Shown here one piece after another: positions 1-64,000 of a DNA stretch of 64,000 bases; the first letter of the stretch is position 1, and every line of letters begins with the position of its first letter. The translations under genes were made by a program, and so were the position numbers. Under the pieces are notes generated by a model, which was not told where the DNA came from, did not search any database, and was given only the letters and a program-made list of their open reading frames with translations. Location: NCBI GenBank assembly GCA_041746255.1, contig JBGTHM010000037.1:29297-93296 (forward strand). Direction: 5' to 3'. This DNA is from Fibrobacteria bacterium (lineage in GTDB: Bacteria > Fibrobacterota > Fibrobacteria > UBA11236).

Positions 1-860
1 AGCGACATGGGCAAGCCTTCTCCATCGCGCGAAGGCAGGCAGAAAATATCGAAGTCGCGTATCCAGGCGAGAATGTCGGCTTGAAAGGGAACAATTTCCA
101 TCTTAAGGTCGGGGAGCTTCTCCCGCCAGAGGCGCTCCAGTTGTGGACGCAGGGGTCCGTCACCCAGAATAATGAGGCGACAGGGGTGCTCGTGCCGGAC
201 TTCGGCTACCGCTTCGATGAGCAGGGCGTGGTTTTTCATGGGAACTAACCGTCCCACCGATCCGATAATGGGAAGTGGTTTTATTTCTTCCACCGTCATT
301 CCCAGGATTGGATGAAAACCGTTAACCTTGATATCGGTTTCAATGCCGTTTTCAAGAGTGAGGGCCTTTATTTTTCGGTTCTGTTTCTGCAAATAAGCGC
401 GCATCTCCTCCGAAACGGCGGCCACCGCTTCGGCATGTGCCAATAGTCGAAGATCAAGGCGGCGGTAAAGAGCGGCTTTTATGCCTCCGGAATCCTTGGG
501 ATAGCCGTGCGCGGTGACGACCAGGGGAACGTTATGCAGTCCCAACGCCCGCGAGAGCAGATGATAAAAAGTAGGCTTGTATCCATGGGAATGTACCACA
601 TGTGGTTTAAGCGATTCCATGACGCGGCCATAGCGAATGAGGGCCAGGGGTGTAATACCCCGGCGGGCCTTCAGGTAGTAAACCTGGTCGCTAATGGGGC
701 CAAGGCGATCTCCGAGAATATTCGAATTTTGTCCCGCATCTAAAAATCCCAGTAAAGCGGGCGTGCATCCGGATTGTCTACTCTGGAACCGGAAAAGATC
801 GAAAATCACCTTTTCGGCTCCATAAAAGCCTCCGCTATGGATGCTATGGAGAATACGCAT
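1..860 (-). CDS. GT4 family glycosyltransferase (runs off the left window edge)
   Basis: Manual translation, not in the ORF track: MRILHSIHSGGFYGAEK...VVHSHGYK...GSVGRLVPMKNH...GDGPLR...DIFCLPSRDGEGLPMS (GT-B motifs). Confidence 0.9.
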   Translation of the reverse strand, partial: MRILHSIHSGGFYGAEKVIFDLFRFQSRQSGCTPALLGFLDAGQNSNILGDRLGPISDQVYYLKARRGITPLALIRYGRVMESLKPHVVHSHGYKPTFYHLLSRALGLHNVPLVVTAHGYPKDSGGIKAALYRRLDLRLLAHAEAVAAVSEEMRAYLQKQNRKIKALTLENGIETDIKVNGFHPILGMTVEEIKPLPIIGSVGRLVPMKNHALLIEAVAEVRHEHPCRLIILGDGPLRPQLERLWREKLPDLKMEIVPFQADILAWIRDFDIFCLPSRDGEGLPMS

Positions 861-886
861 GTCGTCGTCCACTCTGTTAGGAAATA

Positions 887-2152
887 ATGATTTCCACCCG
901 CCGGCGACAAGTAAAACCCCTGCTTGAGAAAGTCCTTTTTCTTCTTTTGCCGGACACCGCGGCTAATTTTATTAATGAAAAGCAGAAAAGGTTTCGCATG
1001 TTCGCTAAACATCGTCGCAAGGCTCGTAAGCTACCGGAAATCCTATTGCTGGTGGGAATTGCCTATTCCTATTTCCTCTACCCCGCGTTTCTTTGGATTT
1101 GGCGTGGGCTGCGGGGGCCCAAAATGGTCAGGAAATCCCCCATAGAGCCGAGCGTAACGCTAATTATCGCGGCTTACAATGAAGAGGATAAGATTAAGGC
1201 GAAACTGGAGAATAGCGTCCGCATCCATTTTCCCCGTGAAAAACTGGAGATTCTGGTGGCCTCGGACGCTTCCAGCGACGCCACCGATGCGATAGTGCGC
1301 GAATTCCCCGAAGTGCGCCTTTGCCGTACTCCTGAACGGCGCGGCAAGGAACATGCGCAGAAAAAGGCGATTACCGAGAGTACCGGAGAAATTTTGGTGT
1401 TTACGGATTCGGCTACGCTACTGGATCCGAATGCCATACAATCGTTGGTGGCGAATTTCGGAGATCCCCGTGTAGGGGCGGTCAGTTCCAAAGATGTAAT
1501 GTTGGGTGGGGGAAACGGGTCGGGCGAAGGCATGTACGTGCGCTATGAAATGGCACTCCGGCGTTTGGAGTCGCAGGTACACAGCGTGGTGGGATTGAGT
1601 GGATCTTTCTTCGCGGCCCGCCGACAAGTTTGCCAAAACTGGTCGGAGGATTTTCCTTCCGATTTCAATACGGTTTTCAATTGTGCCCGCATGGGATACC
1701 GGGCGATAAGCGACGAACAATCCCTGGGGTACTATAAGGATATCCGCAAGGGAGTCAGCGAGTTCGATCGTAAGGTACGTACGTTACTGCGTGGCATGAC
1801 GGCCCTGTTTGCTAATCTGTCGTTATTGAATCCCATGCGATATGGAGTATTCGCTTTCCAGCTTTTCAGCCATAAGCTGATGCGTTGGGCCGTCCCCCTT
1901 TTCCTTATCGAACTGGCTTTACGAACTCTATGGCGGATGCGGCGTCCCGATAATTTCGGAATTTTCCTTTTTTCGGCACAGGCGCTGGGCTATGCGATGG
2001 CGTATGGTGGATGGAAACGGGAGCCATTACGCTCGCTCCCGCCCGTGAAAGTGGCTCACTTTTTTACGCAAGTGAACGTCGCTATTTTCATGGCGTTGCT
2101 CAAATACGCGAAGGGAGAGCGGATTCGCATGTGGAACCCCACCCAGCGATAG
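887..2152 (+). CDS. GT2 family glycosyltransferase with C-terminal TM helices; true start possibly downstream (~998)
   Basis: IIAAYNEE, SDASSD, FTDSAT, FSHKLMRW motifs. Confidence 0.88.
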   Translation: MISTRRRQVKPLLEKVLFLLLPDTAANFINEKQKRFRMFAKHRRKARKLPEILLLVGIAYSYFLYPAFLWIWRGLRGPKMVRKSPIEPSVTLIIAAYNEEDKIKAKLENSVRIHFPREKLEILVASDASSDATDAIVREFPEVRLCRTPERRGKEHAQKKAITESTGEILVFTDSATLLDPNAIQSLVANFGDPRVGAVSSKDVMLGGGNGSGEGMYVRYEMALRRLESQVHSVVGLSGSFFAARRQVCQNWSEDFPSDFNTVFNCARMGYRAISDEQSLGYYKDIRKGVSEFDRKVRTLLRGMTALFANLSLLNPMRYGVFAFQLFSHKLMRWAVPLFLIELALRTLWRMRRPDNFGIFLFSAQALGYAMAYGGWKREPLRSLPPVKVAHFFTQVNVAIFMALLKYAKGERIRMWNPTQR

Positions 2153-2155
2153 CCT

Positions 2156-3310
2156 ATGGAACCAAGCCAAGAATCCACGATTGCAATCCGTCGTCTCGTG
2201 ATTGTGCGTCCGGGACCCGTCCATGAATTGACTTCCACGGCTAAACGGGAAATGCTTCGCCTGTCCGAGGAATTCGGCGGATACCTGCTGGTGACCATGC
2301 CCGAGCCACGACCGGTGAAAGTGGGAAGGTTCGAATTCCGTCCCTTGCGCTTCCACCCGAATTCGCACTTGCTTACGAATATCCGATATCTATTCCATGC
2401 GTTGGGCCTGGCTGTGCGGTTGAAGGCCCAAGGGAAGGCGCCCGATCTTATCGTCAGTTACGATCCTATCCGTTCCGGACTGATCGCTTTGGCTATGGCC
2501 CGAATAACGGGAGCACGGTTTATTTGTGAAGTGAATGGAGTCTATAATTCCGACGCGAACTATCTGGATGGCGGCGCCTCGTATTCGTCGCGCTTAAAGA
2601 GGAAGCTATTCCCCCACATCATCCGATTCGTATTGGAAAGAGCGGATGGAATCAAATCGCTGTTTCCGGGCCAGGTGGATGGATTCGGAATCGTAGTGGC
2701 GCAAAAGCCGAAAGTGCATTTCCATTCCTTCGTGGAATTGTCCGCCTTCAGAAACCTGGGAGAATCGAAGCAAATACTTTTCGTGGGTTTTCCATTTTTT
2801 CTCAAAGGCGTCGATTTGCTTATCGAAGCCTTCAAGCGAATCAGTCCCAAGTATCCGGAATGGGAACTGAAAATCATGGGATGGTTTCCGGATGATAGAG
2901 AGTTGAGGCAGGCCATGGACGGCCATCCACGCATCCGCCATCAACCGCCGGTCCTGCATTCGGAGATAGCCGCGCATATCGGCGTTTGCGGAATGCTGGT
3001 CCTACCCTCGCGCACCGAAGCGATGGGACGCGTCTTACTCGAAGCCATGGCCTGCGCGAAACCACGAGTTGGCGCGCGCATAGAAGGTATTCCCACGGTG
3101 ATTGAAGATGAAGTAGACGGTCTGCTCTTCTCTCCCGGTTCGGCTTCCGAACTTAGTGAAAAGCTGGATCGTCTGATGGGAGATCCCGCGTTACGGCGAA
3201 AATTGGGAGATGCCGGTCGCAGAAGATTGAGCCGCGATTTTAGCGAGCAAGCCTACTTTTCCCAAGCGTTCGATTTTTACCGGGGGGTAATCGAAAATGT
3301 TCCCAGGTGA
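2156..3310 (+). CDS. GT4 family glycosyltransferase
   Basis: KGVDLLIEAF, LPSRTEAMGRVLLEAMA, GIPTVIEDEVDG. Confidence 0.9.
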   Translation: MEPSQESTIAIRRLVIVRPGPVHELTSTAKREMLRLSEEFGGYLLVTMPEPRPVKVGRFEFRPLRFHPNSHLLTNIRYLFHALGLAVRLKAQGKAPDLIVSYDPIRSGLIALAMARITGARFICEVNGVYNSDANYLDGGASYSSRLKRKLFPHIIRFVLERADGIKSLFPGQVDGFGIVVAQKPKVHFHSFVELSAFRNLGESKQILFVGFPFFLKGVDLLIEAFKRISPKYPEWELKIMGWFPDDRELRQAMDGHPRIRHQPPVLHSEIAAHIGVCGMLVLPSRTEAMGRVLLEAMACAKPRVGARIEGIPTVIEDEVDGLLFSPGSASELSEKLDRLMGDPALRRKLGDAGRRRLSRDFSEQAYFSQAFDFYRGVIENVPR

Positions 3311-4481
3311 AACTCCTAAAAAGGTGCTGTTCGTGCTCTCACGGGTATTGGGGGGCAAGACCTATTGCAACCATCTTTTAGCGGCATTGGACGCAATGCC
3401 GGAAATAGCGCCGGAGTTCGTCTTTTTCGAAGAGGAGGATTACGCGCGTTTCGCGAACAAAGTGCCCTGGGCCTTTCGCCGAACGGGAAAGTTCATCGCG
3501 TCCCACATTCTCGCCTGGAAGCTGCAAATGCTTCCCCCTAAGAAATGGGATGCACTGTTCGTGCAAAGTTTTGAATTACTTCCCGGGTGCCGCTCCCTGT
3601 TGAGTCGCATGCCTACCATTCTCGCCCATGATTCCACCCAGATTCAATCGTATCGCCTGATGCTGGGTCAATCCCCCACCTTGCTCGATCGCTTGGCTTA
3701 TGGTGTTAAATGCGTAATGACTACGCCTTTTTATGCCCCGACGGTTGCAAGCGTAAACGCTTTCATGCCCCGTACCCGATGGTGCGCGGAATCGCTGGTA
3801 CGGGACTATGGCGTGGATAGGCGAAAAATAGTGATTTCTCCGGCGGGACTCGATTTATCGCATTGGAGGTCCGATCCGATGCGGGAAGAAAATCCCGTCC
3901 CGCGCATCCTGTTCGTGGGGAACGATTTCGCGCGTAAAGGTGGCGGTTTCTTGCTGGACCTTTTCACCCGGCGCCTTTCCGATTTTGCCTCTTTGTGCAT
4001 TGTTTCCCGCGATCCCGCCCTGCGCGGCAGGCGTTTTCCAACCGGAGTCGAGTGGATAGGCGATGCCGCCGGACGGAATCCGGAAAAACTTATCGCCGCC
4101 TACCGACAGTCCGATCTTTTCGTGTTCCCCACTTTGAAGGAACATATGGGGATGGTCCTCACCGAGGCGGCGGCCATGGGATTGCCGATAATTGCGAGGG
4201 ACGTCGGCGGCGTTTCGGAAATTGTCCGTGACGGTGAGAACGGTCTTTTAATGCCGCCCAATGCAGATGAAGCCCGTTGGGAAGCGGCGATTATGCGACT
4301 GTTAAGCGACAAACCCATGCGAGTGCGGTTGGGAATGGGATCGCGTAAGCTGGCGGAGAGGCATTTTTCCGTAGCTGTATTGCGTTCCAGGCTGGCCCAA
4401 GCTCTATCCCTAGCCGCTCCCAGCGACTTCCCTAAGGAGTATGCCCGGAATTTTCACCCCGCCCAATCCGTAGCGGTGTGA
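3297..4481 (+). CDS. GT4 family glycosyltransferase
   Basis: ILFVGNDFARKGG, DLFVFPTLKEHMGMVLTEAAAMGLP, GVSEIVRDGENG. Confidence 0.9.
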   Translation: MFPGETPKKVLFVLSRVLGGKTYCNHLLAALDAMPEIAPEFVFFEEEDYARFANKVPWAFRRTGKFIASHILAWKLQMLPPKKWDALFVQSFELLPGCRSLLSRMPTILAHDSTQIQSYRLMLGQSPTLLDRLAYGVKCVMTTPFYAPTVASVNAFMPRTRWCAESLVRDYGVDRRKIVISPAGLDLSHWRSDPMREENPVPRILFVGNDFARKGGGFLLDLFTRRLSDFASLCIVSRDPALRGRRFPTGVEWIGDAAGRNPEKLIAAYRQSDLFVFPTLKEHMGMVLTEAAAMGLPIIARDVGGVSEIVRDGENGLLMPPNADEARWEAAIMRLLSDKPMRVRLGMGSRKLAERHFSVAVLRSRLAQALSLAAPSDFPKEYARNFHPAQSVAV

Positions 4482-4506
4482 ATCACGGAATTTTCGCGCC
4501 GGATTT

Positions 4507-5187
4507 TCAATCGCGGCTGAGGATGGCATAGGCCGTCAATGCGCTCACCATGATGCTAAGTACCGAAGCCGAGAGCTGAAGAACGTCGGCAAGACGGGTT
4601 GGGTCGGGCGGAATCGGGAGCATGATATCGTCTCCCGAAGCGATACCGGCCTCACGCAAGGTTTTGCGATCGGAAATAGCCGCTATGAGGTTATCGTTAA
4701 CCGGCTTTCCATGGCGCAAATGCGCGGCCTCCCGGATTTTCCCCGGAAGAGGCGGCCCTCCCGCTTCTTTAATCAAATCCCATATCACCGCGTCGGGAGG
4801 AACATAATAATATCCCGGTTCATGTACGTTACCCAAAACCCCTATGCGGATCACCGGCTTGGCGAAAAGGTGCGTATCCCTCAAATAGGGAGTCCATACG
4901 TTTCCAAGGTAAGTCTCGACGTTTTGGCGCGTTTTTCCGGCGATAACGATTTTTCCTACAATCGGAAGTTCCGCCATTCCCATTGCGTCCAGCGGATAGA
5001 CGCCGTTCAAAAAGGATTCGGGATCAGCGGGAACGTCGATGCGCATGGCCTCGCCAATCTGGAAATTTTCTTCCTCGGGAATCGACTGCGAGAGTATGAC
5101 CTCTGAAGCAAGCAGCATGAAAAATCCAAAATACATTGTGCGAAATTCGCCAATCATGCTCGCCTCCAATTTGTTTGGGCATGCCAT
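4507..5187 (-). CDS. Polysaccharide export protein (Wza/Poly_export + SLBB domain)
   Basis: LPIVGKIVIAGKT, VLGNVHEPGYY, IKEAGG, SGDDI, C-terminal amphipathic helix; divergent from the wzc-like gene. Confidence 0.8.
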   Translation of the reverse strand: MACPNKLEASMIGEFRTMYFGFFMLLASEVILSQSIPEEENFQIGEAMRIDVPADPESFLNGVYPLDAMGMAELPIVGKIVIAGKTRQNVETYLGNVWTPYLRDTHLFAKPVIRIGVLGNVHEPGYYYVPPDAVIWDLIKEAGGPPLPGKIREAAHLRHGKPVNDNLIAAISDRKTLREAGIASGDDIMLPIPPDPTRLADVLQLSASVLSIMVSALTAYAILSRD

Positions 5188-5289
5188 GGTGTCAGAACTT
5201 AATTTAAAAGCTGGGATGTTCTTGCGCCAGAAAAACGTTGGGGCGTTTCCAATGAACCGTAATGCAACCGTAATACCGAGGAAAATTCC

Positions 5290-7734
5290 ATGGCACCTTC
5301 CGGACCATCCAAACCGAATGCCTCCTTGGCGGATCTTCTCAATCCCAAGTCGACGCTTTCGTCCTGGAGCACCATTTTACACGTCGCTTATCTCAAGCGT
5401 TGGACCATAGTCACGCTCTGGCTGTTACTTGGAATTCCCCTGGGGCTTTTTTTAATCTTTTTCGATTTACCCAAGACGTACGTTTCCCAGGCTTATTTAC
5501 GTTTCCCTCATGTAGTGGGCGTCGACGATCAAGTGATGCGCGATGTCGCCCTTCGGGAAAAGGAATCCATCGTCCGGCTCTTTCAAAGCTACAATGTACT
5601 GCATCGGACGATTGACGATTTGGGATTGAAATTCCGTATTCGTAACGCGAACGTCTTTCGCCACCATGTCATCGAATCCATCGGCGGGAGCGGATATGCT
5701 CCGGGCCTCTACACTTTCAAATTCGGAAGCGAGAGGCGGCTGAAAGTCTATGCGAAACCGTACGGAAAAAACCAAAAGTATCTCGTCTACAACGACAAGG
5801 TTCCGAATGACAATTCCGTATCTTTCTCCGGTGTGACTTTGCGTTTTAAAAACGGATTCGCGGACATTTCACAGGGTTTCGATTTGGAAATGGTTTTTCA
5901 AGGCGTCGAGGAAGCGCTGAAAACCTATCGGGACCGGATTGAGGTCAGTCCGCTTGACCAAGGTCCCGCCTCCGTCAACTATTCGGTGACGCTTGAAGAT
6001 CGTGATCCCGTGCTGGTTGCGGAAATAGTCAACCGATTGACCGATAATTTCATGGCCGTTTATACCCGTACCACCCAAGGACAGGACAGGACGGTGTTGG
6101 CGCAATTGGAAAAAAGCCTGGAGCTGGCGCGTGAAAAACAAAAACGTGCGGATTTACGTCTCGACGAGTTTTATCGGGCCAATCCCCAGGCGATGTACGG
6201 GCCGCAGGGGACCGGTTTTTCCACCGCCCAGGCAAGCAGCAACCATGCGGAGATTTCCCGCAATTTGGAACGACTGGAACAGACCTTGAGCCGTAAGCCT
6301 GCGTCAGGCGCTCCCGAAGGGGAAAAGCTTCTCTGGATTGATGAAGCGCTTTCGTTATTGAGCGGCCAGGGGGTTTTGCGCGCCGAGGCCATGCGTACAC
6401 AGTTGTCCAATCTCGAATCGGAAAAATCACGCTTGTCCGCAATCCGCACGCCTACACATCCCGATTACCTCGCTTTGGATCGGAAAATGGCAGGTATGAT
6501 CGAGCCGGTGGAGGAGTTGGCGCGGCAGACGCGAGAAAGTTACCGGGTAAAGGTGAGGGATACCGAGGCGACTGTCCGGAGAAATCCGTCCGCCGGGGGC
6601 GGAGGGTTGGCCTTGCAAATGGAGGCGCGCCGGCTGCATTCCGAAAAAGACGAAGCCTCCCAACAAGTGCAAAATTTGGAAATGCAATTCGAGCGCGCTC
6701 GCCTCACTTCCGAAGGCGACCTCTTCGCGGTGACCATCATCGACAGGGCCAGGCCGGCCTTGCATGAAGAATTGGGCCTTAGAGAAAGGGTTGTGATGGC
6801 CTCCGGCGCCGGAGTGGTCACGCTTTTCCCGGGGTTTCTCTGGGTAGTTGCGTTACAATTGCTTTTTCCTCGGGTCTACAACCGCGACGATGCCAACAAG
6901 AAATTCGGCATCAAGGTTTTGGGGTCGCTTTTCGCGATGCCGGGTGGAAAGAGCCGCGATAGGAAGGGAAAAAACATCGATCCCCAACTGCTCTACCATG
7001 GAAGCGCCTATCGTATCACCGACGTGGAGGCCTTCCGAGCCTTAAGGGTCGAGCTGGAGTCCTATTTCCGCGCCGACGGCCATCATTTGGGCCTGATGGT
7101 GACCAGTACCCAACCCAACGAGGGCAAGTCATTGGTTTCCGCCAATCTGGCGATAAGTTTCGCGCGCAAAGGTTGCCGCACATTGCTGATAGACGCGGAT
7201 TTTCGGCATGGCCGGCTCGAAAATATGTTCGGATTACGCCCTGAAAAAGGATTGGTGGATATCCTCCGCAAGGGGGACATACCACAACATGAGGTGCTTT
7301 CCATCGCTGCTGCGCAGCATATCGTACGAACACCGCAGTCCAATCTCTATTTGCTTTCCAAGGGCAATCTGGACGAATACTCCGAAGAAGCCTTTTACGG
7401 CCAGGCCATGGAAAACCTGATGCGGAGGTTGCAAGCCGATTTCGATGTGGTACTGGTCGATACGGCGCCGGTAATCGTCACCGCGGATCCGGTCAAGTTG
7501 GCGGAATGGATGCGGGGCGTGGTCTACGTCATCCGGTCGGGGCAGCCTTCGGCTTCGGAGATATCGAAAGGACTAGAGCGATTCACCGATAGAAATGTTC
7601 CCATCGGATGCGTCATCAATGATATCCGCAAGTCGCCTACCGACGACAATCATTATGCCCGCTATGGATATTACTATGCCAAGATTCCGCATGGCGGTTC
7701 CGGTGTGACGAAACAGCTGCACAAAGCGGAATAG
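5290..7734 (+). CDS. wzc: Wzc/GumC polysaccharide co-polymerase with BY-kinase domain
   Basis: Two TM segments flanking a coiled-coil; Walker A STQPNEGKS, LLIDADFR, VLVDTAP; C-terminal Tyr cluster HYARYGYYY. Confidence 0.9.
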   Translation: MAPSGPSKPNASLADLLNPKSTLSSWSTILHVAYLKRWTIVTLWLLLGIPLGLFLIFFDLPKTYVSQAYLRFPHVVGVDDQVMRDVALREKESIVRLFQSYNVLHRTIDDLGLKFRIRNANVFRHHVIESIGGSGYAPGLYTFKFGSERRLKVYAKPYGKNQKYLVYNDKVPNDNSVSFSGVTLRFKNGFADISQGFDLEMVFQGVEEALKTYRDRIEVSPLDQGPASVNYSVTLEDRDPVLVAEIVNRLTDNFMAVYTRTTQGQDRTVLAQLEKSLELAREKQKRADLRLDEFYRANPQAMYGPQGTGFSTAQASSNHAEISRNLERLEQTLSRKPASGAPEGEKLLWIDEALSLLSGQGVLRAEAMRTQLSNLESEKSRLSAIRTPTHPDYLALDRKMAGMIEPVEELARQTRESYRVKVRDTEATVRRNPSAGGGGLALQMEARRLHSEKDEASQQVQNLEMQFERARLTSEGDLFAVTIIDRARPALHEELGLRERVVMASGAGVVTLFPGFLWVVALQLLFPRVYNRDDANKKFGIKVLGSLFAMPGGKSRDRKGKNIDPQLLYHGSAYRITDVEAFRALRVELESYFRADGHHLGLMVTSTQPNEGKSLVSANLAISFARKGCRTLLIDADFRHGRLENMFGLRPEKGLVDILRKGDIPQHEVLSIAAAQHIVRTPQSNLYLLSKGNLDEYSEEAFYGQAMENLMRRLQADFDVVLVDTAPVIVTADPVKLAEWMRGVVYVIRSGQPSASEISKGLERFTDRNVPIGCVINDIRKSPTDDNHYARYGYYYAKIPHGGSGVTKQLHKAE

Positions 7735-7744
7735 CTTTTACTAA

Positions 7745-8448
7745 GTGATTTTCCGAACCGCATTTTTGAGCCTGGCCGTCATCGGGTTAACCGACAGTTT
7801 AGGCCAATTACAAGATTCCGCCTTCGATATCGCTTCCTTGGAAGCGGAGCTTTTTCCGATTTTCTCAAGCGGAATCCCTCGCTTCACTGGCTCAAGTCCC
7901 CATAGCCGCTTAATGGCCCAAGCCGGCCTGCCCCTGGGAGAGTTTTTCGGTTTGGAGCAATTCCTGGCCTTGCGAGGAAGCTACTCTAATCGCAGTCTCT
8001 ATTTCGACGGCTTCAAGCTTAACGCGGCGATGAATCATCAAATAGGGTTGGGGGCGGGCTCCATGATTATGGATGCCGGTGGGCATTCGTCTTATGCACT
8101 TTTGGCTGTCAGCCATAACGGAGACGATTACGAGATGAAGTCGCGGTATATGGGATGGGAAGCCATATATGTCCATACCTACCGGATTCATGATCGCCTT
8201 TCACTCGGAGCCGGTTTCGATATAATCTTGAATTTTATGCTTTGCGGGCGGGAGCGGATTAGGTTTATCGGGCGGTTGGGGCCGAATCCGGAATGCAATG
8301 GCGGTTTAGGGAAGGCCTGCACTTACGGTTCAAGTACAAATGGATCGCCTGGGGAGAAGAAAGCCTGACTTTGCCCGACGGATCTCGATTGCGCGAGCGA
8401 CCCCTGGACGTTCACAGTCTACGCATCCAAATTGCCTACGGACCCTGA
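7745..8448 (+). pseudogene. Probable degraded outer-membrane beta-barrel protein
   Basis: Signal peptide and amphipathic strands to ~8235; a protein-like continuation (VYRAVGAESGMQWRFREGLHLRFKYKW...SLRIQIAYGP*) lies in another frame ending at 8448 and is preceded by a TAG at 8260. Confidence 0.5.
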
Positions 8449-8480
8449 TAGCCTTCACTAACCGCCGCAACTACCTCCCA

Positions 8481-10502
8481 TCAGGCTTGTTCGGCGAAAT
8501 GATGCAATCCCGGCGGCTCCGGATAGGGCGTTCCTTCGCTAACGGATGGTTGATTCAGCAAGCGCACTTCCACCTTGTTCTCCCGAAAAAAATTACGCAT
8601 CCGCGGCAATTCCATCGAGTCGCGCACCGAGCAAAAATCGAAATGCTGTAAAAGGCGATTCAGTTTCCATTCGGTGCTGTCGGTGTTCACATAATGCTGA
8701 AAAGTTTTTAACAGACCGAGATAATGGCGTTGGTGGTCGAGGTCCAGCTCCCAAGGGTGAAGGTAAATCATGGCGGGTTCGCCATGGGCATTGGCGCCTT
8801 CGATGAACTTTTCCGTCATCGCGAAAGGATATAGGCGTAAATACCCGCCTCCGGCCATGGGAATCATGCCCTTGCCGATTTGCAAGGTGGACATGGGGAA
8901 CTCTTTCAGTTCGTGGCCATTTTCCAGCTGGAGAATATGCGGGAGACGGTTGGGGTAGTCCGGTATGCCATAGCGTTTGCGATCGATAGGGAAAATGCTG
9001 GAATCGTATTGGATGCCGTTACGCGCCAAAATTTCCAATGCCCATAGCGTCGACTTGACAATGGTGAAATTCGAGGCTCGATGTCCGATGACGGGTTGCG
9101 AAGTGAGACGGGCCAAGGCTTCCAGCGATTTGACCAAGTCCGCCTCGAATCCTTCCGGCGTCATGTCTGTAACCAGATTGTGATCATATCCGTGGGTGCC
9201 GATTTCATGGCCTTCATCGGCAATCATGCGCACCACGTCGGGAAAGTGGTCGGCCACCCATCCCAATACGAAAAACGTTCCGGTCGTATCGTAAACCCGC
9301 AGTAATTCCAAAATACTGCGAACGTTTTTCTCAACATTGGTGGGCTGCAGATGCCAGGTGCTTTTGGGCGTTTTGCCTTGCATGTTATAAGCATGGAACC
9401 AGCATTCCACGTCTACCGTAAAGAAATTCCGTACTTCCCGAGGCCCGCATTGCAATTGCACCACCGAATCCAGACGGATTTCCTTGAGGATGTTCTCCAT
9501 CTCGGGATTGGCGCTTTTGATATGCACCTGGCCGCCATGACGTTTGGTGGTATGCGCCACTTCGGTCAGGAAGGCCAGATCTTGCAAGTCCAATTTATTA
9601 CGCGGGCTGATCCAGACTTCCAGGCCCTTTTTTTCCTTTATGGGAATGCGATCGAGTTGCTCTCCGAGATCGGAAGAACTTTCCCCCACCAGAACGTATG
9701 GCCGAACGGACTTTTCGCAACTCACGGTAATTTTCGTCAACTCCTTGTCGTCCACATCCCGGTATTTCCCGCGGAAGGGCAGCAGTTTCGCGCGCCGGAG
9801 CCCCGCCAGATCCCGAACTTCGCCGTTGGAAGAAGGCCGGTGCAGCAAATAGCCGAAGGTGTTTACAATCACCCACCACTCCATTTTTATCCAGGAGGTC
9901 AGGCTGCAAAACGAAGCTCGATAGGAAAGGTCATAATGCGATTTGCGTACCACGCTGTCGAAAGAATCGTCGTATCCCAGTACGATTTGCGCGAAGCCGG
10001 TAATGCCGGGTTTGATATGCAGCGTCCTATCGGAATAATGGGGTAGCGATACGCTGTATTGCCGGGTAAAATGCGGCCGTTCCGGGCGCGGCCCCACCAG
10101 GCTCATGTCGCCTTTGAAAACGTTGATGAATTGCGGCAATTCGTCGATATGCAAGGCACGCAGCCAGCGGCCGCTCCGGGTGATACGGGGGTCATGCCCC
10201 TGTGCGCATAATACTGGACCGTTCTCTTCGGCGTCCAGACGCATGGTCCGATATTTATAGATCAGAAAGATCTTGCCTCCGACGTCCTCGCTCCGTCTTT
10301 CCGGGCCGGAATAATTGCCCCTTCCGCGCCTGCGGCGATTGATTCCTACTCTTTCCTGGGTATACAAGACGGGACCGGGCGACTCCAGCCGGATTATACC
10401 TGCGATAATGGGATAGGTTAATGCCAAGAAGAGGCATCCGACCAATCCGGCTGCCGAATCGAGCGCTTTTTTTGCAATGACTACTAAAAATGCCGGTTTC
10501 AT
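8481..10502 (-). CDS. Fusion: priming sugar (phosphoglycosyl) transferase + STAS-like domain + XrtA/DUF3473-type polysaccharide deacetylase
   Basis: YKYRTM, DPRIT, HIDELPQFINVFKGDMSLVGPRPERP, KPGITGFAQI; then FTVDVECWFH, TFFVLGW, GHEIGTHGYDH, GGGYLRLYP, YLHPWELD. Confidence 0.9.
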   Translation of the reverse strand: MKPAFLVVIAKKALDSAAGLVGCLFLALTYPIIAGIIRLESPGPVLYTQERVGINRRRRGRGNYSGPERRSEDVGGKIFLIYKYRTMRLDAEENGPVLCAQGHDPRITRSGRWLRALHIDELPQFINVFKGDMSLVGPRPERPHFTRQYSVSLPHYSDRTLHIKPGITGFAQIVLGYDDSFDSVVRKSHYDLSYRASFCSLTSWIKMEWWVIVNTFGYLLHRPSSNGEVRDLAGLRRAKLLPFRGKYRDVDDKELTKITVSCEKSVRPYVLVGESSSDLGEQLDRIPIKEKKGLEVWISPRNKLDLQDLAFLTEVAHTTKRHGGQVHIKSANPEMENILKEIRLDSVVQLQCGPREVRNFFTVDVECWFHAYNMQGKTPKSTWHLQPTNVEKNVRSILELLRVYDTTGTFFVLGWVADHFPDVVRMIADEGHEIGTHGYDHNLVTDMTPEGFEADLVKSLEALARLTSQPVIGHRASNFTIVKSTLWALEILARNGIQYDSSIFPIDRKRYGIPDYPNRLPHILQLENGHELKEFPMSTLQIGKGMIPMAGGGYLRLYPFAMTEKFIEGANAHGEPAMIYLHPWELDLDHQRHYLGLLKTFQHYVNTDSTEWKLNRLLQHFDFCSVRDSMELPRMRNFFRENKVEVRLLNQPSVSEGTPYPEPPGLHHFAEQA

Positions 10503-10609
10503 GGCGCTTCTCCCCTGCTCCTTCTAAATACGCTTTTGCATAGGCGCATACCAAAGAGCATTTGCGGGAGAAAGAAGAGGGACCGCCGAGGCGAATCCCT
10601 AAGGGCATA

Positions 10610-11653
10610 TTACAAGGGTTCTTGCATACTGCTGCAATGCATGGCGCCCTGTCCGTAGACCAGGGAGCGGCTATCGAGCGGAATTACACGTCGGTTGGGA
10701 AAGTATCGCGCGAAAAGATCGAGAACCGTTTCGTCTTGAGCGTCCTGGAAAACCGGAACCAGGACCGCGCCGTTGAGGATGAGAAAATTAAGGTAAGTGG
10801 CCGGAGTGCGAATCCCCGCTTTGATTTGCTTCTCCGGCATGGGGATTTCCACCACCTCCAGGTCGAGCTGGGCCGCGTAGCGATGCAATCTCTCCGCATT
10901 GCGGCGCAGCGGCTCGTAATTCTCGTCGTCCTTGCGGGTTTCCACCGCGCAGAACAAAGTCTTTTCGTCGACGAAGCGCGCCAGATCGTCGACATGCCCG
11001 TCGGTGTCGTCGCCGTCGATGCCGGCTTCCAACCACAAGATTCGGTCAGCTCCCAGGTAGGCCGAGAGAAGCTCCTCGATTCCCTTGCGGTCAAAACCCG
11101 GATTGCGATTGGGATTGAGCAGGCATTGTTCGGTAGTCACCAGCAAACCGCGACCGTTTACGTCGATTGAGCCGCCCTCGAGCACGAAATCGACTTTCAG
11201 GCAGGGTCGATTACGGGTAGCGGCCATGAAACGGGGTACTTGGTCGTCCCGATCCCAAGGCGGATACTTGCCTCCCCAGGAGTTGAAGGTGAAATCCAGG
11301 CTGACCCATTGGTCGGGCCCCGAAGCTCGCGAGGCTTTTACCGTCAAGGCCCCGTAATCGCGAATCCAACTGTCATTGGTGGGGCATACGAGAATCTCCA
11401 ATCGATTAGGCCCGCTCTTGATACGCCCGGAAAGCTCGTCGCGTTTTTCGGGCGTGTCGCATAAAACCACCACGTTTTGTTGTTGTAAAATCAGCGCAAT
11501 CAGCGAGGCATAGGTTTCCTGTACATCCGCGCTTACCGGAGCCCAGGTTTCCTGGTTTTGTGGCCAGGTCAACCAAATAGCCTCCTGCCGCTCCCACTCG
11601 GCGGGAAGACGCATCCGGGTATATGGGGCGGGCAGTGCGAGGCGCTTGCTCAT
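10610..11653 (-). CDS. aguA: Agmatine deiminase
   Basis: PAEWE, NDSWIRDYG, FNSWGGKY, EGGSIDVNG, GDDTDGHVD, GAMHCSSMQEP. Confidence 0.95.
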   Translation of the reverse strand: MSKRLALPAPYTRMRLPAEWERQEAIWLTWPQNQETWAPVSADVQETYASLIALILQQQNVVVLCDTPEKRDELSGRIKSGPNRLEILVCPTNDSWIRDYGALTVKASRASGPDQWVSLDFTFNSWGGKYPPWDRDDQVPRFMAATRNRPCLKVDFVLEGGSIDVNGRGLLVTTEQCLLNPNRNPGFDRKGIEELLSAYLGADRILWLEAGIDGDDTDGHVDDLARFVDEKTLFCAVETRKDDENYEPLRRNAERLHRYAAQLDLEVVEIPMPEKQIKAGIRTPATYLNFLILNGAVLVPVFQDAQDETVLDLFARYFPNRRVIPLDSRSLVYGQGAMHCSSMQEPL

Positions 11654-12570
11654 ACCAGAAATCTCCGGAGTAGGCCGTCATATCCGTCGATACGGCGGTC
11701 ACGCAGAAACGGCCAGGTCCGGCGCGTGGTTTCGATGTCGTCGATAGGACAATCCACCACGAGTATGGCTTCTTCGTCGGCGCCCAATCTGCCGATGATT
11801 TCTCCTCCGGGATCGCATACCATCGAATTGCCCCAAAATTGCAAATGGCCCTCGCGGCCTACGCGGTTCACCGCCGTAACATAAACACCGTTGGCAATGG
11901 CATGGCTGCGATGCATGGTCACCCAGGCATCCAGTTGCTTATCATGAAGCGCTTGTCTTTCCTCCGGTTGCAAGGCTTGGGTTTCTTCGGCATCCCAACC
12001 GATAGCGGTGGGATAGCATAAAACCTCTGCGCCTTGCATGGCGGTCAGGCGCGCGCCTTCGGGAAACCATTGATCCCAACAGATCAGCACGCCGACGTTT
12101 CCCCGGCTGGTGGCGAAATTCTTGAAACCCAAATCTCCCGGGGTGAAATAATATTTTTCGTAAAACCCGGGGTCGTCCGGAATATGCATTTTACGGTAAA
12201 CCCCGGCGAGTTTCCCATCGGCTTCGTAAACGGCGGCGGAGTTGTGGTATAGGCCCGGCGCACGCTTTTCAAAAAAGGGAGCCACCAGCACGACTTTATG
12301 CTCCCGGGCTTTGTCTGCCAGCTTCCGCATGGGTTCCGCTTCGAGTCCGTGCGCTAAGTCGAAATGTGCGCTATGCTCCTCGATGCAGAAATAATCGTGG
12401 AGCATCAATTCGGGCAGCACAACCACTTGAGCGCCCTTTTCCGCGGCTTCGCCAATCATGGCAACAAGGCGCGTGAACTTTTCGGGGCGCAAGCAATTGC
12501 CGCTGATTTGCACCAATCCCAGGGTCATTCTCTTTCCCTTTTCCGCAACGCCACTTTTCTTCTCCGCCAT
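11650..12570 (-). CDS. aguB: N-carbamoylputrescine amidase (carbon-nitrogen hydrolase)
   Basis: LPEL, YRKMHIPDDPGFYEKYYFTPGD, ICWDQWFPEGAR, WPFLRDRR; overlaps aguA. Confidence 0.93.
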   Translation of the reverse strand: MAEKKSGVAEKGKRMTLGLVQISGNCLRPEKFTRLVAMIGEAAEKGAQVVVLPELMLHDYFCIEEHSAHFDLAHGLEAEPMRKLADKAREHKVVLVAPFFEKRAPGLYHNSAAVYEADGKLAGVYRKMHIPDDPGFYEKYYFTPGDLGFKNFATSRGNVGVLICWDQWFPEGARLTAMQGAEVLCYPTAIGWDAEETQALQPEERQALHDKQLDAWVTMHRSHAIANGVYVTAVNRVGREGHLQFWGNSMVCDPGGEIIGRLGADEEAILVVDCPIDDIETTRRTWPFLRDRRIDGYDGLLRRFLV

Positions 12571-12701
12571 GGGAAGGCCCTCTCTTTGCTACCGTTTCGC
12601 GCTACAAAGGTACACATTTTCCGGGGCTGAAAAGCCCTGCCGCCGTCCGTCCCCGGCGCGAGAAAATTGCCCGCGGGCTCCTGCGCATGTATGTTTCAAG
12701 C

Positions 12702-14201
12702 ATGAATAAATACGCGAAACTTCTCGAATATTGCCAGGAAATATACGCCTTGCGCTCGGCCGCTGCGCTGTGCGGCTGGGATCAGGAAACCATGATGCCG
12801 ACAAACGGGGCCGAAGGTCGGGCCCGCACCCAGGAGGCTCTGTCGCGGGTTTTGCATCAAAGGCTTTGCGCGCCGCAATTGGGCGATTTTCTCGACGAGC
12901 TGGAGGCGCGCGAAACCGATGCGGAGCAAAAGGCTTTATTACGCGAGTTGCGGCGCGATCGGGACAAGGCGTTGAAAATTCCGGAGCGGTTGGCGGGTGA
13001 TTTGGCGCGCACCTCCGCCATGGCCCAGCGCGCTTGGGTGGAGAGCAGGCCCAAGAACGACACGGCGGCTTTCAATCCTTGGCTGGAGAAAATCATGAGT
13101 CTCCGGCGGGAAGAGGCGGAAAGCCTGGGATATGTAGAAAGTCCCTATGATGCTTTGCTCGATACGTATGAACCCGGAGCCCGCGCCTCACGGCTGGAGA
13201 AGGTTCTCGGGGACTTGGAAGCCGAGCTCACGCCAATGGTTCGCGCTTTGAGTGAGAAATGCGAAGAGCTCGATCCCCGCCTTCCCACCGGGGCTTATGC
13301 ATTGGAGGCACAGAAGAATTTCAATCGACTTTTATTGTCCGACATGGGTTTTTCCTTGGACTCGGGCCGCCTCGACGAATCGGCGCATCCTTTTACCGAA
13401 GGGATTTTTCCTACCGACGTACGATTGACCACGCGTTATAGCGAGTCGGATGTGGCCAGTGCGCTTTTCACCACTTTGCATGAAGGCGGACACGGCCTGT
13501 ATGAGCAAGGCTTTGCCCCGGAGCATTACGGCACTCCGCTTGCCGAGGCGGTTTCACTGGGTATCCATGAATCGCAGTCGCGTCTTTGGGAAAACCAAAT
13601 CGGACGCTCCAGAAGTTTTTGGGAACATTATTTTCCCGGGTTTCAAAAAGCCTTTCCGGAACGGGTCAAAGGCTTGCCTCTAAAAGATTTCCTGCGCGCC
13701 ATTAACCGGGTCAAGCCTTCGTTGATACGGGTGGAGTCCGACGAAGTGACGTATAACCTGCATATCGCTTTGCGTTTCCGGCTGGAGAAGGCTCTCTTTG
13801 AGGGGAGTTTACGTACTTCGGATCTCGAGGGCGCATGGAACGAAGCCATGTGGAAAACCCTGGGGGTCCGGGTGGACAAGGCCGCCAACGGTTATATGCA
13901 GGATGTGCATTGGAGCGTGGGCTTGGTGGGTTATTTTCCCACCTATTCCTTAGGCAATATTTACGCGGCGCAATTCTACCGCCAAATGGAAAAGGATATC
14001 CCCGACCTTGACGGGAAGATTAGGGCGGCTGATTTCACGCCCATTTTGACCTGGCTGCGGGAAAAAATCCACCGGCATGGCCGGCGTTTCAGCGGAGAGG
14101 AACTTCTCATCCAGGTTACGGGAGAGCCGGCCGACTCCCGCTATCTCGTGGAGTATTTGCGGACGAAATATGCGCGACTGTATGATTTGACCGATCTTTA
14201 A
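12702..14201 (+). CDS. M32 carboxypeptidase (Taq type)
   Basis: [63 protein letters not shown]. Confidence 0.95.
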
Positions 14202-14222
14202 CGTCGGGTATTTCCTGGGCAT

Positions 14223-14253
14223 AAAAAAGGCCCCGTCATTTCTGGCGGGGCCT
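14223..14253 (-). terminator. Intrinsic terminator downstream of the sigma factor gene
   Basis: Minus strand AGGCCCCGCCA-GAAA-TGACGGGGCC-TTTTTT. Confidence 0.85.
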
Positions 14254-14297
14254 CGGTATTTTGGATCGGTATCTTAAGACACCGGTTAAGCGTGGCT

Positions 14298-15110
14298 TTA
14301 GTTGCTCAACGCCTGGAGATAGCCTTCATATTTCTCGCGAAGGACTTCCTTATTCTTGTTCTTGCGGATGCGACGCAGGGCCTGGTCGCGCAACTGACGT
14401 ACCCGCTCATGAGAGATATTCAGGGTTTCACCCACTTCGCGCAGCGTTTGCGGCGCTTCGTGATTGATGCCGAATAAGCCTTTGATGACCTGGGCTTCAC
14501 GCTCGGGCAATTCCGAGAGAAGATCCTTGGCCAAATGCTCCACGGCCTGAATTTCCGCTTCGGCTTCGGGATTTACGGCCTTCTCATCCGGCAAGACCTC
14601 TTGATAAGTGGTCTTGGTGTCGGTTTTCAAAGGAGCGTCGAAGGAAATGCCGGCTTCGCCAAGTTGAATCAACTCGCGGATGTCATCGCTGAGCTCCTTA
14701 CCCTTGGACTTTTCCTTCAGTGCCTTGCGAACGCGCAAATGCTGATTGGCGGGAAGGCGGATAAGCGAACCCTGCTCATTGATGGCACGGGTGATATAAG
14801 CCTTAATCCACCAAACGGCGTACGAAATAAACTTGAGGCCGCGGGAATGGTCGAAGCTCTCGATGGCTCGAATCAAGCCCATGGCGCCCTCGCTTACCAG
14901 GTCCGGCAGCGGAATGGGGCATCCCCGGTATTGCAGGGCGACTTTAAGTACGAAACGCATGTTGGCGCTGACCAGTTTTTCGCGGGCCGCACGATTTCCT
15001 TCACGGCAAAGCTTGAAGAGCATATGCTCGTCTTTGCGGTCGATAGGACTGGTCTTGCGGATATCTTCCAGATAGCGCTTAAGAGTCTCGTCGTTGGTGT
15101 CGAAGGTCAT
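14298..15110 (-). CDS. Sigma-70 family factor, RpoD/RpoS-like, lacking region 1.1 (270 aa)
   Basis: Region 1.2 LKRYLEDI, region 2 ANMRFVLKVA...DLVSEGAMGLIRA...KFISYAVWWIK, region 4 TLREVGETLNISHERVRQL. Confidence 0.93.
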   Translation of the reverse strand: MTFDTNDETLKRYLEDIRKTSPIDRKDEHMLFKLCREGNRAAREKLVSANMRFVLKVALQYRGCPIPLPDLVSEGAMGLIRAIESFDHSRGLKFISYAVWWIKAYITRAINEQGSLIRLPANQHLRVRKALKEKSKGKELSDDIRELIQLGEAGISFDAPLKTDTKTTYQEVLPDEKAVNPEAEAEIQAVEHLAKDLLSELPEREAQVIKGLFGINHEAPQTLREVGETLNISHERVRQLRDQALRRIRKNKNKEVLREKYEGYLQALSN

Positions 15111-15144
15111 CTATTTTCCTTTTTGCGGGTTCGATTTTATAGTA

Positions 15145-15160
15145 AGCAAGAGTCATTCCA
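15145..15160 (-). promoter_or_regulatory. Sigma-54 (-24/-12) promoter of the sigma factor gene
   Basis: TGGAATGACTCTTGCT = GG-N10-GC with TTGC; about 35 nt before the ATG; AAGGA RBS downstream. Confidence 0.65.
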
Positions 15161-15222
15161 TCAAGGGTTCCATCAATTTAAGCCGAAAAACGAAATACAC
15201 ATGAAGTTTTTTCCAATATAGT

Positions 15223-15375
15223 GTCATTCATTGTGACTGTATCGATAATAAGTCAATAAATATGACTTATAGACCCCTTAGACTCAAAGAACACCAATCT
15301 ACTTTGTTTCATTCTTGCAAAATAGCAGTAAATGTTCGGTAACAAGCCCATTTGAATGTCATAAATAATGACATT
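15223..15375. promoter_or_regulatory. Three GTCA-N7-TGAC palindromic operator/UAS sites
   Basis: GTCAttcattgTGAC 15223-15237; ATAAGTCAataaataTGACTTAT 15248-15270; AATGTCAtaaataaTGACATT 15355-15375. Confidence 0.75.
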
Positions 15376-15434
15376 TTGGGTTATTTGGGCTAATCGTCGC
15401 TCTATAATAAAAGAAAAACCATTGGGAATAAGCC

Positions 15435-15462
15435 TCAAGATTTACTCCTGGAAGGTCGATAG
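15435..15462 (+). promoter_or_regulatory. Sigma-28-like promoter of fliD
   Basis: TCAAG-N15-GTCGATAG resembles TAAA-N15-GCCGATAA; lies upstream of fliD. Confidence 0.6.
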
Positions 15463-15534
15463 AGAAGGAGGAGAGCCGGGTTTCCGGCCTCAAAATAAAA
15501 GCCGGGATTCCGGCTGATAGGCTGGACTAAGGAT

Positions 15535-17580
15535 ATGAGCAGTAATTTATCGGTAGGAGGGTTGGCATCGGGGCTGGATATCAACAGTATTATCGATGGC
15601 TTGGTCCAGATTGAGCGTCGCCGCGTCATGCGCGAAGAGGAAAAGAAAAAAGCCTATGAATTGAAGCAAAAAACCTTCAACGATTTGAAGACCCGCATAG
15701 CGGATTTCAGCGCCAAGGCCAAGGCCATGGATGACGTAAAAGCCCTGAACGTACTCAAGACTTCCTCTTCCAACGACACCATTGCCCGCATCATCGGGGA
15801 TAAAGACGCTGCTCCCGGTAATTACGACGTAAAAGTCCAGAAACTGGCCAGCTCACTCAAGGTGGCTTCGAAATCATACGCTTCCGATGTGACGGCCCTC
15901 GGTCTTTCCGGTTCTTTTCAAATTTCCGTTTCGGCGGAAGCCCTGAAAGCCGATCCTACCGTCACCTCCGTTGCGGTGGATATTGCGGCGGGGGATTCCT
16001 TGCGCGACGTGGCAGCCAAAATCAACCGGGCCAAGGGCACGGGCGCAACCGCTTCCATTGTGAACATGGGGAATAACGACTTCCGCCTTATGCTCTCCGG
16101 GACGGACGAAGGGACCAAGGGCTTCACCCTCACACCCACTTCGGGAACTACGATTGGCGCGGGTGGACTGGGAATCGTTTCTTCCGGCGAATCGGTACGG
16201 ACCAGGTTTGATTTCAAGAACGCGGAAGGGGGGCCGGCTACTGCCGCGACCACTTTCGCCAACTTGTTCTCGGGCATTGGAGTCGGATCGGCCATTACCG
16301 ACAATGACTCCATTTCCTGGACCGCCACGGACGCCAACGGCGATCCTCAGGATGGCTCCTTCACGATTTCCAACGCGGCGACCATGACCTTGCAGGATTT
16401 GCTGGCGGCCGTAAAGGCTGAATTCGACGATGGAGGGGACAAGGTGGATGTCTCCCTGAATTCCTCCGGAGAAATCGTCGTATCCGATAAAACCGGGGGC
16501 ACTAACGATATTGTTCTTTCCTTCTCCTTTACGGATGCAGACGGCTCGGGCTCCTCCCTGACCATGGGCGCCGCCGAAAACAAGACCTCCTTTTCCAATA
16601 CCGTGTCCGAAGGCCAAAAGGCTTTTTACATGATGAATGGATTGGCGGTTTCCTCCCAGGGAAACAAGGATAGCTCGCTCATACGCGGAACGACCTTCGA
16701 ACTCTTGAAAGTCGATACGTCTGAAAGCGTGAAGCTCAGCATGCAACGCGATGAGGCGGGGGTCAAGCAAAAGGTACAGGATTTCCTGGATAGCTATAAC
16801 GCCCTCATCAAGTTTTTAGACGAGCAGTCGAAAGTGACCGTGGAAGAAAAGAAGGAGGGGGGCGCTACCGAAACCGTGGTGAAAAAAGGCCCCTTCGCCG
16901 GCGACAATACCATTCTCGGGCTCAAGAACCGCCTGCGCGATATCATTACGGGTTCCGTGAAGGAGTTGACGGAAAACAACTTGAGCAAATACAACAGCAT
17001 GGCGAGCATCGGAATCACTTCCAACAAAGCGGACGGAACGCTCAGTATCAATAATGAAATGTTCGAAAAAGCCGTTGCCACCGACTTCGAAGGCTTGCGG
17101 CGCCTTTTCGTAACCGCGGGCTATTCCGATAACCCCCTGCATGAATTCGGTACGCAGTCCAAGGATACCAAGGCCGGAGTCTATGCCGTCGACGCGGGAG
17201 CCGATACCATCGGCGGGGTGGCCGTGAATCGCCTGGGAGATCTGCTCCAATCCACGGCCGGAGCCACCAAGGGCCTTATGGTAAAGGCTCCCGCCGGCAG
17301 CGGAACCGGAAACATGGTCTTCGTTCGCGGAATAGCCGGCCAACTCAGCCAGTTCTATACGCAAATCAACGACTTCGTTGACGGTACCTTGACCGCCACC
17401 AGCAAAGGTATCCAAAAGCGCATCGCCGACTCACGCGGGCAAATCGAAAAGCTGGAAGACCAGGTTTCGAGGTATAAAGACCGTCTTATCAAGCAATTCA
17501 CGAATCTGGAGCAGTCGATATCCAGGCTGCAATCGCAAAGCGCATCGTTTCAAAACCAAATGTCGGGATTAAGGAGATAA
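15535..17580 (+). CDS. fliD: Flagellar filament cap protein FliD
   Basis: GLASGLDINSIIDGLV N-terminus, VQDFLDSYNAL, MASIGIT, C-terminal QFTNLEQSISRLQSQ. Confidence 0.95.
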   Translation: MSSNLSVGGLASGLDINSIIDGLVQIERRRVMREEEKKKAYELKQKTFNDLKTRIADFSAKAKAMDDVKALNVLKTSSSNDTIARIIGDKDAAPGNYDVKVQKLASSLKVASKSYASDVTALGLSGSFQISVSAEALKADPTVTSVAVDIAAGDSLRDVAAKINRAKGTGATASIVNMGNNDFRLMLSGTDEGTKGFTLTPTSGTTIGAGGLGIVSSGESVRTRFDFKNAEGGPATAATTFANLFSGIGVGSAITDNDSISWTATDANGDPQDGSFTISNAATMTLQDLLAAVKAEFDDGGDKVDVSLNSSGEIVVSDKTGGTNDIVLSFSFTDADGSGSSLTMGAAENKTSFSNTVSEGQKAFYMMNGLAVSSQGNKDSSLIRGTTFELLKVDTSESVKLSMQRDEAGVKQKVQDFLDSYNALIKFLDEQSKVTVEEKKEGGATETVVKKGPFAGDNTILGLKNRLRDIITGSVKELTENNLSKYNSMASIGITSNKADGTLSINNEMFEKAVATDFEGLRRLFVTAGYSDNPLHEFGTQSKDTKAGVYAVDAGADTIGGVAVNRLGDLLQSTAGATKGLMVKAPAGSGTGNMVFVRGIAGQLSQFYTQINDFVDGTLTATSKGIQKRIADSRGQIEKLEDQVSRYKDRLIKQFTNLEQSISRLQSQSASFQNQMSGLRR

Positions 17581-17586
17581 AGCGGC

Positions 17587-18015
17587 ATGACCAGCACATC
17601 CTATAAGAATTACAGGAAAGCCGATATTGGCACGGCGGACAGGGGCAAGTTGGTAATAATGGTATATGACCATTGCATCAATTGGCTGAAACGGGCCGAA
17701 GGGGAAGCCGCCGCTCAAAGTCATGGCGATTCGATTCGCTCCCTGCAAAAAGTCCAGGCGGGACTGACCGAGTTGATGTGCTCCTTGGATATGGAGGTCG
17801 GGGGCGCCATGGCCCGTGATCTTTTTTCCCTTTACGATTTCTACTCGCGCCATTTGACCCAGGCGGTGACCGACAAGTCCGTACAACCCATACGCGATGT
17901 GGAGGCCATGATGGTTACGCTTCGAGGCGCCTGGTTGGGAGCCATCGAAAACGTCCGCAAAGAGGGCGGAGTCAAGTTCCCGGAAAAGCCTGTCGGATTG
18001 TCCATCGTCTCCTGA
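17587..18015 (+). CDS. fliS: Flagellar export chaperone FliS
   Basis: TADRGKLVIMVYD, ELMCSLDMEVGG, LFSLYDF, LRGAW. Confidence 0.93.
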   Translation: MTSTSYKNYRKADIGTADRGKLVIMVYDHCINWLKRAEGEAAAQSHGDSIRSLQKVQAGLTELMCSLDMEVGGAMARDLFSLYDFYSRHLTQAVTDKSVQPIRDVEAMMVTLRGAWLGAIENVRKEGGVKFPEKPVGLSIVS

Positions 18016-18028
18016 GGAAAAAGTGAAA

Positions 18029-18448
18029 ATGCAAACGCTCACGCAGCAAATCGTAAGTAACCTCGACGTTCTCTTCGGCCTGTACCAACTGGCCCTGGAT
18101 TATGCCAAGAAGATAAGCCCGGAAGAGGAAGAGGAGGCGCTCAAGTGGATTGGCTATCGGGCGAAAATCCTGGACCGTACCGAGCATGTTTCGCGCGAGG
18201 CAGCCGCCATGCTGCGGGAATTCGACGCGCTCAGGAATGTTCCAGCCGCCGAGCGGGCTTTGGTGGAGGAGAAGCGCAACCTTATCCAGGACCTCTCCTT
18301 CAAAATGAATCATGTGGACAACCTGCTGTTGCGCAACCTGCAAACCCGCTTGGCGGATGTACGCCAGGAACTTGCGGTTCAGAATCACCGCAAAGACGCC
18401 ATCAAGGCCTATATTCGCGCGCCCGGCGTCACCTTCGCCGTATCCTGA
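18029..18448 (+). CDS. Helical protein, probable FliT/FlgN-like flagellar chaperone
   Basis: Follows fliD-fliS; GAGG RBS; all-alpha character; ends ...AIKAY. Confidence 0.55.
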   Translation: MQTLTQQIVSNLDVLFGLYQLALDYAKKISPEEEEEALKWIGYRAKILDRTEHVSREAAAMLREFDALRNVPAAERALVEEKRNLIQDLSFKMNHVDNLLLRNLQTRLADVRQELAVQNHRKDAIKAYIRAPGVTFAVS

Positions 18449-19263
18449 TTTTGCGGCCCTTCGAGGGTACGGAACAGGCGGGCGAACTCCTCGACCGAGA
18501 GGTCTTCGGCCCGCACTTCCTCGGAAATGCCTTGCGATTTCAATCCTTCTATCACCTGGGGCTTGGGATAGAAGGGTAGCAGGGAGTTCACCAGTTTTTT
18601 CCGTTTTTGGGTGAAGCAACGTTCCACAAAAGGCAGGAATTCCGGTTCCAGGGCAAAGGGTGTTTCGCGCGGAAGGAGTTCCACGGTGGCCGAAATCACG
18701 TTGGGACGGGGGCGAAAGGCCTCGGGCGATATTTTCCGGAGTAACCGGGGTATGGCCAGGTTCTGAACGAACACGGAGAGAAAGCCAAAGGCCCGGTTAT
18801 GGGGTTCGGAACAAATCCGCTGGGCCACTTCCAGTTGGACCATGATATATATGCCCTTGGTTTGCCGGATATGCGGAAGCACCTTGAAAAGGATGGGCGC
18901 GGCCCGGTTGTAAGGCAGGTTTCCCATCACCAGGGGTTTTACATCCCCCGCCAGCAATGTATCCCAGTCAACCCGGCTGGCATCGGCCTGCAATACCTCC
19001 AAGTCCGCCAAGTCCGCCTTGCCGCGTAAATGCTCCACCCATTTATCGTCGATTTCTATCGCGGTCATCTTTCCGCATCGCCGGATGATACGCCGGGTCA
19101 AAGCACCCTGGCCGGGACCGATTTCGATAAGGGGGTCGGAAGGCGTACAAGGGATATCCTCGACGATTTGGCGGATGGTGCCCTCGTCTACCAGAAAATT
19201 CTGGCCGAAACGCCTGCGTTGCGCGCGATTATCTTCTCTGGGAGTTCCCGTATGGCGTTTCAT
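18409..19263 (-). CDS. rsmA: 16S rRNA dimethyladenosine transferase
   Basis: FGQNFL, IEIGPGQGALT, AIEID, GNLPYN, MVQLEVA, FRPRPNV; start uncertain. Confidence 0.95.
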   Translation of the reverse strand: MKRHTGTPREDNRAQRRRFGQNFLVDEGTIRQIVEDIPCTPSDPLIEIGPGQGALTRRIIRRCGKMTAIEIDDKWVEHLRGKADLADLEVLQADASRVDWDTLLAGDVKPLVMGNLPYNRAAPILFKVLPHIRQTKGIYIMVQLEVAQRICSEPHNRAFGFLSVFVQNLAIPRLLRKISPEAFRPRPNVISATVELLPRETPFALEPEFLPFVERCFTQKRKKLVNSLLPFYPKPQVIEGLKSQGISEEVRAEDLSVEEFARLFRTLEGPQNQDTAKVTPGARI

Positions 19264-19670
19264 ACCCTTCCTTTTCCTCCCCGGTCTCCGCAGGCCGTGA
19301 GCGGGATGATTCACTCCGGTAGGGGACATCAGGCCCGCGCAACGATAGCAAATTAATCCCACTTTTTTTGCTTGAAGGCCGGCTTGAGCGCCATCCCATG
19401 GTTATTAACTTAGTGTCGGGAAAAATCGAGGGGAGCAATCTTTTAAAAACGGGGGTTTCTCCCTGGGGACTTCCTCCGGCTTTTTCGTATAATATTTTCC
19501 CATAACCCTTTCCGGCATTTCCCTATGCATGCAACACCGACCCGGAGCGGCATTCAAGGAGGTGTTGGGAATGCGAAAATGCGCAAACAAAGCAGACAGA
19601 ACGTGATGGTATCGTATTCTTCGCTGAGCTGCCGCAAGACACCCCGGTCTTGTCGGGATTGATAGGGAAC

Positions 19671-22600
19671 ATGCCCCCGTATCCCCGCCGCGTCAGATTT
19701 TCCTTGTGGACCCTGGTGGCCGTGCTTACGGTTCCTCCCGTCTTCTCCGTGTATCAAGAGGGCCAGGAATATTTGACGATCCCGGAATCGGCGGAGCCGC
19801 TCAAAGGCCTGCTTCCCCAAAAAGGGGTGGAATCCACCGGGGGACAGGGTTATCTCAAGGTCAACAGTCAGCATTTGAAGCGGCGGCATAATATCAATTT
19901 CGATACCCGAGAAGTGGAAATTGTGACCTATTTCCAATTGCCCTCTACGGACCTGGATTCCACCGGAGGGGGAACCGAGTCCCAGGTTCTATGGCAGGCC
20001 TATTACGACGAACTCAACTCCTATTCGATGGATATGTACGATTTGGCGTTGCGACGGCAATGGTTGAATCAATTCATCGGACAACAGAACATCACCGACG
20101 GCACGCAGCTCGGGCTTTTCGACATCGTGTTGCCCGTGGCGGTTCCCGATTGGCTTCGGCGCGTGGGTGTGGACAAACCGAGGTTGCATATCAATGGTTC
20201 CTACAAATTGGTGGTGGCGGGAACCAGTCTATCCGGAAGCGGCTCCCCTACCGAAGACGGCTGGTTTCCGAATTTGCATATGGACCAGCAACCCGCCTTT
20301 TCCGTGAAAGGTTCGATAGGCCGTCTCATCAATATCGAAATCAACAGCGAAGACGGCTTCGGATCCAATCTCAAGGAGCAGCTTAAGATCACCTATAAAG
20401 GCGAAGGCGACGAGCTGGAAGACGATATCATCCAGGAAATCGAAGCCGGACATACTTCTTTGTCGCTAACCGGCACCGATCTTACCGGCTATACCGAAAC
20501 CCACAAGGGTATGTTCGGACTCAAGATGCGCATGCGTTTCGGAGGGCTGGATGTGACGACGCTCGCAGCCCAGGAAAGCGGCTCGCATGAGCGTCAGAAG
20601 CTGGGCGGCGGAAGCGAGGCCCGCGAATTCCAGATTGAAGAAAAGAACATGTCTTTGCATAAGCATTTTTTCATGCTGCTTTCCGACCGCGAGGCGTACC
20701 GGACGGGGGGAGGAACCGAAGCCTACCGTCGCGAGGGGCGCCAGAGAAACCCGGTGGAAGTGTATCAATTGCTGGAGCCGACCCAGGAAATCACTTTCAC
20801 CGATAGTTCCGTGGCTTATGTTCTGGGCCCGGACGGGGAAAAGCTGAATAACTTCGCGCCGATTCCCGGACGTTGGAAACAGGTTCCCACCGGCGATTTT
20901 TATTACGACGAGCCTCTGCGTATGCTTACCGTGAACGCCGGCCATCGCAACGCTTCGCTGGCCGTCCGCTTCAAAGACGATCCCTTGCCTTCGAATGCCG
21001 GCTTACAACGAAAAGAACTCATCCTTATCCACTCCCGCAGCCCGGGCCACCAGCAATTCCTGGATACGCTGATGTGGCGCGGGGTCTACAATGTGGGCAA
21101 GGTGAACAGCGACGAACGCAATAATTTCAGAGTGCAGGTCAAAGACAACGAAGGCCGCGAAAGATTGCCGGGCGATAGCATTTCCTATGCGCGCCGGTTG
21201 GGGTTGGAGCAGCGCGAGCGGCCCGGGGTACTCGATTACGATAATCGCGAGATTTTCAATTTCGACCAAGGGTATATGGTATTGCCTTGCCTGAGTTCCG
21301 GCCTTGCCGGCCAAAACGGGGATAGGGAAAATTGCCTAACCCCCATGCGGCGCATCAGCCTGGTTGAAGACAAGAACTCGCCCGACATTTACAATACCTC
21401 GCCGGATGAATTGCACTCCCTTAATTCCACTCGTCAATTCACGGTTTTCGGTCGCCAACGCCAATCGACTTTCAATGTGCGCGAAAGCTCGCATGCGGTG
21501 AGCGGCTCGCAATGCATCGATATTCAGCCGGGTACCGAAAAGCTGGTGCTGAACGGCTCCACGGTTTTGGATAAAGACAGGGATTATGAAGTCTTGTACG
21601 AAACCGGGCAAATCACCCTGACTTCGTTGCGCGCGCGCGATCCCTCGGCGGATATCGAGATCAGTTATGAATGCACACCCCTGTTTCAAATCCAAGACAA
21701 AATCCTTTTGGGTACGCGCCTGGAATACAAGCTCGACCGCATTTCCGATGAAAGCATGCTCGGCGCCACCCTCCTATATAAAAGCCAGACCACCTCTGAG
21801 GAACGCCCCGATTTGGGCCGCGAGCCTTTCAACCAAGTGCTTTGGGGTCTTAACGCCCGATTGACCGGCAATCCCCGTTGGATGACGGATATCGCCAATT
21901 TGTTTCCTTTCGTGCAGACCGAAGCGCCTTCCAGAGCGAATTTCGAATTCGAATTGGCGCAAACCCGCTACAATGCCAATACCAAGGGCGAGGCTTATAT
22001 CGATGATTTCGAGAACAGCCAGAGTACCATTTCCATGCCCATGCATATCAACAGCTGGTTCAAGGCTTCTCCGCCCGGAAATGTTCCGGAAGACGAATTC
22101 ATCTTCGACGAAAACTTCGATTATAAGCATAAAGGCGAGTTCATCTGGCACTCCAACCTTCGCGAGCAATACTCCCGCATTTATGGCAATACCGGTAACA
22201 GCCTCACCAACAGCCGCGAACTCAATTTGCTTATGTTCATTTTCCGTCCCAACGACAATCTGGTAGGCAATTCATGGGGCGGAGTGATGCGGGCCATGAG
22301 TCCCGGGCTCACCAACCAATCGCGTCGGCGTACGCTCGAGGTGGTGGTGCAAGGGCGAGAAGGCAATCTCTATGTGGACATGGGCGAGATTTCCGAGGAT
22401 GTGGGCATTGCCGGTTTCGAACCCAACCGCAGCCTCGACTCCGAAGTACCGCCGGGCGAATATATCAACAAGCGTGATGCCGGCCTGGACAATCGAACCA
22501 AGGATGATGGGGAGATGGGACAGCGCTGGGAGTGTAAGCCCTCCTGCTTTTCCATCCTCGTTGATTCGACCAACGCCGATCCCGCCGGCGACAATTACGA

Positions 22601-25600
22601 CGAAGACCAGCGGGAAAAAGGTATCACCCACCCCAACGCCAGCATCAACGGCACCGAGCTCAATAACCAGGGGGCGGGCGGCTATCAATATGATACCGAA
22701 GATTTGGATCGCTCCGGCACACTGGATCTCACCAACCGCTATTTGCGCTACGAAATCCCCTTGGACAGCGCCTGCACGCGCCAGTTCCATTGCGAAATCT
22801 TGCAAAGGGGTTGGCGTAAATACCAGATTCCGATTTACGACGCCGGTACAATCATCGACAACAACAACTCCGCGACCACCCGCGAAATCCTATCCAATGT
22901 CAAGATGATGCGCCTGTGGATGGGAAAATTGCCCTCACGGGTTTCCCAAACGGAGCTCCGACTGGCACGCGTCAACATCGTGGGCCATACCTGGGAGGAA
23001 GGTGACCGAAACCGGGATTTCGAAATCCCGGGGGGCCTGTTCGCTTCCGGTAATTTGCAGGGCAATCCCATCGAACTTCCTCCGGTGGTGTCGGACAGCA
23101 ACCGGCTCCAAATCGAAGTGGTCAACACGCAGGAAGACAGCCGCTACGTCCCGCCTCCCAGTTGGAAGAAGGAGCGGGATACCCGCACCGACGAGCCTTT
23201 GCCGAATCGCGCCCTGGTGCTCAAATACGAAAACCTGCATCCAGGCGAAATCGTTCACGCCACGCGCATTCTCGGAAGCGACCCCAAAGACTTGACCCGC
23301 TACAGCCGCATTTTGATGGCCATCCATCCTGATTCCATCACCGCGCTGAATCGGAGCGATCCCAGTTCGGGCAACCCCGCATACCGGCAACACAAGGTGG
23401 CCGTGGCTTTGCAATTGGGTAAGGACCTGGGCAACCGGGAATCGCGCGATTATTACGAAATACGCGTCAATCTGGATACCACCGTAACGCCCGGTCTCAC
23501 CCATAGGGATCTTTGGGATCGCAACTCCTTCAATGTCCAATTGCAGGATTTGACCGGCCTCAAAACCGATCCGCGCTACTTGGAATTCCGCGGACGCAAG
23601 GTGAGTCGCAATATCCATCATCAAGGCAGGGGAGACAGTTCCGTCGTGCTGTCGGTGGTTGGGGATCCGTCTTTGTCCCGTATCGATTGGATGCGGTTGG
23701 TTCTCTACGTGGACTCGGTGGGAGTCGTGCCTTTGCAGACGGGCCAAATCTGGATCAACGATTTGCGCCTGGAAGGGCTGGATAACTCGCTGGGAACAGC
23801 GGTACGAACCCAGCTTCAGCTTGAGTTCGGTGATTTCATCAATATATCCGGCAATATGAAATACCAGGACGGGGGCTTCACGTCCATGAGCCAGACTAGG
23901 GCCACTCCCGCCAATTCCATGTCCAGCGCCGATTACAACACTAATTTTTCACTTTTCGCGAATAAATTTTTCCCGGATGAATGGGGGCTCAGCCTACCCC
24001 TCTCTGCCATTTTCCAGGGAAGGGTGGATAGGCCTTTCACCAAGCCCTCCTCTGATCTGGGTCTTACGGGAACGGGTTTTATGAGCATCGTGGACGATAT
24101 TCTTGACGGGAGCCTGCGTCCCGATGAGACCGACCCCGAAAGCAGGCTTTCGCGATATTATCAATCCACCAATTTTCAGGAGCGCTATACGGCCAGCTAC
24201 AAAAAGGAGAGACGATCGGATAATTTCCTGGTGCAAACCTTTTTCGAGCGTCCGGAAATCGTGTACAGCTTTGCGGGAACCGAACGGGAAACCTTCTTCG
24301 ATGCCAGCGATAGCCGAAATTATAAGACTCGGTTGACTTATAACCTGTCACCGTATAGCAATGAAAGCCTGCATCCCTTCAAATTCTCCGAGGGTTGGAA
24401 GTTTACCCCCGGCTTCGTGAAGAATTTCACCATCACTCCCTTGCCGGAAAAACTCAATCTCACCGTAGGCGACTTGTCTTATGTACGCACGCATGATTTA
24501 TTCAAGCCGATAGACGACTTGGATAACCCCGTCAACAATACCAATTACAACATCGAACTGACCCACGGCCTCGACTTGGAATGGCGACCTCTGACCTTTA
24601 TGAATTTCGGCTACCGTCTTTCGGTGAACCGGGATTTTGATAGGGATTACCAATGCTTCGACGACAGTTTCTTCAACTTCGAGCAGGAGCAAAGCGGCGA
24701 TGCCTGTCAGGCAGGAGTTTTCGCCTACAAATACCTTTTCGGCTGGGACGAAGATATCGTCGATCTCGGAAATGGGGAAAGCGGGCGGCGCTTGGGCAAT
24801 CGGTATTTCATTCTCGACCGGGAACGCAACCGGAACCAGAGCTTCCATCTCGATATGAACAGTTATACCATCCCCTGGTTCACCCCGCGGGCCGGGTTTA
24901 CTTCGGGTTATCGCCACACTTTCGCAGAAGCGAACCGCAGCTTGGTGGACAATTCCGTTACGGAACCCGAGCGCTTCGAGGCCAATTCCGACCATGAGGT
25001 GAAATTATCGGGAAGCTTCAGCCTGCCGGGATTGCTGGGGTCGCTCAAGGATAAAATGCCCGTCCTGGAAGGGGCGCGTAAGAAAATGGACGACTGGCGG
25101 CTACGTAACATCGACGTGAATTACACCGTTTCAAATCGCTATAACGGCGAGAAGTTCACTTATCAATTCCTCGACGAGAAGGATCTTTCGCCCTGGGACC
25201 TCTATCAATACCAATTAGGGTGGCTTTACAATTTCGGGAATTTGGCCACGATTTTCAATGGGGAGCCCCAGCCGAAATCCTTCGGCTATCAAATGCAGCC
25301 GGCGGATACCAATTTCCAGGATGATTTCAATCATCGGGTGGAGAGGAGTATTGATATCGGGTCAGGCTTCACACTTCCGATCATCGACCTTAGCCTTTCG
25401 GGGAATTCCCGGTGGTGAAGAAGTTATACCCTCTATCGGGGCGCCATTCAGCCCAGCGACACGTCCCAAGTCTTTCCCGACTATACGGTAATGGCCACCT
25501 TGAACGATTTTGCGTCCAAAATCCCGATTTTGCGCCGGCAATTCCGGTCTATGACCGCAACCAGTAATTTCAACTATTTAAAAGAGGATAGGTGGGCGCC

Positions 25601-26177
25601 ATTCAGCAGCAGCGCGGACATCAACAAAAAATCCTATAAATTGAACCCACTTCTCAGAGTTGCGGCCACCTCCAATTCGAATTTGCGTCATGAACTCACT
25701 TTCAATTACACTTGGGACGAGAGCCTCCATTTCCAAAAAATCCAGGATTCCAACCTGTCATTTCCCATATACGGGGACCAATCCGTTTTAATTCCCCACT
25801 ACGTCCGGGATGAGGGCAATAGAACCAAGGAAAATAACGTTTCCATGGGGGCCGACTATTCCCTGGCCTTCGATGTGGAGACCCAAAAGGGGATTCAATT
25901 CTGGCGTTATTATGTAAAACTCAAAAACAATCTGGATTTCCGCACTACTTGTGGCGTCAATTTCACCTATTTGGAAATCCAAACCCGCGATGAAGAGGCC
26001 CGCCGCGATCGCGAAATCTTCTCCTGGCATGTCAAACCCCAGGTCACCTATAGCTTTTCCCACAATATCGATGCCCTCTTTTATTATCAATACCGTTTCG
26101 AAAAGCTGTTTCACACGGCCCGAAACGAGGCTACCCACCACAATGAACTCCATTCCGAATTCACCATGCGGTTTTAG
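19671..26177 (+). CDS. sprA: SprA/Sov-like T9SS outer-membrane translocon, interrupted by one in-frame TGA at 25416-25418
   Basis: YKGEGDELEDDIIQEIEAG, GMFGLK, DYEVLYETG, AYIDDFE, WGGVMR, DTEDLD, INDLRL; ORFs 19650-25418 and 25491-26177 are in the same frame with no other stop between them; ends in the beta-signal-like EFTMRF. Confidence 0.85.
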
Positions 26178-26533
26178 GCGAAAAAGCCGGGTTTTTGAAG
26201 TCGAGATGGGGAATTGCCGGAAATGGGTAGTATATTTACCAAGGTTATCGTTTTTGTGTTTTGTCCCCACCCCCGGTGGGTCCTTTTGGGGCCCGGTATT
26301 GCCTACGGTGGAGTGGGGAGTGGAGTAAGGCCGGAATCGGCGAGTGCCGTACCGGTCGCAGGGCTTCTGCCAATTTATTTCAGGACTGTTTATGGGGCCG
26401 CGATTTCGCGGCGAAAATCGTTTGAGAGGAACCCGGCTCCCAAAAACAGTCCACAAGCCCTCGACTTCGCCCACCGGTCTCCCTGGATCCGGTCGGGTTT
26501 TTCAATGAATGGCAATGAGATCAGAATGAGAAA

Positions 26534-28126
26534 ATGGAAAAAGTCCTAAGAAAAAACCCCAAGGTATCTCAGAGTCCCGCTCCCAAGCAGGGCCAACCCA
26601 AACGCGAAATCCTCATCAATGTGCGCCCCTTCGAAAAGCGTATCGCCATCCTCGAAGACGGCCGCCTTTTCGAAATCATCTATGAACGGCCCGAAAACGC
26701 GCGTCTGCTCGGCAATATCTATAAAGGCGTGGTCAACGCCGTGCTGCCGGGCCTACAGGCGGCCTTCGTGGATATCGGCCTGGAGAAAGCCGGATTCCTG
26801 CATGTCGAAGACGTAGTGGGACGCGATCAATTATTCTCCGAATACGACGACGACGATGCGAAGCCTTCCGCCGCGAGTAATGAGCCGGCGCAAACCATCG
26901 ATCAACTGCTCAAGGTAGGGCAGGAAGTGTTGGTTCAGGTGACCAAGGAGCCCATCAGCACCAAGGGACCGCGCCTGACCACCCATCTTTCTTTGGCGGG
27001 CCGCTTTCTGGTTTGCATGCCGGGAATCGATTTTATCGGCGTCAGCAAAAAGAGCCGCGATCCCCAGCATCGACGGCAGCTCAAGAAGATGATCCGCGAG
27101 CTGAAATCCCCCGAATGCGGTTATATCGTCCGTACCATCGGTTTGAACGAAAGTGAGAGCGAATTCGCCAAGCAGATGAAGCTGCTCGAAGCCAAATGGG
27201 AACTTACCAAGGAGCAAGCCAAAAGAGTGGCCGCCCCGGGTCTGGTCCATCAGGAAAGCGACTCCAGCGAAATCACCATGCGGGACTATTTCTCCGAAGA
27301 CGTTGACGCGGTTTATATCGACGATAAGGACGAATATAAGACCGTGGTAACCTACCTCAAGGTGCTTTCCCCCGATCTCGTGGATCGAGTCAAGCCCTAT
27401 AACGGTGAAGCCTCGTTATTTGATTATTTCGGCATTGAAGAGGAATTGGAAAAGACCTTCGCCCGCAAAGTGCCCCTCAAGCGGGGCGGGTACCTCATCA
27501 TCGACCAGGCCGAGGCGCTGGTGGCGGTGGATGTCAATACCGGCGGCAAGGTTCGCGGTACCAACCAAGCCAAGAATATCATCGAGACCAATATCGATTC
27601 GGCCTGGGAACTTGCCAAACAGATGCGCCTCCGCGATTTGGGAGGCCTAATTGTCGTGGACTTCATCGACATGGAGTCTCAAGAGGATCAAGACACGGTG
27701 GTGCGCGAGTTCAAAAAGGCGATTCGCATCGACAAAGCGCCCATCAGCTTCTCCACGCTTTCGCAATTCGGGTTGATGGAAATGACGCGCAAGCGCGTAC
27801 GGCCCAATGCGGTCAAGGAACAATCGCTCGAATGCCCCACCTGCAAAGGTGCAGGGTATATTCCCTCTCGCGAATCCGTGGTTTCGGGCATTGACCGTTG
27901 GCTTACCCGCTTCCATTCGAAAAAAGGCGAAAGCCGCGTAACCTTGGCTCTGCACCCCGACATGATAGCCCATGTGCTCGAAAACCGGGCAGGTATTTTC
28001 AAGTACTGGGAAAGAGTGCACAAAGTGAAAATCCAGTTGGTGGAGGACGACAATTCGAATTTTTCCGAATTCCGGTTTTTCTCAGGGTCTTCCGGTGACG
28101 AGATTACCCATATCCATGCCGTGTGA
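26534..28126 (+). CDS. rng: Rne/Rng family ribonuclease
   Basis: GNIYKG, LPGLQAAFVDIG, QVTKEPISTKGPRLT, VDVNTG, LRDLGGLIVVDFIDM, CPTCKG. Confidence 0.95.
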   Translation: MEKVLRKNPKVSQSPAPKQGQPKREILINVRPFEKRIAILEDGRLFEIIYERPENARLLGNIYKGVVNAVLPGLQAAFVDIGLEKAGFLHVEDVVGRDQLFSEYDDDDAKPSAASNEPAQTIDQLLKVGQEVLVQVTKEPISTKGPRLTTHLSLAGRFLVCMPGIDFIGVSKKSRDPQHRRQLKKMIRELKSPECGYIVRTIGLNESESEFAKQMKLLEAKWELTKEQAKRVAAPGLVHQESDSSEITMRDYFSEDVDAVYIDDKDEYKTVVTYLKVLSPDLVDRVKPYNGEASLFDYFGIEEELEKTFARKVPLKRGGYLIIDQAEALVAVDVNTGGKVRGTNQAKNIIETNIDSAWELAKQMRLRDLGGLIVVDFIDMESQEDQDTVVREFKKAIRIDKAPISFSTLSQFGLMEMTRKRVRPNAVKEQSLECPTCKGAGYIPSRESVVSGIDRWLTRFHSKKGESRVTLALHPDMIAHVLENRAGIFKYWERVHKVKIQLVEDDNSNFSEFRFFSGSSGDEITHIHAV

Positions 28127-28190
28127 GCCCTGTGGGGCTTGGGCAATGGGCCTTGCGCCCGCTTCCGCCCGGTAATATATTTTTGGCTTT

Positions 28191-28265
28191 GCGAAAGTGG
28201 CGGAATTGGTAGACGCGCTAGATTTAGGATCTAGTTTTTTGGGGGTTCAACTCCCCCCTTTCGCA
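28191..28265 (+). tRNA. tRNA-Leu(TAG) with a short (6 nt) variable region
   Basis: GCGAAAG/CTTTCGC acceptor stem, GGAATTGGTAGAC D-arm, CTAGA-TTTAGGA-TCTAG anticodon arm, GGGGG-TTCAACT-CCCCC T-arm, A73, no encoded CCA. Confidence 0.9.
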
Positions 28266-28318
28266 CATTGAGTTCCTACGGTCGAAGCGACGAAAAGGAA
28301 GATACAGAAAGGACATTG

Positions 28319-29572
28319 GTGAAAACGACTTTAAACGAACCCAGCAGCACGGAAAGGGTTCTGGAAATTGAAATTCCGCGCGAACGCTATGACCGGATCT
28401 TCAATGAGAAGGTCAAAAAATACGGCAAGGAACTGAAGCTGAACGGCTTCCGGGCGGGAAACATACCCAAACAAGTGGTGGTCAGCCGCTTCGGCCAGCC
28501 CATCGCTTCCGAATCGCTGGAGGCTCTGGTCGAAGAAGTCCTGCGTGAAGCCTGCAAAGAGCATAACATCGAACCCGTGGCTCCCGGGAAAATTGAAAAA
28601 TTGGAGAACGAACCCGATAAGCCTATTTTCGTCAAGGCCGTGCTCGAGGTCGATCCCCAAGTGGATATTCAGGGATACCCGATTGAGATTTCCCTTCCGG
28701 AAACCGAAGTGCCCGACGAGGTGGTCGAAGATCAGGTTAAACGCCTGCAAAAACGTCTTTCCGAGGAGAGCCGGGTGGAGCGCGCGGCTGTACCGGGCGA
28801 CGTAGTGGTGGCGGAATATCTGACCGTGATCATCGATGGTGAAATCCAGCCGCTTCCGCAAAATAAGGAATTCCGGGCCGAATTGGGTGGGGGGAGCCTT
28901 CCCGAGTTGGATCGCCAATTAGAAGGCGTCACGGCTGGGGAGGAGCGGGATGTCCGACTGGATTTTCCGGAAGATTATCCGCAGGCCAATATGGCGGGAA
29001 AATCCACTCAATATCGGCTGTTGATTAAGGAAGTCAATGAGCAGAAGCTACCCGAATTGAATGACGCCTTCGCCGATAAACTGGGATTCACCGATTTGGA
29101 AGGCTTACGCGCGAAAATCCGGGCCGACCTCAAAGCCCAGGCCTTGGATCAGGCCAAGGAAGGCGCCTATGAGCAGGCTATACAAAAGCTCATCGCGGCA
29201 AATCCCTTCGACGTGCCCAAGGCGCGCCTAAACAATTACGTGCATTACCGCATGGAGCAAATGGGTCAGCAGCATGCGCATGATCACGACGAGCATGGAG
29301 GTCATGTGCATCCTCCGGAGCTCGATAAGGAAGCGGAATATACCCTTAAGCGTTACCGTATCCTGGACGAAATCGCCCGTAAGGAAAAAATCAAAGCCTT
29401 GCCCGAAGAGGTGGACGAAAGGGTGCATGAATTGGCGGCCCAATATGGCACCGATTTCGAAACCTTGAAGGCCGCCTTGCGCAAAAACGGAAAGATCAAT
29501 GATTTGCGCCACGACATCAAGACGCGCAAGACGCTCGACTTCGTGATAGGCATGCAGCCGGTCACCGCATAA
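28319..29572 (+). CDS. tig: Trigger factor
   Basis: GFRAGNIP ribosome-binding motif, FKBP-like domain (FPEDY...AGK); position before clpP. Confidence 0.95.
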   Translation: MKTTLNEPSSTERVLEIEIPRERYDRIFNEKVKKYGKELKLNGFRAGNIPKQVVVSRFGQPIASESLEALVEEVLREACKEHNIEPVAPGKIEKLENEPDKPIFVKAVLEVDPQVDIQGYPIEISLPETEVPDEVVEDQVKRLQKRLSEESRVERAAVPGDVVVAEYLTVIIDGEIQPLPQNKEFRAELGGGSLPELDRQLEGVTAGEERDVRLDFPEDYPQANMAGKSTQYRLLIKEVNEQKLPELNDAFADKLGFTDLEGLRAKIRADLKAQALDQAKEGAYEQAIQKLIAANPFDVPKARLNNYVHYRMEQMGQQHAHDHDEHGGHVHPPELDKEAEYTLKRYRILDEIARKEKIKALPEEVDERVHELAAQYGTDFETLKAALRKNGKINDLRHDIKTRKTLDFVIGMQPVTA

Positions 29573-29628
29573 GGGCGCAAAATGTATATTAAATCGAATT
29601 CCAACCTTTAACCTGGGTTCCGTCGCAT

Positions 29629-30225
29629 ATGCTGATACCAACCGTTATCGAAACCACAGGACGCTCCGAGCGCGTCTATGACATCTATTCGAGACTCCTG
29701 CGCGAGCGCATCGTTTTTCTGGGTTCGGAAATCAACGATGCCGTGGCCAACACTGTCGTGGCCCAGATGTTGTTTCTCGAGTACGAAGATCCCGATAAAG
29801 ATATCCTGATATACATCAACAGTCCGGGCGGCGTGGTGACATCGGGTCTGGCGATTTTCGACGTCATCAAATACGTGAAGCCCGACGTGCAAACCATTTG
29901 CGTGGGATCCGCCTTCAGCATGGGGGCCCTGCTCCTGGCCGCCGGAACCAAGGGCAAACGCTTCATCTTGCCCCACGGCAAGGTGATGTTGCATCAGCCC
30001 AGCGGCGGCGCCACCGGGCAATCCAGCGACATCCAGATCCATGCCAAAGAAATCATCAAAACCAAGCATGAGCTGAATCTGATCCTCTCGGAAGCGACCG
30101 GTAAGGACATCGATGTCATCGCCAAAGATACCGATCGCGACCTGTATATGACTGCCTCGGAAGCCGTGGCCTATGGGATGGTCGACGAGATTTTCAGTTC
30201 CTCCGCGAGGAAGAAGAAAGAATAG
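29629..30225 (+). CDS. clpP: Clp protease proteolytic subunit
   Basis: [32 protein letters not shown]. Confidence 0.97.
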
Positions 30226-30227
30226 GC

Positions 30228-31484
30228 ATGGCCCGCTCCGGCACCGGTTATAGCCTCATCCGCTGCTCCTTTTGCGGTAAAAACGCGGAGCAGGTGGAAA
30301 AAATCATCACCGGCCCCTCGGTGCATATTTGCAACGAATGCGTTGCCATGTGCAACGACATACTCACCGAGGAGAATCAGAAAGACAGCCCATCGGCCCA
30401 TGCGCCCGCGCAGGTGGTGAGTCCGGTGGATATCAAGCGCCATCTCGATGAATACATCATTGGGCAGGACGACGCGAAAATCGCCCTGAGCGTCGCGGTA
30501 TACAACCATTACAAGCGCATCAATTCCAAACCCGGATCCGACGGCGTGGAAATCGAGAAATCGAATATTCTCTTCCTGGGCCCCACGGGTTCCGGAAAAA
30601 CCCTGTTGGCCCAGAGCATCGCCAAATTTCTGAAAGTTCCTTTCACCATCGTCGATGCGACCATCCTTACCGAAGCGGGTTATGTCGGCGAAGACGTGGA
30701 AAACATCATGGTCAGGCTTTTACAAGCAGCTGATTACGACGTGGAAACCGCCGAGAGGGGAATTGTCTATATCGACGAAATCGATAAAATTTCCCGCAAG
30801 AGCGCCAACCCTTCCATCACCCGCGACGTATCGGGCGAAGGCGTGCAGCAGGGGCTGCTGAAGCTGCTGGAAGGCACGGTGGCCTCCGTTCCCCCTAAAG
30901 GAGGACGCAAGCATCCGGAACAAAATCTGATACAAGTCCGCACCAAGAACGTCCTTTTCATTTGCGGCGGGGCTTTCGAGTCACTCGAAAAAATCATCGA
31001 GAAACGGACGCGGGCCAGCGGTATGGGATTTGGCGCTAAACTGTCCTCGCGCGTCGAACGGAATGTAGGCGAAATGCTGGCCTTGGTGGAACCCGATGAT
31101 CTTATCCAGTTCGGACTTATTCCCGAATTGGTGGGCCGGCTTCCCGTCATCGCCACTTTGCGCGAACTGCCTCTGGAGGCCATGCTCGATATTCTCACCA
31201 AGCCGAAAAACGCGCTGGTCAAACAATACCTCAAGCTGTTTGAACTCGACGATGTCCGGCTCAAGTTTCAACCTGAGGCTCTGGAAGCCATCGTGCGAAA
31301 AGCCATGGAGCGTAAAACCGGCGCCCGTGGCTTGCGATCCGTGATGGAATCCGTCCTTATGCCCATTATGTTCGACGTGCCCTCCCGCACCGATATCGCC
31401 GAATGCGTCATCACGCGCGAAGTGGTGGAGCAGGGCAAGGAACCCATTCTCATCCTCAAGAAGAACAAGAAGAAGTTCGCCTGA
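30228..31484 (+). CDS. clpX: Clp protease ATPase ClpX
   Basis: CSFCGK...ICNEC zinc finger, [35 protein letters not shown]. Confidence 0.97.
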
Positions 31485-33853
31485 ACTCCCTTAAGGCCAG
31501 TCCCGACTTCGCCGAACGGGCTGCCCATGGGCTGCCTGTGCTTCCCTTGCGGGATATGATATTGTTGCCGGGAACGGCGATGCCCTTGATTCTCTCGCGA
31601 CCCCCTTCGCTGGCGGCGCTGGCCCGCGCGCTTACCGAGCCGCCTCCCTTGCTGCTTCTGTGCCTGCAGAAATCGGCGGATGACGAAAACGTCACTCCGG
31701 AAGTTTTGTTTCCGCAGGCGGTAGTGGCCCGCGTGCTTTCGTCGGCGCCCCTTCCCAACGGAATGAGCCGGGTATTGGCGGAAAGCCTAGGTATCGTACA
31801 TGTTACTAAATGGGACGTGACGGGAGAGGCTTTATCGGCCCATGCCCGTGCGGAAAGCGGAGAGGTCCCTGCGGGGCTGCTCAAGAGCCTCAAGGTGGTG
31901 GAAGAGCGGTTTTTTGAGGTGCTCGGACAAAGGCCGGACGCGCCCACAGGCGTAGAAGAATTCATTCGCGCCATGGCGTCTCCCGTGCAGCGGCTTTTCG
32001 CCCTGGCGGCCCAATTGAGCATTTCGCCTACAGCCAAACAAACTTTGTTCCAAACCGGAGACTGGAAAGAAAGGCTCGCCCTGTTCGGTCGGTTGGTAAA
32101 GGCGGAGGAAGAAACCCTACGCTTAAATCGGCGCATCGAACATGAGGTAAGGGCTTCCATCGCCCAAGGCCAGAAAGAATTTCTTCTGCGTGAACAGATT
32201 CGCAAGTTGCAGGCGGAGCTGGGCCCCGGGCAGGCATCCGGCAATCCCGAGGTGAGGGAATTACAGACGTCGATAAGAGCCAAGGGGCTCCCTCCCGAAG
32301 CGGAAAAAGCCGCCTTGGCCGAGGCGAAAAGGTTGGAATACGTATCTACCGCTTCGCCGGAATACTCCGTCATTCGTTCCTATCTCGATTGGCTATTGGC
32401 GCTTCCCTGGAACAGTTACACGCAAGATACCCTGGATGCGGCGCGCGTCAAAAGCAGGCTTGCCGCCGATCATTTCGGACTTAAAGATGTCAAGGAACGG
32501 ATTCTGGAGCATGTGGCCGTGCTCAAGCTGGCCGGTGCCAAAGCGACGCCGATTCTCTGTCTGATCGGGCCTCCGGGCGTAGGCAAGTCCTCGTTGGGAT
32601 ATTCCATCGCCAAGGCGCTGGGACGGAATTTCGCCCGCATTTCCCTGGGCGGTATGCGCGACGAGGCCGAAATCCGTGGCCACCGCCGCACCTATATCGG
32701 CGCGATGCCGGGTAAAATCATTCGGGCTTTGAAAACCTGCGGTTCATTAAACCCGGTGATGCTGCTGGATGAAATCGATAAAATGGGCCAGGATTTCCGT
32801 GGCGATCCCGCTTCGGCCCTATTGGAAGTGCTTGATCCCGAGCAGAACCACGCCTTTGCCGATCATTTCATCGAAGCGGGAGTCGATTTAAGCCGGGTGT
32901 TTTTCATCACCACGGCCAATGTGGAGGAGAATATTCCCGCCGCGCTGCGCGACCGGTTGGAAATCATCCGTATGCCCGGCTATTTCGAAAGCGAGAAATT
33001 GGCCATCGCCAAACGTTACCTGCTTCCCAAGGCGGTTTCCTCTACCGGTCTCAAGCCCGAGCAATTGCAGCTCGATGATAAATTACTGCGAGTCCTGATA
33101 AGGCGACACACCCATGAGGCCGGTGTGCGGCAACTCGCACGGGAATTATCGCGTTTGGCGCGCAAGCGCGCGCGTCGGGTGGTGGCCGGTCTCGGTTTGC
33201 CGGCCATACGCGAGACCGATTTGGTCAAATACCTGGGACAAGCTACACGGGCCGAACGGCGGGTGCCTGTCAAATCAGGGCCCGGCATCGTTACGGGACT
33301 GGCCTGGACGCCGCTGGGTGGGGAAATCCTGCGGCTTGAGTGCGCCTTATTATCGGGCCGGGGTCGCTTGCATCTAACGGGCAAGTTAGGCGAAGTCATG
33401 AAGGAGTCGGCCCAAATCGCGGTGACCTTGGTGCGGGAGCGGGCGTCGCGCTATGGAGTGGATCCGGCCCTCTTCCATAAAACCGACATCCATATCCATA
33501 TACCCGAAGGCGCCATCCCCAAGGACGGCCCTTCCGCCGGCTTGGCCATGGTGGTGGCATTGCTATCGGCGCTGACGCGCCGCCCTGTCGATCCCGGCAT
33601 TGCCATGACCGGTGAGGTTTCACTCACCGGGCAAGTGCATGCGGTGGGCGGATTGCCGGAGAAAATGCTGGCCGCCCTGCAGGCAGGCGTCAAACAGGTT
33701 TTTCTCCCGGCCGATAACAAGCAGGAGGCCAAAGACTTGCCCGCTGAGGCGAGAAAGGGTTTGCGCCTAATCGAGGCGGATAAACTCGATACGGTATTGG
33801 CGCGGTTACTGCCGCCTCCCAAACAGGCTACCCGCAAGGCGGGTAAAAATTGA
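31481..33853 (+). CDS. lon: Lon protease (start approximate)
   Basis: [37 protein letters not shown]. Confidence 0.95.
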
Positions 33854-34617
33854 GCGACGCATCGGACATGCAATTCGGCATGCGCGCGGCGTTGCAAAAG
33901 CAGCAAGCTGAGGTGACGGGACGAATCACCGCAGCCTGCGCCAAGGCGGGGCGCGATCCTTCTGAAGTAAGGCTGGTGTGGGTAGCGAAATACCAGCCCG
34001 TAGAAAAAATCGAAGCGGCATTAAACCTCGGCGCCCGGATTTTCGGTGAAAACAAGGTGCAGGAATGCCTGGCCAAGTATCCATTGCCCTCGCGCGGAGC
34101 GCAGGCATTGGGTCGTGACTATGAGCTGCACTTTATCGGACATTTGCAGAAAAACAAGGTGCGCAAAGTTTTACCGCTTATAAGCGCCGTGCATTCGGTG
34201 GATACGCCGGAGTTGTGGCAGCAAATCGATCGCATCGCCCAAGAAATGGGTAGCCCCCTGCCGGTATTCCTGCAAGTGAACACCTCGCGCGAAGCGAGTA
34301 AATCCGGATTCGCTCCGGAAACTTTGGTGGAAACCCTGATGGCGCTTCCCCGGCACAAGTACGCTTATCCCGCGGGACTGATGACCATGGGCCCCACGGA
34401 TATGGACCCGGACAAAACGCGTGACTGTTTTCGGGAACTGGCCGGGCTATTGCGGACGCTCAAGGCAAAGACTCAGGGACAGATACCGGGTTGGGAAAAA
34501 CTCGCTTGGCTCTCCATGGGCATGACCCACGATCTGGAAATCGCGGTGGAAGAAGGTTCCCATTTTGTGCGCGTGGGGACGGGGTTGTTCGGTGAACGGC
34601 CTGGAGGAGCGGCGTAA
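33850..34617 (+). CDS. yggS: PLP homeostasis protein YggS
   Basis: VAKY, FGENKVQE, HFIGHLQKNK, GLMTM, LSMGMTHD, VRVGTGLFG. Confidence 0.93.
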   Translation: MSDASDMQFGMRAALQKQQAEVTGRITAACAKAGRDPSEVRLVWVAKYQPVEKIEAALNLGARIFGENKVQECLAKYPLPSRGAQALGRDYELHFIGHLQKNKVRKVLPLISAVHSVDTPELWQQIDRIAQEMGSPLPVFLQVNTSREASKSGFAPETLVETLMALPRHKYAYPAGLMTMGPTDMDPDKTRDCFRELAGLLRTLKAKTQGQIPGWEKLAWLSMGMTHDLEIAVEEGSHFVRVGTGLFGERPGGAA

Positions 34618-34719
34618 ACCTTTTCGAAATATGCTAGTTTTAGAAAAACCCCATTTCCTGGCGTGGAAATTGTTCCCCGGTTTCGGATAGTATTACCCTT
34701 ACCGGGAAAGGAGCTGGCC

Positions 34720-35250
34720 ATGATTACTCCCTTGGATATCAAAAAGCATGATTTTCCCATCGTCTGGCGCGGTTACGATCCCGGCGAGGTGCGCGCCGTG
34801 CTCGACAGCGTAGCCCACGATTTCGAGGAGCTGGTGCGGCAGAATGTGCATCTCTCGGAACGCCTGAAGGTGGCTGAGGAAAGACTGAATCACTACCGTC
34901 TCATCGAAAAGACCTTGCAGGACGCGGCCATAACCATGCAAACGACGCTGGAAGAAAAAGTGCGCTCAGCCGATAAGGAAGCGGAGCTCGTCATCCAACA
35001 AGCCCGCCAACGCGCCAACGAAGAATTGGGCGATTACCGTACTCGGGTAGGCGAATTGCGGGGAGAAATCCATATGCTCGAGAACCAGAAAAAGCAGTTT
35101 TTCTATCGCCTACGCGGTTTGTTAAAGAGCCAAACCCAATTGCTGGAAGCTATGATGGACGCCGAAGAACGCGAGGATACCTTGCCTCCTCAAGGGGACG
35201 GTAATGACGATGTTGGTCCCGGCGATTTCCGGCTGGCCCAACGGTTTTAA
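34720..35250 (+). CDS. DivIVA domain protein
   Basis: MITPLDIKKHDF...RGYDPGEV followed by coiled coil; AAGGAG RBS. Confidence 0.9.
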   Translation: MITPLDIKKHDFPIVWRGYDPGEVRAVLDSVAHDFEELVRQNVHLSERLKVAEERLNHYRLIEKTLQDAAITMQTTLEEKVRSADKEAELVIQQARQRANEELGDYRTRVGELRGEIHMLENQKKQFFYRLRGLLKSQTQLLEAMMDAEEREDTLPPQGDGNDDVGPGDFRLAQRF

Positions 35251-35335
35251 GCCCCAAAGTCGCGCGGTGGGTTGCCGCGCCACCTCCCACATGCTAAAAT
35301 CAGGTTAGCTACCCGCCAATTAAGGAGTAACCTTC

Positions 35336-35497
35336 ATGTTTTCGTGCACACGTATTAGCGGAAATCCAGTTCTATACACTTTGGGAGGAGGATTCCTTCT
35401 AGCCACCTTGGTTTTTCTGGCTTGGCGGTTACTCGGGTCGCCGCTGCGCAGACACGTATACCAGGGTGAGGAAATGCTGGATCCTTCCGGTGTATAG
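35336..35497 (+). CDS. Small single-pass membrane protein (53 aa), below the ORF-track cutoff
   Basis: TTGCCG-N17-TAAAAT promoter, TAAGGAG RBS, MFSCTRISGNPVLYTLGGGFLLATLVFLAWRLLGSPLRRHVYQGEEMLDPSGV. Confidence 0.65.
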   Translation: MFSCTRISGNPVLYTLGGGFLLATLVFLAWRLLGSPLRRHVYQGEEMLDPSGV

Positions 35498-35548
35498 GTA
35501 AGGAAACCGGGTTACACCCGCCCCAGTCGGCGACAGGCCCTACTTTTG

Positions 35549-36019
35549 CTAATCGATTCCCCCGCGAACTTGTTCTAAAAGTTGAATCAGTTGCTCTTGG
35601 GTGCGTTTGCCGAGAGGCCCGAGCAAGGAACATAACGCCTCGGCCAAAGGCGCTTCCAAGGATTCGAGCAGGGTCAGACCTTCGGATGCGATCCGGACGG
35701 TGACGACGCGGCGATCACCGCCTTCGCGTGACCGCGTGACCAAACCTCTTTTTTCCAGTCGGTCAACCAGCCGGGTCACATCCGGATCGCGAGTGACCAT
35801 ACGACCGCCGATTTCTCCGCAGGGGAGACCGGCATTCCCCGCCCCACGTAAAATGCGCAGCACATTGTATTGCGCCGGTGAAAGCGAGGAGGGCTTCAAG
35901 GTTTCGAAAGCGCGACGCTGGAGAATATCCGTCGTGCGGAGCAGATTCAGAAATAGCTCCTGCTCCAGGCTTTGAAAGGGTTTGGTCTGCTTGAGTTCGA
36001 TTTGGATACCAGGGGACAT
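35549..36019 (-). CDS. MarR family transcriptional regulator
   Basis: QYNVLRILRGA, DVTRLVDRLEKRGLV, DRRVV. Confidence 0.93.
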   Translation of the reverse strand: MSPGIQIELKQTKPFQSLEQELFLNLLRTTDILQRRAFETLKPSSLSPAQYNVLRILRGAGNAGLPCGEIGGRMVTRDPDVTRLVDRLEKRGLVTRSREGGDRRVVTVRIASEGLTLLESLEAPLAEALCSLLGPLGKRTQEQLIQLLEQVRGGID

Positions 36020-36025
36020 GGGAGC

Positions 36026-36054
36026 AATTTATCTGTTCGAACAGTATTTGACAA
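36026..36054 (-). promoter_or_regulatory. marR promoter with a palindromic operator in the spacer
   Basis: TTGTCA-N17-TAAATT; CTGTTCGAACAG palindrome at 36033-36044. Confidence 0.65.
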
Positions 36055-36187
36055 GCGGAATTTTTGGCATACGGAGAGATTTTTGGGGTGACCGATGCGG
36101 GGAAAATAAGGTTTTGCACCGGGGAAAAGAAAAGGACATCATCATCCGGTGTGGAAAAGGAATGCCAGGGTATGGGAAACGACCACC

Positions 36188-36264
36188 TGGTGCGCCCGGC
36201 AGGAGTCGAACCTGCGACCTTCGGCTTCGGAGGCCGACGCTCTATCCAGCTGAGCTACGGGTGC
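36188..36264 (-). tRNA. tRNA-Arg(CCG)
   Basis: GCACCCGTAGCTCAGCTGGATAGAGCGTCGGCCTCCGAAGCCGAAGGTCGCAGGTTCGACTCCTGCCGGGCGCACCA. Confidence 0.97.
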
Positions 36265-36590
36265 GTTCCCGGGGAGGCGCAAAACTAGCTCCTGCCGGGA
36301 TGGGCTGCAAGTCCAGCCCCCCGGGCGGCGGCAATGGGTGTTTCTTTAAGGAAACAATCTTTCAATAATTTTTAATGGCTCTGTCTTGACAAAAAAGTTA
36401 TATAGTTGAACAAATTCGAGGGAGTTTTGACTCCAGAGAGAGGCGGTAATCCCCGCTTTCTGGCCTTTTTTTCCATTAAATCGGATTACCCCGGATTCCA
36501 ACCTTTGAAAACCGTTTTGGGCCGGTTTTCCGTCGAACACATTGGGTCCTTCGGGCCGTCTCGCCCGACTTCAAAATCAAGGGAACCACC

Positions 36591-39152
36591 TTGAAGAGGT
36601 TTTGTATGGATGTAGATAAGAAAGCGGCTGCGGTCAGGAGCGGAATTATGAATTTGATTCCGCAAATGAGCGGCAAACGCCGTGGCCCATTTCCACAAGC
36701 ATTCTTGTTATCCGTAATCGGGATTGGGATATTTGCACTGGGTTATTGGATCCGGGGACTCGGCATGCCTCCCATGGCTTTCATTGCCGTAATTCCCTTG
36801 GCTTTGGCGACCCTCGCCTGGGGCACCGTCGCAAAAAATTCCCAGGCGCTGAAAGAAAAAAATTCCGTACGCTGCCTACTTGATTCGGCCTTCGACGGCA
36901 TGGTTATCACTGCGAACGGTATTTGCCTGGAAAGCAACCTAGCCCTGGAAAACCTCATCGGGCTTTCACGCGCTGAGCTGCGGGGTAAACGCCTTCAAGA
37001 TTTGCTGACCCGCAAAGATGGAGCCGACATTCTCGGTGACCCGACCTCTAGCGAAACCGAAAGTCTCGAAGCGACAGCCCGGTCGGGTACACGCGGTGAA
37101 GTCCCCGTCGAGATCCAGGTACGCCCCTACCCTGAAGCGGGACCCGACGCGCGGGTGGTGACCGTTCGCGACATCACTTCACGCAAGCAGTCGGAGGAAG
37201 CCTTGCGCAAGAGCGAAGAACATTTGCGCACTGTGATAACTCATTCCTCCTTGGTGCTTTTCGCTTTTAATCGCGAGGGCGTTTTCACCTTGGTCGAAGG
37301 CCGGGGCCTCGAATTGCTGGGTTTAGATCCTGGCGAAGTGGAGGGGAGACCGGTAGTGGAGATGCTGGGTCGCTTTCCGGAGGTTCGCGAAGTTTTGAAA
37401 AAGGCCCTGAGTGGCGAAGAGCTCACCTCAACCGTCCACCTTTCCGGTAAGGTTCTGGAAATCCATTGCCGCCCTTTATGTGATACGGAAGGCCGATTCT
37501 TCGAAGTAATCGGTACGGCCATTGACGTTACCGAGCGGGAAAGGGTCGAAGAGGAATTGCGGCGCAGCCGGGAAAATCTGGCCACCGTCATTTCCAACGC
37601 TCCCCTGGTGCTTTTCGCCTTAAATCGCAAGGGTGTGTTCACCCTTTGTGAAGGGAAGGGGCTTGAATCCATAGGTCTCAAGCCGGGCCAGGCCGAAGGT
37701 TTAGCGGCCGTGGATTTATTCGGCGACACTCCGGTGATCATCGATAACATCGCGCGCGCCTTGGCCGGCGAAGCCTTCACTTCTACGGTGGATTACCATG
37801 GGCGGGTATTCGAAACCCATTACCGACCCGTTTTCAAGGGCTTCGGGGAAATTAATGGGGTAATCGGAGTCGGCATGGATATCACCGGGCGCCGGCGGGC
37901 AGAGGAAGCTCTGCGTCGCAGCGAGGACCACTTGCAGCAGATTCAGAGAATGGAAGCCATCAGTCGGGTTGCCGGAGGAGTGGCGCATGACTTCAATAAT
38001 CTTCTGACCACCATCACCGGTTATTGTGACATGCTCTCTACCGGAATGGAGCAGGATGACGCGCGAGCCAAGCATGTCGACAATATTCTCTCAGCCGCCG
38101 AAAAGGCCACTACTCTGACCCGACAGCTTCTGGCTTTCAGCCGTAACCAAATACTCAATCCCAAGGAAATCAACCTCAACGAGGTGGTGAAGGGACTGGA
38201 TAAGATGTTGCGTAGGCTGCTACGCGAAGACGTGGAATTGGTAACGGTGCTGGAACCCAATCTCAAGCCGGTAAAAGCCGACCCCGCACAAATCGAACAG
38301 GTTTTACTCAACTTGGCCATGAACGCGCGCGATGCGATGCCCAACGGTGGCCTGCTCTCCCTGGAGACCGCCAATGTATGGCTGGACGGCGTATTCGCAC
38401 GCAGCCAATTGAACCTTCCGACTGGGCCTTACACCCTGCTCCGGGTTAGCGATACCGGCATAGGCATGGACTCGGAGATGATTAAACATGTTTTCGAGCC
38501 GTTCTATACGACTAAGGAAGAGGGCGGTGGCTCGGGTCTCGGACTGGCCACCGTTTATGGCATATTGAAGCAGAGCGGAGGAAATGTCTGGGTGGATACG
38601 GTGCCGGGACAAGGAACTACCTTCCGAATCTATCTGCCGCAAATCCCAGCCCCTTCGGGTGTGACCGCCCTGCTGGCTCCGGCGCGACCCCGCGTCAAGG
38701 GATCCGAAACCGTGTTGCTGGTCGAAGATGAAGAGGCGGTGCGGACCTTAATCCGGGAAATCCTGACGATGCACGGATTTACGGTATTGGAGGCCCGAGA
38801 CGGCGGCGAGGCCGTGCTCATCAGCGAGCGCCATGACGGCGTCATCGATTTGCTGTTAACCGATATGGTGATGGACAATATGAGCGGTCGGCAATTGGCG
38901 GAGAACTTGCGCCCCATGCGACCGGAAATGCGTTTGCTGTATATCTCCGGATATGCTAACGGAGGAGCGGTAAGCCGCCAGGAAGGCGAAGCCCAGGGTG
39001 AGTTTCTGGCCAAGCCTTTTACCCCGAAAACCTTGGTCATGAAAGTCCGCCAGATTCTGACTGCCTCGGTCGAAAATAATCCGACCATGAGACAGCACCC
39101 GTCTTCGCAACCAGCAACGATTTCGCCGGACAAAAGGCTTTCCTTGGGTTAG
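36591..39152 (+). CDS. PAS-domain hybrid sensor histidine kinase with receiver (CckA-like architecture); start uncertain
   Basis: Two TM helices, three PAS domains, GGVAHDFNNLLT, NARDAM, DTGIGM, FEPFYTTK, GLGLA, VLLVEDE...LLTDMVM...KPF. Confidence 0.93.
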   Translation: MKRFCMDVDKKAAAVRSGIMNLIPQMSGKRRGPFPQAFLLSVIGIGIFALGYWIRGLGMPPMAFIAVIPLALATLAWGTVAKNSQALKEKNSVRCLLDSAFDGMVITANGICLESNLALENLIGLSRAELRGKRLQDLLTRKDGADILGDPTSSETESLEATARSGTRGEVPVEIQVRPYPEAGPDARVVTVRDITSRKQSEEALRKSEEHLRTVITHSSLVLFAFNREGVFTLVEGRGLELLGLDPGEVEGRPVVEMLGRFPEVREVLKKALSGEELTSTVHLSGKVLEIHCRPLCDTEGRFFEVIGTAIDVTERERVEEELRRSRENLATVISNAPLVLFALNRKGVFTLCEGKGLESIGLKPGQAEGLAAVDLFGDTPVIIDNIARALAGEAFTSTVDYHGRVFETHYRPVFKGFGEINGVIGVGMDITGRRRAEEALRRSEDHLQQIQRMEAISRVAGGVAHDFNNLLTTITGYCDMLSTGMEQDDARAKHVDNILSAAEKATTLTRQLLAFSRNQILNPKEINLNEVVKGLDKMLRRLLREDVELVTVLEPNLKPVKADPAQIEQVLLNLAMNARDAMPNGGLLSLETANVWLDGVFARSQLNLPTGPYTLLRVSDTGIGMDSEMIKHVFEPFYTTKEEGGGSGLGLATVYGILKQSGGNVWVDTVPGQGTTFRIYLPQIPAPSGVTALLAPARPRVKGSETVLLVEDEEAVRTLIREILTMHGFTVLEARDGGEAVLISERHDGVIDLLLTDMVMDNMSGRQLAENLRPMRPEMRLLYISGYANGGAVSRQEGEAQGEFLAKPFTPKTLVMKVRQILTASVENNPTMRQHPSSQPATISPDKRLSLG

Positions 39153-39184
39153 GTTTTGCCCGATTCCGGTTATTTCCCGAAAGG

Positions 39185-39790
39185 ATGGCCATGAGCCTTA
39201 CCTTTTTACTCATCTTGATCAATGTCGGCGTCTCCATGCTCGCCTTCTCGGCCTTTCGAAAGCGCGACCGCACCGACCGTTTCATCTTCCATCCCAGCGA
39301 GCTGGCCAAGGGCCGCAATCAGTTGGGATTGCTCCTGTCGCACTTCTCCCATGCCGATGTTGGCCATTTGCTATTCAACATGATCACCCTCTTTTTTTTC
39401 GGGCCGGTACTGGAGCAGTTTCTGGGGGTGGCCGATTTTCTGACCATTTACGTGCTATCGGGTCTATTCGCCTCATTGCTCATCTTCCTGTTGCAGCGGA
39501 AGAACCCGGCCTACCGGGCTTTGGGAGCCAGCGGGTCCATAGCGGGCGTGATTTTCGCTGCCATAATCGTGAATCCCGCCATGAACATTTATCTGTTTTT
39601 CATTCCCATACCCATACCGGCACCTCTTTTCGCGGTGGTTTATCTCGGTCTGTCCGCCTATTTGATGAAGCGGGAAACCGGCAACATCAGTCACGAAGCC
39701 CATCTGGGCGGGGCGCTGGCGGGGTTGCTACTGGGAGCGATGCTTTCGCCGGGAGGATTCGCTCCGCTGGTAGAACGCTTTTTCGGGTAA
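39185..39790 (+). CDS. Rhomboid family intramembrane serine protease
   Basis: HADVGHLLFNM, GASG, HEAHLGGALAG. Confidence 0.93.
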   Translation: MAMSLTFLLILINVGVSMLAFSAFRKRDRTDRFIFHPSELAKGRNQLGLLLSHFSHADVGHLLFNMITLFFFGPVLEQFLGVADFLTIYVLSGLFASLLIFLLQRKNPAYRALGASGSIAGVIFAAIIVNPAMNIYLFFIPIPIPAPLFAVVYLGLSAYLMKRETGNISHEAHLGGALAGLLLGAMLSPGGFAPLVERFFG

Positions 39791-39945
39791 ATCCGAATCT
39801 TATTTATAATAATGTGAAAACCCGGCTTGCGCAAAAATACATGCGGAGCTAAATTGAGCTTTCACTTGCTTCACAACTTCGGTCTTTCGCCGTTTTCAGA
39901 CGCCGCGAGTCCATTCTTCACTAAGGTATCAGGGAGGCTTCCGGC

Positions 39946-40728
39946 ATGCCGTCGCGGTTCAGTCATAATCCTGGTATTTCCAGGCGGGCCTTCATTCGGG
40001 ATTTAGTGCCAGGGGTTTTGCTCGGGGCCTGTTTCATTTCTTCAACGCCGGGAATGCCGGTCGAATCGGTGCTCCAGATTTTGGAGCGGCGGTGCATAGA
40101 ATGTCATATCGCCATCACACCCGAATCCACCACACTGCCTCCCGGTCGCCTCGATTTACAATCCCCGGGCGCTTTGGAACGGTTGTCTGAGGTTCCGGCG
40201 GCCTCGGAAGCGGCGCGTGAAAAGGGGTTGCTCAGAGTGACGCCGGGAGATACGGCTACCAGCCTACTCTATCTCAAGCTCATGGGCCGCGCTAAAAGAG
40301 AAGGTTTGGGGCATAACCTCTCCGTCTCCGGCGAAAGAGCCCTTTCCGAATCCGAGATTCATCTCATCCGGGATTGGATTGTGAGTGGAGCTCCTCTGCG
40401 GGGAGAATTCGTTTCCACTGCGGGTGATACCGAATCCGCCGCTCAGAAAATGGAAGTCCACTATCCCAATCCTTACCGCCCCGGCAACCCTATTCTGCTG
40501 AAAGTTCCTCATAATCCCGTTAAAACCCCTGTAGAGGTCAGCGTGCAAGTGCACGACATGAACGGGGCATTGCTGCGTACCTTGGAAGGCAAAATCGAGG
40601 AAGGAGAACTCCAATTCAATTGGGATGGCCGCAACCGGGTCGGAAAGGCCCTCCCATCCGGCAGCTATATCCTAACGGTCGATGGAGGACGACGACCTTT
40701 TCAATCCCTACTTTTTCTTTCCACCTGA
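39946..40728 (+). CDS. c-type cytochrome-like domain fused to a FlgD-Ig/T9SS CTD-like domain
   Basis: ILERRCIECH...VTPGD...SLLYLKL...LIRDWIVSGA; YPNPY...HDMNGALLRTL...WDGRN...LPSGSYIL. Confidence 0.65.
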   Translation: MPSRFSHNPGISRRAFIRDLVPGVLLGACFISSTPGMPVESVLQILERRCIECHIAITPESTTLPPGRLDLQSPGALERLSEVPAASEAAREKGLLRVTPGDTATSLLYLKLMGRAKREGLGHNLSVSGERALSESEIHLIRDWIVSGAPLRGEFVSTAGDTESAAQKMEVHYPNPYRPGNPILLKVPHNPVKTPVEVSVQVHDMNGALLRTLEGKIEEGELQFNWDGRNRVGKALPSGSYILTVDGGRRPFQSLLFLST

Positions 40729-40737
40729 ACTCCACCC

Positions 40738-41637
40738 ATGATCTTTTCTTCCCAGGAACCCCAAAGAAATAATCGACCTTTGGCCCCCTGGCGGCGAAAG
40801 ATGCATGAGGTGATTTTCGAATCCGACACCTCGGCCGGAAAGCTTTTCGATCTGGCGATACTCATCGCGATTCTCGCCAGCGTGTCGGCCGTCATGCTGG
40901 AAAGCGTCGAATCCATCGCTGTGCGCAACGGCAATTTACTCCGTACCATCGAATGGTTCTTAACCCTTTTGTTCACCGTGGAATACGGAGCGCGTATCAT
41001 ATCCGTCGGCCGACCTCGGGCTTATATGACCAGTTTTTTGGGAGTGGTCGATTTGATGGCCATTTTACCCACGTATGCCAGTTTATTCGTTGAAGACGCT
41101 CATTACCTCCTGGTAATTCGAGCCATTCGTCTTTTACGCGTTTTCCGCATTTTAAAATTGGCGCGTTATGTGGGAGACAGCCAGATTCTCTTGTTGGCTT
41201 TGCGCGCCAGTCGCCCAAAGATCACGGTATTCGTCGGCGCCATCATCACCTTCGTGTTGATAGCCGGGACGCTGATGTATCTCATAGAAGGTAAAGAGAG
41301 CGGTTTCACCAGCATTCCCTTAAGCATGTATTGGGGCATCGTTACCTTGACTACGGTGGGTTACGGGGATATCGTGCCCCACACGGCTCTGGGGCGCCTC
41401 ATTTCCGGAGCCATCATGATACTGGGTTACGGCATTATTGCCGTACCAACCGGCATCGTGACGGTGGAATTATCCCAGCTCCGCGGCGGAGTCGCGTTCA
41501 GCAACCAGGCCTGCCCGCAATGTTCGCGCGAGGGGCATATGACGGACGCGGTTTTTTGCAAATATTGCAGCGCGACTTTGAATGAGCCCGACCAGCCATC
41601 CGACACAGGCTCACCCGGCTTTAAGGCATCGCAATAG
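40738..41637 (+). CDS. Voltage-gated potassium channel family ion transporter
   Basis: S4 RAIRLLRVFRILKLAR, selectivity filter TTVGYGD, C-terminal CPQC/CKYC. Confidence 0.93.
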   Translation: MIFSSQEPQRNNRPLAPWRRKMHEVIFESDTSAGKLFDLAILIAILASVSAVMLESVESIAVRNGNLLRTIEWFLTLLFTVEYGARIISVGRPRAYMTSFLGVVDLMAILPTYASLFVEDAHYLLVIRAIRLLRVFRILKLARYVGDSQILLLALRASRPKITVFVGAIITFVLIAGTLMYLIEGKESGFTSIPLSMYWGIVTLTTVGYGDIVPHTALGRLISGAIMILGYGIIAVPTGIVTVELSQLRGGVAFSNQACPQCSREGHMTDAVFCKYCSATLNEPDQPSDTGSPGFKASQ

Positions 41638-42033
41638 TACCCGGCGCCGATGCGGAACCTTCCGGTGCTCGCAGAGGTAAATTCCCTGCCAGGTACCCAG
41701 GCTTAGTTTGCCATCGTCGATGGGAATGATCTGGCTTATCCCGGTAACCATGGCTTTCATATGCGAAGGCGAGTCGTCGCTACCCTCAATGGTATGCTCC
41801 TGCCAAGCTTCGTTCTCCGGGGCGAGGCGGGTTAAAAAACGCTCCAGGTCACGCCGAGCGCTGGGATCGTAATTTTCGCTGATGCATAGGGATGCGCTGG
41901 TGTGTTGCAAGTACAAATAGCACATTCCCTCCCTCACTTGCCATTTTTTCACACGTTCCTCGACCAGGCCGGTAAAATCCAGCAAACCTTGGCCCTTGGT
42001 CTCTATATCGATTTCCGCTTTCAGCCATTCCAT
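41611..42033 (-). CDS. yjbQ: YjbQ/UPF0047 family protein
   Basis: HTSASL, ENYDP, HMKA, LGTWQGIYLCEHR. Confidence 0.9.
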   Translation of the reverse strand: MEWLKAEIDIETKGQGLLDFTGLVEERVKKWQVREGMCYLYLQHTSASLCISENYDPSARRDLERFLTRLAPENEAWQEHTIEGSDDSPSHMKAMVTGISQIIPIDDGKLSLGTWQGIYLCEHRKVPHRRRVLLRCLKAG

Positions 42034-42046
42034 GCGGTGAAAATAA

Positions 42047-42844
42047 CTATCGACCCCCGCCCTCTCCAACCGCCTCGGGGCGGACGCATACCAAAGATCG
42101 GACCGGTAAGGATACGGATTGAATCCAGGGGCCCCGTGCGGTTTGCGCGAAAAAGCCGGTGGAGGGGCCGCCGTCAAGATTGAGCGCTCTTTCGGTGCGG
42201 AATCCGACCAGAGATTCTTCCTGGAGGAGGGACGCGAATTCAAACAGGGTCAGGGGACCTGTGGTTATCAATATTGGATTTCCGGATTCTGTGAGCGCAA
42301 CCGCGGTGCGGCGATGGCGACGCTTATTCGCTGAGCGGATACCCATTTCGCCGCCGGGTTCCACCAGAAAGGGCCAGGATTGGAGGGCGTAAGCGGTCGG
42401 GGGTTCGTCGTTCAAGAAGTCTTTGAGATTAAGCAGCGACAGCGCACCATCCGGAGCAACATGTAAAACGCCCGAGGGTTTTTGCCGATTGGGAGGATTG
42501 AACCGCTTCCCCGCGATAACCAGCAATCCCACGGGGGTGAATTCGGGGGTGTAATAACCTCCGTTTACGCCCGCAACGCAGCCGTGTTCTATTAAGTGGG
42601 ACTCCAATCCATCAGCGGGAAGCCATTTAGGCGCATCAATGAGGGAAACCGAGCCGAAGGCATCCCTACGGAAAATATGCAGGAGTACTTGGCGACCTTC
42701 TTGTTCAAGGTGCCTTTTCTGTGCCCATCCCGCTCCTTCGACACGGGCGCTGTCGACGGAAACCAATCGCCAGGAAAGAGGATTTGCGAGAATTACGGCG
42801 AAAGAGAAAAGCACGGAAATCGCCGAAAGTAAAATGGACCGCAT
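42047..42844 (-). CDS. Phosphodiester glycosidase (NAGPA) family secreted protein
   Basis: Signal peptide, VNGGYY, RTAVA, ALNLDGGPST. Confidence 0.85.
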   Translation of the reverse strand: MRSILLSAISVLFSFAVILANPLSWRLVSVDSARVEGAGWAQKRHLEQEGRQVLLHIFRRDAFGSVSLIDAPKWLPADGLESHLIEHGCVAGVNGGYYTPEFTPVGLLVIAGKRFNPPNRQKPSGVLHVAPDGALSLLNLKDFLNDEPPTAYALQSWPFLVEPGGEMGIRSANKRRHRRTAVALTESGNPILITTGPLTLFEFASLLQEESLVGFRTERALNLDGGPSTGFFAQTARGPWIQSVSLPVRSLVCVRPEAVGEGGGR

Positions 42845-42933
42845 GCCTATAAAGATAATGATTGTCCACCTATAGCTTACATTACTCCCGTGAGGCTTGA
42901 CGAAAACAGCTTTGAAATGCTTTTTCATTAACA

Positions 42934-43632
42934 ATGAAACAAGGTAACGATCCCCTGTTCGAAAAATTATTGGCCCTCGCTCCGGAATCGGACGAAGAGG
43001 CGCAGGAATTCCTGGATTTTTGTTGGGATTCCCTGTGGTTGGGCGATGACGAAATGGACGAGATCATGGGGAACTCGGAGTGCCGCAAACTCCTGGAAAG
43101 CGATATTCCCATTCTGTATTACCATTGGATGACGCTTTCCGAAGGCGGCGGGTTATACGACAAAGCCTTGACGGAATTTCAGGACAGATTCACTGAAGAC
43201 GAAATCCAGGAAATGCGAGGTCGGCTTGCGGGCCTGGCCGGCTTTTTTCGGGTACGTGAACTTTTCCCCGGAGAAAACCAGGTATTGGTGGAAGACATTC
43301 TTACTTCCGACTCGTATCGTCTGTTCGACAGAAAGTTAAGCCATGCCGATTCCTTGGGTTTGATTTCTGCCGGCCTTATTGTTAACCATCCTGACGGCAC
43401 CCGGTCCGCCCTTCACCCCTTTACCCTGATTGCCATTCCCGGCGACTTGCAGGGGCAGGTGGCGGAAAAGATAAGGGAGGAGTTTAAGGAGGAAAACCTG
43501 GTGCGGGCGGAAGAAGGGGATGCGAAACTGGAATCCATCTCCGCCTATATCAAAGCGAACTTGGAGGTGATTGCCCATATTACGCAATGGGTTTTGTACG
43601 AAACCCAGGTACGCAAAGGTTCCAAGCCTTAG
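42934..43632 (+). CDS. Hypothetical acidic protein
   Basis: 232-aa ORF filling the gap between genes; no family recognised. Confidence 0.65.
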   Translation: MKQGNDPLFEKLLALAPESDEEAQEFLDFCWDSLWLGDDEMDEIMGNSECRKLLESDIPILYYHWMTLSEGGGLYDKALTEFQDRFTEDEIQEMRGRLAGLAGFFRVRELFPGENQVLVEDILTSDSYRLFDRKLSHADSLGLISAGLIVNHPDGTRSALHPFTLIAIPGDLQGQVAEKIREEFKEENLVRAEEGDAKLESISAYIKANLEVIAHITQWVLYETQVRKGSKP

Positions 43633-43659
43633 AACGACAGGGTGGCAACCGCGAGGCCA

Positions 43660-45252
43660 TCATCTCGCCGCGAGGGCGAGTCCCACCAATCCCGCCATTA
43701 GTCCATAGAAAACCATCGGGAAAAAAGTGAAGCGGATGATGCTTCCTTCCTTCCCGGAAATGCCGACAACGGCCGCCGCCGCGACCACGTTCAGAACGCT
43801 CACCATGTTTCCCGCGTTCGAGCCCAATGCCTGCAACGACAAAACCACGGACGGAGCCAAATGTAAATCCTGCGCCACATTGAATTGCAGGAGCGCGAAC
43901 ATCATATTACTGAAGGTGGCGCTTCCCGAGAGAAACGCACCCAAGGCGCCCACAAAAGGCGCGGCCAAGGGCCAGCCCGCACCCGCGGTATGTGCTGCCA
44001 GTTCCGCCAATTCCAATGCCATACTGCCAAGTCCGAGCGTGTTTACGTCCGAATGGATGAAAAGCCGTACCATAGGGAGGGCTGCGCCCAGGGCGATTGT
44101 GCTGGGACCCAGGCGCCGGAACGATTGTCCCGCGACCCGCCCTACCGCATTGCCGGGTATTCCATGCAGGAAAAAGGTGAGAAAGGTGACGAGCATGAAG
44201 ATGGTGCCGGGAAGATAGAGCGGACTGAACGAAGCCCCTATGTCCGTGCCCAGGATGGAAGGCCAATCGACTTTCAGGCTTTGGAGGAAACTCCGCAACG
44301 GCAAGGTCGGGAGGCGGGTCGCCACTAGGATAAGCGCCACCAGGATATAGGGTGAAAATGCGACCAGGAAGGGAAGTTTTTTCCCGGTTATTTCAGTAAC
44401 CAGCGAGAGAGCCGGTCGATTCTCCCCTGCTTGCGGCGAAGTCCGTCGCAAACGGAGATAGCCCAAGAACAAAAATAGGCCCGTAAGCGCGCCGAGAAGG
44501 GACGGAAATTCCGGACCCAACCAGGCCGCAACGAGATAGGACGGCACCGTGAAAGCCAAGCCGGCCAGAAGGGCGGTGGGAGCAAATCGCAAACCTTCGG
44601 TCCAGCTTCCATCCTCCTTGAAAAAACGTGTATACAGGCAGACCAGTAGCACGGGAATCAAACTGCCGATTCCGATGTTGACTCCCGCCACCAAAGTAGC
44701 CACCGATTGCAGTAACTCTCCGGTTGCGGCCTCCGGCACGCCGGCCAGACCTTGCTCCAAACCGATTATCACCGGGGTTCCCGCGGCTCCAAAGGTTACG
44801 GGCACGCTATTGGCGATAAGGGCGAGCACCACCGCACCGAGTGGCGAAAAACCCAGCGCGGTCAATAAGGGCGCGGCGATGGCGGCGGGCGTGCCGAAGC
44901 CTGCCGCCCCTTCCAAAAAGGCTCCGAAAAACCAGACGACGAGCAAGAGTTGCACTTTGGGGTCGGGACTGGCGGCTGCCAACTGCATGCGGATGGCGTC
45001 CATGGCGCCCGATAATTGCATGGTATTCAATAGCAGGAGCGCGCCCAGAACTATCCAAAGAATGGTTCCCGCGATGACGAGACCTTCGAGGGTTGCCGCA
45101 GCCATCTGGATGTAGGGAACTTTCCAGATAAAGGCCGTAGCCAGCGCAGTCAGGCCGAAGCACAGGGGCATGGCTCGTGCGGCCGGCCAACGCAGAATCG
45201 CCAGGAAAAGAAAAGTGGAAAGAATCGGCGTTAAAGCCGCAAGCAGAATCAA
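43660..45252 (-). CDS. lctP: L-lactate permease
   Basis: [46 protein letters not shown]; many TM helices. Confidence 0.9.
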
Positions 45253-45255
45253 GCC

Positions 45256-46155
45256 CTATCTCTCGCATTCACGTGCGTAGAGCTCACGCAGTCTCCGGAA
45301 TATCGGACCCACCCGACCATCTCCCACCGGAGTTTTATCGATACGGGTTATCGGTACAATGCCTCGCACCGACGAACTCAAAAAGGCCTCGTCCATTTTC
45401 GGTATGGAAGAAGGTAAAATGCGAGTCTCCGCGAACGGCAGGTTGCGGCGGCGCAGTAAAGCGAGAATCACTTCGCGGGTGATGCCGGGCAGGATGCCGG
45501 TCTCGATGGAGGGGGTGAGAATTTTTCCGCCCATCACGCAGAAAAAACTGGCCGTACTGAGTTCGGCGATTTCACCTGCCGGGCCGAGCAAAATGCTTTC
45601 ATAGCAACCCTTTTTGTCGCCCTCGGCCTTGGCCAGGATGTTGGCCAGATAATTCGTGGACTTGATGCGGGGGTCGAGTCCCGAGGCCGCCGCTTTGTTG
45701 ATGGAAGAAATAGCCACCTTCACGCCTTCTTCATAAAGGCCGGGCGGTACCGAAACCGGCGAGACCGTGACGATAAGAGAAGGCGGAGTCTTGGGATCGA
45801 TGCTTAAAGTACCCGTATAACGACCGCGGGTCAAAGTGATGCGCACCGCCGCGTCGGCGAGATGGCTCTTGCGGCAGAGTTGTTCCACCAGCATGGCAAG
45901 TTCCGGTTCGCTAAGCGGCAAGGAAATAAGCAGACGGCGAGCGGAGCGTTTGAGGCGCCTATAATGGCGGGAAAAGAATTGGGGTTGGAAGTCGACGGCC
46001 CGCAAGGTTTCGAAAAGACCGTCTCCCAGCACCAAGCCCCGGTCGAAAACCGAAATCGAAGCGCTGTCGGCCGGAGTAATGACTCCGTTCACGTAGGCAT
46101 AAGGCCCAAAGGCCTTCGCGCTTCCGCCGGCTCTGCGCTTAACCACTTTTTTCAT
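45256..46155 (-). CDS. Class IV PLP aminotransferase (IlvE/PabC/Dat family)
   Basis: DRGLVLGDGLFET, KSTNY, GILPGITR, DEAFLSSS. Confidence 0.92.
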   Translation of the reverse strand: MKKVVKRRAGGSAKAFGPYAYVNGVITPADSASISVFDRGLVLGDGLFETLRAVDFQPQFFSRHYRRLKRSARRLLISLPLSEPELAMLVEQLCRKSHLADAAVRITLTRGRYTGTLSIDPKTPPSLIVTVSPVSVPPGLYEEGVKVAISSINKAAASGLDPRIKSTNYLANILAKAEGDKKGCYESILLGPAGEIAELSTASFFCVMGGKILTPSIETGILPGITREVILALLRRRNLPFAETRILPSSIPKMDEAFLSSSVRGIVPITRIDKTPVGDGRVGPIFRRLRELYARECER

Positions 46156-49100
46156 GGGCGCGAACTCCCATGCGACAGGGGGATACCTTTTTCCCGTGGA
46201 GCATGGCTTCCCAGCAAGCCATTATATAAGCCGAAAGAGAAGCCGAAGCTGATACGCGTGGCTCGGGTGTCCAAAGACGCGCCGCGCGGCAGGGCGATTT
46301 CAATGTTTTCCACCTTTTCCAATCCCTCCGGGCCCGAAAGCCGGTTTAAAGCCGTGGCCGCTTCAAAATAAATCAAAAAAGGATAGTTATGGTAGATGCG
46401 CGCGTTTAGCTTGAGCCCCCAGCCCACCGACTGGCGCCAGGCATCGGCGCGGCGGCTATCATCCCAATAAGCGGCTGAAAAGAGCTGGGAATCGTATAGC
46501 TTTCCGTTCCAGGCGCGGCCCGCTTCCCAAAACAGATGGCCGTAAAGGTCTTCCACGAAAAGCACCCAGTATTTTTTATAAATGTCCGAAATCAATGGCT
46601 GGTTCAAGTCCAGGCTCAGCTGCGCGACGTTTTCCCCCTGGAAGGCCAGATTTTCCACGTCGCGGAGATAGGGATAACCCCGCAAAAACAACCCCTTGGA
46701 AAAGAAGCTGTCGAGCGTATCGGGTGCGCCCATGGGATTATTATAAGTCCAGTCAATGATGGAACCGGTATGGGCCGTGAGCAGCAGGGAGCTATGCTTG
46801 GAGCCGGGCAGCGATACCCCGTAGGTGAAAGCGAGATTGGCTTCCTGCAAATCATATTCACGAAAGCGGGTTTTCAAGATGCCGTCTTCGATTACGAAGG
46901 TTTCCCGGAAACTGCCTTGGCGGACCAGTTCGGAGCGATTGAAAGTATACGACCCCCCCGCGGCCATGCCTTTGGGGGCTACGCGGCCCTTGTCGGAATA
47001 GCTTGGGCTGTAAAGGTTCAGGCCTCCCGTAACATACAGGTTGCGGTAATAGGTGAATGAAAATGGGAAGTCGTAGAAATTGAACTCGTTCCAACTATAA
47101 CCTCCGGCCAGGTGGACGAAGTTCGATTTTTCATAATCGCTCACCGCCTGGGCGTTGAACAGCTCATAGCTGGCGTTGACTTCGGCGTTACGCAACGAAA
47201 GCGCGTAATTCTGCCGCTCCACCCGGCTTCCTCCCGCCAAATTGACGTCCTTGATGGTAATGGTATCGTGGGTCACCACGTTGGCTCGGAAAAAAGCGGC
47301 GCCCAGCGAAACCGGAAGCGAATGGTTTCTAAGCGATAAAAAGAGCTGCGACTCCTTGTCGGGATTCAGCAATTCACTGTGGGCCCCGAAATAATCGAAT
47401 CCGTTTCCGATTTCAAAAAGTAGCGCGCCGTTCAATTCATTTTTGTTGAGCGGGTCGTTCACCAGGGCGGAAACGCCCGCCAAAACCTTCGTTTCCCCCT
47501 TGCGCGCCAAGCGCGTGGTCGCGGCCATTTCCTGTCCGTAAAGGATGGGGCTCACAATGAACCGATTGGGTAGGGCCGCGTAGGGCTGGCTTTTATCGCC
47601 GAAGTCGAGCGGTGCGATGCGGGTGGTGTCGCGGTGGCGTATGGCCGGTTCGCCGCCCGCGGAGGGATTGATGAGGGCGCTCATGTGGGGAAGCAGATAC
47701 AGGGAAAATCCATCCTTGTCGTAATTGACATAGGCCAGTTGGGAGCCGTCGGGCTTGATGGCGGGAGAGAAGGCGCCGCCCGCCACATTGGTGATGGCTT
47801 GCACCTGGTTGCGGGCGAATACATAACGGTAGATGTTGTAAATACCGGTGCTGTCGGAGGAGTAGAAGAAAGAATTTCCGTCCGGATGCCATTCCGGGTC
47901 GCGCTCGTCATGGGGCATGGAAAGCAGCGGCTCGAAATTGCCGCCGTCGGCGTCGATGATGCCTACGTTGCGGGAGTAGCCATCGAAATAGGAGAACAGG
48001 ATGCGCTTTCCGTCGGGGGAGAAACGGGGCGTGTATACGTTGAAGCCGAACCGGCCGTCCAAAAACTCGGGGGATGGAAAGAGCGTCTTGATTGCGTCCG
48101 TGTCGAGCTTATCCCCTTCGGGCACGGGAGCGGTGCAAAGGAAGAAATTGGAGAGTTCGTGACGCACAAAGACGATGGTCTTGCCGTCGGGGCTGTAGGA
48201 GGCATGCGCCGCGTTCAGATCTTCCGTGAAACGTTTTTGGGTCTTATCCTTGCCGAATTCCCACAGGGGTTTTTCGCGCTTCAAATTTTGGGAATAGATA
48301 TCGAGGGTGGGTATGGCGTGGGGATTTTTATCGCGGGTTGAGGAAAACAGAAAAGTACTGTCGTCCCGCGCGATGTCGAAGTAGCCGCGTACCGCGCCGC
48401 TGACCGCCTTCATCCGCTCCTCCTTGGGTTTGGCGGTGTCGGAGGGAGACATGCGGTAAAGCGTGGCCCTGAAATTGTCCCGGTCTTGGTTCGAGACGAA
48501 ATAGAGGCTGTCGCCCTGGGTATTCCAGCGCGGGTAATAATTGTAAAAGCTTTCGGAGGTGAGTTTGCGTCCGTAGACCTGATGTCCCAGGGCCTTCACC
48601 TGCTCGGTGTAATGGGAGGTCATTTCGCCACTCCAATCGCGCCAAAGTTCTTCGCCCTTTTTTCCCACCACGCGAAGTAGTGTTCCGGAAAGCGTCTGCC
48701 GGTGGATGCGCGCGTTCTCGGACCAAAGCTTCACCATGGCGTCGTCTCCAAACCGCCGGGCCAGGTAGTTCACGAAAGCGAATCCCTGGGTATAAGGTCC
48801 TTGTTCGTATTCGAGACTATTGCCCGCGAAGGAACCCATACGGGGATAACTGAGGAGGCGATCTTCCAGCACGGCGATGCGCAGCAGCATGTCGCGATGC
48901 GAATCCCATGCGTCGAACCCTGAAAGTCCCGATTCGTATTGGGCCATTCCCTCGGCGAACCAATTCGGTTGATGGGTGAAAGGAAAGATGGTGGCGAAGG
49001 ACGCCTGGACGGGCTCGTTGTAATAATCCTGATAACCGATGACCAAACCTTGCAACCAGCTCGGCAATTTGCTGCCGCTTTGAATGGAAACCAAATGGGC

Positions 49101-49493
49101 GTACTCGTGGGTGATGACGTCCTTGAGCCAATTGTGCGTGCTGCGAATGGGAAAATCCCAATCGGCCACCCATACGGTCATGATATTCTGGAGCGAGTTG
49201 GCCCATCCGTTGGAGAAAACATCCTCACGGATGATGAACTCCACTTTCGAGGGTAAGCGGATATTGTAACGCGCCTGTTTTTCCCGGGCCACGCTTTCGG
49301 CAATTCCGGCGATGTATTCCGCGACGGGCTCCAGCGACTTCGCATAATGAAAGCGGAAGTGTTCGGTTTCTACCGTCTTCCATTCGAGGTGGGCCTCGTT
49401 GCGGTTGAAGGAAGATGCATGCGCCTGTCCCGGAGGAGTGAACAACCCAAAAAGGAGGCAGAGCGCCCCCGAAAGCCCGTATCGGCCCAACAT
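46152..49493 (-). CDS. Secreted/OM protein: zincin-like domain + TolB/PD40 propeller + probable C-terminal beta-barrel
   Basis: Signal peptide, WKTVETEHF, HEYAH...WFAEGMAQY, repeated SPDG/HPDG, LRGY motif near the C-terminus. Confidence 0.75.
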   Translation of the reverse strand: MLGRYGLSGALCLLFGLFTPPGQAHASSFNRNEAHLEWKTVETEHFRFHYAKSLEPVAEYIAGIAESVAREKQARYNIRLPSKVEFIIREDVFSNGWANSLQNIMTVWVADWDFPIRSTHNWLKDVITHEYAHLVSIQSGSKLPSWLQGLVIGYQDYYNEPVQASFATIFPFTHQPNWFAEGMAQYESGLSGFDAWDSHRDMLLRIAVLEDRLLSYPRMGSFAGNSLEYEQGPYTQGFAFVNYLARRFGDDAMVKLWSENARIHRQTLSGTLLRVVGKKGEELWRDWSGEMTSHYTEQVKALGHQVYGRKLTSESFYNYYPRWNTQGDSLYFVSNQDRDNFRATLYRMSPSDTAKPKEERMKAVSGAVRGYFDIARDDSTFLFSSTRDKNPHAIPTLDIYSQNLKREKPLWEFGKDKTQKRFTEDLNAAHASYSPDGKTIVFVRHELSNFFLCTAPVPEGDKLDTDAIKTLFPSPEFLDGRFGFNVYTPRFSPDGKRILFSYFDGYSRNVGIIDADGGNFEPLLSMPHDERDPEWHPDGNSFFYSSDSTGIYNIYRYVFARNQVQAITNVAGGAFSPAIKPDGSQLAYVNYDKDGFSLYLLPHMSALINPSAGGEPAIRHRDTTRIAPLDFGDKSQPYAALPNRFIVSPILYGQEMAATTRLARKGETKVLAGVSALVNDPLNKNELNGALLFEIGNGFDYFGAHSELLNPDKESQLFLSLRNHSLPVSLGAAFFRANVVTHDTITIKDVNLAGGSRVERQNYALSLRNAEVNASYELFNAQAVSDYEKSNFVHLAGGYSWNEFNFYDFPFSFTYYRNLYVTGGLNLYSPSYSDKGRVAPKGMAAGGSYTFNRSELVRQGSFRETFVIEDGILKTRFREYDLQEANLAFTYGVSLPGSKHSSLLLTAHTGSIIDWTYNNPMGAPDTLDSFFSKGLFLRGYPYLRDVENLAFQGENVAQLSLDLNQPLISDIYKKYWVLFVEDLYGHLFWEAGRAWNGKLYDSQLFSAAYWDDSRRADAWRQSVGWGLKLNARIYHNYPFLIYFEAATALNRLSGPEGLEKVENIEIALPRGASLDTRATRISFGFSFGLYNGLLGSHAPREKGIPLSHGSSRP

Positions 49494-49560
49494 AACCCCC
49501 CTTGGATTTGCGATAGCCTAATAGTGTACAAAATCGGGGCCTCTTATTAAATTCCTCAGT

Positions 49561-51039
49561 TTGCCAGATGAATTTCTGGAGGCCTTATTGGCGAGCTTCA
49601 CCGAACGTTACCATGAACTCACAAAGTACCACCCCGAAACCATCGACAAGTTGGGTTCCGTGCTTTGGGAGCAACAGCCGCCGCCTTTCAAGGAAATCCA
49701 TTCCGAGCGTAAAATCGATCTCACCCCCTATGTGAAATCCTTGTCCGATACCCTCAAGGAGGAGGAAGCCCATCCCGATTGGGGAAAGTGGATAGAAGAA
49801 GGTCGGCTCGAGGCGATAGCCCCCCTGCTGTTTTTCACCTTGGGCATCACCGCCCGCTTGGCGACCCAGGCGGGAACCGACTTTTTTCTCCGTGCGGCGC
49901 CTTCGGCCGGCGGACTTTACCCCACCGAAGTTTATATTGCCGTGAGGCGCAGCCGGGATTTGCCCGACGGCATCTACCATTATCACTCGCTGCGTTCCTG
50001 CCTGGTTCCGGTATGGCAGGGCGATTTTTGGGCCGACCTCGATCATTATTTTCTGAATCAAGCGCCGGTACAATCCAGTAATTGCATTGCGCTTTTCACG
50101 GGGATTTACGGCCGCAGCGCCTGGCGCTACAAGGAGCGCGCCTATCGCCGCATCCTCCTGGATACCGGACATGCCGCGGGCAACATGCTCGAAGTCTGCG
50201 AACGGGCGCGCATTCGTTTCGCGCTATTGGGCGGCTTTCTCGATTCCGGTCTGGAAGAACTTTTTTTCCTCACAGCCAAGGAGGAATTCCCCCTGCTGGG
50301 AATCGCCTTAGGCGCCCACCTGCAGCCTGGATCTCCCGTGCAATACGCGAGCGACCCTCCCAAAGAAGCCATTCGGCACGCTTCTCCCAATGAACCGATG
50401 CAGGTGCAGCAAAACAGTTGTGAGCGGGTTTTTTCCGACAGACCGCTCCACCTTCCCGCTGGCCCCGTCAGTGAGCTCATGGAATTTCAGGCCTCCGGAT
50501 ACAACCCCTTCCGTACCATTGTGCAAAGGCGGAGCTGTCGGCAATTTTCCGGCGCTGCCATCGATCCCATGGTTTTACAGGAAGTGCTGTCCCACTCCTT
50601 CCGTTCCATGCCCGACCTATGGCGACTGGCGCCTTCCCGGCTCGACTTCCATTTACTGGTGCTCAACGTTGAAGGCATGGAGCAAGGCGTATACCATTTC
50701 CGTCCGGAAACGGGAAAGTTGATGCCGCAGCGACTCGGAGATTTCCGGGAAGAAGCGCTGCAAATCTGCCTCGGGCAGGAGTTGGCGTCGGATAGCGCCT
50801 GTATCCTTTTTTATACCAGCGACCTCGATGCCCTGACCCAGGATTATGGCGACAGGGGATACCGGTATGTCGGTCTCGACGCCGGTCAAATCGGGGAGCG
50901 TATCAACCTCTGGGCTGTCCACCGCGGGCTGGGCTCCAGTGGCATCGGCGGGTATTACGACGATAAAATAAACGCACTTTTGGAATTACCGCTTTCCATG
51001 GGGGTCATTTACCTCACCCTTTTGGGAGCGCCCCAATAA
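49561..51039 (+). CDS. SagB/ThcOx-type tandem nitroreductase-fold protein
   Basis: YHELTKY, RAAPSAGGLYPTEVY, WRYKERAYR..LLDTGH, second domain RRSCRQF...YGDRGYRY..LDAG. Confidence 0.88.
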   Translation: MPDEFLEALLASFTERYHELTKYHPETIDKLGSVLWEQQPPPFKEIHSERKIDLTPYVKSLSDTLKEEEAHPDWGKWIEEGRLEAIAPLLFFTLGITARLATQAGTDFFLRAAPSAGGLYPTEVYIAVRRSRDLPDGIYHYHSLRSCLVPVWQGDFWADLDHYFLNQAPVQSSNCIALFTGIYGRSAWRYKERAYRRILLDTGHAAGNMLEVCERARIRFALLGGFLDSGLEELFFLTAKEEFPLLGIALGAHLQPGSPVQYASDPPKEAIRHASPNEPMQVQQNSCERVFSDRPLHLPAGPVSELMEFQASGYNPFRTIVQRRSCRQFSGAAIDPMVLQEVLSHSFRSMPDLWRLAPSRLDFHLLVLNVEGMEQGVYHFRPETGKLMPQRLGDFREEALQICLGQELASDSACILFYTSDLDALTQDYGDRGYRYVGLDAGQIGERINLWAVHRGLGSSGIGGYYDDKINALLELPLSMGVIYLTLLGAPQ

Positions 51040-51064
51040 AGCCTCTCACCGTTCTTGGTAGATT

Positions 51065-52498
51065 ATGAACCCCGATATGCAGCTCTACAATACCGCCTCG
51101 CGCCGCAAGGATAAATTCACGCCTCTGACTCCGGGGATAGTGCGAATGTACTGTTGCGGACCCACTGTCTACCATTTCGCCCACATCGGAAATTTGCGCA
51201 CCTACGTTTTCGAGGACATGCTTCGACGCGTGCTGGAATACGCCGGGTATACGGTACAGCATGTGGTTAACATCACCGATGTGGGCCATCTCACCTCCGA
51301 CGCCGATACCGGCGAAGACAAAATGGAGAAGGGCGCCCGCCGCGAAGGCAAGAGCGTATGGGACATCGCCGATTTCTATACCCGCGCCTTTCAAAAGGAT
51401 TGGGACAGATTGGGGCTGCTGCAGCCTTCGCAATGGACCAAGGCCACCGACAATATCGCCGAGCAAATCGATCTCATCCGCGCTTTGGAGGATAAGGGCT
51501 TCGCCTACGTTATCGCAGGTGACGGGGTGTATTTCGATACGGCGCGTTTTCCCGGTTACGGAGAATTCGCCGGCCTCGACATCGAGGGAATGCAGGCCGG
51601 AGCGCGAATCGGAGTCGTCGCCGGCAAACGGAACATCACCGACTTCGCCCTGTGGAAATTTTCTCCCGGCGACGTGCAGCGGGCCATGGAATGGGAGTCT
51701 CCCTGGGGCAAAGGCTTTCCCGGCTGGCATGTCGAATGTTCGGCCATGGCGCTTAAATACCTGGGCGAGACCCTCGACATCCATTGCGGAGGCGTCGACC
51801 ATATCCGTGTGCACCATACCAACGAAATCGCCCAATCCCAATGCGCCACCGGGAAAATCTTCTCGCGTTTCTGGCTACACGGCGGCTGGCTTTTGCAAAA
51901 GTCCGACGAAGAAAACGGCGGCGGAAAAATGTCTAAGTCTTCCGGTGAGTTCATTACCCTGGAATCGACTTTGGACCGGGGATTCAGTCCCTTGGATTTC
52001 CGCTATTTATGCTTGACGGCGCATTATCGCAACTATTTGAATTTCAGCTGGGAAGGATTGACCACCGCCCGGGATTCGTTGCGCAATCTGCGAAAGAAAA
52101 CCGCCCCCTTGAGCGGTTTGGCGGGAACTCCGGCTTCGGAAACGGCACATGCATGGGAAGAGCGTTTCCAGGAAGCTGTTTATGATGATTTGAACCTGTC
52201 CCAGGCCTTGGCCGTTGTCAATCTCATGCTAAAAGACGCGGATCTTCCCGAAAGCGAGAAAGCGGCTTTAACATCGCGCTTCGATAAAGTTCTGGGTCTC
52301 GATTTACTGGCGCCTTCCCAAGCTTCCGACGGGGCCGCACTTCCCGCCGATTTGCAATCCCTGTTCGATGAGCGCTTACAAGCCCGTCGAGACAAGAACT
52401 ACAAACGCAGCGACGAAATCCGCGATCTCCTCCGGGCCCATGGTATCATCCTTAAAGACAGTCCCGAAGGTGGCACTTGGGAGAAGGCAACGGGGTAA
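51065..52498 (+). CDS. cysS: Cysteine-tRNA ligase
   Basis: CGPTVY, HIGN, PGWHVECSAM, KMSKS. Confidence 0.97.
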   Translation: MNPDMQLYNTASRRKDKFTPLTPGIVRMYCCGPTVYHFAHIGNLRTYVFEDMLRRVLEYAGYTVQHVVNITDVGHLTSDADTGEDKMEKGARREGKSVWDIADFYTRAFQKDWDRLGLLQPSQWTKATDNIAEQIDLIRALEDKGFAYVIAGDGVYFDTARFPGYGEFAGLDIEGMQAGARIGVVAGKRNITDFALWKFSPGDVQRAMEWESPWGKGFPGWHVECSAMALKYLGETLDIHCGGVDHIRVHHTNEIAQSQCATGKIFSRFWLHGGWLLQKSDEENGGGKMSKSSGEFITLESTLDRGFSPLDFRYLCLTAHYRNYLNFSWEGLTTARDSLRNLRKKTAPLSGLAGTPASETAHAWEERFQEAVYDDLNLSQALAVVNLMLKDADLPESEKAALTSRFDKVLGLDLLAPSQASDGAALPADLQSLFDERLQARRDKNYKRSDEIRDLLRAHGIILKDSPEGGTWEKATG

Positions 52499-52601
52499 CC
52501 GCCACGGGTCTTGCCCGGCCCGGTCAATAATTTCTATTTATGGTGAACAATCGGAATAAACGGAGGTCTTTCATCCCTCCCATCAGAAAGAACGGCGCGA
52601 A

Positions 52602-53192
52602 ATGAATTCCAGACTGCAAAAGGAAAAGGAAAAAGAGGAAGCGGCCCCCCCCTTGGCGCGGGAGATTGCCGAATCCTTCATCAAGGCCCGCAAGATATTT
52701 CTCTGGTCGCAGGTGGACGACGAGACCGGGGAAAAAATCGTGAAGCAAATGCTTTATCTCGATTCCTTGAACCACGATGACATTCTGTTTTTCATCAATA
52801 GCCCCGGAGGAGTCATTTCTTCCGGCTTGGCCATATACGATTGCATGCAAGCCATCAAATCCGACGTGGTCACCATTTGCAGCGGACAGGCGGCCAGCAT
52901 GGGCGCCGTACTTCTGGCCGCCGGAACCAAAGGCAAACGGATAAGCTGGAACAATTCCCGCGTCATGATCCACCAACCCTTGATAGCCGGGCAAATGTTC
53001 GGGCCCGCCTCCGACATTCAAATCCAGGCGGAAGAAATGGTGCGGGTAAGGCAGACTTTGAACCGCATCCTTTCGCACCACACCGGGGTTTCCGAAGAGC
53101 AAATCGAACTCGATACCGACAGAGACCGGTTTTTCACCTCCGAAGAGGCGAAAAAATACGGTTTGGTCGATATCGTGGAAAACCGTCTGTAA
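52602..53192 (+). CDS. clpP: Second ClpP paralog
   Basis: FINSPGG, AASMG, MIHQP, DTDRD. Confidence 0.93.
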   Translation: MNSRLQKEKEKEEAAPPLAREIAESFIKARKIFLWSQVDDETGEKIVKQMLYLDSLNHDDILFFINSPGGVISSGLAIYDCMQAIKSDVVTICSGQAASMGAVLLAAGTKGKRISWNNSRVMIHQPLIAGQMFGPASDIQIQAEEMVRVRQTLNRILSHHTGVSEEQIELDTDRDRFFTSEEAKKYGLVDIVENRL

Positions 53193-53311
53193 CAGCCCAC
53201 CGAACCCGCCTAAAAACCAACTGGTAAAACCCCTTTTCTTTCGCGGGGGTTCCATGCTACAATTGCCGAAACACGCGTATTTATTCCGTAAGACCAGAGG
53301 CGGCCCGTACC

Positions 53312-54196
53312 ATGTCCCAGGAAAATCTCCAGCAACGCTATAGCCGGATCATCCAGGAGATGGGGCAACTCCCCACCATGCCCACCATCGCCGCCAAAGT
53401 CATGCAATTGGTAAATGATCCAGCTTCCAGCGCCGAAGACATTGCCCGTTTCATTACCAAGGACCTGGCTCTTACCTCCAAGGTGCTGCGCCTGGCCAAT
53501 TCGGCTTTTTATGGTATACCGCGCACCATTTCCTCGGTGAATTCCGCCATTGTCATACTTGGCTTCAATACCGTTCGCAGCTTGGTACTTTCGGCTTCCG
53601 TGGTCAAAATTTTTCCCGGGCGGGCCGATAATAACGGCTTCGACCGTAAGGCGTTCTGGAAACATTCCTTCATGGTGGGCATGACCTCCCGCATGTTGGC
53701 TCAGATGTATCGCAAGAAAAAGATGGTGGACGTGGAAATCGCTTTCAGTGCCGGACTGCTCCACGATGTGGGTAAGCTCATTCTCGAGCAATTCGCCGGT
53801 GACGATTACCTGCCGGTCATCGCCGAAGCCCGCAAGCAGGGTCTGCCGCTTTACCAACTCGAAAAAACCATGCTGGGCTTGACGCATGCCGATATCAGCG
53901 CCATGCTTATCGAGAAGTGGCAAATGCCCAATGAATTGCGCGAGCCGATTCTTTACCATCATTTTCCCACCGATGCCGGAGAGCATTTGGACGTGGCCTT
54001 GCTCATCCACATCGCGAATTACCTCTGTCATAAAAAAGGGCTCGGCAGCATGGACGAAGAGCCCTTCGGACCCTTGCATACCGACGCCGAGCAACTCTTG
54101 ACCGCCCTGGGCCCATCTCTGGAAGAAATCGAGGCCGATATGGACAAGCAACTGGAAGAGGCCGAACCCTTTTTCGCTCTGATACAATCTGATTAG
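53312..54196 (+). CDS. HDOD domain protein
   Basis: LPTMP, KVLRLANSAFYG, FWKHS, AGLLHDVGK, KWQMP. Confidence 0.92.
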   Translation: MSQENLQQRYSRIIQEMGQLPTMPTIAAKVMQLVNDPASSAEDIARFITKDLALTSKVLRLANSAFYGIPRTISSVNSAIVILGFNTVRSLVLSASVVKIFPGRADNNGFDRKAFWKHSFMVGMTSRMLAQMYRKKKMVDVEIAFSAGLLHDVGKLILEQFAGDDYLPVIAEARKQGLPLYQLEKTMLGLTHADISAMLIEKWQMPNELREPILYHHFPTDAGEHLDVALLIHIANYLCHKKGLGSMDEEPFGPLHTDAEQLLTALGPSLEEIEADMDKQLEEAEPFFALIQSD

Positions 54197-54238
54197 CCGA
54201 CTTAATTTCGGCTCCAGAATTATGCCCGGCCGTCAATA

Positions 54239-55090
54239 ATGGAAGTCATCGCTCCCCAGAATCCAGAAGACTTTTTCGAGCGGCATGAATCCGGGTTCAA
54301 AAATCCGGTTTTGCTTTCCGAAACATTGCAAGTATTGCGTAATCCGGTTTGTTCCGCCGACACCCTGGTCAAATCCCTGGAAAAAGAACCAGCCTTATGC
54401 TCCCGGGTGCTCCGGGCGGCCAATAGCGCCTTTTTTGGAACCCCTCGCACCATTTCGTCCTTAAAAGCAGCCATCGTCCGCCTGGGTAACCAAAATGTGG
54501 CGCAGCTTGCCTTGGCCGCCACCCTAACGGAACCCCCATCTCCAAAATGGGCGCTTTTCTGGCGCCATTCCTATGCGGTGGCCCTCCTTTCCCGGCATAT
54601 CGCGCGTTCCTACCGCATCTACACTCCACAGGAAGAGGAAGAGTTCTTCAGCATGGGCCTTTTGCATGATCTCGGCGTGCTGTTTATCATCGCTTCCGGC
54701 ATGTTTCCCCGCGTCGAGTCCGAATTGGAAGCGGGCACGCTCACCCTCGAAGAGGCCGAGGTCAAAGCCCTGGGGTTCAATCACGAACAGTTGGGCCAGG
54801 TTATCGCTGTCCGCTGGAATTTTCCCGGAGACCTTCGCCATGCCATCGCCAACCACCATCACCCCGAACTGAGTGGAGACTACTACCGGAAAATCGTTAT
54901 CGTGCATATCGCCAATCTCATTTGCCATGGCTTCCGCTTGACCATCCACCCCCAGGCCGCCGAGCCGACTACGGATGAGTCCTACCTCCAGGAAGCCCGG
55001 CTCCCTGTGGAACAGCTGGTGCTTTTCGGTGAGTGGCTTTTAGCCCAACAAGCCGAAATCGATGAGTTCGGACAAAGTTTTTCCGGCTGA
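54239..55090 (+). CDS. HDOD domain protein
   Basis: RVLRAANSAFFG, FWRHS, GLLHDLG, RWNFP. Confidence 0.9.
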   Translation: MEVIAPQNPEDFFERHESGFKNPVLLSETLQVLRNPVCSADTLVKSLEKEPALCSRVLRAANSAFFGTPRTISSLKAAIVRLGNQNVAQLALAATLTEPPSPKWALFWRHSYAVALLSRHIARSYRIYTPQEEEEFFSMGLLHDLGVLFIIASGMFPRVESELEAGTLTLEEAEVKALGFNHEQLGQVIAVRWNFPGDLRHAIANHHHPELSGDYYRKIVIVHIANLICHGFRLTIHPQAAEPTTDESYLQEARLPVEQLVLFGEWLLAQQAEIDEFGQSFSG

Positions 55091-55162
55091 TTCTTTCCCC
55101 TATCCGCCGCCTTGCGCCGCGGCTTCTCCCAAAATTCTCCCTATATGTATATTAGGGGCGAT

Positions 55163-56086
55163 ATGGACTTTTTCGCAAAAATAACGCAAGGCTTGAGTAA
55201 ATCCAGCGAGAACATGGTTCGCGAAATCCGCGGGGCTTTCGGCAAGGGCGAACTCACGGAAGCTGTTCTTGAAGAAGTGGAAGAAAGGCTTTTGGCGGCC
55301 GACCTGAGCTTTGAGGTGGCCGGAGCCATCATTGACGGTGTGCGTGAAAAGGCTTGGGGCCGGCAAACCGATACCGAGCACCTGCTGCAATACATGGCCG
55401 AAACGGCCGAGGCCCTCCTACCACAAGATTACCCTTGGCAAGCGCGGAAGAATCCTCATGTCATCCTGGTAATCGGAGTCAATGGCGCAGGAAAAACCAC
55501 CACCATTGGTAAATTGGCGCATCAGTTCAATGAACAGGGCCTGAAAGTCATGGTAGCCGCCGGCGATACTTTCCGGGCGGGGGCCATTCAACAGCTGGAA
55601 GTTTGGGCGAACCGCGTGGGAGCCGAAGTCGTAAAACATGCCGAAGGTTCCGACTCGGCATCCGTAGCTTACGACGCTTATGCCGCCGCCAAATCGCGGG
55701 GATTCGATGTCCTGATAATTGATACGGCGGGGAGGCTGCACAATAAAGCCCATCTCATGGAGGAGCTTAAAAAACTCGTCAGGGTATTGCGCAAGCACGA
55801 TCCGGAGTTACCCCATGAATGCCTGCTTGTCATCGACGGCAATACCGGGCAGAACGCCATTAACCAGGCCAAGGGATTCGACGAGGCGGTGAAGCTCGAC
55901 GGCCTTATCGTCACCAAACTGGACGGTACGGCCAAAGGCGGTTCCATTTTGCCCATTTGCCGAGAGTTCAATTTGCCGGTAATCTGGGTTGGTGTAGGTG
56001 AAGGTGTCGATGACTTAATCCCCTTTCGGCGTTCCGAATATGCGCGAGCCCTATTTCAGCAAAGAACTCAAGCCGCCAAAGGGTGA
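55163..56086 (+). CDS. ftsY: SRP receptor FtsY
   Basis: GVNGAGKTTTIGK, DTFRAGA, DTAGR, TKLDGTAKGG. Confidence 0.96.
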   Translation: MDFFAKITQGLSKSSENMVREIRGAFGKGELTEAVLEEVEERLLAADLSFEVAGAIIDGVREKAWGRQTDTEHLLQYMAETAEALLPQDYPWQARKNPHVILVIGVNGAGKTTTIGKLAHQFNEQGLKVMVAAGDTFRAGAIQQLEVWANRVGAEVVKHAEGSDSASVAYDAYAAAKSRGFDVLIIDTAGRLHNKAHLMEELKKLVRVLRKHDPELPHECLLVIDGNTGQNAINQAKGFDEAVKLDGLIVTKLDGTAKGGSILPICREFNLPVIWVGVGEGVDDLIPFRRSEYARALFQQRTQAAKG

Positions 56087-56195
56087 CAGCGGTGCGTATG
56101 ACCCCCATTTCCGGTATTTTTCCCCATCCCTTCAAGGATATTCCCCGGCTCAATAAACACCAGTCCCTACCGGCCTCAATTCGCAGGAATTCGCG

Positions 56196-56546
56196 TTGAC
56201 AGCCATGGGGGCCGGACGTACTATAAAAAAACTGGCCTGCGCGGGCTTTTTGGTTTTCCTGGCCTTGGGATGCCGACATCAGGAGTTCGTTCCCGAAGCC
56301 AAGTTTGTAGATTTGTATGTTGAGCTCAAGTTGGCTTCGGCGGTATATCAGGGGGAACCCGAAAAGGCGAATGAAACCCGCAGGGCAATCCTGGCCCGGT
56401 ACGAGGTAACGCCGGAGGAATTCACCCGTCGTTTCAACCGATTGTCGCTTGAGCCGGATGCATGGAAAGACTTTCAGGAACAAGTAATCCGGAGCATGGA
56501 AAATTTTCAAATAGAACCGACTAAAGGGGTAGGCGATGGCATCTGA
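56196..56546 (+). CDS. Small lipoprotein (DUF4296-like)
   Basis: Lipobox LALGC; helical body. Confidence 0.6.
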   Translation: MTAMGAGRTIKKLACAGFLVFLALGCRHQEFVPEAKFVDLYVELKLASAVYQGEPEKANETRRAILARYEVTPEEFTRRFNRLSLEPDAWKDFQEQVIRSMENFQIEPTKGVGDGI

Positions 56547-56865
56547 GAACGTAATGGAACTGTCCAGCAGCAATTTCGAGTCCGAGGTCGCGCAATACCC
56601 GGGAACTGTGCTGGTCGATTTTTGGGCGCCTTGGTGCGGGCCTTGCCGCATGGTCGGGCCGATTGTCGAAGAAATCGCCAATGAGTACAAAGGGAAAGCC
56701 AAAGTCGGCAAGCTCAACACCGACGACGCTTCCGATATCGCCACCAAATTCGGCATCCGCAGTATTCCTACCCTGCTCTTTTTCAAGAATGGTGAAGTGG
56801 TGCAACAGCTTGTGGGCGCATATCCCAAGGGCAAAATCACCGAGAAACTCGAGAGCGCTCTTTAA
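56536..56865 (+). CDS. trxA: Thioredoxin
   Basis: VDFWAPWCGPC, IRSIPT. Confidence 0.96.
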   Translation: MASENVMELSSSNFESEVAQYPGTVLVDFWAPWCGPCRMVGPIVEEIANEYKGKAKVGKLNTDDASDIATKFGIRSIPTLLFFKNGEVVQQLVGAYPKGKITEKLESAL

Positions 56866-56866
56866 T

Positions 56867-57352
56867 ATGCTGAAAACCTTCGCGGTCACCTTTATGCTGC
56901 TCTATGCCGGAGCGGTAGCCAAATCGGGTCCCTCCATCGATTGGAAACAATTCGATGCGGGCATGGCCGCGGCCGCCAAGGAAGGGAAATATGGCTTCGT
57001 ATCGGTTTATACCGATTGGTGCGGTTATTGCCGAATGCTGGATCAGAAAACCTTCCGTGCCGAGGCGGTGGTCAAAGAGTTGCGGAAGAATTTCATCAGC
57101 GTCAAATTAAACGCCGAGAGTGAGGCCCAGGTTTCCTGGATGGGTTCCACGTCGAGCATGAAGCAGCTGGCCAGTAAATGGGGCGTAACCGGTTTCCCCA
57201 CCCTACTTTTTCTCAATTCCAAGGGCGAAATCATCGGTTCTTTCCCTTCTTACGCCGAGCCCGACCTGATGTTGAAACTGCTGAATTATATCTCTTCCGG
57301 AGCGCGGGAGAAAAACGAATCGTTCGAGGATTTCATCAAGAAAGCATCGTAA
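56867..57352 (+). CDS. Exported thioredoxin-fold protein (SoxW/DUF255-like)
   Basis: Signal peptide, YTDWCGYC, GVTGFPT. Confidence 0.85.
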   Translation: MLKTFAVTFMLLYAGAVAKSGPSIDWKQFDAGMAAAAKEGKYGFVSVYTDWCGYCRMLDQKTFRAEAVVKELRKNFISVKLNAESEAQVSWMGSTSSMKQLASKWGVTGFPTLLFLNSKGEIIGSFPSYAEPDLMLKLLNYISSGAREKNESFEDFIKKAS

Positions 57353-58701
57353 TGCTGGAAGCGATTTTCTGGATAGGAGTGGGTTTGCTGGTGCATACTT
57401 ATTTCCTGTACCCAATTTCATTGCCGGTTCTCCACTTTTTCTTCTCGCTCCCTCGGCGTTTCGGAAACTCCAATAAGTACAAGGTTTCCCTGGTCATTGC
57501 GGCGCATAACGAAGAAAAGATCATCGAAGAAAAAATCCGGAACTGCTTCGAATTGGAATTCCCCAAGCGTAACCTGGAAATCCTCATCGGCTCCGACGCG
57601 TCTTCCGACAAAACCAACGAAATCATCCGCAAATACGCCCAACATGTGAATCTGGTTGAACTCGAAGAACGCGGCGGCAAGGCTTCGGTTCTGAATCGAA
57701 TCGTCCCCCAGGCCAGCGGAGAGATATTGGTGTTTTGCGATGCCAATACCATGCTTCTTAAGAACGCCCTGCAAAAGCTACTCTCGCATTTCAGCGATCC
57801 CAATGTCGGCTGTGTCTGCGGACGGCTCATTCTGCATGACAACGGCAAGTCGGCTTTGGGAATAGGCGAAAGTATTTATTGGAACATCGAGTCCGAAATC
57901 AAGAAGCTGGAAGGCCGGTTGGGAATCGTCATCGGCGCCAACGGCGGCATTTATGCCATCCGCAAGGAGCTATTCCAGAAGATTCCGGTGGACAAGGTCG
58001 CCATGGACGATTTCTTCATCACCACGCGCGTACTTCTGTCGGGCAAATCCGCCATATACGAGCCGCAAGCTATAGGCAGCGAAGAAACCTCCTTGGACAA
58101 ATACGGTGAGTTTCACCGCAAAGCGCGTATCAGCCAGGCCAACTTCAACCTGCTACCGCGTTATTTGCCCCTGCTCAATCCTATGCGGGGTTTAGTTGCA
58201 TACGGGTTTTTCTCGCATAAGCTGTTACGGTGGTTGGCCCCGCTTATCCTACTCACCCTGCTCGTCGCGAATATCCTATTGGCAGGCCACAATATTCTTT
58301 ATGCGACCCTCCTGGGCCTGCAAGCGGTATTTTACGCTACCGCGGGTCTTGGCTATTGGAGCAATGCCCGGGGTCGCCGTTCCAAGCTCTTCCTCATCCC
58401 CTTTTATTTCGTTTCCATGAACGTGGCCTTGTTCGCCGGCCTACTCAAGGCCATTTCGGGTAAAAGCGTAACCGGGCGCGGCATGTGGGAGCGTATCGAG
58501 CGCGCTCCCGCTCCTATCCCAGCCCATACCAACGGCCACTCGAAAGACCTGACCAACGGCAAGGCCATTGGTGTTACGAATGGCAAGGCAAACGGCGTCG
58601 TTAACGGCCATGGCGCCCCTACGCATGCCAAAGGAGCCCGGCACCGTCCCACCGGTAAAGGCTCGTCCTCTCCACGCGTCCTAAATGAGTATATCCCCTA
58701 G
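57352..58701 (+). CDS. GT2 family glycosyltransferase, paralog of 887-2152
   Basis: IAAHNEE, SDASSD, FCDANT, GANGGIYAIR, DDF, FSHKLLRW; start overlaps the upstream stop (TAATG). Confidence 0.9.
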   Translation: MLEAIFWIGVGLLVHTYFLYPISLPVLHFFFSLPRRFGNSNKYKVSLVIAAHNEEKIIEEKIRNCFELEFPKRNLEILIGSDASSDKTNEIIRKYAQHVNLVELEERGGKASVLNRIVPQASGEILVFCDANTMLLKNALQKLLSHFSDPNVGCVCGRLILHDNGKSALGIGESIYWNIESEIKKLEGRLGIVIGANGGIYAIRKELFQKIPVDKVAMDDFFITTRVLLSGKSAIYEPQAIGSEETSLDKYGEFHRKARISQANFNLLPRYLPLLNPMRGLVAYGFFSHKLLRWLAPLILLTLLVANILLAGHNILYATLLGLQAVFYATAGLGYWSNARGRRSKLFLIPFYFVSMNVALFAGLLKAISGKSVTGRGMWERIERAPAPIPAHTNGHSKDLTNGKAIGVTNGKANGVVNGHGAPTHAKGARHRPTGKGSSSPRVLNEYIP

Positions 58702-59149
58702 AGCGGTTGTAATACTGCTGCTCGCAGCCTCCGGCATCCTGGCCGCAGGAGGGGCGGTTACGGGCAGTTTGGGCACCCAGTCCACGGACGGTTTCGGTAA
58801 TATCGCCTTCGCTTATTCGGTAGGGGTATACGGAAAATTCGACGAACAAACCCTCTTGGGATTGGAATCGGGACAGGGCACGGGCGCCGGTTCCTCCACG
58901 ATACCGCTGACCGCCAGCGCGCTGGTCCGGCTTCCCTTGGGTCGGGTTATGCTACCGATTGTCAAGGGCGAATTCGGTTATGCACTGGCCGACACGCTTT
59001 CGGGATTCGTTTGGCGTTTCGGTGGGGGTCTCGATATCAAGAACGGGCGTCGCTCCAGTTTACTTGTAATGGGCGGTTACGAAAAATCCTATGCCCTCAC
59101 CGGGCCGGGTGGCTGGTATACCCGTTTCGGCATTCTGCTGGAATGGTAA
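58685..59149 (+). CDS. Small outer-membrane beta-barrel-like protein
   Basis: Signal peptide, Gly/aromatic alternating strands, terminal W. Confidence 0.6.
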   Translation: MSISPRAVVILLLAASGILAAGGAVTGSLGTQSTDGFGNIAFAYSVGVYGKFDEQTLLGLESGQGTGAGSSTIPLTASALVRLPLGRVMLPIVKGEFGYALADTLSGFVWRFGGGLDIKNGRRSSLLVMGGYEKSYALTGPGGWYTRFGILLEW

Positions 59150-59203
59150 GGCATGGTCATGCGACTCTTGCCACGGGAATGGCAAATGAGGTAGACTCTT
59201 CCC

Positions 59204-60052
59204 GTGAACGTTTCCCGCCCTTTACGCAATCTTCTGCAAAGCACCCTTAACGAAGCCGGACTGGAGTTGCGCCGGGTACGTCCCAAAGGTGCGAACGGCC
59301 CCATTTACTCCAATTTCGAGGAACAGGCCATTGTCCAGCAATTATTGGATGGACTGAAGGATGTCCGTCGCTATTGCGTGGACATAGGTGCAGGAGACGG
59401 CGAATCCCATTCCAACTCATTTCCCCTTTTTTCGCAAGGATGGGCCGGTCTTTCGGTGGAATGCGATCCCGAGAATTTTGCCCGCCTGGCTTATCGGTAT
59501 CGGGAATTTTCCGAATCGGCACTGAGTCGGTCGCGCGCGACCCCGGATAGCATCGTTTCCCTACTGGCTGGCCACGAGGTACCCCGGCTGTTCGGCTTCC
59601 TCAGCCTGGATATAGACAGCTTTGACAACGAGGTGCTCAGAGCCATATTGAATCGATATCGTCCTTCGCTCATTTGTACGGAAATAAACGAGAAAATCCC
59701 TCCCCCCGTGCGCTTCAGCGTGCGCTTTGACGAGGATCACCGCTGGGCGGGAGACCATTTTTATGGGCAAAGCCTCTGTATGCTGGAGAAGCTGGCTCGT
59801 GAAAAAGGCTACCGCCTTGTGGCGCTCGAATACAACAACGCTTTTTTGCTTCCGGATGAAATTGCCGGGCCTCCCGCCGTATCCGCGGAGGAACTGTATT
59901 TCATGGGTTATCTCAGCAAGCCCGACCGCCTGGGCCGTCTGCCCTGGAACCGCGAGATGGAATACCTGCGTGAGCTTTCGCCGGAGGAAATGGTGGTTGA
60001 ATTGAAGCGGTATTTTTCAAATTACACGGGGCGCTTCATCTGCGAGATTTGA
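59204..60052 (+). CDS. FkbM-like methyltransferase-fold protein
   Basis: CVDIGAGDG..SNS, GWAGLSVE, LSLDIDSFD, NNAF. Confidence 0.65.
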   Translation: MNVSRPLRNLLQSTLNEAGLELRRVRPKGANGPIYSNFEEQAIVQQLLDGLKDVRRYCVDIGAGDGESHSNSFPLFSQGWAGLSVECDPENFARLAYRYREFSESALSRSRATPDSIVSLLAGHEVPRLFGFLSLDIDSFDNEVLRAILNRYRPSLICTEINEKIPPPVRFSVRFDEDHRWAGDHFYGQSLCMLEKLAREKGYRLVALEYNNAFLLPDEIAGPPAVSAEELYFMGYLSKPDRLGRLPWNREMEYLRELSPEEMVVELKRYFSNYTGRFICEI

Positions 60053-60073
60053 GCCGCGGATGAAGGCGCGCAG

Positions 60074-61501
60074 TTAGCGCCCTTTTTCTTCGACACGCCT
60101 TCGCGCCCAGGCCTCGGCCTCTTCGCGTGAAGTCAACTCGCCCTCGAGTTGCAAATCGAAACTTTCCCGGATAAGTTCGCCCACAGCCGGTCCGGGTTTT
60201 AGGCCCAGGCTGAGCAGGTATTTTCCCGATAGCCACGGTTCGGGTTTGACCTCAAGAACATTTAAATTCCGTGACATTTCCAACAACCAATCACCGGCGG
60301 GAAATTCACGGGCCAGGGCATCGGCCGTAGTCCGGCCAAAATGATCCGCCCTGGCCACCCGTACCAATTTTTCGATGTCCACCCGGAGGGCCAACCTGCG
60401 AATCGCTCCCGGTTTCACTTCGTGACGCGCGTTATAGAGTAGGGCGGGGCGAAGATGCTCGCGAACATAGGTTACCACCGTATCGATAAGCGCAGTCTCG
60501 CGCGTGATACGGGCCAGGAAGGAGCGTGTCGGTCCTTCGCCTCGCACGTCATGCCCGGGGCTTCGCCACCTTCCCTCCGAGAAAGCGGTACATAGGGGTT
60601 TGCCCAGGTCATGGCACAGTGCGCCGAGCATCAGGGCCAGATTCCAGAATTCACCGTCGTCCTCTGCATCGCGGATTTTTGCAGCCTCGTCCACCACCAT
60701 GAGCGTATGCACCCAAACGTCCCCTTCTGGATGCCACTCGGGATCCTGCTGCACGCCGATAAGCGACTCAAGTTCAGGGAAATAGGGCAGTAATCCGAGC
60801 CGCCTCATCCAATCCAAGCCGATGGAAGGCCGCTGGGCTCGCAGCAGCAGCTTTTTAAACTCTCCGAAGAGCCGTTCCGCCGGGAGTTCGTCCAGTGAGA
60901 GCCTCCGGCATAATTCCTGCGTATCGGGATGGATGTCGAATTCAAAGCGGGCGGCGAACTGGATGGCGCGCATAACCCGCAAGGGGTCTTCGCCAAAAGC
61001 GGGCGAGACATGCCGAAGCAGACGAGCTTGTAAATCGCTGTAGCCACCATGGTAATCGACTAAAGTCATGTCCGGCACGAGCAGGCCCATGGCATTGACA
61101 GTGAAATCGCGGCGACTGGAGGCGATTGCGAAGGTAAGCGAAGGGTCGGACTTCACGGCAAAACCTTTATGACCGGGAGCGGTTTTGCTTTCGGTGCGAG
61201 GAAAGGCAAAGTCATAATTATGGTTGAGAATACGGATGTTGATGACGCCGAAGGCTTTGCCTACCAAGTTGGGGCTTCCAAAAGGCGAAAGTATGTGAAA
61301 TAGAGTCTCCATGTCGATGCCATAAAATTCCAAATCGTAATCGTGGCACACGCGCCCCAGCAGAAAATCACGCACCCACCCGCCTACCAAATAGAGGCGT
61401 CCCCCGGATGCGCCAATAGCTTGTGCTATCTCCAAAAGCGGTTTGGGTAAAATGGAAGGATCGGCAAGTTTCATTTCCGTATCAGCAGTCATCCGAATCA
61501 T
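60074..61501 (-). CDS. cca: CCA-adding tRNA nucleotidyltransferase with HD domain
   Basis: LVGGWVRD, DYDLE, RRDFTVNAM, EDPLRVMRA, HPEGDVWVHT, LCHDLGK. Confidence 0.92.
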   Translation of the reverse strand: MIRMTADTEMKLADPSILPKPLLEIAQAIGASGGRLYLVGGWVRDFLLGRVCHDYDLEFYGIDMETLFHILSPFGSPNLVGKAFGVINIRILNHNYDFAFPRTESKTAPGHKGFAVKSDPSLTFAIASSRRDFTVNAMGLLVPDMTLVDYHGGYSDLQARLLRHVSPAFGEDPLRVMRAIQFAARFEFDIHPDTQELCRRLSLDELPAERLFGEFKKLLLRAQRPSIGLDWMRRLGLLPYFPELESLIGVQQDPEWHPEGDVWVHTLMVVDEAAKIRDAEDDGEFWNLALMLGALCHDLGKPLCTAFSEGRWRSPGHDVRGEGPTRSFLARITRETALIDTVVTYVREHLRPALLYNARHEVKPGAIRRLALRVDIEKLVRVARADHFGRTTADALAREFPAGDWLLEMSRNLNVLEVKPEPWLSGKYLLSLGLKPGPAVGELIRESFDLQLEGELTSREEAEAWARRRVEEKGR

Positions 61502-61782
61502 TCCCCGGGAGCGAAATCGTCATGCACTTTTTCCCAGCGAAGGGAGTCATTCTTCTCCGCCTGACGCAATTCCTCTTGGCAGGCCTCCCATTCCATTTCC
61601 GCGAATCGACGTTGATCCTCGCTCATATCGGTGGCCCGCATGCGCGTTTGCATGGCATGGCATTGCAGTTGCAGTGAGGGCGTGGCGCAGGCCGCGAGAA
61701 AAAGCAGGAGAAAAAGTCCCAATAAGCCTGCGGTATAAAACAAGTAGCCGGAATAAAATCGTGCCATGCCCATAATGTACAC
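61498..61782 (-). CDS. Small lipoprotein
   Basis: Hydrophobic stretch ending in the lipobox LAAC; overlaps the cca start. Confidence 0.6.
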   Translation of the reverse strand: MYIMGMARFYSGYLFYTAGLLGLFLLLFLAACATPSLQLQCHAMQTRMRATDMSEDQRRFAEMEWEACQEELRQAEKNDSLRWEKVHDDFAPGE

Positions 61783-61830
61783 GGCGGATGCGGTTTTCGT
61801 CCCCCTCCCAAGTGATTATATATTGAAGCA

Positions 61831-63090
61831 ATGGAAATGGAAACGCTGATTGTCACGGTTGTTTTGACGCTTTTGCTGCTGGGAATGGGCTTGGAGATGC
61901 TCCTTATTCACCTTAATATCAAAAAGGTGGTAGCCAGCCCGACTGTGCCGGACTTTGTGCGGGAGCGTGTCGACCCGGAGACCTACTCGCGCAGTCGCTC
62001 CTATTCGATAGCCAAACTGGGTTTCAATCGGGCAGTACAACTCGCAGGGGCGGTTTTTTTTGTGTTCCTGCTGTTTTCGGGAATTCTTCCCTGGCTCGAG
62101 TCCTTTCTTCGACCCTTTGTCGCCGCCGAGGTTACCCGTGGAGTACTTTTCCTGGGCCTATTGATGATGTTCCAAATTATTCTCAGCCTGCCGATTTCAG
62201 CCTATGAAACCTTCGGGATTGAATCCCGTTTCGGGTTCAACACGCAAACTCCAGGGTCCTACTTTCGGGACATGGCAAAGGAATGGGTGCTTTTTTTTCT
62301 CCTGGGAGTGCCCTTCCTTTATGCGGTGCTCAGTATCATCGATTTCGGTGGAAAAGGGTGGTGGATAGGGCTCCTGGTTTTTCTGATTTTTGTCCAGGTT
62401 TTACTTCTGGTTATTTACCCCACTTGGATAGCGCCCCTTTTCAACCGCTTTAAGCCACTTGAAGAAGGCGAAATCAAGCGGGAATTGATGGACTTGGCAA
62501 AACGTTTGCAATTTCCCCTTCAGGATATTTATGTCATGGACGGCAGTCGCCGCAGCTTACATTCCAACGCCTATTTCACCGGTTTTGGCAGAATGCGGCG
62601 TATTGTCCTTTTTGATACCCTTCTGTCGCAAATGGATAAATCCGAAATCGCCGGCGTTTTGGCGCATGAAATCGGTCATTACAAATTGCGGCACATCTAC
62701 AAGAATCTGGCCGCCTCGGTCATCTCAATGGCGGTTATGCTGTATCTTATTGCGTTTTTTATCGATTGGACTCCTCTCTACCTGGCATTCGGCTTTTCGG
62801 AGCCGATTACTTATGTCGGCCTTTTTCTCCTTTTCATGGTTTTTTCCACGACTCATATTGTATTTGCGCCCTTACGCAATTTCTTTTCACGGAAATTCGA
62901 ATATGAGGCGGATCGTTTTGCCGTTTCCACCACTCGCAGCGCTGCGGCCATGGAATCGGCCTTGGTGAAGCTTTCCGAAAAGAACCTATCCAATCTCACT
63001 CCCCACCCCTGGTACAGCTTTTTTCACCATTCCCATCCCGGTCTCTCGGAGCGCGTCAAAGCCATTCGGAAGGTTGCGCAGACCACCTGA
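61831..63090 (+). CDS. M48 (Ste24-like) membrane metallopeptidase
   Basis: MDGSRRS.HSNAYFTG, IVLFDTL, HEIGH, EYEAD, SHP. Confidence 0.94.
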   Translation: MEMETLIVTVVLTLLLLGMGLEMLLIHLNIKKVVASPTVPDFVRERVDPETYSRSRSYSIAKLGFNRAVQLAGAVFFVFLLFSGILPWLESFLRPFVAAEVTRGVLFLGLLMMFQIILSLPISAYETFGIESRFGFNTQTPGSYFRDMAKEWVLFFLLGVPFLYAVLSIIDFGGKGWWIGLLVFLIFVQVLLLVIYPTWIAPLFNRFKPLEEGEIKRELMDLAKRLQFPLQDIYVMDGSRRSLHSNAYFTGFGRMRRIVLFDTLLSQMDKSEIAGVLAHEIGHYKLRHIYKNLAASVISMAVMLYLIAFFIDWTPLYLAFGFSEPITYVGLFLLFMVFSTTHIVFAPLRNFFSRKFEYEADRFAVSTTRSAAAMESALVKLSEKNLSNLTPHPWYSFFHHSHPGLSERVKAIRKVAQTT

Positions 63091-63118
63091 CTGCTCCGAT
63101 TAAGCGAAATATTTTAAA

Positions 63119-63148
63119 TTGACAGCCGGGATTGCGGAAGGTTAAATT
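63119..63148 (+). promoter_or_regulatory. Sigma-70 promoter of the tRNA-tuf operon
   Basis: TTGACA-N18-TAAATT. Confidence 0.6.
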
Positions 63149-63246
63149 GTTGGCCCGCAAGTGCGTTTTTGGCCTTAATCGGCTCTGATGGCTTGAGGGA
63201 GAATACTTCGCCTGTTTGGCCTGTAATAGGTAGGAGGTTCGATCGC

Positions 63247-63319
63247 GCCAACGTAGCTCAGTTGGTAGAGCAACTGATTTGTAATCAGTAGGTCGTGGGT
63301 TCGATTCCTATCGTTGGCT
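63247..63319 (+). tRNA. tRNA-Thr(TGT)
   Basis: Cloverleaf; CTGAT-TTGTAA-TCAG anticodon arm. Confidence 0.96.
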
Positions 63320-63386
63320 TACTTTTCACTTTTGACTTGGGTTCGAAGGAAAAGTAGAAGGTTTGAAACACAGGCCTTAATTACCT

Positions 63387-63469
63387 GGGTCGATGCCCGA
63401 GTGGTTAATGGGGGTGGACTGTAAATCCACTGGCTTACGCCTACGGTGGTTCGAACCCACCTCGGCCCA
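63387..63469 (+). tRNA. tRNA-Tyr(GTA)
   Basis: GTGGA-CTGTAAA-TCCAC anticodon arm; long variable arm. Confidence 0.96.
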
Positions 63470-63529
63470 GTTAATTAAGGCTGTAAGTAGATGCGGCGGC
63501 GGTAGAGGAAAGAAAGAAGACGGATTTTA

Positions 63530-63605
63530 GCGAGCTTAACTCAATTGGTAGAGTACCACCCTTCCAAGGTGGCTGTTGACGGTTCGAGTCCGTTAGCTCG
63601 CTCCA
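63530..63605 (+). tRNA. tRNA-Gly(TCC)
   Basis: CCACC-CTTCCAA-GGTGG anticodon arm; CCA end. Confidence 0.96.
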
Positions 63606-63652
63606 ATCCGTCTTCTCCTGTTGATTCCGCCGACGTTGCTTTAAGAGTGTTG

Positions 63653-63727
<75 letters not shown>

Positions 63728-63866
63728 CATTTCCACCATGCCTATTCTCATTTGTTTGCGCTCCCGGCTCCTCCCTTCAGAGATGTTTAGCGGAAGACCC
63801 ATCAAAAGATTGGTATGGGCGGGCCGAAAAATTTAAATCATATCCAAATTCAACTAAGGAGAGGTT

Positions 63867-64000
63867 ATGGCTAAAGCCAAATTCGAGCGGACGAAGCCGC
63901 ATGTGAATATCGGTACCATCGGTCATGTGGACCACGGCAAGACGACTTTGACGGCCGCCATCACCACGGTACTTTCAAAAACAGGTGGGGGTCAAGCCCG
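63867..64000 (+). CDS. tuf: Elongation factor Tu (5' part)
   Basis: [42 protein letters not shown]. Confidence 0.98.

Follow-up and report, generated by a model that had tools for sequence, protein, structure and literature searches.

A putative sigma-54-controlled sigma-70-family gene with palindromic upstream sites, divergent from fliD-fliS, in Fibrobacterota

The locus lies within a 64-kb window (the whole stretch of DNA that was analysed) from an uncultured Fibrobacterota bacterium. It comprises (i) a gene for a 270-aa sigma-70-family sigma factor, (ii) the divergently oriented pair fliD-fliS, and (iii) a spacer of 425 bp between the two that holds most of the regulatory features (Table 1). 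Downstream of the sigma gene is a G+C-rich hairpin whose minus-strand RNA folds with -30.8 kcal/mol (z -4.89) and is followed by UUUUUUAU; it is terminator-like on the plus strand as well. An M32 carboxypeptidase gene beyond it faces the sigma gene, and because the likely bidirectional terminator separates the two convergent genes, the sigma gene is probably monocistronic. At the other end, the Shine-Dalgarno-like AAGGA falls within the predicted leader, and AAGGA or GAGG is found at the equivalent place in the sigma genes of relatives. An Rfam search of the 64-kb window returned tRNAs only, with no match in the sigma/fliD spacer.

Table 1. Features of the sigma gene/fliD locus (window positions)
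Feature	Position	Strand	Remarks
G+C-rich hairpin	14228-14253		Flanking T-runs on both strands; likely bidirectional terminator
Sigma-70-family sigma gene	14298-15110	-	270 aa; Pfam Sigma70 regions 2, 3 and 4
Shine-Dalgarno-like AAGGA	15117-15121	-	6 nt before ATG at 15110; read from sequence
Predicted transcription start	15134	-	Deduced from -12 GC geometry; 24-nt leader
Sigma-54-type -24/-12 element TGGAATGACTCTTGCT	15160-15145	-	GG and GC exactly 10 nt apart
Enhancer-like palindrome 1 GTCATTCATTGTGAC	15223-15237		GTCA-N7-TGAC; centre 96 nt upstream of predicted start
Enhancer-like palindrome 2 GTCAATAAATATGAC	15252-15266		GTCA-N7-TGAC; centre 125 nt upstream of predicted start
Enhancer-like palindrome 3 GTCATAAATAATGAC	15358-15372		GTCA-N7-TGAC; centre 231 nt upstream of predicted start
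Sigma-28-type fliD promoter TCAAGATT-N11-GTCGATAG	15435-15462	+	Conserved in fliD-bearing loci
Long hairpin in predicted fliD leader	15474-15515	+	-28.2 kcal/mol, z -2.98; outside sigma-gene module
fliD	15535-17580	+	Divergent neighbour of sigma gene
fliS	17587-18015	+	3' of fliD

An earlier note on this DNA had described a correctly spaced -24/-12 element facing the sigma gene, and the element is indeed there with that spacing. It departs from TGGCACG-N4-TTGCW at two positions, both following the GG of the -24 half, and this half reads TGGAAT as opposed to the consensus TGGCAC. The C of the -12 GC (C15146) lies 36 nt from the sigma-gene ATG; taken as -12, it gives a predicted start at about 15134, the position that the earlier note had expected. 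TGG-N8-TTGCW matches the 64-kb window nine times (4.16 expected), and the element at 15160-15145 is the sole match that lies between genes and faces a start codon. Another good sigma-54-like match, TGGCATTGCAGTTGCA, is found at 61658-61673 and seemed to be intergenic as well; a reading of the sequence places it within a small ORF on the minus strand whose product has a lipoprotein-like signal peptide, and the match was treated as chance. The other seven matches are all within genes.

The features were compared across 80 related sigma-gene loci from Fibrobacterota, amounting to 1.28 Mb. Alignment of the orthologous upstream regions, which had been proposed as a check, reveals a conserved TGG-N8-TTGC. 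The strict motif occurs at -130 to -20 from the start codon in 61 of the 80 loci, compared with 0.0156 expected per such stretch (background 1.40e-4 per position), a count that comes from mutually related loci, is not 61 independent events, and includes one locus (L033) with the motif too near the start codon for a ribosome site. Throughout 59 distinct contexts, TGG and TTGC stay fixed and the flanking columns vary, and the genus Fibrobacter carries the perfect textbook form TGGCACGCAACTTGCT. Among the 19 loci without the strict motif, 11 show one- or two-mismatch versions by eye in the same place, while nothing recognisable stands at the motif position in eight (L014, L024, L031, L032, L038, L040, L041, and L049).

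The three palindromes that had been reported about 96, 125, and 231 bp upstream are all confirmed at these distances and are conserved in related loci. Palindromes 2 and 3 form part of perfect 8+8 inverted repeats at 15248-15270 and 15355-15375, respectively. GTCA-N7-TGAC is matched four times in the 64-kb window compared with 0.44 expected, and four matches were reached in 0 of 100 shuffles. In the related loci, 56 sites fall within the 35.6 kb upstream of sigma genes (23 loci) and seven within the other 1.24 Mb sampled, corresponding to a 279-fold difference in density. A GTCA-N8-TGAC form contributes 11 upstream sites in 11 Fibrobacteraceae loci and three sites elsewhere. Upstream of the sigma genes of the 80 loci, spacings of N5, N6, and N9-N11 yield no sites and N4 yields two. 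The half-sites are invariant and the spacers drift among loci, which is true even of L001 with its 100%-identical sigma protein. The spacing between palindromes is 22-31 nt, and in the clade of the window their distance from the predicted start is roughly 95-125 nt, as is usual for enhancers of sigma-54 promoters. Visual inspection of the stretch between palindrome 1 and the promoter revealed no IHF consensus. Conservation among related loci takes the -24/-12 element, the palindromes, and the fliD promoter far beyond what chance would produce; across Fibrobacterota, the elements upstream of the sigma gene are conserved and specific for this gene family.

Neither rpoN nor a sigma-54 activator was found in the 64-kb window, and a regular expression for the RpoN box had no match in the window or in the 1.28 Mb of loci. 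We therefore infer rpoN in the source genome from its phylum, Fibrobacteres genomes being tabulated under "with RpoN only" in PMC3372290. Six proteins with Pfam Sigma54_activat and HTH_8 domains are encoded in the flanks of related loci, including the close relatives L002, L007, and L011. Only three of the 80 loci have such an activator near the sigma gene: a GAF-AAA-HTH protein adjoins it in L002, whereas L052 and L072 encode one of 41.5% identity 3 kb off. The L002 protein scores below the NorR cut-off (351.8 compared with 476), and the activators of these three loci reach no curated family cut-off.

The 270-aa sigma factor has regions 1.2, 2, 3, and 4, lacks region 1.1, and shares 60-100% identity with proteins from across Fibrobacterota. 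Its earlier description as RpoS/RpoD-like holds in that RpoS and RpoD models rank highest among its NCBIfam matches, but not as a family assignment, with scores of 195 bits for TIGR02394 (cut-off 378.7) and 182.1 for NF004207 (cut-off 394) among the RpoS models and 168.7 bits for the RpoD model TIGR02393 (cut-off 354). The protein resembles group 1/2 sigmas and is neither RpoS nor RpoD by family cut-off. The best 25 of its 51 NCBIfam matches are all RpoS, RpoD, RpoH, SigB, or sporulation-type models. Its similarity to PDB chains is much the same for SigA, SigB, and RpoS; it has WWIKAY in place of the WWIRQA or WWIRQT of the SigA/RpoS chains, and a region 3.0 shorter than theirs. A protein atlas lists generic short-sigma clusters only, from phage, Fibrobacterota, and Spirochaetota. 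Longer homologs, sought as a canonical long RpoD in Fibrobacterota, came up as matches without useful names. A second sigma of 277 aa lies 3 kb from the sigma gene in L019, scores best to an RpoD model, and is 32% identical to the 270-aa protein (31.6-34.0% across the seven loci carrying one), which is only a hint of a separate housekeeping sigma.

On the other side of the spacer, the sigma-28-like promoter that had been proposed for fliD is present and conserved in relatives: a relaxed sigma-28-type pattern is found in 20 of 23 fliD-bearing loci (0.019 expected per 400 nt), and the remaining three have CGATG where the others have CGATA. The earlier note had further suggested that fliD shares the enhancer region and that the cascade may be coupled to motility, and neither suggestion is borne out by the comparison. 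The same promoter-plus-palindrome module also stands upstream of a sigma paralog (L042, L043, L047, and L068), which is flanked on its divergent side by a radical-SAM gene in four of four loci, and fliD has a conserved promoter of its own. The -24/-12 promoter is retained in lineages that lost fliD. It persists in the Fibrobacteraceae, together with the N8 palindrome in 11 loci, and a family-level loss of flagella is described for this family in PMC4704652. Judged by its distribution, the module tracks the sigma gene, not fliD, and functional sharing of the enhancer with fliD and coupling of the sigma cascade to motility are not supported.

A flagellar role for the palindromes, serving either fliD-fliS alone or these genes plus the sigma gene, with the cascade nested in the flagellar hierarchy, is improbable for the same reasons, namely the identical palindrome arrangement at the radical-SAM-linked paralog and the N8 form in non-flagellated Fibrobacteraceae. 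What such a role would account for is that the sigma gene and fliD-fliS are divergent neighbours in 24 of the 80 loci, and that the half-sites are the same as in the FleQ box proposed for Pseudomonas, GTCaNTAAAtTGAC (PMC6120874). The L012-L021 lineage lacks fliD-fliS and palindromes alike, and fliD carries a sigma-54-like element in the clade L032-L039, so that sigma-54 does touch flagellar genes in the phylum. That clade nevertheless keeps its sigma-28-type fliD promoter without palindromes, and sigma-28 promoters need no enhancer. The position of the sigma gene beside fliD-fliS, the sigma-28-type promoter of fliD, and the fact that no fliA was seen in the 64-kb window might also suggest that the 270-aa protein is itself the flagellar sigma of the lineage, i.e., a FliA substitute in a sigma-54-to-sigma-28 step as in Vibrio/Legionella-type hierarchies. 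This is very unlikely: RpoS and RpoD models match the protein best, with no FliA model among the best 25 of 51 NCBIfam matches, its residues aligned with the -35-reading helix are those of the SigA and RpoS chains, and orthologs that are 72-73% identical are kept in non-flagellated Fibrobacter.

It is likewise improbable that the palindromes are operators of an ordinary dimeric repressor or activator, perhaps acting on a sigma-70-type promoter, with the -24/-12 element conserved for another reason. The fixed columns are the exact sigma-54 contacts TGG and TTGC, with the full consensus in Fibrobacter, and the distances of the palindromes fit the usual sigma-54 enhancer range. A sigma-70-like TTGATG-N17-TATAAA pair does overlap the -24/-12 element of the window, as this explanation would have it, but the pair is already gone in L001 and does not explain the conservation of the element. 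Other points in its favour are that no activator is tied to the palindromes, that L012-L021 keep the -24/-12 element without palindromes and have a conserved TGGAAT-N17-TATATT upstream, and that the fliD-linked clade L032-L039 has apparently swapped to a sigma-70-like TTGACT promoter.

The spacer is quite probably composed of two independent, back-to-back control regions, a leftward sigma-54 promoter with its palindromes and a rightward sigma-28-type fliD promoter. Leftward, the promoter at 15160-15145 would drive the sigma gene from a start near 15134. Three dimers of one enhancer-binding AAA+ activator may bind the palindromes and come together as a hexamer, which would loop to the closed complex of RNA polymerase-sigma-54 at -24/-12 and open the sigma-gene promoter by ATP hydrolysis. 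The predicted product is a monocistronic mRNA with a 24-nt leader, ending at the terminator at 14253-14228 and yielding the 270-aa sigma-70-family factor, which would in turn redirect RNA polymerase towards second-tier genes. Rightward, the sigma-28-type promoter would drive fliD-fliS on its own.

The central proposal of the earlier note, a Borrelia-like cascade from RpoN to a second sigma, draws strong support from comparative, wholly computational evidence: the promoter motif in 61 of the 80 loci, the gene-specific palindromes, the activators in relatives, and the published listing of RpoN for Fibrobacteres genomes. The cascade is of a known kind, comparable to that of Borrelia but tied to an enhancer; it is well supported and seems not to have been described before, the openly accessible main texts searched containing no account of one in Fibrobacterota. 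On balance, we lean towards an ancestral, phylum-wide sigma-54 to sigma-70-family cascade with one dedicated AAA+ activator, a triple enhancer, and a conserved 270-aa sigma distinct from RpoS, RpoD, and FliA, the module having been duplicated with its gene and having outlived flagella. The shift from N7 to N8 spacing in Fibrobacteraceae would then imply co-evolution of protein and site, and the duplication and survival of the module would mark a core lifestyle switch of the phylum, not a motility circuit. Such a cascade would be the FCB-group counterpart of the RpoN-RpoS cascade of Borrelia, and direct sigma-54 control of a sigma-70-family sigma gene would not be peculiar to spirochaetes or flagellar hierarchies. 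To our knowledge, hardly any work has addressed how Fibrobacterota regulate their genes. The cascade offers a testable entry point that consists of a single promoter, a single 15-bp operator motif, and a single sigma factor, and all three are present in cultured Fibrobacter succinogenes (L046, L051, and L053), a major cellulose degrader of the rumen.

The arrangement shares features with four known systems. In the polar-flagellum hierarchies of Vibrio and Legionella, a sigma-54 promoter and its activator drive fliA beside flagellar genes. The likeness lies in a sigma-54 promoter for a sigma-70-family gene next to flagellar genes; the target there is FliA, whereas the sigma described here is not FliA-type and is retained where flagella were lost. 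In Pseudomonas aeruginosa, the FleQ box, to which a sigma-54 activator binds (PMC6120874), has identical GTCA and TGAC half-sites and a similarly A+T-rich spacer. That spacer is 6 nt long as opposed to 7 or 8 nt here, and the palindromes do not conform to the 14-bp GTCA-N6-TGAC with a TAAA core; GTCA-N6-TGAC has 28 sites elsewhere in the sampled loci and none upstream of sigma genes. Unlike the FleQ box, the module is kept in non-motile lineages, and no FleQ-type protein was identified among the activators of related loci.

NorR at Escherichia coli norVW provides a model for the triple enhancer, with three inverted-repeat sites upstream of one sigma-54 promoter that are all needed by this single activator and are thought to seat three dimers forming the active hexamer (PMC2831303). 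The NorR core is GT-N7-AC (11 bp), compared with GTCA-N7-TGAC (15 bp) here and N8 in Fibrobacteraceae, and its target is an NO-detoxifying operon in place of a sigma gene. No NorR ortholog was identified among the activators of related loci.

The Rrp2-RpoN-RpoS pathway of Borrelia burgdorferi is a sigma-54 to sigma-S cascade with BosR as an extra factor (PMC2940757, PMC3037356). In both Borrelia and the present locus, a short RpoS-like sigma gene is immediately preceded by a -24/-12 promoter, which would place the synthesis of one alternative sigma under the control of another; an AAA+ activator is required in Borrelia and predicted here. Borrelia belongs to another phylum, and its downstream sigma is RpoS, while the 270-aa sigma scores below the RpoS cut-offs. 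Rrp2 reportedly needs no defined enhancer for its action, in contrast to the three conserved palindromic upstream sites found here. Compared with the Borrelia cascade, the arrangement described here is conserved phylum-wide and in two paralogs.

The 270-aa sigma gene is separated from the divergent fliD-fliS pair by a 425-bp A+T-rich spacer. As an earlier note had described, this spacer harbors a -24/-12 element aimed at the sigma gene, palindromes centered at exactly the proposed distances from position 15134, and a sigma-28-like fliD promoter. TGGAATGACTCTTGCT deviates from TGGCACG-N4-TTGCW by two mismatches. The window contains nine TGG-N8-TTGCW matches versus 4.16 expected; eight lie within or antisense to ORFs, and only TGGAATGACTCTTGCT is both intergenic and pointed to a start codon. 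If C15146 is the -12 residue, transcription is predicted to start near 15134, yielding a predicted 24-nt leader with AAGGA inside. The strong hairpin at the gene end suggests that the sigma gene is probably monocistronic.

Features of the sigma-fliD region in window coordinates
Feature	Position	Strand	Remarks
Hairpin	14228-14253		strong; T-runs flanking on both strands; at sigma-gene end
Sigma gene	14298-15110	-	270 aa; Pfam Sigma70 regions 2, 3, 4
-24/-12 element TGGAATGACTCTTGCT	15160-15145	-	GG-GC distance 10 nt
Palindrome 1, GTCA-N7-TGAC	15223-15237		center 96 nt from 15134
Palindrome 2, GTCA-N7-TGAC	15252-15266		center 125 nt from 15134
Palindrome 3, GTCA-N7-TGAC	15358-15372		center 231 nt from 15134
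Sigma-28-type fliD promoter TCAAGATT-N11-GTCGATAG	15435-15462	+	good match
Hairpin in predicted fliD leader	15474-15515	+	long; formed by pairing of two 15-nt near-repeats, AGCCGGGTTTCCGGC and AGCCGGGATTCCGGC
fliD	15535-17580	+	divergent from sigma gene across spacer
fliS	17587-18015	+	downstream of fliD

A sigma-70-like pair, TTGATG-N17-TATAAA, overlaps the -24/-12 region in the window and is already destroyed in L001, whose sigma protein is identical and whose spacer has diverged, making it a different sequence from the window. Positions 15156-15176 carry TTCCATCAA twice, 12 nt apart (TTGATGGAA twice on the minus strand). The duplication puts an additional TGGAA one turn farther upstream than the -24 element; a correctly spaced TTGC follows the proximal copy alone. 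An excellent -24/-12 match at 61658-61673, TGGCATTGCAGTTGCA, appears to run antisense within a small ORF of the minus strand that encodes a lipoprotein-like signal sequence, and is thus probably due to chance.

Close relatives of the sigma protein number in the hundreds, and all named ones are labeled Fibrobacteres or Fibrobacterota. Scanning one genome per species gave 80 loci (72-100% protein identity), nearly all titled Fibrobacterota, Fibrobacter succinogenes bins included; the few with other titles cluster in the same tree. Six records titled Bifidobacteriales or Alistipes onderdonkii (L001, L024, L028, L042, L043, L076) are probably mis-assigned bins, since by sigma gene and gene order they belong within Fibrobacterota clades. 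In a maximum-likelihood tree the rows fall into four groups. The window's clade has 33 rows and Fibrobacterales 40; the others are a second clade linked to fliD (L023, L024, L028, L061) and a clade of paralogs found in the same bins (L042, L043, L047, L068).

Strict TGG-N8-TTGC, beginning -130 to -20 from the start codon, is found in 61 of the 80 loci, which are related and hence not independent trials, versus 0.0156 expected per stretch (background 1.40e-4 per position over the same 2.56 million strand-positions). Across 59 distinct contexts, near-invariance is confined to the TGG and TTGC columns; the five intervening bases and the sequence on either side vary. The element reads TGGAAY-N5-TTGCT in the window's clade and TGGCAC/T-N5-TTGCT, often perfect TGGCACGCAACTTGCT, in the genus Fibrobacter. 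Judged by eye, 11 of the 19 remaining loci have versions with one or two mismatches at the same position (e.g., CGGCAT..TTGCT in L013, GGGTAC..TTGCT in L017, TTGAT in L022 and L042, TTGTT in L029 and L030), and the other eight have no recognisable counterpart of it. Fixed contacts amid drifting surroundings are what a functional site produces.

The palindrome motif GTCA-N7-TGAC occurs four times in the window versus 0.44 expected, a count reached by no shuffle. The 450-nt regions preceding the sigma genes contain 56 sites in 23 loci, as opposed to seven in the other 1.24 Mb, a 279-fold difference in density. In the window's clade the half-sites align in three columns and the 7-nt spacers vary among genomes. 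The two promoter-proximal sites lie 22-31 nt apart, with the third 70-116 nt farther upstream. Fibrobacteraceae have the same half-sites with an 8-nt spacer (11 sites in 11 loci versus 3 elsewhere); upstream of the sigma genes, N5, N6, and N9-N11 spacers give no sites and N4 gives two. In 11 window-clade loci (L002-L006, L008-L011, L016, L018), the stretch separating palindrome 1 from the -24 element contains a nearly invariant block, AAAACCTTTACAAAT, some 25-43 nt ahead of TGG; the window has a weaker counterpart at 15196-15215. The block may bind a DNA-bending protein or a second regulator; inspection by eye revealed no IHF consensus between palindrome 1 and the promoter.

In the proposed mechanism, dimers of an AAA+ activator would bind the three palindromes and assemble into a hexamer, which by looping would contact the sigma-54 holoenzyme at -24/-12 and open the promoter; the sigma factor so made would drive a second tier of genes. 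Joint requirement of three palindromic enhancers by one activator is described for NorR (PMC2831303). The 64-kb window contains neither rpoN nor sigma-54 activator genes; Fibrobacteres genomes are entered as 'with RpoN only' in the taxonomic table of PMC3372290. The fetched flanks of the 80 loci hold six ORFs with a GAFTGA-type signature, all with Pfam Sigma54_activat, AAA lid, and HTH_8 domains preceded by GAF or receiver domains. Three belong to the window's clade (L002, L007, L011). The L002 activator is directly downstream of the sigma gene, and one 41.5% identical to it lies 3 kb from the sigma gene in two Fibrobacter loci; proximity in three of 80 loci is too thin to name a cognate activator. 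The left end of the window (1-10502) is an exopolysaccharide cluster encoding glycosyltransferases, Wza-like and chain-length proteins, and an XrtA-system polysaccharide deacetylase fused to a sugar-transferase. A receiver-AAA-HTH activator belongs to this cluster in L011 and L007 (at 17078-18544 and 17593-19014, respectively), none being found there in the window; the L011 protein comes close, at 444.8 bits, to the 502.6-bit cut-off of the PEP-CTERM-box response regulator model.

The 270-aa sigma scores best with RpoS models (195 bits versus a cut-off of 378.7), followed by RpoD models (168.7 versus 354), thus below both cut-offs, and the best 25 of 51 NCBIfam matches include no FliA model. 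In the PDB, SigA, SigB, and RpoS chains resemble the 270-aa protein to about the same degree. In alignments it keeps the ERVRQ helix of region 4.2, reads WWIKAY where those chains have WWIRQA or WWIRQT, and has a shorter region 3.0; from the latter two features, it may recognise its own kind of -10 element.

The earlier note had also raised coupling to motility. The sigma-28-type fliD promoter, searched with a relaxed pattern, is present in 20 of 23 fliD-bearing loci versus 0.019 expected per 400 nt, and the other three have CGATG in place of CGATA. Among the 20 are members of the palindrome-free L032-L039 clade. At the paralog, the divergent neighbor is a radical-SAM gene in all four loci; palindromes are kept in all four and the strict promoter in three, L042 having TTGAT. 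Fibrobacteraceae lack flagella, a loss inferred in PMC4704652, and retain the promoter and, in 11 loci, the N8 palindrome. Favoring a motility link, the L012-L021 sister lineage (L012-L015, L017, L019-L021; sigma 96-97% identical) lacks both fliD-fliS-orf141, so that ksgA abuts the sigma gene, and any GTCA-N7-TGAC site, and mostly retains the -24/-12 element. Because the module stands at the paralog and in Fibrobacteraceae, and the fliD promoter persists in a palindrome-free clade, the spacer is best read as two independent control regions whose link to motility is positional only.

The L012-L021 lineage has a conserved GGTGGAAT..TATATT upstream of its -24/-12 site, and a TGAC-N5-GTCA repeat in four loci. 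Seven of its eight loci (L013 excepted) also have another short sigma gene, 277 aa long in L019 and 31.6-34.0% identical, at a distance of some 3 kb or more upstream. In L032-L039, the fliD-sigma spacer (e.g., L032 9714-10000) carries a sigma-54-like GGCAC/T-N5-(A/C/T)TTGCT in 8/8 loci. It precedes the sigma-28-type TCAAG..CGATA of fliD by a few bases, so that sigma-54 and sigma-28 promoters may stand in tandem at fliD; for the sigma gene itself the -24/-12 is degenerate there, with a TTGACT-type element instead. The predicted fliD-leader hairpin (-28.2 kcal/mol, z -2.98) has a counterpart only in L001, and on the minus strand its distal arm is terminator-like and followed by a T-run. The 141-aa ORF after fliS (18023-18448) matches no Pfam family and is kept there in relatives at 32-49% identity, within a conserved block fliD-fliS-orf141-ksgA-sprA; ksgA and the 1922-aa SprA-like gene (type IX secretion) occupy window 19650-25418.

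Taken as a comparison of sequences, a sigma-54 to sigma-70-family cascade in Fibrobacterota, of a kind known elsewhere, is well supported; full-text searches of the main text of openly accessible articles found no description of one. The half-sites equal those of the proposed Pseudomonas FleQ box quoted in PMC6120874, with a different spacer. The closest known system is Rrp2-RpoN-RpoS of Borrelia (PMC2940757, PMC3037356), from which the Fibrobacterota case differs in phylum and sigma identity, in its conserved enhancers, and in being kept phylum-wide and at two paralogous genes.
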